Shown here: positions 1-54,975 of the stretch, piece after piece | Layout of the letters: every line of letters starts with the position of its first letter | Position numbering within the stretch: position 1 is the stretch's first letter | From: Nemertoderma westbladi | Taxonomy: Eukaryota; Animalia; Xenacoelomorpha | Reading direction: 5' to 3' | DNA: 54,975 bases | Assembly (NCBI GenBank): GCA_032718475.1 | Contig: JAUCBJ010007676.1 | Span: 1 to 54,975, forward strand | The notes under the pieces: model-generated | Told to the model about the DNA's origin: nothing | Seen by the model: only the letters and a program-made list of their open reading frames with translations | Databases searched by the model: none | Program-made: the position numbers and the translations under genes

Positions 1-3000
1 CAACCACTTCTTTGAGTAAGTCGTTTATCAATTTATCCAAAACAGAATCCTGAAGTCTTAGTGCCACTTCATGGAATGCCGAAAATATTATTCTTATACG
101 CAACACTCTCTGCACCACTTCGAAATCTAATGAGGGATCAATAACTTGTGTACTCTGCTCAGCATGGAGTCGAATTTTAAGTTGCTCAATTTGTTTACTA
201 AAGCCTTGCTTAAATGTTCTCGCCATCCTTTGATAAGTCATGGATTCTGTCACTGATTTTGGCATTTTTAATTTTTGTAACTCTTCTACAGTAGCATCAC
301 CTAGGTTAAAAAACCTGTGTAACTTGGGGAAATTGTGCTGGCGTAATACCTCTCTTTGAAACTCACCTGCAGAATATCCCGCATGGAGTGTTGATGTTGG
401 TTTATAAGTCTCTATTGCCTCTAGCAGGCGGATTAATTGATTCGGTGGCAGCCTCGTTAAGGGATCTTTAAACGAGGTGTCAGAACCAGAACCTTTAGAT
501 GAACTGACTTCACTTACACTAGCTGGAATGGATTCAGATTGGGGGTGTGAAGCCTCACCTATTATCGGTCCACCTATTGTATTATGAGAGGCCTGGTTAC
601 CTTGTATAATTTCATTGTCAGGCAATACAGTCATGTTCATGTCATTTCTACTGTAAATACCATCCCTGTCAGAATTGGAACTGTCACTACTATAAGTGGG
701 ACTTCTTTGTGTTCTGACGTCCACACTTGCTGCTTGTTCTCGCTGGGAAGTCTTATTTTTCCATTTTTGCAAGTCTTTGTCCAACTCAGTATCCTTACTT
801 GCCTGTACTAACCCTTTCCTTTTACTCTGTGCCCTAGTGCCGATCACAGATCTACGACGATCTACAAGCCGTGTGTCAGTTATTTGGACTTCCCTACTAT
901 GTATTCTAACTGGGGGATGTACAGCTGCTGGACTTCTTGCTGGAGGAGGGGTTCTCAAAATCTTGTCACGGACTTCAAACCCATCACTACTAGAAGCATT
1001 ACTGGGTGCGGACATAAAAGAATTGTTATTTAAAGTAGATTTATGATCATCCATGTTAATTAATTAATTAAATATAATTAATTAAAAAGATCCAATCTAT
1101 AATTTATTTATAAACTGTAGCGCCTGCAAATAATTAATAATTATTAATGCAGTATATATAGTTTGTCAGTCAGTTGATTTCTGCAACAGAAATAAGCCAC
1201 GCCACCTACTGATAGAAAGATAACAAGTGCTGGTTAAAGAAATGCTAGTGCTGGATATTCCCGTAAGGAGTCGCCTTTGCCTAACACCCTCAGATGAAAT
1301 TACACTGGTGGAAGCTACTGTAGCTATCTGATTGGCGATGCCTATATGGATAATTCAATTTAATAGGGCTTGACAGTAAATGGCTTATACTAAGGCAGTC
1401 AGAGGAGATAACAAATGGCCCTCCTTGTTCGCTCAGTTACCTACAATAATTATCAAGGCAGTATGGGCTGATGTTAAAGCTTTCTGTTACAAGCTATTGT
1501 ATTGTACTCTCTTGGCAATGTTCCAATATAGACTAACAGTAACTGGGTCGACTGCAGGGAAGTTAATTCGATATATTGGCAGTTCCGAGTAACTTGTATG
1601 CCTGTAATGAATGATATAGACAAGTTATATTGATGCCGTATGTCTATGAAATAAATGTGACCAAATTGCTTTGGTATATAGATTATTCTTATATTCCTGC
1701 AATATAAATTAATCTACTACAGAATGATAATGCAATAGAACGTACCTAATGATAATGCGTACTTAATATACAAAGAAAATTATTACAAATCAAAATATTA
1801 CAAATCAATGGATAGGACAATTTAACGGGTTAGATTTATCAGGGGAGTAAATTTATGTTTATAGCTGGAATTTAATTCCAACTATTTTGGGACTTCGGAT
1901 TTTGCTTTCAACAATATTTATCATCTGTCGCACACAATTCCACTGTCAGGTTACGAACACACATAGACTTATGGTACGCCGAGACCTGCATAGATTTACA
2001 ACGTCGAGTCTGACACGTGGAAGTTTCCCCAGCCTCCGAAACCGAACAGCGTCAAGGGAGAAACTCTTTAATTGCATACAATTTTCAAGCAAACACTGCT
2101 GTCCACAGGAATAAATTTTGCTTAGCCTTACCCGCTGGTAAGCAAAATTTAATAACTTGATATCAGGAACTCGTGCTTACAATAAGAAATACGTCTGCTC
2201 AGTTACCCAACGATCATCGATACCCTATTCGCACGTAGCTAGGAATCTTACTGTCGATCTGCCGCTGAACGCAATACAACTGAGCGTTCAAATCCCTTAC
2301 CGTACTCACTATACCGAACACCAACAGGATTGATATGGGACCAATTAATCCAGTTTTCATGCAGTCAAGACGGGAACAGCACAAACACATTCAGTCACCT
2401 GAATCACACTCACAAATAAGCAATTCACAATCGAAACACAAACAACACAGTACAGAAAAATTTCTTCAAATACCTCTCCCAGAATATTTAGATAGATACT
2501 CGATTTACTATTAAGACGAGATTGACACCAAGCGAGATATAATTACGCAAGGGACGTCCGGGACGTCCTATCAAAAAGGTGGGGGACACGCAGTTCGTTA
2601 GCCGCTTGAAATATTTGAGTGCAGAATCTACACTGAACTATTAAATGCTACAACAATAAATGTACATACTGTAAATGTAAACATTCAGGTAAATAAATTT
2701 TTACAACTCCTATTCTATACACAGTAAATCTATTTATAACACCGACAGTTGTAAACCTAAAATATTCTATTCAGGGTGCGCAGTCCTAAATAGCCTACTC
2801 TAGAATTACAGATAAGGACAATGCAACAATAAATGCAACACTAAACTTACGACCAGCTGTATATACAAGAAACGGGCGCTAGTAACCGTTACTTGTACTC
2901 GTAGAATAATTTATTGTTGCATATAAAACTGGCGTTACTATAAACAGATTTGAAACCCCGTATAAATAGTTCCTTTAAGTTGTGTGTCTGGACTGCTTAC

Positions 3001-3924
3001 GTCTTTATGTCTAACTGAAAACTGTATTCATTCTAGACTTATGGAAGTCGGATTTATGAAACTGACAATCCGAGATACCGATGTCACAGGAATTAATTTT
3101 GTGCACGTATTAAAATATGTTAGTTTGCTATTAATATTAGGCGTCATATGACAATACTGTAACACACACCCCAATGCGATGAGTTGCAATACCGTACAGT
3201 CTATAGACCACCAACCTCAATGTTATTGTGCTACCAACGTTAATCAACAACGGAATGACTTGAATCCATTCTCTTTATCTTTATCGATAACATAATAATA
3301 ACATAAATCGCAATAATTCAAATGATATAACAAATTAATTAATAGACAAACAATAAATCGACATAATACGAATCAATATCACAAATTGACATCGGTAATA
3401 TCACGTATTGACGTGAATATTCCGACCCACAAATCTACTAACAGCTAGTGAGTTGTTAACTAATAAATCTTCAATAGTTAGGCTGACCAACTGATATAAT
3501 GCTATACTATATATAGGCTGGGGCTGGTAAGCTGAATGCAAATGGGTATTAGCCAATCAGAGCTATTCTGCATGGCCCTTGCCGTATAACATAATATTTC
3601 TCTGGCAGAAGTAAATTAACAATATGGGGCAAGCCTGCGAGGTAAATGCCATTCACTAGTGGCATTAACACAGCCAGATACTATAGTCAGCCAGTCCCGG
3701 TAGCTTTATAGGTCCTGGTAGTAGCATTAGGTCCGTGGCGTTAGGTCCTGGCAGCCTAGCGTTAGGGCCGTGCCATTCCGTCAGTAAGTCCAGTCTGCCT
3801 ACGTAACCAAGCAGGTTAGTAAAGGAGCAGGTTACATAGACGAGTTGAAAGGAACCAAAACTTAAACGCGAGAGTTAGGAATAATTTAATTGAGAATTAG
3901 GACCGATTTGGACCTAACGCTACA
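1..3924 (-). mobile_element. 5' portion (putative LTR, long 5' UTR, gag start) of a BEL/Pao LTR retrotransposon related to the 15480-33212 element
   Basis: Gag homology as above. The LTR is tentatively 3924 (TGTAGCG on -) to 2894 or 3158 (both end TACA on -). Limits cannot be confirmed because the partner LTR is outside the window. Confidence 0.55.
2..1054 (-). CDS. N-terminal part of a BEL/Pao-type gag polyprotein (runs off the window edge)
   Basis: Not in the ORF track. Manual translation from ATG 1054 (MDDHKS...) appears open to position 2. It shares blocks with the 21125 ORF: DRRRSVIGTRAQSKR/QHRRSIIGTRAQVKR, FKDPLTRLP/YSDPLLTLP, LGDATVEEL/LSEATWEDI, RVLRIRIIFSAFHE/RTLRIRLILSAFEE. Confidence 0.85.
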   Translation of the reverse strand, partial: MDDHKSTLNNNSFMSAPSNASSSDGFEVRDKILRTPPPARSPAAVHPPVRIHSREVQITDTRLVDRRRSVIGTRAQSKRKGLVQASKDTELDKDLQKWKNKTSQREQAASVDVRTQRSPTYSSDSSNSDRDGIYSRNDMNMTVLPDNEIIQGNQASHNTIGGPIIGEASHPQSESIPASVSEVSSSKGSGSDTSFKDPLTRLPPNQLIRLLEAIETYKPTSTLHAGYSAGEFQREVLRQHNFPKLHRFFNLGDATVEELQKLKMPKSVTESMTYQRMARTFKQGFSKQIEQLKIRLHAEQSTQVIDPSLDFEVVQRVLRIRIIFSAFHEVALRLQDSVLDKLINDLLKEVV

Positions 3925-4297
3925 TTACCACTGACTATGTAGGCCTACACTTTGCAGTTTGTAGGGCCTAATTAAGACGTTCCATACAGGAAATATTTCC
4001 ATATTATACATACACACACACGCACCGACATACAATCAGACATACAAAGATATTAATTGACTTTTCAATGTTGATTAAAGCATCGCCCTGACTTGGAAAA
4101 TTGACGTGTTTACATAATTCGACTCAATTGTTTATTATTATTATTTGTTATATTTGTTATTTATTATTATTATTATTATCAATCGGTCACTTTTATTTGT
4201 TAGACAGTTTTTACAATTCAGAAAGTGCACAATTCAGAAATTTAAATAGGGCCTACATTTTCATTTTAAAATATTTTTACTACGGTTTGTATAACGA

Positions 4298-4329
4298 TCA
4301 ATGTTGGCTAAATAAATGAATACGAGTCC

Positions 4330-4336
<7 letters not shown>
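4298..4336 (+). repeat. Left arm of a 39-bp inverted repeat (partner 7310-7348)
   Basis: TCAATGTTGGCTAAATAAATGAATACGAGTCCATGTTCT matches the reverse complement of 7310-7348 at 38/39 positions. Confidence 0.9.
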
Positions 4337-7250
<2,914 letters not shown>

Positions 7251-7309
7251 GGACCCGCAACAGTTTTAGACGTTATGTATCAGAAAACATTTACTTGTAT
7301 TCGTAATAG

Positions 7310-7348
7310 AGAACATGGACTCGTATTCATTTATTTAGCCAATATTGA
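7310..7348 (-). repeat. Right arm of the 39-bp inverted repeat (partner 4298-4336)
   Basis: AGAACATGGACTCGTATTCATTTATTTAGCCAATATTGA; weaker similarity extends about 10 bp outward. Confidence 0.9.
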
Positions 7349-7369
7349 ATTTTGTACAGTACATGTAAA

Positions 7370-7683
7370 CTTAGAACTTGCAACAGTGGGCGTAAGGCGG
7401 ACTCCGAGTGGAAGAGAATACCAAATATTGGGCGCAGCTACAGCAAAATATCGATTACAGTGGCTCTCTAGGTTAAATCGTGGGATGATGGCGAGACCCT
7501 GGTCATTGGAGCGCAGTGGGCGTGGTTGATAGTGTGGATGCAAGAGATCAGTAAAATAGGCCGGACCCATATTACTGTATTAAGGCACACTTACTGTATA
7601 TGTCAAAAGTGCAAATTTATTATCAATATGGCGCAGAATAGGCAGCCAATGAAGATCACGCAACACTGGTGTAAATGTGCTCT
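7370..7683 (-). mobile_element. Decayed 3' fragment of an L2/CR1-group LINE ORF2
   Basis: Minus strand gives H(I)TPVLRDLHWLP and PRPLRSNDQGLAIIPR...NRYFAVAAPNIWYSLP, typical of the L2/CR1 ORF2 C-terminus; frameshifted. Confidence 0.8.
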
Positions 7684-7789
7684 GTTTTACCGAAACGTAA
7701 CTTTATTGCCGAATTACTACTCTTGCCGAACGTGATAGTTGCCGAAACGCGATGTAACCACTGCGTTGCGACGTACAGTAGCTGTATGT

Positions 7790-8435
7790 AAGTGGTCGCC
7801 AGGCGCCCGCAGTCTGTCTGTAACTGGTCGCCAGGCGTTAGCAGTTGCCTGTATCTGGTAGCCAGGCGCTAGCAGTCTGCCTGTAACTGGTATCCAGACG
7901 CATGCAGGAGTCTGCCTGTAACTGGTATCCAGACGCCCGCAGTCTGTCTGTAACTGGTAGCCAGGCACCAGCAGTCTGTCTGTATCTTATGGTAGGCAGG
8001 CGCTAGCAGTCTGCCTTATCTGGTATTCAGATGCCCGCAGTCTGTCTGTAACTGGTAGCCAGGCGCCAGCAGTCTGTCTGTATCTGGTAGCCAGGCGCTA
8101 GCAGTCTGCCTGTAACTGGTATCCAGACGCCCGCAGTCTGTCTGTAACTGGTAGCCAGGCACCAGCAGTCTGTCTGTATCTTATGGTAGGCAGGCGCTAG
8201 CAGTCTGCCTTATCTGGTATTCAGATGCCCGCAGTCTGTCTGTAACTGGTAGCCAGGCGCCAGCAGTTTGTCTGTATCTGGTAGCCAGGCGCCAGCAGTC
8301 TGCCTGAAACATGGTAACCAGGTGCCAGGATTCTGTCTGTAACTGGTAGCCAGGCGCCAGCAGTCTGCCTGTAACTGGTAGCCAGTCGGCAGCAGTCTGT
8401 CTGTAACTGGTACTGTAGCCAGTCGGCAGCGGTCT
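7790..8435. repeat. About 32-bp minisatellite (~20 copies)
   Basis: Consensus GCAGTCTGTCTGTAACTGGTAGCCAGGCGCCA with variant units. Confidence 0.92.
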
Positions 8436-8603
8436 TTCTGTGACAGTTAATCATAAGAATGTAATTTAAAGTGATAACTAAAACACAGTGGTATCTATAC
8501 TAAGGTACTAATAATTGTTCTATAAAGGTCTTAATACTTGCCGCCTTTGATTGCCTTTAATAGACTTTATTCATTGCATAAGTAATTGCCTTTGTCAAAA
8601 GTG

Positions 8604-8613
8604 TATAAATAGG
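8604..8613 (+). promoter_or_regulatory. Candidate TATA box of the fibrinogen-related gene
   Basis: GTATAAATAG about 90 bp upstream of ATG 8697. Confidence 0.5.
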
Positions 8614-8696
8614 AGGGGTTTTAGGCCTTAAAACCATTCTCTATCAGAAAATTATCATAACTTTAGTTACAAAGTTATTTACAAAATACTGTAAAA

Positions 8697-11600
8697 ATGT
8701 CACCCGTAAGTCTTAAACTATTTTCTCTGCTGTCAGCTCTTTTCCTACTCCAGGTAAGTTTATTTAATGCATAAAGTATTCATTTAGCGTTGTTATCTGA
8801 ATTATTCATTTAATAATTTGCTCACGTGAATAAAAAACCCTTTATTAAGGATGTTAGATTTATTCATCAAAACAAAAAAAAAATGTTTTCTCACAGAATT
8901 ATTCCACAAACAGAAATTGTATTTAAACGATTAGCATCCTAGAGAGAGTGACAACGTATACATGACTGTAGCCAACAGCCAGTTCCTCACAAACTGTCTG
9001 TTAGTTATTCAGTTCACATTTATTTTGGTTTTTGTCCGAGTATTGCAGACTGGTTTGCTATTATTATGGCCTCTCCCAGTCTGATGTGTCCGGATATCCA
9101 TATTGGTTGTCCAGTTGTCCTTTTTAGTTGTCTAGTTGTTCGTATAGGTTATCCCCGTCACCACCATTTGGTGTCACCTTGTCCATAACAGGTCTCCCCA
9201 TGTCGCGTTGGATATCCGTCTGTCCACGTCTGTTTCCCTGTCCACGTCTTATTCCCATGTCCACATTTGTTGTCCCGTTGTCCCCACACCAATTGTAGCC
9301 CAACTCATATCAGTTTTCTTGTAATATTGTAATATGTGGTGGATTTATCAACATTTTCTATGACAGGCCCACTTTTTGGAGTAGCATGTAAAATAATATT
9401 AGCGATGATAACACTTAATAAGTTAAACAGTATTATTATTTATTTAGTAAATGTATTATTATTTCATCAATAGCTCTGCCGTGTAATGTGAAAAGACCGC
9501 AAGTCACAAAAAGTCATTTCGAGATTGTTGGTTTAAAATGTCCGTAAATTACTAATTTTTTATAACCCTACGCAATTGGGGGTGGGAAATTTTTCTATGT
9601 GATTATTGTTCACTTTCCATTAATATTTTGACGTCAGAGTTATTTTTTGTACTTACGCTATTTTTGCATTGTACAACTTATATGTAAATACATATTTCAA
9701 GACACATATTTCAATAAAACCGTATTTGCGTTTTCTTAATATCTATGCAATGACAAAACACCGAAGGTCTTGTTTTTTTGTTCGGTTTTTTTTGCATAAA
9801 TTTAAATAGTTGCGGTCTTTTTTCTTTGTAACATTATATTTCAATTTCAATTTCAAATTCATTATGTAACATTATGTTGTGACTTACGGCCTTTCTACAT
9901 TGCATATCTCGAGAACTAGAGTACATACGGTGTTCTCGATTATACCATTAGGTAGAGCGCATTATTTTTAGACCCAGAAAAAGTGAATTTTGAAAAAATG
10001 CGACTTACGGTCTTTTTACATTGTACGGCAGAGCTATTTATAATTTATTTATTATTACAGGCAAATGATGGACAATGTGGAGCCATTAATGTAAGTTTAT
10101 TACAGTCATTGGTCCATATAAGAGACAAGTTTTGAACTTCGTTGGGTTCTGTGTAAAAATGTAAACACTGGACTTCCTCAGAAATTATGTAATAAGGGGT
10201 TTCCCGGGGCGTAGAATCCATTTTTCCGGGTCTCGAAAGTTGATTTCGCCTAGCAGTTGCTGATTTTTGAAGAAATGTTGCATGTCTCAAATTTGGCATC
10301 GATTCCCTAATGTGAGACAAGAAATTCAATTGTAATTTTTTTTAATAACTAACATGAAATAACCTCTTAAATATTACGGAGAATCTTGTTAGGTTCTTAC
10401 AGCCTTTATTTGAGACAAAAGATCTGTAATTATTTGGCTATAGGAGCCCCTTGAAGTTTATATTGAATTTGTCTCACGTTTGGGTCCATGTCTCAAATTA
10501 GGCAGAATGACTACTATGACAGTGCTGTACTAAACTTAATGACTGTACTGAAGTAACAGTGTGACTTTCGGAAAGAATTCAGATGCAATTATAATGTATG
10601 TGTATAGGGGGCCTATGGTTTCTATACTTCAGATACTTGATACAAAGGCCTAGCCTACATTTGTCTCTTGTTATGGTTATAACTTCCTTGTCTCAAATTA
10701 GGGGAAATTCATGGAAACCGATACCATATTAAAGACAGTAGTCAAATGTAAAACTATGAAATCTTTACCACATAAAAATAGTTATATATAAAAATATAGC
10801 CTTTTTACTATAAAACGTCATAATTTCGAGAATCAGGTCAAAGTGGAATGCAAAAATCTCATATCGATTTTAAAACCTTAAAATTTATGAAAAAAAGCTT
10901 CGATTTTTGACGGGCCGCTAGAATATTATAAGTATATCCAATCCGGTTGAATTATACCTAACGATGTACAGGAATGGTTACAGATCATTATTCGAATTAG
11001 TTTTAAGTAGGTTTCTGTAATTATTTGGCTATAGGGGCCCCTTGAAGTTGATATTGAATTTGTCTCACGTTTGGGTCCATGTCTCAAATTAGGCAGAATG
11101 ACTGTAGTTATTTTAAATTATTATTTTAAATGTAATTTCATGCGATTTCATAGATATTGTAAATGGTGACAAAGTTGAGTTGAATTCATAAAAGTTATAA
11201 AAATATTTCCTAACAGGTTATGGAGTTGGAAGAACAGAATACAGAGTTGGAGGGAAATATTAATGGGTTGTGTGACCAAATAAAAGATATACTTACAAAC
11301 CTAACTAACCAACTCGATGAGCTAAATAACGATGTTAATTTCTTAACCAGTAATTATTTGTAACATAATTATTTGCCGTGTTGAAGTCCTTCAGTTTTAT
11401 TATTATGTTTTTATTTATTTGTATGGAATTAATTTCGCACTACCGAATCGCCAGGCCGACATATTTCCTAACTTTATATCGCAGTGCGACATTATTTCTC
11501 AGTATGTCCCTACGCCATACATTTACTATGTATTTCAGTATATCCAGTATGTCACCGCGTCATTGTTAGGTTGTTATATAAAGTTTAAGTGCAAAACTAC

Positions 11601-12466
11601 AAATAATTCTACCACATAAATCTTTTACGGCCCTCGTTTTATTATTTCACTAAACAAAATCACTCGTGCCGTAACGCTATAATGTGCTATTTTATGAGCA
11701 ACGACGTAATATAGTTAGTATTTAATTGCTCTAAATGTTGGGTCGAAATGCCGCCGTTTAATGATTTCCCTAGAGAACTCCAACCCAACCACTGATCAGA
11801 TGTGTGCAGAGGATTTAAAGATTTTAATAAACAATTTCAATTAATAATATTTCCTAACAGAATAAAGAGTTGAAAGACCAGTTTACAGAGTTAAAACTTT
11901 ATAAGCTAATAGCGCAAAATGTTGGAGTAAAGATTCAGCAAAGAGTTGATGGATCTGTTGACTTCTATCGCAACTGGGATGAATATGTTGAAGGATTTGG
12001 CGACCCGAATACCAACTTTTGGTTGGGGTTGGAGATGATCCACAAGCTGAGTAAAAACGGGGTGAAGTTGAGAGTCGATTTGTGGTTCACTGGAAGTGGA
12101 CGGACATATCCCAATAGTATTATTACAAAGAATTACAACAACGAACACAAATACGCGGAATACAACAACTTCTCTATCGGATCAGCTGCAACTAATTACA
12201 CCCTAAATGTATCCGGTTACCATGGTACTGCTGGTGACTCATTGGAGTATACGCACAACGGTCAGCCATTCTCCACCAAGGACCGCGATAATGACGGGAG
12301 CGGTTGGAACTGCGCCGTAGAATATACTGGGGCGTGGTGGTACACTCGCTGCGCGGACAGTAACTTGAACGGAGAATATGGTGGGGGGTGGTCGCTAGGA
12401 CCTTATTGGGATCATTTTACTGTAAGGAATCCGGCTTCTCGAGTAGAAATGAAGATTTGGATTTAG
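8697..12466 (+). CDS. Secreted fibrinogen-related protein (FReP; ficolin/tenascin-like FBG domain), multi-exon
   Basis: Exon 8697-8753 MSPVSLKLFSLLSALFLLQ (signal peptide, CAG|GTAAGT); exon 10061-10090 ANDGQCGAIN (ACAG|...|GTAAGT); exon 11217-~11349 coiled coil VMELEEQNTELEG...; possible mini-exon 11774-11811; last exon 11861-12466 with QRVDGSVDFYRNW.EY..GFG, FWLGLE.IH, GTAGDSL, FSTKDRDND, NCA...GAWWY..C..SNLNG. AATAAA signals follow at about 12548 and 12558. Middle exon junctions are uncertain. Confidence 0.85.
9473..10034. mobile_element. MITE (non-autonomous DNA transposon) in intron 1
   Basis: About 35-bp imperfect TIRs: GCTCTGCCGTGTAATGTGAAAAGACCGCAAGTC versus right-end revcomp GCTCTGCCGTACAATGTAAAAAGACCGTAAGTC; TA on both sides. 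Confidence 0.85.
10103..11104. mobile_element. Tc1/mariner-pogo-like non-autonomous element in intron 2
   Basis: TA|CAGTCATT...AATGACTG|TA with imperfect TIRs containing GAGACA; the right-end ~90 bp is duplicated internally (about 10425-10512 and 11015-11103). Confidence 0.7.
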
Positions 12467-14271
12467 TAAAACTGTAAGTTTTATATAAAATTACTAAATA
12501 ATTCCAATAGAGTTGCGTTGGAAACTAACTTTTACATTTAATTATAAAATAAATATAAATAAAATATATTTTGCTGAAAAGTTAATAATAATTATTAATA
12601 ATAATGAGTTCCGGAATAAATATCGTTTTTTACTATAAAATTATTTACTTTAACGTTTTTATTATTTATTTTGCAGTTTGAATTCCCAATAAGTTTTCGA
12701 AGAGACTGAATCTTGGCTATTCTGCTATATGTTACCAGTTTATATGTGTGATGGTTATGGGTTATTGGTTTATGTTTGGTTAATATTTACAATATATTAA
12801 TAAATTATAGTTGCAATAACTTAACTTTATTTACTTAACTTGCTGTTAGACCAGGAGGGGCCGGTTGCATATAAATCAACCTTAGCTAAGGTGCACCTTA
12901 ACTCATAAGTGTTGCCTTAAATATTTCAACATCCGTATCAGTTGTCTGCCTAATATTACCTAATATATTTTATAGAAACATTTTGAGAACGTCGGAGGAG
13001 TTCCGAGAGCAAAATTTGGACTTTTCAAAATCAGCTGATATAATTAAACAAATTAATTGTTAATTAAAATTCTTTATTACCTAATAATATACAAATAAAT
13101 CCTATTATATTTTAACGCCTCTGTTTGAATATCGCCAGTTATTGGGTTTCTGGAACGGTTCCTGTGCCAAAGCGAGGGAGCGAAGAGGAGTCCTAAATGA
13201 ACCGGAATCAGGAGCTGTCATACCAACCCGGATATATTCCGAGCGATCAGTCGCCCTGACTACGGGGGTCGGGTAGACACGGGGGAAGCGGGAGTGGGGT
13301 CGGAATGATTCCGAGGTGGCGGCCCGGAATACAGGAGGGATATCAAGCGATATCCCCGCGGTAGTATCCGGGGTTACAGACGAGTCTCGGTTGAAACTCC
13401 TCCGGTAAACCGACGTGTAGGGCCGGGTACCTCGCCCAGCTGTGTCACTCACCCACTCGATGTGGTTCGCAGACAGATGCTGCCGCTTATCTCCGTAGGA
13501 TTTAAACTTCCCAAACTTCTCGTCAAAATAAACCCCGTAGTCGCGCGTCTGGTGTCGGTTGTCGAGGAAAGAAAAAGGGTTTCCAGTTTTATATTCTCGA
13601 TTTGTTTAGGAAATCCGGCGGTATTCTTTAGGTAGAAGCGTCGCGTCTTTGCGAAAGTTCTAGAACATTATTGTTGCCAGAGTGTCGGTAGATATATGTC
13701 ATCATTTCCCTGCATTCGTGTTCTCTCGGATTGCCAATGGTGGCGCCTCGTTTCTATGGTAATACCACGTATGGTCTATTGGTAACCATGGTGACCAAGG
13801 TTGGCTAGCTTTCGGCATACTCAGAGAATATAGTTCGTCGAATTAATAATGAAGATACATTTTATTTCATTCTACGTCTAACACTAGCAAATTTATATAA
13901 AGTAACTCAATATACCCACTCGAGGTAGAGTCGTACTTTGTAAATAAAAATATACAACATAAAAATACCGGTTAATAACGATACAGTAATTTTGATTAAA
14001 TTTGAAAATAATTACAAAAAATAAACAAATCCACAAACATGCTAATATTAATACAACCAACCCGAGAATAAGTCGGCCGTTAATTAGATTGGCATTAACG
14101 GTGTATTGATTACCCCTCCGTGTTGCCAAGCAATAATTCTCTCAAGGTAATAGATGTTGCCATTCGCTACTCCATTGGGGTGCATTATTTGATTGGAGTT
14201 GCATTTAATGTAGGATAAACAACCATATTATACATTTTTGTTTTGAGTCGTTGGCGCTAATTTACCCACCT

Positions 14272-14295
14272 GGGGGGGGGGGGGGGGGGGGGGGG
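14272..14295 (+). repeat. G24 homopolymer, followed by four GACACG(T/A)A short repeats
   Basis: Direct reading. Confidence 0.9.
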
Positions 14296-15479
14296 TTATA
14301 AAGCACACGCTACCCAATTAGCGACACGTATTGACACGTAATTTAGTGACACGAATTTTAGTGACACGTATTTTAGTGACACGTATTGAAATTAATATTA
14401 CTCTACGTCCTACGATACGTGAATTATATCAAATTTTGTCAACTACACGGAAAAACCAATAAGGACATAAAATCAGGTTAAATTAGTAAAACTTTTTATT
14501 ATCTTATTTGCACTACTTGTTTTTTTCGTGCCCCAGGGGGCCACATTCAAAATGACCAGAAATTTTCTCGAATGTTATACAGTATTTGAGTTCTATAATC
14601 GCGATCAGCATCCAAAAAAACCGCTACATACTACAAATAAATTTATTCTAGCGAGACATAATTATAACAATTTTAGCACGAAAAATAATTTTGATGGGTT
14701 TCAGTGAAAGTCAACATAGGTCATATTCCTACTGTTGTAAGAGACAGTAACAAATTATACCGCAATATCCTACTGTAAAGTTTGTGAATCAAGGCATAAT
14801 CCAACCTTCTCACCAAAACAGTAACCTCTAAGTAAGCGAACCTATTGCAGTATTGGTCTCTTATAACCGGTGAGGCAGAAGACAGTCTACGAACGGACAA
14901 ACTTCGATAAAACAAAATCCCGCGCAGCGAATCCTAATAATCGTGCTGACTCACTGACGGACTAAAAGCGCTCGTATACTTTGCCGCGGTGTGATTTATA
15001 TGGTGTGGGTGAGAGAGACGCTAGCTAAAATATAACTAGCGGGCAAAGCTGCGGTATGGACAAAATTATTTTATATATTTCGAGGTGTAAATAATTCCTA
15101 ACGCGTGTGTGTTTTGATTCTAGGTCAAATTGATTTTGTAATCCTTCATGTAATATCATTTACTGGGTCCGGTGTACATTTTACAAATATTCTAATTTGG
15201 TAGTTTGTAGGTCTAATACTTACAAATGATAAGGCTCCTTCCCCTTTTGTGTATTTCCAGGACTGTGCCTGTGTCTTATCTGTGTACTGGTATCTCTCTG
15301 CCTATCCTCTCCTCCCGTAGAAACATGAAGGGTTTCCGCAGGTTTTTCCTGAATCAAAATAATACGGTTCCTAAATTTAAATTTTTGGCGTACAGTGTGT
15401 CGCTACTTCTACCTTCGATCTCAGGTCTTATACTTGGTAGCGAAGCATCGAACACTGTCTAACCTTTCAGGCGATGGGG

Positions 15480-18400
15480 TGTAAAAGCTTTTGCGGATAT
15501 AATCAGTCCCCTTGCCCGCAAAGTACCGTGTGGGTGTTTTAACGGACATAAAAGTTGTTTTTCTATATGGTCAATTCCATGGTGTCGGACGTTGGGGCAA
15601 ACCCAAATTTTCGGTTGTTTTTTACTATTTGTAGGAAGTTGTTAATTCAAGGTCAATCAGAGTAATGCTTATACTACCCCAAATTCGAAGCTCTATATGA
15701 GAACACATAATGAGTCCACTGAAAACTACTAGAGTTCTTGAAATTCGAGTTTAAAAAGTGGGTGTCGGACGTTTGAGTTTTGGGACAGTAATTTTTGGCT
15801 AAAAATTAAAACATTCGTGTAACAGTGCCGATGAGAGCTTTTGCAAATTTTGGCTAACCACAGTGATCAGCAACTATTTGGCTACCTATTATTAATCCAA
15901 CCTTTGTAATATCCTAAATCTAACTTACAGTTTTTGTAGTTTGATTGGAATTGAAATGGTGTCGGACGTTTGGAGTCGGACGTTTGGATTTGCCCACTAA
16001 TCCAGGTTCTTTTATTTGTACTTTGTTGGTAATGAATGCGAGGGTTCATATTCGCTTTGTCTTAAACAACATCTCTGCTTTACGGGGGTAGAAAAATAAA
16101 ATAATTTCGTTCACAACTTTTCAAACTATGGCACGTTTATCGAACTGTACATTTTTTTATCACTTATTTCTCGAAAACTTTGTATGGGGTGCTAAATGGT
16201 TTAATTATGGTTAAACACAATAATCTGCAACTATGTGTTTAACTAATATATATCAAACTTTTGTAATATCATCAATCTAACGCACAGTTATTGCTGTTTG
16301 ATTGTAAATTAAATGGTGTCGGACGTTTTGTGTCGGAATTATGGTGTCGGACGTTCCAATTATAACAGACTTATCCAGATTCTTATATTAGTACTAATGT
16401 TGATAAATCAATGGAAGTATCGTCCCGTGCTGTTACCCCCCTCCCACCGTCGCACTTAGCGATTCCCCCCCCCCCCCACCCCGCCCCACCCCCATTCCTG
16501 TTACCCCCACCCACCAAACACATACAATATTTCAAAATGTTTCAATCTAGATTACTGATAAGCAAAAACATTTTATTATTTTTCTCTCCAAAACAATAAA
16601 CAGATGTTACCAATTTGGGGAAAAGAACAAGTTATGGAGACGGTAAAAATAAGCAATGATGTTATCAAATGAGGGAAATGAGTAATAATACAATTATATA
16701 CATGGGCTAACAGGAATGTGGGGGGGGGGGGGGTAACATTACTTGAGTCTTGAGCGCGACAACATTTATAACAATGACCCATCTTGAAAGTCAAATCATT
16801 AGCCTAACGAAACAGGTAACAGGTAGCAACAGTCAAATAGTAATAGTGATGGTAATACCAACGACTATTCGACATGCTTATCGAATTATAATTAAATTGT
16901 TGTTCATTGCCGGTTACCCTATGGATTCAGTAAATTAGTTTGGTAGACCTTCAAACGTGGGAATCTCGAAACGGTATGTACTACGGATCCTGGCCGTTCC
17001 CCGTAACAAATTGGCTACTACTTGCTGGAATTAACTATTGTTTTATGTGACATTTTAATGCCGGATAAAGCCATCTAATCATGTTTTACATCCAATCACA
17101 TTACAGTTACATTTTAGGTGTCGGACGTTTGTCAAACAAAGGTGCATATTCTGGGCTTCTGTACATGCCTGTTGCCAAGAGCAACAACCAATAGCAGAGG
17201 CTTTCAGTTCGGCACTTCAATAACTTCCACAAAACCAACTCTATTTGATTGACCGTGTAAATAGAAAGAAAATTGTGAAAAAAAGTGTCGGACGTTTGTG
17301 AAATTTACAAGAGTGTATTTAACACCAAATGTTCTTTACATACAAGTATGCACTACCACTTTGTAATAGCTTAATTGATGCAGTAATAGATAACCTTGAT
17401 ATTGATACCAAAAACATAAATTTATTCCGTGTACTTTAGAAATTATGACGGATCATAAACTGACTTAATTTTGAAGAATTATCTCAAAAAAAGAGATAGT
17501 CTCATTCATTTTACTAATTCCTTACAAACGGCCCTAGTGATGACTTTTAAATATAATATTCATAATCTATGATAAAAATGGCACCAGAAAGTGTATTCAG
17601 TGATAACAAATTATGCATTTAATTTTTTAACTTTTTTGCCCGTTTCTTATGGAATTGACCATATGTGTGCTTTGGCGGACATGGCAAGACACAAAACCCG
17701 CAATGCGTCAAATCCTCTAGCACAGTGTAGCCTTGATGATTCAGATTACGACATCTAACAGCTGGTTGCTGGCATGGAAACGGCCGTTGGACACATGGTT
17801 CTTTGTTCAGCTTAACAGCCAATCAGAGCGATTTTTGCCTTAGACGTGGAGATATTCTACAGATCGTACTAGGCGTGTTCAGTCTTACGGTTTCAGTGTT
17901 ACTATTTTGTTGTTTCTATCTAGGCCAAGAACACCGGCTCTGGAGTCAATTTGTTTCAGACTTTAGAAGAAACATTAGTAGGCTTAGATTATAGAACGTA
18001 TAACTGTTATCAGTTCAATCAGTCTCACAGCGGTACAGTCTTACCGTGTTATAGTTTTCATATCATATCTTAACCTACCGTCTTAATGCTATTTACTGTT
18101 GTCATTATTTGTATCAGTTGGTTGAATATTATTACTTGGAGAACATCGATAAATAACCCAAATTTCCCAATTTTCTTGATACACTACAGGTTAGAGAGAC
18201 AGGTTACATATAGCGATTGCGACTTATATTATCGTGGTTTGTAGTGAATTTAATGCTATTTGATAGGCACTACATGAGTCAATTGCTGTTCTCTTTATGT
18301 ATGATAAAATTCATTGACGGTCGGCAGATTAGTGTGCAGTATTGTGCGTTACCGGTAGTGTGCATGATTGTGGCTGATAACTAAGCATTTCCTAAAGAAT

Positions 18401-18779
18401 GCGCCTCATACGTGAATCATAAGCCTTACCGTCTTACCGTTGTGTTTAGTATAAGTCATATCTCTGTTTACCTAGATAGAGCGCCACGTCCTAAAGGAAC
18501 TGTTAATATTTCCCGAAAGTGAATAATATTGGTCAGAAATTATTTATTAACGATCAATCGAATAATACAGTAAGCTTACACTGCAATAAAAATCTAAGCC
18601 CTCCGAATCCAGTCTCCCGGGTATATCCAGCGGGTGAATGGACGCGCACTAGGCTGGCTTCGGCTAATGTTGTGTTTATTGGTATTAAATACTTGTCATA
18701 TGCTAAAGTCTATTTATAAACCAAAAGACATATAAATTTTGGCAGGTTAAACTGCTAAAGGTCTTCAAAAGCGCGTACA
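15480..18779 (+). repeat. 5' LTR, interrupted by a 2.1-kb insertion at 15569-17660
   Basis: 15480-15568 plus 17665-18779 align collinearly with 32016-33212. Confidence 0.95.
15569..17660. mobile_element. Non-autonomous DNA transposon (2092 bp) nested in the 5' LTR
   Basis: 12-bp TIR GGTCAATTCCAT/ATGGAATTGACC, ATAT on both sides; the empty site CTATATGTGTGC is visible in the 3' LTR; about 8 internal GTGTCGGACGTT motifs; no transposase ORF. Confidence 0.93.
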
Positions 18780-18845
18780 ATAACAGTTATCTTCTTTATT
18801 GCAGTAAGCAATAAAGTTGAAAGTACCGGTCGACCAGTAAACCTG

Positions 18846-19083
18846 AATCGGTACTGCTGTAGGTCCGTAGGCCCAACTGCCAGAACCGGTACTGCTGTAG
18901 GTCCGTAGGCCCAACTGCCAGAATCGGTACTGCTGTAGGTCCGTAGGCCCAACTGCCAGAATCGGTACTGCTGTAGGTCCGTAGGCCCAACTGCTTGAAC
19001 CGGTACTGCTGTAGGTCCGTAGGCCCAACTGCCAGAATCGGTACTGCTGTGGGTCTGTAGGCCCAACTTTCCTAACCGGTACT
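18846..19083. repeat. 38-bp tandem repeat (~6 copies) in the retroelement 5' UTR
   Basis: Unit CGGTACTGCTGTAGGTCCGTAGGCCCAACTGCCAGAAT. Confidence 0.92.
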
Positions 19084-19257
19084 TCCAGTATAAGTACATT
19101 AGTATTATTCGATTTTGATTATTGTATACTGGTAGGTCTTAGTACTTAATCAGGGAACGGCCGCCCTGGTTTTTTATTGAGATTTTACTTATTTCTGTCG
19201 GTTTTATTTACATGTAAGTTAATATTGAGCTGAAGACGTGTAAGTCTGCTCAGATTG

Positions 19258-19838
19258 TTCAGATAATTGTAGGCTGGACTGTTGTCTGACTGTTGTTGGG
19301 TCTGGAGAGATTACGGCGTGTGTAGAGTCTGTCCGATAAAGTGCCAGTTAGTAAGTTGGGGCATCTTGAGTTGTAAGGTCAACCCCCTCCTAAAGAATAA
19401 GTCGTACTACCGTGTTAGAACGCATACTAACTAACCATTTTGGAATCTGCATATACTGTAGTTTATTTAGGCTTGATAGTAGTCTGCCAGCGTTTTAGCC
19501 TGTGTTTGTTTGTGTGGTCTGTTCAGGTACCGTAATAGTTATTACTCAGATATTTTGTAGGCTGGATTGTTGTCTAGCTATTATTAGGTCTGGAGAGATT
19601 GCGGCGTGCGTAGAGTCTGTCCGATAAAGTGCCAGTTAGTAAGTTGGGGCATCTTGAGTTGTAAGGTCAACCCCCTCCTAAAGAATAAGTCGTACTACCG
19701 TGTTAGAACGCATACTAACTAACCATTTTGGAATCTGCACATACTGTAGTTTATTTAGGCTTGATGGTAGTTTGCCAGAGTTTGGTTTGTATTTTGTTTG
19801 AGTATTCTGTACGGGTAGCGTAATATTTATTATTCAGA
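19258..19838. repeat. About 288-bp direct duplication in the 5' UTR
   Basis: TAGAGTCTGTCCGATAAAGTGCC...GGAATCTGCA occurs at 19323 and 19611. Confidence 0.9.
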
Positions 19839-21124
19839 GTTTATGCGATTATTGGCAACATTCATGTCCCCAAGTTTATTCCTACAGTAATTGTGCTTGT
19901 TACACATACCGTTATAGTTAAATTAACCCCGGTACTACACGGGCTGCTTGGCGTAGGTAAAGACTGGTGACTTTGTGCTCCTGTCACTCCAGCAGATGCC
20001 GTGGTTCTTTTAACTGTTCAAGTATATTTAACTGCTAGTTATCTGTTTTTAATAAGTACTTGTACCTAATTTAGGGTTTGGTGTACAGTGCTTTCCGAGA
20101 GTAATTAGTGTGGGCAGTGTATTGTGTTGTAAAGTGGTTAATAGGCACGTTGGATCTGGTAGTCCGCGGTAATTAACTTCTAGGTAGGAACACTCCGTGA
20201 TACATAACGTAGTACCTATAGCGATACGGCTATAGGTCGTCAGACGGTGGTGTTTTCCTATCTGGACAGCGCAATATATTTACTACTACTTATTATTTAC
20301 CGTAGTACCCTGTCCGTTGTAATAACCAGAATTCTAACCCTTTGTTAGACTGGTTTGTAGTTTCCCTGTAAAATTACCCTAAAATTTCGTACATAATATT
20401 TTTTGTTGTGTTTAATTAGAGAATTAATCTCACCCGTATCGTAAGTAATTTGTAGTATTAAGTAACTTAGGTAAATTAGAATTATTTGTTTTAGTATCCA
20501 ACAAGTAGCACTTCACTGAGAGCGCACAGCTTCTGTGTAGTGACTCCCCCCAGAAATAATAACATTTATTTCAAATATTGACAAAACCCATTTTAAACGG
20601 GTATATATATATTATAAATCAACTCAAACGATTTATAAATAGTAGGCCTGCCATACAACAACTAGGTCTCAATATCAGTTGGACTACTGCTTAAATAACG
20701 GTAATAAAGTAAGTTAAAGTAACCAAGTAACCCTAAAATTTCAGAAATTCAACTATTCTAAAATAATTGACATACCGGTATTTACCATAGGCTTATTATA
20801 TTTATTTCTATAAATTTGGGCTGAAATCATACAGGTATTCTGTAATTAATTCTAGTTTATAATTATACTTATATATACTATAAGTGTAAGCTGCATACCG
20901 GTATTCACGATAGGCCTATTATATATTTATATATATTTGTGCTAAAATTATATACCGGTATTCTGTGACAAACCTAGTCTACCATACTTATATATACTAT
21001 AAGTGTATACCGGTATTCTAATATATTGTAATTAATTACCGGTACTAGGCCAACGGTCATACTGAATTACTAGACTTGCTTTAACTGTAACTATAGCAGT
21101 AAGCATTCAACTGTATAGCTAAGT

Positions 21125-24100
21125 ATGTCTGACACAAAGCAAAACCTGTCAGACAGTCTAATCGATACAACCATCTGTGACACAGATAGGAGTGTGGAGC
21201 GATTAAGAAAGGGGTTCAGCTCACCTCCTACTGAAAGAAAAGTCATCCCTCCAGTAGTAGTATCAAACCCTAGGCTAATCCAACACCGTAGGTCTATCAT
21301 CGGCACTCGGGCCCAAGTCAAACGGAACCAAGAAGCAGCTGTCCAACAGCAGCAACATCCTAGTCAAGAAACTCGTTCCCAGCGACCCGATAGCTCCAGT
21401 AGTTCGGATACTGTAGAGCTGACCCCCGAACGCGGAGTGAAGATGGCGGCTACAGCCTATTCGGATCCCCTTCTCACCCTTCCTGCTGCAGTACTAACTA
21501 CTATATTGATTGCGGTGGAGGAACACCAAGTCGATTGGGCGAGAAGTAAGCGAGCGACCCAAGATAGTTATGCGGGATACGCCAGGGAAGAATTGATGTC
21601 TATTGTCGAGTCACAATGGAACTTTCCCGGACCCGGACTCCCGTTAGATTTGTCCGAAGCTACTTGGGAAGACATACACAGGATGGGAGTGACTAAAGAT
21701 ACGATGGATCCAGCTGTTTGGAAGAGGTCAGCAGCAGGATATGTGCAGGGATTCTTCGGCTCCTTAGAGCGATTAGAAGAACAACTGTTTCGACAACCCC
21801 AAGGACCTCAAGAGCAGGAAGAGCTGCTATATCAAGTACGCAAAAGAACCCTACGCATTAGACTAATCCTATCAGCCTTTGAGGAAACTTCCAAAAGAAG
21901 ACAGGACACGTCGCTGCATGTTGCTGTCAAGACTTGGTTCCAGCGGGTAGGTCTCAAAGTACAAGAAACGGCCCAGTAGAAATCCCAGCTGGCTGAGCGA
22001 CCAACCTATGAAGAATCAACCGATGCCACCTTTTCTCAAGTGGAAAGCGAAGTGACCGCAGAGAGATCGCGAACGAGAGACGCCATAGACATCTATCTGT
22101 CAGACTATCAACGTTTCCTAGGTGATGAAGAGTTGAGGAGACGACTGGCTGGACTTCGCCCCAATAGTGAAGGAGCCAAGCTTGTGTTGGACTCAATCGA
22201 TGCGGAAATGTTAGCTGCAAACCAAGCTAAATTTGATGAAAAACTCCGCCTCGCTAGAGTCCAAGAAGAACAAGTAAAGAAAAAACGGATAGAGGACCGA
22301 AAGGCAGCAGCAGTAGCAGCGGCAATGGCAGAAGCAGAAGCGGAAAGAAAGGCGGCAAAGGCAGTGGCAGAAGCAGAACGGAGAGCGTCTGAGGAGACTA
22401 CCCAACTGGAGTTGGAAAATCTGCAAGAGACGCAAGACTGCATAAATAAACAGTTAACTGCTAGTCAAATGCAGATGATGAGTCGATCTACTCCCAAACG
22501 CCAAGGATACACATCATCGGAGGAAGGCGAGACCACCGATCCTGAAGGCGGAGGAAATAGATCTCGTCTAAGCAGGCGTAGAAAAACATCTCACCGTCAA
22601 AAATTGCCTGATTTGCCCCCAGCGGTTAGAAGACAACTAGCTAGCACAGACTTAGGTAGTACAGAACCCACAGACCAAATTATTAAGGTCAAAAGACTCC
22701 CTACGATAGTTGATGAGCCTGAAATAATTAGGCCTGTTGTTCCCAAAGCCACTCCTGTGCTAGAGACCCCTGTACTTCCAGAGCTTAACTCTAAATTCCC
22801 TCTACACAGTACTACACTGCCTGTACCCGGTAGAACATTCCATGCGAATATCCCTGTCCTGGACACTGAGAGAGAAATCAAAGATTTGTCTCCCATCGTC
22901 CCGCGTCGGCCCGCTACAATGTTGGCGACTCCCACTTTGGCGGTCGAGTGGGTAGAGGAGGGATGGCGGGGGATGAATCTCCTGCTCGGACAGATGCAGG
23001 AGACTGTCCACCAACTTAAGGGAACAGTAAGGGAAAGTAGGTTAGAATTGCAAGAAGTGCAGCAAAGCATCGCGCTAGAACGCGACAAATTAGTCAATAT
23101 ACAAAAGGGTATACCAATACCCCCAGTAACATTGTGTCAACCTGTTAGGTCTGAAGTATCACATGCGCAAGGTGTGGAGCCTACACGCATCTATACTGCT
23201 AGTGAAGTAGAAACTCCTATAGCAAACCCTATTAAGGGTGATTATAAACCTGTTGTTAATGATATTCCCTATAGACCTGATAATAATCCAAGAAATTCAT
23301 ATACCGATAATTCTATATTAAATAACACGATGGCCCAAGAAAGCTTTACGCGTCAGATGGCTAGAACAGAAGCCCGCCAAGCGGTCAAAGTGGGAGAGAT
23401 CGTCAAATTCAATGGAGATGAGATGAAATGGTTACCTTTCAATGAATATTACAAAGATAGCATACAGAACTCTGTACTATCTAACGGAGAGAAACTTAGA
23501 TTCCTCATCAAGTGCTTGGAAGGACCTCCCAAGTTAATGGCGTTAAAGTTTATTGGACATCCAGATGGATTAAGACAAGTTTGGGAGACATTAAACATCA
23601 GGTATGGTAACAAGGATAACATAGCAAAGTATTTGTATGCAAAATTAGTAGCCCCCCGAAACTTCCTTAGTAGCGGGATAATAGAGTTTTCCGATGAGAT
23701 TCAGGAGATCTGTAGACAATTGGACTGGTTAGGTAAGTCTCATGAATATCAGAGTTCCATGGTTATTGGAGCCGTAGTCTCTACTTTACCAAAGGGTGGA
23801 TTATGTACACGCTGGGATAAGAAAGTGTTGTATATGAATGAGCAGCAACGACGAGGCCCTACCATGGCTGATCTTATGTCCTTCTTAGATAGTGAAGTAA
23901 AACTACAACTCATAAAGCAGTCCAGAGAGAAAACATCGGAAAATAAGGTAAGTGAGAAACCCGTTTCTAGGAGAAGAGTAACACCAGTGTATTACACTGA
24001 TGACGGCGAAAGCCAAGCTTCTCAAGAAGAGGACAGTGGAAAAGACACTGACAGATTTTACTATGTTAACAAAACCTCAAAAGACGTAAGTAAATACAAG

Positions 24101-26210
24101 GCTCGAACCAACGATAGGAGAGAACAGGTTGCCAAGACTCCTCCTCAGTCTCCTAACAGAATGCACGGAAGAAAGCCCGAAGAAAGAACGAGAGTGCATC
24201 ACGTTACCCAAGGTAAAGTGAGTAACATCAAACCAAACTGTGCGCTGTGCGACAGGCCCCACCGTTTGAGTGCGTGTGCTGAATTCCTAAAGAAATCCCT
24301 TGTAAACAGACGTGAAGTCATGTGGGATAAGCGGTTATGCTATAATTGCCTCAGACCAGGACACCAACGGCGAACCTGTTACTCCAATGTAAAGTGTGCA
24401 AAGTGCGGTGCGAAACATCACATCTTGTTACACAATGGATTCGAACGAGACAACCCGAGTCAGGTAAGTGAGCCCGAACTACATGTCCAATTCAGTGATG
24501 TAAATGACACTGATCAGGAGTCTGAGATGGAAGGATTCTATACTGACGAATTCTCCGACGCCAACGAATCCTGTTACCTAATAAATACCGCAGTGTATCG
24601 AGCACTTACTTACGAAAAGGACACCGACAATGAGTTCCCCCCAACTACCTTTGACAGACAACCATCTTTCAAAGCTCCAACTTCCAACGTAGGAATCAGA
24701 GAATTTCCTGTAGTGCAGGTAAGAGTTCACGGTCCTAACAAAAGTTACATAGTGAACGCCCTCCTTGACTCCGACAGCACAGGAACATTCATCGATCAAG
24801 AACTAGCCGAAGATATCTTTGCTGGACAACCCAAATTCCAAACTAAGTTGAATATGTCCGGAATTATGCAGGTTTGGAACTCTACCATAACGGCAAATTA
24901 CTATGTAGGTGCGTTGTCCACCCCCCAGGATAAATTAGGAGCACAAAGTATAAGGTCAGTAAAAATGGTGGCTATAAAGAACTTCGCTACTACCCAAGTA
25001 GAACCTTATAACTGGGACGAGGACGAGAGCATCCAACAGCTTAAGATACCTCGATTCCCGACAGATTATCCTGGAGTGCAAATACTCATCAGCCAAAACG
25101 CGCATGAGGCGCTCGAGACATTGGAGAAACGGCCTGCTCAACCACAGTCACTACAAACCTATGCGGTAAGAACTAGAGTAGGTTGGTACTTTACTGGCCC
25201 TTCCCGCAGAACTCTCAAAGAGAGATTACCACAAGAAAGAATATACCAGGTAAATGATTGGGAAGTGGAGAGCAGTGAGGTGGACGAACTAACTGAGGGA
25301 ACACCATACTCCTCAGATAATGACGACATCTACCAACTCTTCGATGAAGAGAACACAATCGACCTACTTACAGAAAACAAAACTTGGAAAAACCAGGTGA
25401 ACCTATGTCAACTGATTCGCCCATCGGGACCCATTGATTACAATGACGAACTAAATGATGAGATAGAGCGCTACAATGCTAGAACTTGGGACGAACTCGC
25501 CGTACGATTCTTTACTCAAGAATTGGTAGAGCCCAATTCATACGATAAGGCCCTATCGATAGAAGAAGAAAGAGCCAAGCAAATCCAGGAAACAACTACA
25601 CGTTTTTTAAAAGATCAAGGTAGATATGAAATCGGCCTACCATTTCGAAAACGAGAACCTAGATTTATAAATAACCCTCCCTTGGCAGAGAAAAGAATCA
25701 CTCAATTACATCGACGCCTTACGGCTAATGCTTCAGCTAAAGAAATGTACCAAACTCAGTTGAAGAAATTTATTACAAAGGGATACGCGGAGCAAGTACC
25801 GGAAGGAACACCAGTGACTGAGAGAACGTATTACTTAACACATCATTACGTTCCCAAACCCGGTAAACCCCATGAAGTACGAGTCGTATTCGATGGCTCC
25901 ACTCTATATATGGGCCAATCCCTCAATTCCGAGTTGTTACCAGGACCCAACTTACTCCAATCTTTGTTGGGAATACTTTTAAGATTAAGACAATATTCCA
26001 TCGCGTTTGCCTCCGATATAGAAGGAATGTTCTTACAAGTCAATGCGCTGGATAGAGATAGAGACAGCCTAAGATTTCTGTGGTGGCCTGAAGGAGATCT
26101 CAACCAGAAACCGGTAAAGTACTGGATGACCATCCAGGCTTTTGGGATCATATCAAGCCCTTCCAACGCCTGCTCCATGGTGCGGACCACTGCGAATGAC
26201 AACCTTCTCA
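21125..26210 (+). pseudogene. BEL/Pao gag-protease-start of RT, one in-frame TAG at 21977-21979
   Basis: ORFs 21125-21979 and 22040-26293 are in the same frame with a single TAG between them. Capsid-like KFNGDEMKW...EKLRFLIKCLEG; triple knuckle CALC..PH....C / CYNC....H....C / CAKC...HH..LH; protease ALLDSDSTGTFI; RT start VRVVFDGS, DIEGMFLQV, LRFLWW. Confidence 0.92.
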
Positions 26211-29115
26211 AAAGAGGTGATAGACAACATCAAGCGCGATATATACATGGACGACAATTTAAAGTCCCTTCCATCAGTAGAAGAAGCCATTGATGTCGCG
26301 AAAGGAACGGTAGAGTGTTTGAAAAGAGGTGGATTTCGACTGACGAAATTCACCAGCAACTCCCGTGAGTTTCTGGAAGCGATACCGGTAGAAGACCGAG
26401 GAACGGAAGACCTAGACTTAATAAAAGACAATCTTCCAGAAACCAAGACGCTTGGCTTGAAGTGGGACACAGAAAGAGATATCCTGTTTTTTCAGCTAAA
26501 ACAGCGAGATAATCCAGTTCGGACCAAACGGATTTGTTTAAGTATCCTGAGTACTTACTTCGACCCATTGGGATTTATTAGCCCAGTTATATTGATTGCT
26601 CGGAGTTTAGTACAACAAATGTGGCTTGAAAACCACTCATGGGACGATCCACTTAAGGGAGAACTGTTAACGAGGTGGATGAAATGGGAAGATTCTCTGC
26701 CTGCCATCGAGAGCTTTGTAATTTCCCGTGCATATTTTGGTCATGTTCTCCCTACGTATTCCTATCAACTCCATGTGTTTGGAGACGCCAGCGACATGGG
26801 AATAGGTATAGTAGCATATCTGCGAGTCAAAACTCCGGATGGAATCAAAGTCGCCTTGGTTACCTCTAAGGCATTGATTAACAACAAGTTAAAGGTTCCT
26901 CGAGCGGAGTTAAAAGCAGCTTTATACGCTACAGCCATCGGCCAGAACGTAACAGAACAAATCGACTATCCACTGGAGAAAACTGTTTATTGGACCGACG
27001 CTTTACTTGTGTTGGAGTATATAACCAATGAAGTCTGTCAGTTCAGCGTTTTTGTTACTAACAGGGTAGCTATTATTCTTAGTCGCACAAAGATAGATCA
27101 ATGGAGACATTGCCCTGGTACGATTAATCCAGTCGATATTGCCTCCAGGGGAGCAACTCCACAGGAACTGATAGATACTCCAGACTGGTTGGGTGGACCC
27201 GACTTCCTGAGCAAGGAAGAGGATGAATGGCCTCCTCACCTTACTACGGCGGAGATTAGACAAGCCAAGGGAGTGGCGAAAGTCAAACCTAAAACCCGGG
27301 CGAGTAAATCGAAGTTATTTAAACCGACGATCGATCTATCTGTATTACATACTTCCGGAAACGATGCTGCGGATCCACAATCCCTCGCCACAAATAAGGC
27401 TGTCTTGGAAATTAGGGATAGAGATTGGAAATCTGGAATACCAGACGTCTCGCAAGGAATCTCACCCCTGCTGCAGAGAGCAATACATCACTACAGTTCC
27501 TGGAATCGGCTTTGTAAAGCCGTCACATATTTAAGGCGATGTTTGCATCATCACTACTCCAGGACGAAGACCATTAGTGATACCGCTCCATTGACATCTG
27601 CGCAAGTTCATGTTATTAAAAATTTACCCCAATATAAGACATCCGACCGGTTTCTAAAGGAGAAAATCAGTTACCAGGAGCATGAAGAAACCAATAAGCA
27701 GATACTGAGACTCCTGCAATGCTATGAGGATTCCGATAAGTATTTCCTGTTGTTGAGAAATCCGCAGATGCGCTTAAGGGATCGCTTCTCTAGCACAATG
27801 ATAGATGGGTTAATACGTGTTGGAGGAAGACTCACCAATGCACCATTATCCTTTGACACTAAATTCCCCATACTCATTAGAAATCTTGAAGTACAAATCA
27901 AGATGATTGTAGATGTTCACAGTAAACTTTATCATGCTGGTAGAGAACGAGTTCTTAGCGAAATCCGAACTCGCTATTATTTTTATAAACCCCGTAGAGC
28001 TCTGAACCAAGTTTTTAGGAACTGCATACCCTGTAGGAAAGCATTCAGTAGGCCTTTAACACAGCGAGAGGCAGAATTACCTAGGGAACGAGTAAGCTTC
28101 TATGAACAACCTTTAACCCTTATTTGGCCCTATTGAAGTATATCGTGCTAGGACCATAGTCAAGAGATGGTGTGTCATCTTCGTATGCATGACTTGTAGA
28201 GCCATCCATCTCGATATGGTGAACGATCTATCTACCAACAGCTTCGTCTTAAGTTTACGCCGACAGATCGCTCGCTTCGGGACTAGTAATACCATGAGAT
28301 CGGATAAGGGAACGAACTTCATTGGTGCCAACAACGAAATCCAGGCTTACGTGAAGGACTGGAACCAAAGACAGGTGGACGATCAGCTAAGGATAACAGC
28401 ATCTAGCTGGACCTTCAACGCCGCCGACGCCCCTTGGTGGGGAGGAAGTTGGGAGAGATTAATTAGAAGTATCAAGACCGCATTTCACTTTATAGTGCCA
28501 TGCCACGCGTATCTCACCGACAAACTTTTGCGGACGTTAATGGAGGAAATAGCTGCCTATCTCAACTAGAGACCGCTTATGCCAGTCTCATCGAGTCCCG
28601 ATTCCCTGGAAGCGCAAACACCCGCGCACTTCCTACTGAAGAAACCTGTAGCCATGCTCCAACGATCGGAGATTAACGATGGAGACGAATACTGCCGTCG
28701 AACTTGGCAACTTATGCAGTTGCTATCCCGTCGTTTCGCTGACCATTTCGAGAAACATTATCTGCCCACGTTACAACTTCGAACTAAGTGGTTTGCGCAG
28801 CTTGAAAACGTCAGCGCCGGAGATATGGTGCTTATTGTAGATTCAGAACTTCCACGTAAACGGTGGCAGACAGGTCGTATCATCGAGACTCACATCTCGG
28901 ATGATGGTTTAGTACGCTCGGTAGAACTCGTCGTCATGCGGCGTAACTTCAAGAAGCCAGGCATAATCTTTGAGACGCAACAGCTCAACCGCCCAGTTGG
29001 TCGTTTATGTTTACTGGAAAGAGACAGAGAACTCTCCGGAAACTATGGAAGACAAGACACTCTTCCCATGACCACCTCCCTAATTCCTCAAACATCTAGG
29101 GACTCCCCAACGTGA
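26205..29115 (+). pseudogene. BEL/Pao pol: RT (YMDD), RNase H, integrase; frameshifts near 26205 and 28120, stop at 28567
   Basis: IYMDD, LGLKW, FDPLG, LHVFGDAS, PRAEL, YWTD, W.HCPG..NP.D.ASRG, IRVGGRL, H....HAG...C..C, CMTCRAIHLD, SDKGTNF, APWWGGSWERLIRSIK, W..GRI...DGLVRSV. Confidence 0.93.
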
Positions 29116-29460
29116 TACGTCTGGAGTGGGTGCATGACTATATTATTCTATCTATTTTTATTATATTTTATATGCGAACGTTATTATGTACTTTATTATA
29201 ATCGTTTTATTTAATTTTATTTAGTAGAATGTTATTTTAGATTATTTAGTAGGTTAGTGCAATATATTAGTGTTTATTACGTAATTACACATAATATATT
29301 TAATATGACGGCGAGAAATAATTCTTCCTTTTTCCTTACTTTTTCCTTTGCGATATTGCTCTTCTACTTTATATTAAATAATACATATAGTAGCGTGATG
29401 TCCCTATAACAGTAGCGTAAAACGCAAATAAATCTGTTAAACCTTTTGACCATCTGTAAT

Positions 29461-29720
29461 TTTAGTCGATTAAGATATCGCGGCACCCACCGATATACTT
29501 GAAAGACAAATTCTAGAATCAGTGGTTAACGTCCCCAGACAAGTTCTGGAATAAATCGGTGCCTATCTTAAATATTAATTTAATATTTATTAAAATCTGT
29601 AAAATTCAGATCCTTTAAAATTTCTAGTCAATTAAGATATCGCAGCGCTTACCGATACTCTTAAAAGACAATTTTATAGAATTAAGGATCCTAGGTCCCC
29701 AGACATGCTCTGGAATAAAA
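29461..29720. repeat. Diverged direct duplication (period about 162 bp) between pol and ORF3
   Basis: TAGTC(G/A)ATTAAGATATCGC...GTCCCCAGACA...CTGGAATAAA occurs twice. Confidence 0.8.
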
Positions 29721-30454
29721 TTGTGTCAATTTTACCATCAAATAATAAAATTCACGGGAATAAATTTAAATTCATATCTTAAATGAATTTCATAAATTGT
29801 CATTTTGTGCAATTTATAACATTCCCAAAATTCCATTAATTAATAGATCATGGGAGCGGAGATTCATCCTATTGAGTGTATTAGAGTGCGAGAATCTCCG
29901 ACATATAGGCAATAGCCGATAAAATTAATAAAATCATGTATAAAGAGGATATTGACAATTAAAGAATTACTATTAAATAGCATTCCAGATCTGTATGCAT
30001 GAGAATTACCCTAATTCTACCGCTAGCTTTCCATAATGTCACCATAGCAACACCCACGCTAGAATTAGAAGCAAGTTAAAAGAACAATAGACGGCACTGA
30101 CTAACGGACAAATGGCCTGTATGTGTACAATTGGTGACAGTTGTGTTGGAATTTGTGCGTTTATAGGTGAATGTTACTGCTAAAGTATGTTTACAGTAGC
30201 TAGTCGCAATTGTAAAAGTAGCCCAACTCTCCTATAGAAAGAACCTAAAGTGGATCCAAGCCTTTGGGACGGACAGTGGAGTGACTTGTGCCGGTTATCG
30301 TTGTCGTGCTGTTGCTACATGTTGGCGTAAACACCGCGACGACGGTACATCGGCGCTGAGAATCCCACTGTCCGGGGGCAACGAGAGGTAGGCAGCGACG
30401 CCCGCTAGCCTAAACATAAACTCATTTCGATATTAATAAACTCAGATAGCATAT

Positions 30455-31938
30455 ATGACGGAGTTGATAGAAGATGATCTTGGTATCAGGGAGCGATATA
30501 CTCTACCTTTACAAGCATTTGTGGATAGCTTAATACGCGGTGAAGCCGATCCAACCATTACGGAGGACGATGGTCGTTATATTGAACCGCCGATGTCCCA
30601 AGAGCAACTTACGCGTGAATTGGACTATCGAAAATTCACCGCTCGCTATACGCATCGTAATGGTACGTATATGGACTTCCTAACTACCGGCCATCCTATC
30701 GATTTACATGATACGGACGATGTAGACAACGAAAGGGAAATGGTTCTATTTAAATATCATACCCAGCGGAGTCGTAACGATAAACCGAGAATAGATCACG
30801 AAAATTCTATTCGTAACAGACTGGAAAGAGAAAACGTTGAAGAACCGGATAAACGCATCGACTTCAACGACTAACTAGAATTTTTGAGAGAAACCTATCT
30901 CAACATCGCCAGTCAGCAGAACCTAGAGACTCGATATCCTCAAGGTATACATCATGACCCTATTGTAGAACTCAAACGGCTCTATTTCACTATGATGTAT
31001 CTTACCGCCGATCGTCCACTACCTTTTATCCCGTATAGTTTTGAACAAATGGAAGAATATTGCAAAACTGGAGAACAATCACCCGCGTTTCCTTGTTTTA
31101 TTGCGCATATTGCAGACTCAATAACTTGCATATTTTTGCAGTTTGCCCTCAATTTATGACTCAATGTCACCATTGTCAACTAAAGGGACACGCCAGTTTT
31201 GATTGCCCTTTTAATCACGATTTGGAAAGCGTAGATGAAATGATCACACTACGTTACATCAGAGCTTGGGAAGCGAACGCTGATTTACATTGTGATTCGC
31301 GCCATCGCTATTATCCTGGACGCGCTTACGAAGGAGTTTATGCGTTCCATCCTTATCTATTCGCTTCTGTCGAACAGAAATCACGCATATCGAGTTACGA
31401 ACTACTGAAGCGCGTCGGAGAATGTATTTCAACCAAATTCGTACGCAAATTTCTCAGGAGTGTTAATCCTAGCGACCTTCATTCCTATAACCTAATCAAT
31501 TTTATCCATCAGGATCCGGACTATGGAGACTTATTTGTTAACTCACACCCCGAGTTACAGGAAGTATATCGACGGCCTTACGAATACCGAGCCCGCGAAC
31601 GCTAGTTAGAAAGAACCATTAAACCCAGGAAGTTTCTGACTGCCTATGGTCCACCCACGGCTCTCGTTCAGACCACTCGTAAAGGACCCGTAAGAGCGGC
31701 CGTCCTAAAACGCGCTCTCAAGGCCGTTAGACCCCTCTCCCCCGACGTTGATGTCAATCAACCCGGCACTTCGACTGGCGGATACACCGACCATAATCCT
31801 ACACCCTCTGATGCAATCATATTGCACCCTTCACCCAGGAGTTATAGCCCTCCTTGTAAAGTGGCTCGCCCCAAAGAGAAAAAGACTCTGGCCAGCTTTA
31901 AAAAACTGCGTAAACGCCGTCCACGCAAGAAAGAGTAA
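30455..31938 (+). pseudogene. Accessory ORF3 of the BEL/Pao element: ~490-aa protein with twin zinc knuckles and a basic C-terminal tail
   Basis: ORFs 30455-30874 and 30884-31159 share a frame (one TAA between them); a frameshift near 31095 joins 31060-31605; after one TAG the frame stays open to TAA 31938. Motifs CAYCRLNNLHIFAVC-x6-CHHCQLKGHASFDC and KKLRKRRPRKK. Confidence 0.75.
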
Positions 31939-32015
31939 CCGTTTAGAGTATTTACGTATATTAGAAACTGTGATTTTGTATATTTATAGACTTGAATCCC
32001 ATTTTCTGGGAGCGG

Positions 32016-33212
32016 TGTAAAAGCTTTTGCGGATATAATCAGTCCCCTTGCCCGCAAAGTACCGTGTGGGTGTTTTAACGGACATAAAAGTTGTTTTTCT
32101 ATATGTGTGCTTTGGCGGACATGGCAAGACACAAAACCCACAATGCGTCAAATCCTCTAGCACAGTGTAGCCTTGATGATTCAGATTACGACATCTAACA
32201 GCTGGTTGCTGGCATGGAAACGGCCGTTGGACACATGGTTCTTTGTTCAGCTTAACAGCCAATCAGAGTGATTTTTAGACGTGGAGATATTCTACAGATC
32301 ATACTAGGCGTGTTCAGTCTTACGGTTTCAGTGTTACTGTTTTGTTGTTTCTATCTGGGCCAAGAAGTTAATTTGGAGTCAATTTGTTTCAGACTTTAGA
32401 AGAAACATTAGTAGGCTTAGATTATAGAACGTATAACTGTTATCAGTTCAATCAGTCTCACAGCGGTACAGTCTTACCGTGTTATAGTTTTCATATCATA
32501 TCTTAACCCACCGTCTTAATGCTATTTACTGTTGTCATTATTTGTATCAGTTGGTTGAATATTATTACTTGGAGAACATCGATAAATAACCCAAATTTCC
32601 CAATTTTCTTGATACACTACAGGTTAGAGAGACAGGTTACATATAGCGATTGCGACTTATATTATCGTGGTTTGTAGTGAATTTAATGCTATTTGATAGG
32701 CACTACATGAGTCAATTGCTGTTCTCTTAATGTATGATAAAATTCATTGACGGTCGGCAGATTAGTGTGCAGTATTGTGCGTTACCGGTAGTGTGCATGA
32801 TTGTGGCTGATAACTGAGCATTTCCTAAAGAATGCGCCTCATACGTGAATCATAAGCCTTACCGTCTTACCGTTGTGTTTAGTATAAGTCATATCTCTGT
32901 TTACCTAGATAGAGCGCCACGTCCTAAAGGAACTGTTAATATTTCCCGAAAGTGAATAATATTGGTCAGAAATTATTTATTAACGATCAATCGAATAATA
33001 CAGTAAGCTTACACTGCAATAAAAATCTAAGCCCTCCGAATCCAGTCTCCCGGGTATATCCAGCGGGTGAATGGACGCGCACTAGGCTGGCTTCGGCTAA
33101 TGTTGTGTTTATTGGTATTAAATACTTGTCATATGCTAAAGTATATTTATAAACCAAAAGATATATAAATTTTGGCAGGTTAAACTGCTAAAGGTCTTCA
33201 AAAGCGCGTACA
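32016..33212 (+). repeat. 3' LTR (1197 bp)
   Basis: TGTAAAAGC...GCGCGTACA; matches the reconstructed 5' LTR with few substitutions and indels. Confidence 0.96.
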
Positions 33213-33730
33213 ATGGGCGAATAACTATGAATCAGTATTGTGGGTGGTCTCCTGTCTACATTCCTCCGATGTTCCCGTTCATTGCCGTGGCCCGCTGTCT
33301 AGCCTGCCATTCTGTCCCTCAGTTGGGTTCACCGTGGTGATACATGATAAAAAAGGGCAGATAGCGATAATTCTGACTTTATTACAGATAACCAACAAAT
33401 TATATATTAATACAAACAGTGTAATCTGGTATAACTGTGTAACTAATGAATAATCTGGTATACAATATAGTCAAGAAGTGAGATAACTAATGAACAAAAC
33501 CACACCTTTTATAGAAAATTTGTGCCGCTAACAATCGAGATAAATCTAGATTGTTCTATGAGTTCCATTAGGTTTTTAAAGATAATCATTGGTCCAGCAT
33601 ACATATAACTTGCACGACATTGGTTACTGTCAAATAACTACAATCGCATTGGTTAATCTATCTTGAGCAAATGCAATTAAATCGTAGCGGTCAATTCAAA
33701 TGAGTTGAAATTTAGCACAAAAAATATTTC

Positions 33731-33800
33731 GCACCTGCTAGGATTTGAACTCGATACCTACTAAACGATTTTCTAACGCATAACCGACTGAGCTAGGGCT
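33731..33800 (-). mobile_element. tRNA-derived SINE head or tRNA pseudogene
   Basis: Minus strand has A box TAGCTCAGTCGG and B box GAGTTCAAATCC at tRNA-like spacing; no convincing acceptor or anticodon stem. Confidence 0.65.
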
Positions 33801-35011
33801 GGGGCAAGATAGCCTGATCGGAGGGGGGAAGAAAAAATGATAACAAAGGAGGAAAAAAAGGGGCAAGAGAAAAGGGGAAAAGAAAGGAAAGGAGAAAAGG
33901 AAAATAAGGAAAGGGAAAGAAAAAGTCAAGAAAGTTAGAGATCTTAGTTTACAAGTATCACTATCTCAACCTCGTGTATGTCTGTCTGATTGTCTGACGG
34001 TCTGTCGTCAGTCGGTCTAATCTTTGCTCTCAAATAAATGAGGCAGTTTCTGGCGTCGCACAATTTCCTGGTCCGCCACTAGGTGGGGCTAAATATATTG
34101 TTATCTAGGCTTACTAACTCACTCTTGTGCGGCGCGAAGGCCCACCCCACGCCCACGTGTTGCGTTAAAAAAGATAATAAAGACGAAAGGGAAGGAAAAT
34201 AAAAAAGAGGGTTTGAAATTAAGGGAAAATATAAATTTGAATTTTACATATTTCTTTGCTTTTAATAATTAGTAGATAAATATTTATTGATTAAATAAAT
34301 CCACTCATTACACAAATGAACTGCAGTGAAACGTTTATGTAATTAAAACAATGTACCAAAATGGCACAAAAAGAGGTATACCGTTATACAAATATACATA
34401 CCATTATATTGAAATCATATTAGCTATTATAATAAATTGAGCTATTATAAAATCGTAGGTCTTTTCTAAAATACAGAATATTATTATATTGTAATATAAT
34501 AAAAACTATTTACATTACGGTAAAATTGTACATCGGTAAAATTGTAATATAATAAATGATAAACGGTACTTTAGGCCTAAAGTTATGGGATCAAAAACTG
34601 AGAAGTTATGGGTTCAAACACTGTAAAGTTATGTTATCAAACGCTGTAAAGTTACGTACAGATTCCTACTCCCACTCGGGCTGTTAGCAAGTGCTATGAA
34701 CTTGTCGCGGTAAAACTTCAATCCTTTAAAATGGTGAGATTTCAACATTGTTTAAAGACCAATAAGTAGCTATTAAATGACAGTGGAATACCACAAAAGA
34801 CCAGATAACTGAATATAATATCATTATATATATTATATATATATAATATAATATCATTTATGTTACATTGATGACTCACTGCTGAGTCTGCTGTGATAAG
34901 TCAAATGTATACAGAGTAAAGCAGGCCTTGACCAATAAGGCCAATAATCAATCCTTGAACTGGTGGCATCTACTACTAGCACAAGTAAACCACATATCCA
35001 CGTAAACCACA

Positions 35012-37216
35012 TGTATCGTTCTAGAACTTATTATTTATTTCTACAGAATGAATAAGCACATAAATAATTTTATCGTTCTAGAACTGATTATTTATTTCTA
35101 CAGAATAAATAAGCACATAAATAATTGTATCGTTCTATAACTGATTATTTATTTCTACAGAATGAATAAGCACATAAATAATTGTATCGTTCTAGAACTG
35201 ATTATTTATTTCTACAGAATGAATAAGCACATAAATAATTGTATCGTTCTAGAACTGATTATTTATTTCTACAGAATGAATAAGCACATAAATAATTGTA
35301 TCGTTCTAGAACTGATTATTTATTTCTACAGAATGAATAAGCACATAAATAATTGTATCGTTCTAGAACTGATTATTTATTTCTACAGAATGAATAAGCA
35401 CATAAATAATTGTATCGTTCTAGAACTGATTATTTATTTCTACAGAATGAATAAGCACATAAATAATTGTATCGTTCTAGAACTTATTATTTATTTCTAC
35501 AGAATGAATAAGCACATAAATAATTGTATCGTTCTGTAACAGATTATTTATTTCTACAGAATGAATAAGCACATAAATAATTGTATCGTTCTAGAACTGA
35601 TTATTTATTTCTACAGAATGAATAAGCACATAAATAATTGTATCGTTCTATAACTTATTATTTATTTCTACAGAATGAATAAGCACATAAATAATTGTAT
35701 CATTCTAGAACTTATTATTTATTTATACAGAATGAATAAGCACATAAATAATTGTATCGTTCTATAACTGATTATTTATTTCTACAGAATGAATAAGCAC
35801 ATAAATAATTGTATCGTTCTAGAACTGATTATTTATTTCTACAGGATGAATAAGCACATAAATAATTGTATCGTTCTAAAACTGACTATTTATTTCTACA
35901 GAATGAATAAGCACATAAATAATTGTATCGTTCTAAAACTGATTATTTATTTCTACAGAATGAATAAGCACATAAATAATTGTATCGTTCTAAAACTGAT
36001 TATTTATTTCTACAGAATGAATAAGCACATAAATAATTGTATCGTTCTAAAACTGATTATTTATTTCTACAGAATGAATAAGCACATAAATAATTGTATC
36101 GTTCTAAAACTGATTATTTATTTCTACAGAATGAATAAGCACATAAATAATTGTAGCGTTCTTAAACTGATTATTTATTTCTACAGAATGAATAAGCACA
36201 TAAATAATTGTATCGTTCTAGAACTGATTATTTATTTCTACAGAATGAATAAGCACATAAATAATTGTATCGTTCTAGAACTGATTATTTATTTCTACAG
36301 AATGAATAAGCACATAAATAATTGTATCGTTCTATAACTGATTATTTATTTCTACAGAATGAATAAGCACATAAATAATTGTATCGTTCTAGAACTTATT
36401 ATTTATTTCTACACAGAATGAATAAGCACATAAATAATTGTATCGTTCTAGAACTGATTATTTATTTCTACAGAATGAATAAGCACATAAATAATTGTAT
36501 CGTTCTAGAACTGACTATTTATTTCTACAGAATGAATAAGCACATAAATAATTGTATCGCTCTATAACTGATTATTTATTTCTACAGAATGAATAAGCAC
36601 ATAAATAATTGTATCGTTCTAGAACTTATTATTTATTTCTACACAGAATGAATAAGCACATAAATAATTGTATCGCTCTATAACTGATTATTTATTTCTA
36701 CAGAATGAATAAGCACATAAATAATTGTATCGTTCTAGAACTGATTATTTATTTCTACAGAATGAATAAGCACATAAATAATTGTATCGTTCTAGAACAT
36801 ATTATTTATTTCTACAGAATGAATAAGCACATAAATAATTGTATCGTTCTAAAACTGATTATTTATTTCTACAGAATGAATAAGCACATAAATAATTGTA
36901 TCGTTCTAGAACTGATTATTTATTTCTACAGAATGAATAAGCACATACATAATTGTATCGTTCTAAAACTGATTATTTATTTCTACAGAATGAATAAACA
37001 CATAAATAATTGTATCGTTCTAGAACTGATTATTTATTTCTACAGAATGAATAAGCACATAAATAATTGTATCGTTCTAGAACTGATTATTTATTTCTAC
37101 AGAATGAATAAGCACATAAATAATTGTATCGTTCTAGAACTTATTATTTATTTCTACAGAATGAATAAGCACATAAATAATTGTATCGTTCTAGAACTGA
37201 TTATTTATTTCTACAG
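35012..37216. repeat. 57-bp AT-rich tandem array (~38 copies)
   Basis: Unit AATGAATAAGCACATAAATAATTGTATCGTTCTAGAACTGATTATTTATTTCTACAG. Confidence 0.97.
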
Positions 37217-37441
37217 GATGAGGAGGGGAACTCATTGTTGGAGACAGAGATGATACATTTGGCCAGCGAATTACTTTACGGTAACCTTGACAACGTAGCC
37301 ACCAACTATCTGGAAGAAAATATAGACGTTACCATGGAGACAGAGAACACGATGAGTGGGTTCAGCGAGGGGGGGTTCTTCTATTCTGGGGAGGATGTTT
37401 CGGATGGACTCGGTGACGGGATATGGGAAACATTTAGTTAG
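37217..37441 (+). CDS. Probable terminal exon of an unidentified gene (acidic 74-aa peptide)
   Basis: Follows TTTATTTCTACAG|G with an abrupt GC rise; reads DEEGNSLLETEMIHLASELLYGNLDNVATNYLEE...GIWETFS*. Upstream exons not identified. Confidence 0.45.
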   Translation, partial: DEEGNSLLETEMIHLASELLYGNLDNVATNYLEENIDVTMETENTMSGFSEGGFFYSGEDVSDGLGDGIWETFS

Positions 37442-37457
37442 CTGGTGGAAAGGGTGA

Positions 37458-37903
37458 CATCTGGGTTCGACTTTACCATTCAGTAGTCGTCTGGTACCAG
37501 CGCATCTGGGTTCGGCTTTACCATTCAGTAGTCGTCTGGTACCAGCGCATCTGGGTTCGGCTTTACCTTTCAGTAGTCGTCTGGTACCAGCGCATCTGGG
37601 TTCGGCTTTACCATTCAGTAGTCGTCTGGTACCAGCGCATCTGGGTTCGGCTTTACCATTCAGTAGTCGTCTGGTACCAGCGCATCTGGGTTCGGCTTTA
37701 CCATTCAGTAGTCGTCTGGTACCAGCGCATCTGGGTTCGGCTTTACCATTCAGTAGTCGTCTGGTACCAGCGCATCTGGGTTCGGCTTTACCATTCAGTA
37801 GTCGTCTGGTACCAGCGCATCTGGGTTCGGCTTTACCATTCAGTAGTCGTCTGGTACCAGCGCATCTGGGTTCGGCTTTACCATTCAGTAGTCGTACCAG
37901 CGC
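37458..37903. repeat. 45-bp tandem array (~10 near-identical copies)
   Basis: Unit CATCTGGGTTCGGCTTTACCATTCAGTAGTCGTCTGGTACCAGCG. Confidence 0.96.
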
Positions 37904-38369
37904 AGTTTTGGGTCTTTATTTTCATTTTGCATATTGAATATGATAAACTTGTGCCAAACCTTGACTATAAATCTTTTGAGAAATATTTTTAATTTATTGG
38001 TTTCATAACTTTCTTATTTCACGCCCCATATTTTCACGTCTATTATATACTGATTTGTATTTAGCTGGTACAGCTGCGTACTTGTTACTAGGCGACAGTA
38101 ATTAATGCCAACAAAGATGTTTAGTTAATTATATAATTCTTAAATAAAGGATTTTTAGGAATACAGTTCAGTAGATCGGTATAAAATAATTTATAGTATA
38201 TCAATAATTTTAGATAATATATGTTTATTTAGCGTCAATATTTATTTTTTTATTTGTAAATAATTATATATTCTGTATATTTGACATTTTCTCTACTCTC
38301 TATTTACATGAATTAATAGTAAATGAATTATTATAATAATTATTTATATTATTCGGTTTATTTCGCCCA

Positions 38370-40960
38370 TGGACCCTTCCTACGGCTTCTTCGTTCTTCC
38401 ATTGTCTCAAAACACTCAGGGTAGTCTACCCCTATTAGAACGCTGACTATCGGCATGTCTACTTTGTGGTGTTTGAGGTCTATTTCTCACAGGTGGTCGT
38501 ATTGTGTTGTTTGTTTCGCTTTTGGTTGGGCTCCACTGATCCCTATGTGATCCATTGTTGCCGTTTCATTGGCTAGAATACTGAAGTTGCCTTTCCCTTC
38601 TATTGCTGATATATTAACGTCAACCAATCGGGAGGAACTTTTTCTATTCTATTTCCTACTATTTCTAAATTCATTATAATTTATTTTCCCTGAAGTCGGA
38701 GTCTATCACTAATTTCTGTCGTGTCGATGACGCCCCCTCGAGTTAATAACGCGTAGGTTGTTATTCCTCGTTTATTTCTATCCGAAATTAATAATACTGG
38801 TACTATTTTTAAGTACACAGTTCGCTTGGTTACTGAAGTACATGTTTCCACTCGTTTCGTAATTGGTTCGCAATAAGTATCTCTGTTCTGTGGGTTTTGC
38901 CGTGATGGTCCGTCTTCCCTTTGCATCTCTCTACTCCAATAATCTCTCCTCTGTTCGTTAACGTAGTCCCGTCTATAGTCACATGAATAATCTCTCATAT
39001 AATCTGAATAATTACTATGTCTGCATTCTAATTGTGTTATTTCTCAAGTTGTTGTTCCCTTTCTCTCTACATCCTTTGGCTAAATGCCCATGCCGGAATA
39101 TATAATCCCAATCATCACTGGGTGAAAACTATTTCCAGGCTATACATTCTCTCAGCGTATGGCTGTCTGTCGTCGGGTGTCGATAGCATCTGACATGAAT
39201 TCGCTTTATTCGGAATGCGCTTGCGGGGTTTTATACTGTTTCTGTTCGCATCTCACTTGTACGACTACTAAAACTGTGGTAACTCTACACGTATTGCTAA
39301 TTCCCTATCTTTTTATTTCTCCTCCTTCTTTGCTTCCTTGGTCTTATTATCACTTGGTAATTATTCTTCTCCATATAGGCCTACACCATGTCCTGGAATA
39401 TAATGTCGTTATTCAGATTCAGGTACCTGCCCCCCCCCCCCCCCCAAAAAAAAAAATTTTTTTTTTCTACAAATCTTAATGAGATTGCATGAAATTTTAA
39501 ACAAAGATAGTTTCACCTCCTTCCTGGGTGAGCCAGAATTTTTATTTTTGCTTTCAATCTTTAGCTACAAGCGTTTAAAAAAGGTGTCTCCAGTTATACT
39601 CCAGTTATTCTTCAACCTTATAGTGATTTGTTGGTACCAATAGGATTCCAAATAGGTAATATAATCTGAATTTCGTTGAAAAATAGCTGAGATATGAACG
39701 TTCAAAGTGAACTCGAAAGGTTTCTTGTCGGGTAATTCCTGCCAGTGGGGCTACATGTTCGTTGATATTCAATGACTGTGGCTGTTTTTCCTGCCGTTGA
39801 TTGCTCTTTTCCAAAATTGGTATTTTCTGGTCCACTTTCCATTCTCCTATGGTTGGATATCTAATTGTGCCAGCTCCTGTTATATTCTGATTAATCTCTT
39901 GTCGTTTCGGAATTGGTGTGCTATGCTACTCATAACTGTTGCTGTATGTCTTTGTTCTTTTCTATGGCTGTAATCTATCCATTCTTCCTGTATCTGATTC
40001 CTATTATAAATCTGCTGTGGTTGCTGATGGGTTTGTTGGTTAATCCTATTTATTTCGAATAATTCTTCATTCTGTGACACTTCTAGGGCTCCCACTGGGT
40101 AGTTTCTTTCACTTGCCACTAAAAGGGCCTCTTGGTTCACCGCCGCTATATAAGGGCTTCTGGTTGTTGGTTATGTTGTTGCTCTCCGTGTGCCATGTTA
40201 TACTACGCTGCGTTATATTGGAGTGCTCTGCTCGAAAAAAAAAAAAAGACTTCTGTGTGTACAACCCGATTACACTCGATCTGGGGTGGTTCTCCCGTTG
40301 GATTCCCATAGAATGCTGGTGGCTCTATCGTCCACTGGAAACATAATTTTCGGCCTGATATGGTCCAACATCCTGGTTAGGTTGCCTTCCCATAGTTTGC
40401 CGCGAGTACTCTGGACGTGTTCCCATTTGTATACATGTATCAGCTTGTGCTGCAGCTGCCATCCAACTAATTATAGAATCATTTACTGTACGTGTACGTA
40501 CCGTTAGAGGGTTTGTTCTACAGTTGACATATGTCCCTCCTACTGTATTGGTGACAACCCTGCTATTGCGTGTACTTTAAATTTTTTGAGTATTCCTAAC
40601 TGTTTATATTATTATGTTCTTTAAAATAATTATTTTGGTGGAATATAATGTGGTCATTAATATTCGTCGCCTTTCCGGTATTGGTCGTTTTTCCAGTTAA
40701 TATGTCTCCACCTGTTAGGTAATTAACCCCAGGTAATAACTCACCGTCTCTTTATATGGGACTATTACCCGGTCTGGTTTATAATATTGGCGCCTCTCTA
40801 GATTTACTTATGATTTTTTTTTAATTTTGGTTGCTGCTAGGAGCGCCATATATTCTTCCCTACACGCTGGCTCTCCCTGTTTTATACATCCCGCATCTGT
40901 TCCTCTAATGCTATTAGTTCTTACCTCTTGACTTCTACTTCCTTACTTCATATTCCTGCT
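38370..40960 (-). pseudogene. Heavily decayed BEL/Pao gag-protease relic (3' part)
   Basis: Minus strand KRTVYLKIVPVLL...ITTYALL...ISDRLRLQGK resembles RKVLLGVVPVKI...VTTLMLVDSG...VAEEIGLK of the 48892 ORF; many stops and frameshifts. Confidence 0.65.
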
Positions 40961-43900
40961 GTTCACGCTCACGTTCACGTTTACGTTCACGCTCCTTCCA
41001 TTCACATTCACGTTCCTCCCATTCACATTCACGCTCCTCCCATTCACATTCACGCTCCTCCCATTCACATTCACGTTCCTCCCATTCACATTCACGTTCC
41101 TCCCATTCACATTCACGCTCCTCCCATTCACATTCACGCTCCTCCCATTCACATTCACGTTCCTCCCATTCACATTCACGCTCCTCCCATTCACATTCAC
41201 GCTCCTCCCAATCACGTTCACGCTCCTCCCATTCTCGTTCACGCTCCTCCCATTCACGTTCACGCTCCTCCCATTCACATTCACGCTCCTCCCATTCACG
41301 TTCACGTTCACCCCATTCACATTCACGCTCATCCCATTCACATTCACGTTCCTCCCATTCACATTCACGCTCCTCCCATTCACATTCACGCTCCTCCCAT
41401 TCACATTCACGTTCCTCCCATTCACATTCACGTTCCTCCCATTCACATTCACGTTCCTTCCATTCACGTTCACGCTCCTCCCATTCACATTCCTCCCATT
41501 CACGTTCACGCTCCTCCCATTCACATTCACGCTCCTCCCATTCACATTCACGTTCCTCCCATTCACGTTCACGCTCCTCCCATTCACATTCACGCTCCTC
41601 CCATTCACGTTCACGTTCCCCCCATTCACATTCACGCTCCTCCCATTCACATTCACGTTCCTCCCATTCACATTCACGCCCCTCCCATTCACATTCACGC
41701 TCCTTCCATTCACATTCACGCTCCTTCCATTCACATTCACGCTCCTCCCATTCACATTTACGTTCCTCCCATTCACGTTCACGTTCCTCCCATTCACATT
41801 CACGTTCCTCCCATTCACGTTCACGCTCCTCCCATTCACATTTACGCTCCTCCCATTCACATTCACGCTCCTCCCATTCACATTCGCGTTCCTCCCATTC
41901 ACATTTACGCTCCTCCCATTCACATTCACGCTCCTCCCATTCACATTCACGCTCCTCCCATTCACATTCACGCTCCACACATTCACATTCACGTTCCTCC
42001 CATTCACATTTACGCTCCTCCCATTCACATTCACGCTCCTCCCATTCACATTTACGCTCCTCCCATTCACATTCACGCTCCTCCCATTCACATTGACGCT
42101 CCTCCCATTCACATTCACGCTCCTCCCATTCACATTCGCGTTCCTCCCATTCACATTTACGCTCCTCCCATTCACATTCACGCTCCTCCCATTCACATTC
42201 ACGCTCCTCCCATTCACATTCACGCTCCTCACATTCACATTCACGTTCCTCCCATTCACATTGACGCTCCTCCCATTCACATTCACGCTCCTCCCATTCA
42301 CATTCGCGTTCCTCCCATTCACATTTACGCTCCTCCCATTCACATTCACGCTCCTCCCATTCACATTCACGCTCCTCCCATTCACATTCACGCTCCTCCC
42401 ATTCACATTCGCGTTCCTCCCATTCACATTCACGCTCCTCCCATTCACATTCACGTTCCTCCCATTCATGTTCGCGCTCCTCCCATTCACATTCACGCTC
42501 CTCCCATTCACATTGACGCTCCTCCCATTCACATTCACGTTCCTCCCATTCACGTTCACGCTCCTCCCATTCACATTTACGCTCCTCCCATTCACATTCA
42601 CGCTCATCCCATTCACATTCACGTTCCTCCCATTCACGTTCACGTTCCTCCCATTCACATTGACGCTCCTCCCATTCACATTCACGTTCCTCCCATTCAC
42701 GTTCACGCTCCTCCCATTCACATTCACGCTCCTCCCATTAACGTTCACGCTCCTCCTATTCACGTTCACGCTCCTCCCTTTCACGTTCACGCTCCTCCCA
42801 TTCACGTTCACGCTCCTCCCATTCACATTCACGTTCCTCCCATTCACATTCACGCTCCTCCCATTCACGTTCACGCTCCTCCCATTCACGTTCACGCTCC
42901 TCCCATTCACGTTCACGCTCCTCCCATTCACATTCACGCTCCTCCCATTCACGTTCACGCTCCTCCCATTCACGTTCACGCTCCTCCCATTCACATTCAC
43001 GCTCCTCCCATTCACATTCACGCTCCTCCCATTCACATTCACGTTCCTCCCATTCACATTCACGTTTCTCCCATTCACGTTCACGCTCCTCCCATTCACA
43101 TTTACGCTCCTCCCATTCACATTCACGCTCCTCCCATTCACATTCGCGTTCCTCCCATTCACATTCACGCTCCTCCCATTCACATTCACGCTCCTCCCAT
43201 TCACATTCACGTTCCTCCCATACACATTCACGTTCCTCCCATTCACATTCACGTTCCTCCCATCCACATTCACGTTCCTCCCATACACATTCACGCTCCT
43301 CTCATTCACATTCACGCTCCTCCCATACACATTCACGCTCCTCCCATCCACATTCACGTTCCTCCCATACACATTTACGCTCCTCCCATTCACATTCACG
43401 TTCCTCCCATTCACATTCACGCTCCTCCCATTCACAGTCACGCTCCTCCCATTCACATTCACGCTCCTCCCATTCACATTCGCGTTCCTCCCATTCACAT
43501 TCACGCTCCTCCCATTCACATTCACGTTCCTCCCATTCATGTTCGCGCTCCTCCCATTCACATTCACGCTCCTCCCATTCACATTGACGCTCCTCCCATT
43601 CACATTCACGTTCCTCCCATTCACGTTCACGCTCCTCCCATTCACATTTACGCTCCTCCCATTCACATTCACGCTCCTCCCATTCACATTCACGTTCCTC
43701 CCATTCACGTTCACGTTCCTCCCATTCACATTCACGTTCCTCCCATTCACGTTCACGCTCCTCCCATTCACGTTCACGCTCCTCCCATTCACATTCACGC
43801 TCCTCCCATTCACATTTACGTTCCTTCCATTCACATTCACGTTCCTCCCATACACATTCACGCTCCTCCCATTCACATTCACGCTCCTCCCATTCACATT

Positions 43901-45215
43901 CACGTTCCTCCCATACACATTCACGTTCCTCCCATTCACATTCACGTTCCTCCCATCCACATTCACGTTCCTCCCATACACATTCACGCTCCTCTCATTC
44001 ACATTCACGCTCCTCCCATACACATTCACGCTCCTCCCATTCACATTCACGCTCCTCCCATTCACATTCACGTTCCTTCCATTCACATTCACGCTCCTCC
44101 CATTCACGTTCACGCTCCTCCCATTCACATTCACGCTCCTCCCATTCACATTCACGCTCCTCCCATTCACATTCACGCTCCTCCCATTCACGTTCACGCT
44201 CCTCCCCTTCACATTCTCGTTCCTCCCATTCACATTCACGCTCCTCCCATTCACGTTCACGCTCCTCCTATTCACGTTCACGCTCCTCCCTTTCACGTTC
44301 ACGCTCCTCCCATTTACGTTTACGCTCCTCCCATTCACATTCACGCTCCTCCCATTCACGTTCACGCTCCTCCCATTCACGTTCACGCTCCTCCCATTCA
44401 CATTCACGCTCCTCCCATTCACGTTCACGCTCCTCCCATTCACGTTCACGCTCCTCCCATTCACATTCACGTTCCTCCCATTCACATTCACGCTCCTCCC
44501 ATTCACGTTCACGCTCCTCCCATTCACGTTCACGCTCCTCCCATTCACGTTCACGCTCCTCCCATTCACATTCACGCTCCTCCCATTCACGTTCACGCTC
44601 CACCCATTCACGTTCACGCTCCTCCCATTCACATTCACGTTCCTCCCATTCACATTCACGCTCCTCCCATTCACGTTCACGCTCCTCCCATTCACGTTCA
44701 CGCTCCTCCCATTCACATTCACGCTCCTCTCATTCACGTTCACGCTCCTCCCATTCACATTCACGTTCCTCCCATTCACATTCATGCTCCTCCCATTTAC
44801 GTTCACGCTCCTCCCATTCACGTTTACGCTCCCCCAATTCACGTTCACGCTCCTCCCATTCACGTTCACGCTCCTCCCATTCACATTCACGTTCCTCCCA
44901 TTCACATTCACGCTCCTCCCATTCACGTTCACGCTCCTCCCATTCACATTCACGTTCCTCCCATTCACATTTACGCTCTTCTCATTCACGTTCACGCTCC
45001 TTCCATTCACGTTCACGCTCCTCCCATTCACGTTCACGCTCCTCCCATTCACATTCACGCTCTTCCCATTCACATTCACGTTCCTCCCATTCACGTTCAC
45101 GTTCCTCCCATTCACATTCACGCTCCTCCCATTCACGTTCACGCTCCTCCCATTCACATTTACGCTCCTTCCATTCACGTTCACGCTCCTTCCATTCACG
45201 TTCACATTCCTCCCA
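40960..45215. repeat. 21-bp minisatellite (~200 copies), continuing at 53052-53107 beyond the inserted LTR element
   Basis: Unit CCCATTCAC(A/G)TTCACG(C/T)TCCT; the same unit resumes after the 3' LTR. Confidence 0.98.
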
Positions 45216-45753
45216 TGTTAGCTTATCCAATTCCGCTAACACAAACCCATAGAGTGAGCCGATAAGCAATATTGGGGGCCACGAGGTTGGTTACCAAATC
45301 TCGTGTCACCCCAACAAAGTGGGAAGGAGAAACGCACAATAAGGTTCAGGGGCCAAACCCCTAACAGAGAGAGAACAGCAGGAGTGAAGGGAAACACTCC
45401 AAAGGGTGCCAACAGTGATATTAGCCAATGGGGGGACAGCATCGACTAGGTACTGTAACAAGGCCAAACCGTGCAATATATTACCGGTCGATGCAATCAG
45501 TTATTCAGTTTACTCAGTCAGCTCAGTAGGGTGGAACGGTGACTTCTATCACCGTCCGCTACCGCCATCACGTGTAATACTTCTGTACTTATCTACCGGT
45601 AACCAGTTATCCATGTCTGCTATATCAACTATATTATACCTTTCTACATATTACCGAACATCAGAACTCTAAACAAACCTTTTCATATACACGGCGGGGA
45701 CGCGTAGATAGAAAACCCAAACGGATAAACCGGGATCCGTATATCCTGTCACA
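45216..45753 (+). repeat. 5' LTR (538 bp)
   Basis: Aligns with 52514-53051; contains CCAAT (~45425), a TATA-like AATATATTA (~45475) and TCAGT initiator-like motifs (~45497-45527). Confidence 0.96.
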
Positions 45754-45921
45754 GTGATAGAATCCTAGCAGCTACCCTCACAGTGATAGAATCCTAGCAG
45801 CTACCCTAACAGTGATAGAACTCCAGCTGCAACTGCCAACCACAGTGATAGAATCAAACTGCCCGAGCTGACTGCAACAGTGATAGAACTCCAGCTGCGA
45901 CTGCCAACCACAGTGATAGAA
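45751..45921 (+). repeat. Six tandem copies of the LTR-end/PBS junction motif ACAGTGATAGAA
   Basis: Copies at 45751, 45780, 45809, 45842, 45877 and 45910. Confidence 0.9.
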
Positions 45922-45975
45922 CTAGATCCAACCAACTGGCCTGACAGACTGTGGCTGCCAGCCACCAAAGACAAG

Positions 45976-48891
45976 ATGAGTAGAGGAGGAGAGACGACAT
46001 CGCCGCGGACCCCGGACGGAGACCTAACAATCCGTGAGGCCGCGACGAGACGATACGGACCCACGACACCGGTCGATGCTACGTCGACCAGGTCGACGCC
46101 GGTTGACGCCACGTCAATAACGAGGAACCCGGCGAACCAAGATGTGGGGGGTCATCTACGAGGAGAGAGTGAGTCGAGTAGAGGAGAGAGCAAGACGGGG
46201 GAGGAGGGAGACGAGTCGACACACGACGGCGGTCGACGTGCCGGTGTCGCCGGCCAGCGAGAGGCCGAAGGCGACGGACGGCCCACCGGAACGGCAACGG
46301 TGGAGCCGACGGTACGACGCCAAACCCAGAGGGAGAGAGGAGATGTCGACGACGAGGACGTCGGGGTCGTCCGGCTCCGACGAGCCTACGCCGCAACCCG
46401 GGAACAACTGAAGGAAGCTAGAGGAGGGGCTGATATAGACCAGGTGAAGTTGAGGAGACGACTAGGTGAGTCGAACAGATACTTTGATTACCTAGTGCGT
46501 TCTGGGCAGGGAGAACTGGCCGAGAAGAGAGCGAGAGGGGTTGCCTTTGAACTGTTTGGGCTATGGGAACGTAGGGGTATGGGGCCTGGTGTAGTGTACA
46601 TAGGGCCATACTTAGTCGATGCCAGGGAAGTTAAGTTAGTGGGTTGGGCGGGACAGCACGAGGGCGAATCCGAGGTTAGCTCCGAGGATTCGGTCTTGTC
46701 GGTCAGCGAGAACCCCGGAAAGCGGGGGAAAGTTAGTAGGACGGAGGGGCGGCGGGAGTCCGTCGCAACCGATAAGTCTGCTACATCCTCCGCAAAAGAA
46801 AGACGGGTGCGAGAGAGTGAACGCATGGTATATAAATTAAAAATGGAAGAATTAGAGTGGCGACTGAGGGGAAGGAAGGAACAAGAGAGTGAACGCGAAG
46901 AGCGTGAGGCAAGAGAACAGAGCGTGCGGTACACGTACAGTACGTACAGTAACCGTACGGGCGGGGTAGTAGTAGTATGTTAGGAAATATTGGTATTAAT
47001 AGTACCGTAGTAAATAACCCTAATCCCTTTATTACAGGAAATATTTTACCCGGTAGTAGTAATTTAAGTTTAAATTCAAATAATAATATTAATTCAAATA
47101 TTCAGAATAATTCAAATAATTCGAATAATAATTTAAATTTTGAAAATAATAATAATTCTAACTTAAATAATTTAAATAATAATCCCGTTTCAAATTTTAA
47201 TAATTTAATTGATTTAACAAATAATATTGGGAATGGTGCTATTAATGTGAACGCGTCAGACGTGTATAGCCCAGCAGACGGCGGCCTGGTAGGCCACGTA
47301 GTTGGTAGGCAGGGGGTAGCGTGGTTGAGCCAACCCGAGGTGGGCCTGGAAGGCCACGCAGTAGTAGAGAGAGAGGCGTGGGTGAATAGACCCAGCCGTA
47401 GTAGAGACAGTGTGTCGACTAGAGAGGGGTGTAGAAGTGTAGTAAGAGATAGTGAAGTTAGATGTGGCGGGTGGGGGGGGGGGGGGCTACGGGCGCCCCA
47501 CCACATAAAATTAGCGGCGAGAGAGGGGGGGGGGGCAGAGAATGCCCCACAAGAGGGGTGTAGAAGTGTAGTAAGAGGTAGTGAAGTTAGAAGTGGCGGG
47601 TGGGGGGGGGGGGGGGGGGCTACGGGCGCCCCACCACAGAAGATTAGTGGCGAGAGAAGGGGGGTAGAGAGTGTCCGACAAGAGGGACGCAGAAGTGAAG
47701 TAAGAGATAGTAAAGTTAGAAGTGGCGGGTGGGGGGGGGGGGGGGGGCTACGGGCACCCCACCGCGAGGGATTAGTAGCGAGAGAGGGGGGCAGAGAGTG
47801 TCCCACAGGCGTCGGCAGATAATGCGCGGGCCGAATTAGGTAAACCGCAACACCCGGCGATGGAGAATAATAGGGGGATTGCGAGTATCTCCAGCGGCGT
47901 GCGATCGAGCAGAGAGAGACAGGTTGACGTCGCGAGAGGGCGGGCGACGGAGCGTCGAGCCCAGTCAGAAGAGAGAAGATTAGTAGAGTTTAACAGAGAG
48001 TTCGAAGATAGAGGAAGGGAAGATAGTAGAAGAGTCGTTGCTAGGAGCAACCGGAGAGCGAGGACGGATAGTGAGCCGTCGATAGTAGAGATGGAGTTAG
48101 GGAGTCAGTGGGGTCGAACTTCGGGAGATTGCCGTCGCCCCGGAGAAACGCACCGCACGCCAAGAGAGGGGTACAGGACGTACCGATACGAAGAAGAGAA
48201 CAGGAGTGGGGATCGAAGAGAAGCTTCCCGACGGGTTATAGCTGCCGATCGAGAGTATGGTAGTCGCGGGAGATTCGAGATTCGCGAAGAATAAACTTCG
48301 ATTCGGAAGGGCACATGCAGACTGCAGGACATACTGTAGGCCTTACTGCACATACTATTATAGGCCATGCTGGGAGAGATAGCGTAGGCAATAGGGTAGC
48401 GCGGACGACGGGATTAAACCCGGAAGTCGCGGAGTACATACAGGTAGGTAGGCAAGAAGTGAATAGGCCTATATCGGTACCGGTACAGCAGCATGACTAT
48501 AATTTCCAGGGACACAACATATATCCAGGGGAGGGGGGAATTATTGCAGATAGATGCATGGGCCCCAATATATTAACATCAACCCCAGTACCAAACATAC
48601 CGGTGGGAGGGGGACAGGGTGACATTCCCCCATCACAATATCAACAATATACCCCAATAGGAGCGAGAACATCGAACCCCTTGGACGAGAACAGTTCATG
48701 CGACACAGAAATATGGAGGGGGCCGTTACACCCCCAATGATATATCCGACGCAAAGGACAACAACAGATAGGACGGACGGACCGCACCCAACAGGAGAAA
48801 CTATACAACATCCATCAAACCCATTAGAAGCGCAAGCGATGGGAATAGCCACATTGATCGATGCGTTAAAAACTAGGATCGAGTTACACCT
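45976..48891 (+). pseudogene. N-terminal gag region of the 45216-53051 element, broken by stops and frameshifts, with an Asn-rich tract and ~135-bp G-rich triplication
   Basis: Consecutive + strand ORFs 45880-46983, 46977-47822, 47860-48294, 48315-48740 and 48698-48970 lead into the capsid domain; SATSS...E/R-rich coiled coil typical of BEL gag. Confidence 0.7.
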
Positions 48892-51123
48892 GTGGAACCA
48901 TTTAAATTCGATGGGAGTAGGCCGGAAGAATATCTACAGTTTCGGCGCATGTATAGTAACGAAATATTAAGTAAGAACTTGACGCAGGCGGAGTGCCTAA
49001 AATATCTGCAAGTATATACTGGAGGCCCAGCATACGACATCGTGAGGCAATACCAGGGCATCGAGGGCGGCTTCACGACAGCATGGCGGGCGCTAGATAG
49101 GGAATACGGGCACCCGGCCAAGATCATCCGGCAAACCCTGAGAGGCATAACATCGGATGGCCTACAGGACAATCCCGTTAGCATAAGGACCTTTGCAAAC
49201 AAGGTCGAGAAGGCGTTAATCGTGTTAAAGACGCTAGACGCACCATACGAACTCAACGCGTCTAACAACATCACCACGATAGCGCAGGCACTGCCGATCT
49301 GGTTACGAAGGAAGTGGAGGAAGATAGCCTTCTCCACACGGGAGAAGAAGGGTGCGGAACCGGGCTTAGAAGAGATGTCGAGCTTCCTCAACTATGAAGC
49401 CGAATTAATAACAGACCCAGTCTATAGCGATGATAGTCTGGGGACAAGCCATAAGCCCAAACACGATCCTGCAGATCCATTCCCGAGAGTAGGACAATCA
49501 CTACCACGTGCGGCCACACAGGGGACTGCTAGTCCACGGTTAGCTGGTAGTAGGGCCACACCATGGCGGGGACAGAAAGAAAATAACACCATAAATAAAC
49601 ATAATTCCAATGTACCCAGTAGGCCGAATACAGACAACCAAAACTCTAAATCGATACATATAAACCTAGGCGCGATACGTGAGGGACTATACAGGGAACG
49701 CTATAATCCGGGATTCGAATGTCAATTACATCGGGACGGAACACATAAGACCAGGAGTTGTAAGCACTGGCAAGCGTTGCCCAAACAAGATCGTGTAGCC
49801 TACACAGACGCGAACGGACTATGTCATCGATGTGAGGTAGAAGGACACAGGTCCGGAGAGTGTAGAGAAACAGCAGCAAGAGAGGAGGAGACTGGAGGCC
49901 AAACAGCAGCTAGAAGCACTACAGAAGAGAAGAAGAAGAGAAAAGTACTACTCGGGGTAGTACCAGTGAAGATATCAGGAGAGAGCGGTCGATCAGTAAC
50001 GACATTAATGCTGGTCGACAGCGGAGCAGCCTTCACACAGGTGGAGAACTGGGTGGCCGAAGAGATAGGGCTAAAGACGAGGCTGAACAGAATGGCGGTA
50101 ACTACCGTCTCGAGTAAAGATGAGGTCCTGGAGACGAGGACGGGGCGGTGCAGGATAGCAGCGATTGCACCGGGATGCGGCTATGGGGCGACGATTGACC
50201 CCATCCATGTCATCGAATCGATAAACATCAACGCCAGGCGACCAACCAACATTGAGGTCGAGCAGTATAGATTCCTGAACGGTATCGATTTCTCAATACC
50301 AAAGGTGGACATTAGGAAGGTGTCCATTATAGTAGGAATGGACTGCCCGACGGCCCATGAGAGGATGAAGACGGTCTTCGGCGAAGACAGGCAGCGGGAC
50401 CCGACGGCAATCCTCACGCCGTTCGGATGGACGCTTAGCGGCCCAGTTAAAACCAACATCCCATGCAGTGTGACAGAGACATCTGGGTGCATGATACCAG
50501 GCACCGAAGACACAGAGGAAGTAGAGGAGAAACAAGAGATAGTAGAGCCAGATAGGGAGGTGACAGTAAGAAAGTGGGCAGAGGAGAGTAGGTTTCCCAA
50601 CAAGCATCGGTATGGAGATGGAGCGGAGCGGACGGCGAGGTGTCCGGAGGACAACACTCCAGAGGAGTGTCTGGAGGAATGTCCAGAGGAGTGTCCGGAA
50701 GAGACGCCGGTCCGGTTTGGAGGCATACTGACAAGGGGGAAGTTGAGAAGGAAGGCAGGATGGAAAGGGATAGGACTACTATTGTACCTTCTGTTCTGCC
50801 TGTTCTTTCACTTTCTATTCATTCTGCCGGTGGGAGACAACAAGGAGAGAAGTGGCATTTTGATGCCAGGAGATGAGCTAGTTAAGAAGGCGGCGGAGAG
50901 ACCCGATTTCAGGGTGGCAGAAGAGGGAGAACCAATTCCTGGTGAGATGGAATTGGCGAAGAGAGTGCGGCGAATCCTACAGGACCTACAAGAGCAGCAG
51001 TGGAGAGTGCCTGTTGGAAGAATCGCCCTAGTTAGGAGGTTTAGTCGTCCAATATTTTGGACTGAGGGGGTGGGAATGAGGGCGAGACACCCTTCCCACA
51101 CTAATAATTATTTAATTAATTAA
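48892..51123 (+). CDS. BEL/Pao gag capsid, zinc knuckles and aspartic protease, with a divergent C-terminal tail
   Basis: PFKFDGSRPEEYLQF...CLKYLQVYTGGPA...AWRALDREYG; CQLH...H....C; LCHRC....H....C; LVDSGAAFT; IIVGMDCP; PTAILTPFGWTLSGP. Confidence 0.88.
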   Translation: MEPFKFDGSRPEEYLQFRRMYSNEILSKNLTQAECLKYLQVYTGGPAYDIVRQYQGIEGGFTTAWRALDREYGHPAKIIRQTLRGITSDGLQDNPVSIRTFANKVEKALIVLKTLDAPYELNASNNITTIAQALPIWLRRKWRKIAFSTREKKGAEPGLEEMSSFLNYEAELITDPVYSDDSLGTSHKPKHDPADPFPRVGQSLPRAATQGTASPRLAGSRATPWRGQKENNTINKHNSNVPSRPNTDNQNSKSIHINLGAIREGLYRERYNPGFECQLHRDGTHKTRSCKHWQALPKQDRVAYTDANGLCHRCEVEGHRSGECRETAAREEETGGQTAARSTTEEKKKRKVLLGVVPVKISGESGRSVTTLMLVDSGAAFTQVENWVAEEIGLKTRLNRMAVTTVSSKDEVLETRTGRCRIAAIAPGCGYGATIDPIHVIESININARRPTNIEVEQYRFLNGIDFSIPKVDIRKVSIIVGMDCPTAHERMKTVFGEDRQRDPTAILTPFGWTLSGPVKTNIPCSVTETSGCMIPGTEDTEEVEEKQEIVEPDREVTVRKWAEESRFPNKHRYGDGAERTARCPEDNTPEECLEECPEECPEETPVRFGGILTRGKLRRKAGWKGIGLLLYLLFCLFFHFLFILPVGDNKERSGILMPGDELVKKAAERPDFRVAEEGEPIPGEMELAKRVRRILQDLQEQQWRVPVGRIALVRRFSRPIFWTEGVGMRARHPSHTNNYLIN

Positions 51124-51199
51124 ATAAAATAATTAAATAATAAAATAAGAAAGTAACAGTTAGTAGAAGTTAGAAGTAGTAAAGGATAGTAAGTAGAGT

Positions 51200-52035
51200 A
51201 GTTAGAAGGCGGCGGGGTAAGGGAGTGTGGCATATTGTCATGCCACGAGTAGTAGTAGGGGGGTTGTGGGCACCGGAAGCGCCACGTAGAAAGTAGTAAG
51301 AGAGTGGTTGTGGGCACCGCAAGCGCCACGTAGATAGGAGTTAGTAGTAAGCAGAGAGGTTGTGGGCACCGGAAGCGCCACGTAGTAGAGTGGTAGAGAC
51401 GGGCACATAGGGTGCCAGGTAGTAGAGTAGTAGAGAGGGCACATAGGGTGCCAGATAGTAGAGTGGTTGTGGGCACCGTAAGCGCCACGTAGAAGGATAG
51501 TAGGTTAGAAGGTGGCAGGGTAAGGGAGTGTGGCATATTATCATGCCACGAGTAGTAGTAGGGGGGTTGTGGGCACCGGAAGCGCCACGTAGTAGAGTGG
51601 TAGAGATGGGCACATAGGGTGCCAGGTAGTAGAGTAGTAGAGAGGGCACATAGGGTGCCAGATAGTAGAGTGGTTGTGGGCACCGTAAGCGCCACGTAGA
51701 AGGATAGTAGGTTAGAAAGCGGCGGGGTAGGGGAGTGTGGCATATTAACATGCCACGAGTAGTAGTAGGGGGGTTGTGGGCACCGTAAGCGCCACGTAGA
51801 AAGAGAGTAGAAGGGTTGTGGGCACCGGAAGCGCCACGTAGAGTAGAAGTAGTAGTAGAGTGGTTGTGGGCACCGCAAGCGCCACGTAGAGAGTAGAAAG
51901 GAGTAGAGTTAGAGTTAGTAGAGATTTAGAGGGTTTTAGTTAGAGTTAGTAGTAGAGTGGTCGTGGGCACCGCAAGCGCCACGTAGATGGAGGTAGTAGC
52001 GTAGGGTTGTGGGCACCCTAAGCGCCATGTAGTAG
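51200..52035 (+). repeat. Array of conserved hairpin-forming motifs in purine-rich spacers (3' noncoding region)
   Basis: 11x GGTTGTGGGCACCGNAAGCGCCACGTAG, 3x GTGGCAT-N6-ATGCCAC, 4x GGCAC-ATAGG-GTGCC. Confidence 0.9.
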
Positions 52036-52513
52036 AAGAGTTGGTAAGAGTTAGTAGACTTAGCAGAGAGTAGAGTTAGTAGTTAGTAGTTAGATAGTTA
52101 GAGTTAGTAAGTTAGATAAGGTAGATAGTATGATAGCACAGGGGTAGCATTAGAGGTCAGGGCCTTAGAGAGTGGCAGAGAGTAGAGAGGAGATAGTGAG
52201 AGGAGCTGTTGGCGAGAGAGTTAGAGTGCGATTCAGGTGTGGGGAGAGGGTAAGAGCGAGTTGAGTAAGAGAGCGGAGTTAGAGTGGTGAGAGTGTTGGG
52301 GAAACAAAAATTGTGTGAGAGAAGCGCACGATCGGCCCGACACGAGATGCCAGAGGGTAGTGACATCATACCCATAGGGAGCGGCCTGGAAAGCCGGCTC
52401 CGAGAAAAAAATAATCCCACCCCACACCCGATACTAGATCGAGTTCCAGCGGAATTGAAGCGCACTTTTTGGTTGATGCTATCTTCTTACCGGGAAGATA
52501 GCATGGGGGGGAG

Positions 52514-53051
52514 TGTTAGCTTATCCAATTCCGCTAACACAAACCCATAGAGTGAGCCGATAAGCAATATTGGGGGCCACGAGGTTGGTTACCCAATCTT
52601 GTGTCACCCCAACAAAGTGGGAAGGAAAAACGCACAATAAGGGTCAGGGGCCAAACCCCTAACAGAGAGAGAACAGCAGGAGTGAAGGGAAACACTCCAA
52701 AGGGTGCCAACACGGATATTAGCCAATGGGGGGACAGCATCGACTAGGTACTGTAACAAGGCCAAACCGTGCAATATATTACCGGTCGATGCAATCAGTT
52801 ATTCAGTTTACTCAGTCAGCTCAGTAGGGTGGAACGGTGACTTCTATCACCGTCCGCTACCGCCATCACGTGTAATACTTCTGTACTTATCTACCGGTAA
52901 CCAGTTATCCATGTCTGCTATATCAACTATATTATACCTTTCTACATATTACCGAACATCAGAACTCTAAACGAACCTTTTCATATACACGGCGGGGACG
53001 CGTAGATAGAAAACCCAAACGGATAAACCGGGATCCGTAGATCCCGTCACA
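52514..53051 (+). repeat. 3' LTR (538 bp)
   Basis: TGTTAGC...CCCGTCACA followed by TSD TCCCA. Confidence 0.96.
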
Positions 53052-53894
53052 TCCCATTCACATTCACGTTCCTCCCATTCACATTCACGTTCCTCCCATT
53101 CACGTTCGTTTTATGTTTCTCATTAATTCTCTTCACTCTTCTTTACTTCTTTACTTATTCTTTCTTTTCTCACGTTCCTCTATGGATTTATTTTTCCGAG
53201 CCACAACTGAGGATGCTATTGACTCACAGATACTCCCCTCACTCTCACATTCTTCCACTTTGCTGATGGAATCTTCAGGAATTTAATCCTTCCGTTTCCA
53301 CCTGGGTAGGACTGCGTATCAACTGACCTCCTACTGTTAACTTTAAATCGAGTTCGCCTTCCCTTATTTTACCCTTAATATATTGTCTCATGGCTGAGAT
53401 TTTATGTGGTTCACTTATTTGAGTTACCCTGTATAAATGGTAGTTTATTTTACTCAAATATCTACTTATCTCTCCTGCTGGTGCCATCGTTTGAGACTTC
53501 CCGACCATCTTGTTGATGTCTTCCCTCAGATCCCTTGAAAATCTCGTCCTCGTTCTCCTCCTGCCGCCTCTTGGTGTGGTTATGGATCGTGTCGTCGTAG
53601 TCGATGGTAGTCTCTTCCTGAATTTAGGAGGTAGACTCGCTCCACCGATGGAGTCAGAGGCTCTGGGAAGTGGAGGTCGAGTTTTTACCCCACTCCCCCC
53701 ATCGCCCACCTTTAGGGGCCTCCTGCTGTCGCCCGGGAACTGAGCTCGCCTTCCCCCCGCAGGGTAGGGTCGCTCAACGGGTACCCAGACACCAATCTGT
53801 TCGTTCCAATCGTCACGTTCGTGATTTCCATTGAGTCAGGGAAGGACTGGGCTGATATAAATGCATTGAAAACTTCAGACAGGTAAAATGCCAA
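53052..53894 (-). pseudogene. Probable N-terminal gag region of the old - strand BEL/Pao relic (continues through the minisatellite to ~38370)
   Basis: ORFs 53712-53894 and 53275-53709 are separated by one stop; downstream ESIASSVVARKNKSIEEREKR resembles SATSSAKERRVRESER of the 45880 ORF and leads into the WEERERE repeats. Confidence 0.5.
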
Positions 53895-54975
53895 AGGTTC
53901 AGCAGCTAATTTGACTGGAGATATACGGATTGGGTCGTGATTAAGTAGATTTGTGGATTGGGATTCCCAGAATGTTATTATATTGTAGATTCATACAGGA
54001 CATGAGTTAATACCGGTAAGTGCAAAGGAATTGTAGGGACTGTGTTGGACATTGTGTGGCCGTAACCTCAAACACGCATCTTAAGAGGGTGGGTAGAATA
54101 AAGTCCGTAAGCCAATATCATATGTACACATGTATAATAAATTCTAAAAGAATTGGTTGGGTATCCCACCCGAGCCACCATATCAGGACGCCATGCGTCA
54201 ATTGTGGCAACAATGTATATAAACAAGTAATAGTAATCGAACTGAGTACAATCAAAACAATAAACCTCATCCTAGAGCGTACCTATATCCAGCACTACAA
54301 AGTAATATAATACTGTATTGAACCAAATTAGCTGCCACAATAAACCCCTCACCGTGGCAATGTGTAATAATAATAGATAAATAGACCAAGAGTTATATTA
54401 ACACATATTGATACATTGAGTTTATAGCTGGAAATTTCCGACATCAAACTGCAAAATAAATAATAAAAATGTTAAAGTAATAAAATTGTAACAGTGAAAA
54501 TGTTTACTTATTTATAAAAACTTTAACTTTTCACCAAAAGTTATCATATCGTATTTGTTATTAGAAGACCGTTAGGACTTCTTACTGTAAAAGTATTCAC
54601 TATGTATGTATGTATGCATAGTATATCGGGTGAACTCCTCAGAAGCTATAGCTCACCCGTCAATGAAAGTTATATCAATCGACGCAGCTCAACCCCAGGA
54701 TGTGGACAAAAAAGTTTCGAAAAAAATAATATTTTCTTATCTATCTTTATCTATCTTTTTTTTATTTCTAAAAATAGCCTTAAAGCACGAAAATTGCCAT
54801 AGACTCAATGATAGAAACATCTGCTTTGATTGCTCATGAGGGCCTAGTAAGCTACTACTATTGATTGAATGGATAGGCCCAAACTGCACAGAAGTCCATT
54901 ACTTGCCAATAAGTTTATTACTATCTCACTGGGCCGTTCAAATGTTTTATAGGTTAATAATAATGACATTTAGGG

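Follow-up and report, generated by a model that had tools for sequence, protein, structure and literature searches.

We found in the window (the whole 54,975-nucleotide stretch of Nemertoderma westbladi DNA that was analysed) a BEL/Pao retrotransposon that likely primes its minus-strand DNA synthesis with its own RNA, through pairing of 18000–18010 with 18780–18790, and not with a tRNA (probability about 0.7). The 5' LTR of this element has visible boundaries and is not followed by a TGG site. The 11 nt adjoining it have an exact complement inside the LTR, and a like arrangement was found in a second element of the window and in many relatives. Self-priming is known from Tf1, where an 11-nt pairing is followed by an RNase H cut of the primer. 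At the level of the clade, self-priming is well supported; for this copy, we infer it by analogy with Tf1. The initial annotation had proposed it as a candidate, and it is retained here as the best reading, with the relatives keeping a complement in other letters.

Architecture of the element

The element and its parts were delimited as follows.

15474–15479, plus strand: left target-site duplication candidate, 6 bp, 5/6 identical to 33213–33218
15480–33212, plus strand: BEL/Pao element, recognized by its LTR pair, target duplication and Pao-type domains
15480–15568, plus strand: first part of the 5' LTR, starting TGTA, 89/89 identical to the start of the 3' LTR
15569–17660, no strand assigned: DNA-transposon-like non-coding insertion of 2.1 kb in the 5' LTR, with 12-nt terminal inverted repeats and an ATAT duplication
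17665–18779, plus strand: main part of the 5' LTR, ending TACA, from comparison with the 3' LTR
18845–19068, plus strand: 38-bp tandem repeat in the leader, 5.9 copies
21119–29115, plus strand: gag-pol of BEL/Pao type, with DUF1759, Peptidase_A17, Integrase_H2C2 and DUF5641
32008–32015, plus strand: polypurine tract preceding the 3' LTR
32016–33212, plus strand: 3' LTR, 1197 bp, holding a copy of the complement at 32433
33213–33218, plus strand: right target-site duplication candidate, with 1 mismatch in 6 to the left one

Without the insertion, the element was about 15.6 kb long. Its 5' LTR had been placed from ~17661 onward in the initial annotation; the actual start is at 15480, the 2.1-kb insertion that splits the LTR having been overlooked. 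A six-frame Pfam search of this insertion (15569–17660) gave no match. The LTR alignment showed 16 substitutions and 7 gap columns between the 5' and 3' copies, over ~1200 bases. Contigs from one DNA run of the host (X4) had loose ends at 18780, i.e., at the 5' LTR border.

The assignment to BEL/Pao follows from the Pao-type gag/pol domains, in the order protease, RT, RNase H and integrase, and from the TG...CA LTRs, the polypurine tract and the target duplication (1 mismatch in 6). In alignments the RT piece was ~27–46% identical to BEL relatives, and the RVT_1 profile gave no match to it. With these Pao-type domains, the element does not belong to the Tf1/sushi group of Ty3/gypsy chromoviruses. 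Stops or frameshifts interrupted the gag-pol at about 21979, 26205, 28120 and 28569. Between the integrase and the 3' LTR (29116–32015) there were ~2.9 kb of decayed open-frame-like stretches, a possible extra gene; a plus-strand Pfam search of them was without match, as was an Rfam search of 15400–34000.

Elsewhere in the window, we recognized an open frame of 935 aa that contains an RVT_1 domain (4312–7119), probably a non-LTR retrotransposon, and a single-frame fibrinogen C-terminal domain (11858–12466), ~50% identical to homologues of several invertebrate phyla. Tandem arrays had units of 57 bp (35012–37221, 38.7 copies) and 45 bp (37458–37895, 9.7 copies).

Primer site and its complement in the LTR

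18780–18790, plus strand: non-TGG primer-binding position adjoining the LTR end (offset 0), ATAACAGTTAT
18000–18010, plus strand: exact complement of the primer-site 11-mer, putative self-primer, from an exact match search

The 11-mer ATAACAGTTAT was found once in the window, at 18780, where it adjoins the LTR end (...GTACA, 18779). Across the whole window its reverse complement lay only at 18000 and 32433, equivalent sites of the two LTRs. The initial annotation had reported the non-TGG 11-mer directly after the 5' LTR, its exact reverse complement at 18000–18010 and a CCAAT box upstream of the latter, and all three were found again, the CCAAT box at 17819. The nearest TGG downstream of the 5' LTR was at 19050, 270 nt away, and with no TGG at the LTR end the 3' end of a mature tRNA is excluded as the primer. 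Up to this TGG there was no 18-nt landing site for a tRNA-Arg or tRNA-Gly 3' end, and no tRNA genes were found in the window.

As in Tf1-type elements, an LTR segment of ~11 nt is thus perfectly complementary to the site adjoining the LTR. The primer site started with AT, not GT, which was also the case in three relatives. Splice-built complements of at least 10 nt at offset 0 were sought in both BEL/Pao elements of the window and none were found; both complements are contiguous. When the 1197-nt LTR was dinucleotide-shuffled 5000 times, an 11-nt complement appeared in 10 shuffles at offset 0 and in 15 at offsets 0–3, and 8 of 13200 internal 11-mers had a complement in the LTR.

The primer-site 11-mer is near-palindromic and AT-rich, a caveat raised before that holds for this element and fails for the second element and the relatives. 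The two 11-mers, both AT-rich, are also direct repeats of each other with one mismatch. In this element alone, the match could have arisen by chance, or from duplication of a near-palindromic DNA motif that takes no part in RNA pairing. A genome scan inspects many elements, other complements of 11–13 nt were present within the 2.3-kb leader, and the folding predicted for this copy was weak, all of which would fit such an origin. We consider it quite improbable, given a chance of about 0.002–0.003 at a position set in advance and a single differing base between the two 11-mers that is the very base perfecting the complement. The site moreover lies at the end of a block shared across the family, and in the clade the pattern recurs in non-palindromic form.

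Copies of the family in the host

17952–18011, plus strand: LTR block common to many family copies, ending just past the complement, from host DNA contigs

The contigs of four DNA runs showed that the element belongs to a high-copy family. Within 18000–18010, they held no substitution or indel at 3% or more, and indels were listed at 17961–17994; no substitution was listed anywhere in 17935–18020, and a missing entry is no proof of constancy. The lack of listed variants at 18000–18010 lends modest support to self-priming. From 18010 to 18020 the depth collapsed, and joints as well as loose ends lay at 18011–18012. X5, a presumed RNA run of another organism, gave no coverage of 17825–18064.

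Because the shared block ends at ~18011–18012, ahead of the GTTC arm, the outer GAAC/GTTC stem is probably of no importance. An imperfect hairpin had been described around the complement; the hairpin is present (−3.3 kcal/mol), and it is this outer stem that we no longer consider part of the argument. The block end suggests that the hairpin's outer 3' arm, together with an initiator-like TCAGTT beginning at 18010, is absent from most family copies. In the present copy, the TCAGTT counts against self-priming.

Second BEL/Pao element in the window

45216–53051, plus strand: second BEL/Pao element, with 538-bp LTRs, a 5-bp target-site duplication, gag and protease
45544–45552, plus strand: exact 9-nt complement of its own primer site, from an exact match search
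45754–45762, plus strand: non-TGG primer site at offset 0, adjoining the LTR end

No RT, RNase H or integrase matches were found in this element (45216–53051). Its 9-nt complement is non-palindromic, and an equal length was reached in 13 of 5000 shuffles. The predicted probability of its primer-site helix was 0.0. Five further copies of the primer-site 9-mer followed up to 45921, giving six in the leader overall. The element had inserted within a 21-bp tandem array, which it splits into 40986–45216 and 53052–53107; the array had ~200 copies and long open frames on both strands.

Relatives in metagenomes

A metagenome scan gave 78 BEL loci among 558 confirmed stretches, and 43 of the 78 were used, in which LTR and leader were visible; near-duplicates and loci without these parts were dropped. 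Scans of viral_contigs for relatives found none. For sites 0–4 bases past a CA or TA, we took the longest upstream complement, counting contiguous matches as well as those interrupted by a GT-AG intron. The region borders were fixed after the sequences had been read, the scan being blind to position and not to region. Complement-only and reverse-only transforms served as decoys.

Complements of at least 11 nt were found in 26 of the 43 loci, compared with 4 and 9 in the decoys (Fisher p 9e-7 and 4e-4), some of the 26 looking spurious by eye (the top match of L018, and L045, L062, L063 and L067). The best complement was exactly 11 nt long in 18/43. Start letters were unconstrained in the scan, and the best site began with GT in 23 loci and with AT in 3; this makes 26/43 with a GT/AT start, against 5 and 9 in the decoys and 16.5% of candidate positions. 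Contiguous matches alone numbered 9 at 11 nt (decoys 3 and 4), and 11 at a minimum of 10 nt (decoys 6 and 11), the latter without enrichment over one decoy.

We hand-picked 25 loci, which together with both window elements carried 26 distinct primer-site 11-mers. A match of at least 10 nt to the own LTR was found in 25/27, a circular figure, the sites having been chosen for their match; specificity is shown by the cross figure, with such a match to another LTR in 14/702. Primer site and LTR complement thus change together across the families. The initial annotation had named a lack of complementarity among relatives as evidence that would count against self-priming, and the relatives were found to retain it, with different letters.

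The complement was contiguous in 8 of the 25 hand-picked relatives and formed only across a GT-AG intron in 17. Of the spliced cases, 10 passed a strict splice-site filter applied to 32 loci and 8 others did not. An intron-spanning complement can act only in RNA, and this is the strongest argument for a functional pairing. Sister pairs with and without the intron were L007/L016 and L028/L027.

In seven loci the LTR end was fixed by a second LTR copy. Three of them had the complement at offsets 0–3 (L023, L035 and L015, in which the copy ends at the contig end), and in L029 it was present and imperfect. Two loci of one family (L066:61–77 and L073:23–39) had a TGG-type site 5 bases past the LTR end and no self-complement. 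L065 (7296–7952) had both LTRs, the 5' copy interrupted, and neither an 8-nt complement nor a TGG-type site. L030 (1080–1190) and L057 (128–175) had tandem copies of the primer-site sequence in the leader, a feature shared with the second window element.

Phylogenetic placement

In a quick tree of the RT end plus RNase H piece, the element fell, on a long branch, within a group with support of 99 that held all metagenome loci. The same tree had a weak (87) cluster of the element with two TGG-type loci. The RT tree did not resolve its placement, and the trees, from which named BEL references (Sinbad, Sparrow, Surcouf, Suzu and others) were absent, do not establish that it is nested among the self-complementary families.

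This weak grouping with the two TGG-type loci of one related family would suit a primer derived from the host, namely an internal fragment or half of a nuclear or mitochondrial tRNA, or another small RNA, with the LTR match as a coincidence or by-product. Priming by half-tRNAs is known in Ty1/copia lineages, according to the portions of PMC6317226 available to us. Such a primer would leave unexplained why 26 different 11-mers each match their own LTR, and why matches are formed only across an intron, and we regard it as improbable.

Further possible pairings between leader and LTR

18556–18568, plus strand: LTR 13-mer, exact complement of leader 19102–19114
19102–19114, plus strand: second primer-site-like 13-mer, starting GT after TACA-TTA, 323 nt inside the element
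18580–18590, plus strand: LTR 11-mer with AATAAA (18585), the only one in this LTR part, complement of 18795–18805
18795–18805, plus strand: leader 11-mer, exact complement of 18580–18590, the poly(A)-signal region

Self-priming at 18780 has a possible competitor in the leader of this copy. When the scan used for the relatives was applied to the element, it put 19102 (13 nt) ahead of 18780, which counts against self-priming at 18780. After a CA, a 13-nt complement as at 19102 was obtained in 4 of 2000 shuffles, and the context of 19102–19114 resembles the primer sites of relatives. It is possibly a relic or an alternative primer site. Priming there would imply an LTR end at ~19098, and we rejected this end, as both LTRs and the target duplication end at 18779/33212.

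In folding predictions, the helix at 18780 had a probability of 0.50, 0.52 and 0.12 in three short RNAs starting at 18000, and of 0.0 when the RNA started upstream, at 17881 or 17957, or when the leader extended to 19150. Where it was 0.0, the 19102 helix was predicted at 0.3–0.9. The loop between complement and primer site was 769 nt in this element, compared with 119–204 nt in the contiguous relatives. Shortening of this loop by splicing was considered and rejected, since an intron lying 3' of the primer would vanish from both LTRs if spliced RNA were copied. For the contiguous relatives, predicted helix probability was 0.55–1.0 in 8/8 when the RNA began at the complement, and in several of them it dropped once 20–40 upstream bases were added. 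That the helix of the relatives is best when the RNA begins at the complement fits a transcription start at or near it. Long-range folding predictions are unreliable, and the weak values still count against self-priming in this element.

Three exact complements of at least 11 nt between the LTR and the first 620 nt of the leader were reached in 9 of 2000 shuffles, and one of the three covers AATAAA. The pairing of 18795–18805 with 18580–18590 could mask the poly(A) signal of the 5' LTR alone, its predicted pairing probability being ≤0.05. These complements, and the predicted strength of the 19102 helix, speak for an RNA-level pairing that is real and serves regulation or structure: it may conceal the 5' poly(A) signal, control packaging or keep the primer site covered, with the primer supplied otherwise, e.g., by a short LTR-derived RNA in trans or through the 19102 site. 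The complements of the relatives have the geometry of primer sites, being placed at offsets 0–4 to the apparent end of the LTR, usually with 11 nt and a GT/AT start, and 19102 lies outside the observed LTR borders. A purely regulatory or structural pairing is therefore rather unlikely in our judgement.

Proposed mechanism and comparison with known systems

In the self-priming that we favor, transcription would begin no further downstream than 18000, and the RNA would fold with its 5' part onto 18780–18790. A nuclease, probably the element's own RNase H, would cut just after 18010, and the RT would extend the new 3' end, copying the stretch from 18779 to 18011. Splicing out of an LTR intron would generate the primer sequence in most relatives, and the present element would be an intron-free, deep-branching form.

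More broadly, at roughly even odds, a large BEL/Pao branch of aquatic animals dropped tRNA priming and uses its own 5' RNA as primer, usually after an LTR intron has been spliced out, which would restrict priming to the processed 5' end. Intron-free forms would have arisen repeatedly, and the present element would be a deep-branching one that adds leader–LTR pairings over the poly(A) signal.

The closest parallels are Tf1/Tf2 and Tj1 of fission yeasts, in the Tf1/sushi group, which have no tRNA site and a primer site complementary to the 5' segment of their own RNA (available portions of PMC4600332 and PMC5445492); self-priming was described for Tf1 and proposed for Tj1 (same portions of PMC4600332). 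Like them, our element has no tRNA site and has a primer site complementary to a segment of its own 5' LTR. Unlike Tf1, it is an animal BEL/Pao element and not a Ty3/gypsy chromovirus, it has the long loop described above, and its complement would only presumably lie at the first nucleotides of the RNA. Also unlike Tf1, most of its relatives form the complement only after intron removal. By this comparison, the element likely works like Tf1 without belonging to the group of Tf1.

For plant Tcn1 and TAR (Houba, Osr-1), self-priming was predicted from sequence alone (available portions of PMC6317226). Those elements belong to the gypsy and copia superfamilies, whereas this one belongs to BEL/Pao. 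In Cer7 of C. elegans, a self-encoded primer has reportedly been proposed.

The fungal copia element GalEa has a "conserved hairpin site", without a tRNA site and with a near-palindromic short sequence adjoining the LTR (available portions of PMC5445492). Our element likewise lacks a tRNA site and has a near-palindrome next to the LTR. In GalEa, the partner lies 12–41 nt downstream in the leader, according to the same portions, whereas here it lies upstream, inside the LTR.

In the ICTV description, a tRNA-Arg or tRNA-Gly pairs through its 3' end with a site of 18 nt in Belpaoviridae; their replication is called poorly understood and is assumed to be tRNA-primed (PMC8742986). The element agrees with this family in its Pao-type gag-pol, TG...CA LTRs (1.2 kb) and polypurine tract, and differs from it in the absence of the 18-nt tRNA site and in its greater length.

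Our literature search found no report of self-priming in BEL/Pao; subscription journals, Repbase, GyDB and supplements were outside its scope, so an earlier report may exist. The term "PBS" was absent from the main text of three BEL surveys, as far as this text was available (PMC554778, PMC3118150, PMC6238403). In the surveyed literature, as far as its text was available, self-priming was reported only for gypsy and copia lineages.

Self-priming in this element makes exact predictions, namely that the RNA begins no later than 18000 and that the primer ends at 18010. If true, self-primers would occur in all three LTR superfamilies, and it would be explained why a primer site is missing from many aquatic BEL elements. 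In the spliced forms, initiation of reverse transcription would then be coupled to splicing by the host.

Follow-up and report, generated by a model that had tools for sequence, protein, structure and literature searches.

Self-priming of reverse transcription has been proven only for Tf1 of yeast and is predicted in some gypsy and copia lineages. The accessible parts of the Tf1 literature set out the mechanism (PMC7175516, PMC4600332, 10.1101/2022.12.06.519325), place the RNase H cut between bases 11 and 12 (PMC7175516) and give the primer-binding site (PBS) as starting with ATAAC (PMC11042837). As far as those parts go, Tf1, Tf2, Tj1 and the Tf1/sushi group share with the elements described here a PBS that follows the LTR and complements about 9-13 nt of the element's own LTR, as well as the absence of a tRNA site; the Tf1/sushi elements are Ty3/gypsy chromoviruses, whereas our two elements, E1 and E2, belong to BEL/Pao and reside in an animal host. 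Self-priming is also predicted for the TAR/Houba/Osr-1 copia elements and Tcn1 (plants) in the accessible text of PMC6317226, which uses the rule that the 5' LTR complements at least 10 nt starting 0-5 nt after the LTR; these elements belong to other superfamilies and hosts than E1 and E2. The fungal GalEa copia elements (Conserved Hairpin Site), as presented in the available portion of PMC5445492, resemble E1 in lacking a tRNA PBS and in carrying a short palindrome after the LTR. They have, however, a hairpin in the leader and no LTR complement found there, whereas in E1 and E2 the complement lies within the LTR.

For BEL/Pao itself, the ICTV profile of the Belpaoviridae calls replication poorly understood and names host-tRNA priming from a PBS of 18 nt that fits host tRNA-Arg or -Gly (PMC8742986). 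Our elements share with that profile LTRs of 0.2-1.2 kb, a polypurine tract (PPT), a DUF1759 Gag (E1 and E2) and an animal host, and E1 also has the order Gag-protease-RT-RNase H-integrase. Unlike the profile, neither element carries a TGG site, which occurs in only 1 of 12 surveyed families. We found no paper on BEL/Pao self-priming in a search that left subscription journals, Repbase, GyDB and supplements outside, and it is not reported in the accessible text of PMC3601003, PMC8220671, PMC5445492, PMC5443660, PMC554778 and PMC3118150. Within that text, PMC554778 mentions neither PBS nor tRNA, and PMC3118150 mentions no primer, PBS, tRNA or intron.

Two BEL/Pao elements in the window

The window, i.e., the whole stretch of 54,975 nucleotides analysed here, contains at 45216-53051 (+ strand) the gag-protease-only BEL/Pao element E2, recognized by its LTR pair and Pfam matches. 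Self-BLAST and LTR-LTR comparison delimit a 538-bp 5' LTR with TGT...ACA ends (45216..45753, +) and a 538-bp 3' LTR (52514..53051, +), and the two copies differ by 9 substitutions. The element is flanked by a 5-bp target-site duplication, TCCCA (left copy 45211..45215, +; right copy 53052-53056), and was inserted into the end of a satellite whose 21-bp unit recurs about 200 times (40834-45215 and 53052-53103). Directly before the 3' LTR lies the polypurine tract GGGGGGGAG (52505..52513, +), which sets + as the sense strand of E2.

After a leader of 222 nt, the first ORF of E2 opens with the ATG at 45976 (45976..46983, +) and has no Pfam match; the reading frames between it and 48877 are broken. 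Gag, with DUF1759 and Cys-His boxes, and an aspartic protease follow at 48877..51123 (+), as seen by Pfam and translation. The DUF1759 match (E 5e-11) is above the Pfam cut-off; the protease matches are under it, and the aspartic protease motif is visible in the translation. Pfam detected no RT, RNase H or integrase in E2, and nothing of pol lies 3' of the protease. E2 has the TG...CA LTRs, target-site duplication, PPT, Pao-type Gag and aspartic protease of BEL/Pao elements and lacks their RT-RNase H-integrase order, whereas E1 has all three domains, frameshifted. E2 is a non-autonomous BEL/Pao derivative. Its Gag-protease shares 19-25% identity with the surveyed families, and our search found no longer relatives of it, which is weak evidence. 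The 3' untranslated region (51191-52130) is long, purine-rich and built of repeats, with one 20-nt unit in many copies, and occupies the place of pol.

The neighboring element E1 (15480..33212, +), identified by self-BLAST and Pfam, is a gag-pol element with frameshifts and an LTR of 1197 bp (32016-33212). Its 5' LTR is interrupted by a 2.1-kb insert (15569-17660), which bears terminal inverted repeats of 11 bp and what seems to be a 4-bp ATAT duplication and looks like a non-autonomous DNA transposon. Because this insert splits the 5' LTR, E1 starts at 15480 and not near 17661. Pfam identified Pao-type RNase H and integrase domains and a DUF1759 Gag in E1, and PF05380 in 59 of 59 E1 Pol homologues; membership of the Tf1/sushi lineage was rejected, the Pfam matches being to Pao-specific families. 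DNA similarity between E1 and E2 is limited to one 16-nt match, and their Gag proteins are about 24% identical. Between integrase and PPT, E1 carries about 2.7 kb (29300-31940) with extra open frames, possibly an accessory gene, and no Pfam match was obtained for the part tested (31045-31605).

Complementarity between LTR and leader

The first-pass annotation had placed a 9-mer, and not TGG, after the 5' LTR of E2 and its reverse complement inside the LTR, and both proved correct by position. The candidate primer-binding position GTGATAGAA (45754..45762, +) is flush with the 5' LTR end, and its reverse complement TTCTATCAC, the candidate 3' end of a self-primer, occupies 45544..45552 (+), with a second copy in the 3' LTR (52842-52850). 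TTCTATCAC has the polarity of a primer, its 3' base facing the first leader base, and the cut is predicted between 45552 and 45553 (AC|C), a point separated by 201 nt from the end of the LTR. No TGG directly follows the E2 5' LTR, and neither element has a tRNA-type 18-nt PBS, the first TGG lying 184 nt into the leader of E2 and 271 nt into that of E1; Rfam families and tRNA genes were not found in the window. E2 accordingly combines the Tf1-type features of a PBS complementary to its own LTR, primer polarity and an absent tRNA site. The same match length was reached at offset 0 by 12 of 5000 dinucleotide-shuffled LTRs and by 38 of 5000 when offsets 0-3 were admitted; used as pseudo-PBS, 122 of 46933 positions in the window match the E2 LTR as well. 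A wider search that allowed offsets 0-6 and splice junctions gave 40 of 2000 shuffles (p 0.02). Against chance, the 9-mer match alone constitutes modest evidence, and it is the shortest among the 18 sequences compared, the others reaching 10-15 bp. A splice-built primer was rejected for both window elements, as no GT/GC-AG junction lengthens either match.

That a second BEL element shows the same arrangement in other letters was upheld. In E1, the candidate primer-binding position ATAACAGTTAT (18780..18790, +), flush with the LTR end and near-palindromic, faces the candidate primer ATAACTGTTAT (18000..18010, +; 3' LTR copy 32433-32443), an 11-nt match at offset 0 that only 4 of 5000 shuffles equalled. 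The primer lies 769 nt from the LTR end. According to the accessible text of PMC11042837, the PBS of Tf1 opens with the same five letters as that of E1. Further into the E1 leader, 18795-18809 pairs over 11 perfect bases with the LTR stretch 18570-18600 (about -17.5 kcal/mol with extension). This stretch contains the only AATAAA of E1, and the pairing could mask the polyA signal, an effect confined to the 5' LTR.

Upstream of the E2 primer, a motif scan located AATATATTA (45475, +), which resembles a TATA box, and TCAGT, which resembles an initiator, at four sites (45497, 45505, 45514 and 45523, +). They had been reported upstream of the hairpin described below and are indeed present, as motifs. 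Transcription of E2 is predicted to start at about 45499-45525, about 19-45 nt upstream of the 9-mer.

The E2 leader contains ACA+GTGATAGAA six times within its 222 nt, with five further copies at 45783..45921 (+; 9-mers at 45783, 45812, 45845, 45880, and 45913). Columns -3 to +9 are invariant among the six copies and column +10 is variable, i.e., the invariant block stops exactly at base 9, where the LTR complement stops; the six copies represent about four kinds of unit. In copy 4, the tail GAGCTGACTG (45865..45874, +) is a perfect 10-nt complement of LTR positions 45515-45524, upstream of the primer. Its extended duplex with 45507-45552 reaches -38.8 kcal/mol (p 0.001 from 2000 tail shuffles, copy 4 being one of six copies tested), and the other five copies give p 0.05-0.75, with 0.245 for the first. 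The tail fits a transcript start upstream of 45515 and a primer of more than 9 bases. Extended pairing 5' of the primer was rejected as a general feature, with 0 of 18 sequences under p 0.05. The six ACA+9-mer copies, one of them with a tail that complements the LTR upstream of the primer, are newly found here.

Candidate own-LTR primers in related families

To sample relatives, metagenome contigs were scanned with an alignment based on E1 Pol, and the best 80 of 548 BEL loci were kept and grouped into 58 families at 85% identity, a set biased to relatives of E1 and no sample of all BEL/Pao. In 12 families, the LTR end was fixed by comparison of the 5' and 3' LTRs before complements were sought; the 46 families without such an end were excluded. 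Among the 12, the weaker ends are those of F10 and F12, which stop at a contig end, and of F7, which rests on a 72% match; the LTRs of F5 and F11 end in ATA, and the end of F11 was set by eye.

A survey of elements without TGG for such complements had been suggested, and its outcome supports priming from the element's own LTR. One of the 12 families carries a TGG site, and its own-LTR match of 4 nt amounts to none. Nine of the 11 others have an own-LTR complement of 10-13 nt at offsets 0-5, and for none of them did more than 8 of 2000 shuffled leaders do as well. The remaining two, F7 and F12, showed no match at the LTR end first assigned; 11- and 12-nt matches at another ACA were found afterwards (blind scan, post hoc). 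Control targets, reversed only or complemented only, gave 4-9 nt, and LTR-PBS pairs mismatched between families reached 10 nt in 10 of 182 cases, mostly in families with similar PBS letters.

The own-LTR match is unbroken in only two of the nine families, and in the other seven it forms only across GT(A/G)AG...AG junctions, with predicted introns of 71-366 nt. Because they exist only across splice junctions, these seven matches can work only in RNA. The primer is split by an LTR intron in 7 of 11 non-TGG relatives and in neither E2 nor E1. By the rule given in the accessible text of PMC6317226, the 9 nt of E2 are one short, whereas E1 and the nine relatives satisfy it, in seven relatives only once the RNA is spliced; the rule would therefore miss these seven. 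The locus L014, an intron-less close sister of L025, carries the same 11 letters unbroken, which would be expected if spliced RNA had been copied back and suggests such an event. L014 on the one hand and L015, L018, and L025 on the other are close sisters without and with a 168-nt LTR intron.

Among 48 families with sufficient upstream sequence, a blind scan for spliced matches was positive in 14, compared with 2 for reversed-only and 4 for complement-only decoy targets. In families without an independently fixed LTR end, it returned further matches of 10-15 nt, seven spliced and one unbroken (L012, L019, L054, L031, L042, L045, L068, and L078), which we regard as secondary support only. The spacer between LTR end and PBS is 0-5 nt in the relatives and 5 nt in the tRNA-type family, and the primer lies 46-203 nt from the LTR end in the relatives, a range that includes the distance in E2. 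In all nine families, the predicted primer ends at A-Y|S (AC|C six times, unforced), as it does in E2 and in E1 (AT|C), against a background of 395 of 7619 LTR positions. This shared end may be a hint of RNase H cleavage. Since its PBS starts with ATAAC (accessible text of PMC11042837), the primer of Tf1 also ends in A-Y.

A quick RT/RNase H tree of 77 rows, with P0047 and E2 not included, is compatible with one or several origins of the signature and places E1 on a long branch. Since no position for E2 within the surveyed families could be established and E1 sits on this long branch, the class evidence bears on them by analogy. The genome contigs yielded 6 BEL loci, of which 3 were examined for LTRs and one (L082) gave a usable LTR pair, with a 9-nt match only and a poorly defined LTR end. 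These BEL/Pao contigs (L081-L086) sit inside six prokaryote genome bins and are most likely animal DNA carried into them. No BEL locus was detected in the viral contigs scanned.

The E2 hairpin, the proposed priming route and its alternatives

The primer 3' end in E2 is covered by a perfect 7-bp hairpin, ACGGTGA-CTTCTA-TCACCGT (45536..45555, +; -8.8 kcal/mol), and the earlier statement that the complement of the leader 9-mer lies in such a hairpin was confirmed. It is the sole perfect stem of at least 7 bp in the E2 LTR; shuffled LTRs contained one anywhere in 141 of 1000 cases and over the place of the 9-mer in 12 of 1000. The 5' arm ACGGTGA is identical in 6 of 7 positions to the junction of LTR end and PBS, ACAGTGA (45751-45757), and its pairing continues past the predicted cut, a point at which the genuine PBS duplex contains a C-A mismatch. 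In local folds of 18 sequences, a strong hairpin over the primer appeared only in E2 (z -3.8), whereas the other 17 ranged from -1.0 to +1.2, including E1, which has none comparable (z -1.0). The hairpin is thus a local PBS look-alike, private to E2 among the 18. A conserved hairpin over the primer was accordingly rejected, 17 of 18 sequences being without a strong one.

The first-pass annotation had suggested a shared, tRNA-independent mechanism in which the hairpin opens to create the primer. The LTR-derived primer is supported by the survey, with nine of the 11 families positive and the TGG family negative; the hairpin-opening step is not supported, since a strong hairpin exists in only one of 18 sequences and reduces the predicted primer-PBS pairing. 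Because it is private to E2 and competes with that pairing, the hairpin is not the common mechanism. As modelled, it is most likely a local decoy to be displaced, outside the shared mechanism, and forms a predicted obstacle or switch peculiar to E2.

A second look-alike of the PBS, GATAGAA (45707..45713, +), captures the primer in the minimum-energy fold. Beside the LTR end lies a further hairpin (45731..45748, +), probably U5-IR-like, which is a perfect 7-bp stem in the 3' LTR (53029-53046) and is weakened by two differences in the 5' copy. The predicted probability of primer-PBS pairing in E2 is 0.01; forcing it costs 3.4 kcal/mol (6.5-8.3 in longer windows, 2.7 for copy 4). In the relatives, this probability is at least 0.75 in seven of nine families, 0.48 in F3, and 0.00 in F11, and it is 0.00 in E1. 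The whole-region fold of 45507-45830 is about as stable as its shuffles (z -0.24). When the E2 pairing is forced, stems become possible on both sides of the duplex, as a three-duplex "pretzel" like that of Tf1 would need, but this fold costs 3.4-8.3 kcal/mol.

Taken by position and complementarity, the first nine leader bases of E2 are probably a Tf1-like self-primer binding site, served by an internal, cut primer and no tRNA. Because the non-TGG families match their own LTRs with family-specific letters, it is likely that this BEL/Pao group initiates copying from RNA of its own instead of a host tRNA. The case from sequence for self-priming is strong at the class level; for the E2 9-mer, it appears good by analogy and thin on its own. 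The E2 transcript would start at an initiator-like motif near 45499-45525 and fold back so that 45544-45552 could pair with 45754-45762, the nucleocapsid domain probably helping to displace the decoys. RT/RNase H, presumably cutting after 45552 as in Tf1, would free the 3' end. Because this E2 copy has only gag and protease, Pol would have to come from an autonomous partner, in the particle. A longer 5' fragment would supply the primer as its 3' end, predicted to lie 20-45 nt inside the transcript, unlike the primer of Tf1, which comprises bases 1-11 in the accessible text. RT would then copy 201 nt to the cut and transfer to the 3' LTR copy. Through copying of the primer in plus-strand synthesis, PBS and LTR would stay matched, and the six leader copies of E2 could have arisen in the same way. 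In intron-bearing families, the intron would be kept, since this portion of the LTR derives from the RNA 3' end, and it would be lost when the 3' copy is also spliced, as may have happened in L014.

Three other readings have to be weighed, each of them improbable to a different degree. The LTR-leader pairing may be real in RNA yet structural or regulatory, acting in packaging, dimerisation, polyadenylation or translation control, with another primer. Pairing of this non-priming kind does exist in E1, in the 11 nt over the AATAAA stretch. A pure structural helix, however, would not need paired leader bases that always start 0-5 nt after the LTR end, primer polarity and primer ends that share A-Y|S; in addition, the tRNA site is absent and the TGG family lacks the pairing, and we consider this reading unlikely. 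Rather less credible is that a host RNA, be it a piece of tRNA or another small RNA, has the complement of GTGATAGAA at its end and acts as the primer, with the LTR match due to chance; we regard this as very unlikely. Three surveyed families share one PBS start, which we take to resemble the tRNA T-loop. Half-tRNA primers without TGG are known in copia elements, according to the accessible text of PMC6317226, but the PBS letters vary widely and follow the LTR of the respective family, extensions peculiar to single families included, and the best match of the E2 9-mer to 13 foreign LTRs is 7 nt.

The E2 9-mer may instead consist of DNA-level GATA-factor sites, six of them arrayed as an enhancer in the leader and a single inverted one within the LTR, with the match partly due to chance and another primer in use. 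The 9-mer includes TGATAG, which we take to fit the GATA-factor motif WGATAR. This GATA-like hexamer is present in both 9-mer partners and counts against priming in E2, because it makes a chance match easier and the six copies explicable. There are six sites in the 222-nt leader against 3.0 per kb across the window, the hexamer occurs within the first 20 leader bases of E1 and E2 and in 0 of 16 relatives, and the E2 hairpin doubles as a DNA palindrome. The invariant block of 12 nt (ACA and nine bases) is, however, twice the motif and ends with the complement, the first copy directly adjoins the end of the LTR, and the splice-junction matches of the relatives cannot be DNA sites. We judge this reading quite unlikely as a replacement for self-priming, and GATA-site and priming roles are compatible with each other.

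A bolder version of the self-priming model, which we offer tentatively and consider doubtful as a whole, would be that in much of animal BEL/Pao, tRNA priming has given way to an internal self-primer that is cut at A-Y|S. In most families, this primer would be built by splicing an LTR intron, which would arm only the 5' copy, while the intron-less E2 would use its PBS-mimic hairpin as a safety catch, offset the short 9-bp duplex by six PBS copies and record the copying of a long 5' primer fragment in one of them. Compared with Tf1 as the accessible papers describe it, the differences, known here from sequence alone, are that most relatives have an intron-split primer and that E2 has a decoy hairpin, six PBS copies and no RT. 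Among the members seen, E2 pairs most weakly; it is of value as an example of a form that lacks the intron and carries a decoy hairpin and an array of PBS copies. If self-priming holds, it would be common in a third LTR superfamily and in animals, with the primer inside the transcript and often spliced, and the start of reverse transcription would be tied to host splicing. BEL/Pao would presumably also be freed from host tRNAs and from control by tRNA fragments, and the failure of PBS finders on BEL/Pao elements would be explained.

Elsewhere in the window, 4312-7119 holds an open frame of 935 residues with RT and a C-terminal restriction-like endonuclease pattern, which we take to resemble a CRE-type non-LTR retrotransposon. 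A 57-bp satellite of about 39 copies spans 35012-37221. A frame with a fibrinogen C-terminal domain, a piece of an animal host gene, lies at 11858-12466 and shows at most 55% identity among the 120 of 403 matches listed, which come from several invertebrate phyla.
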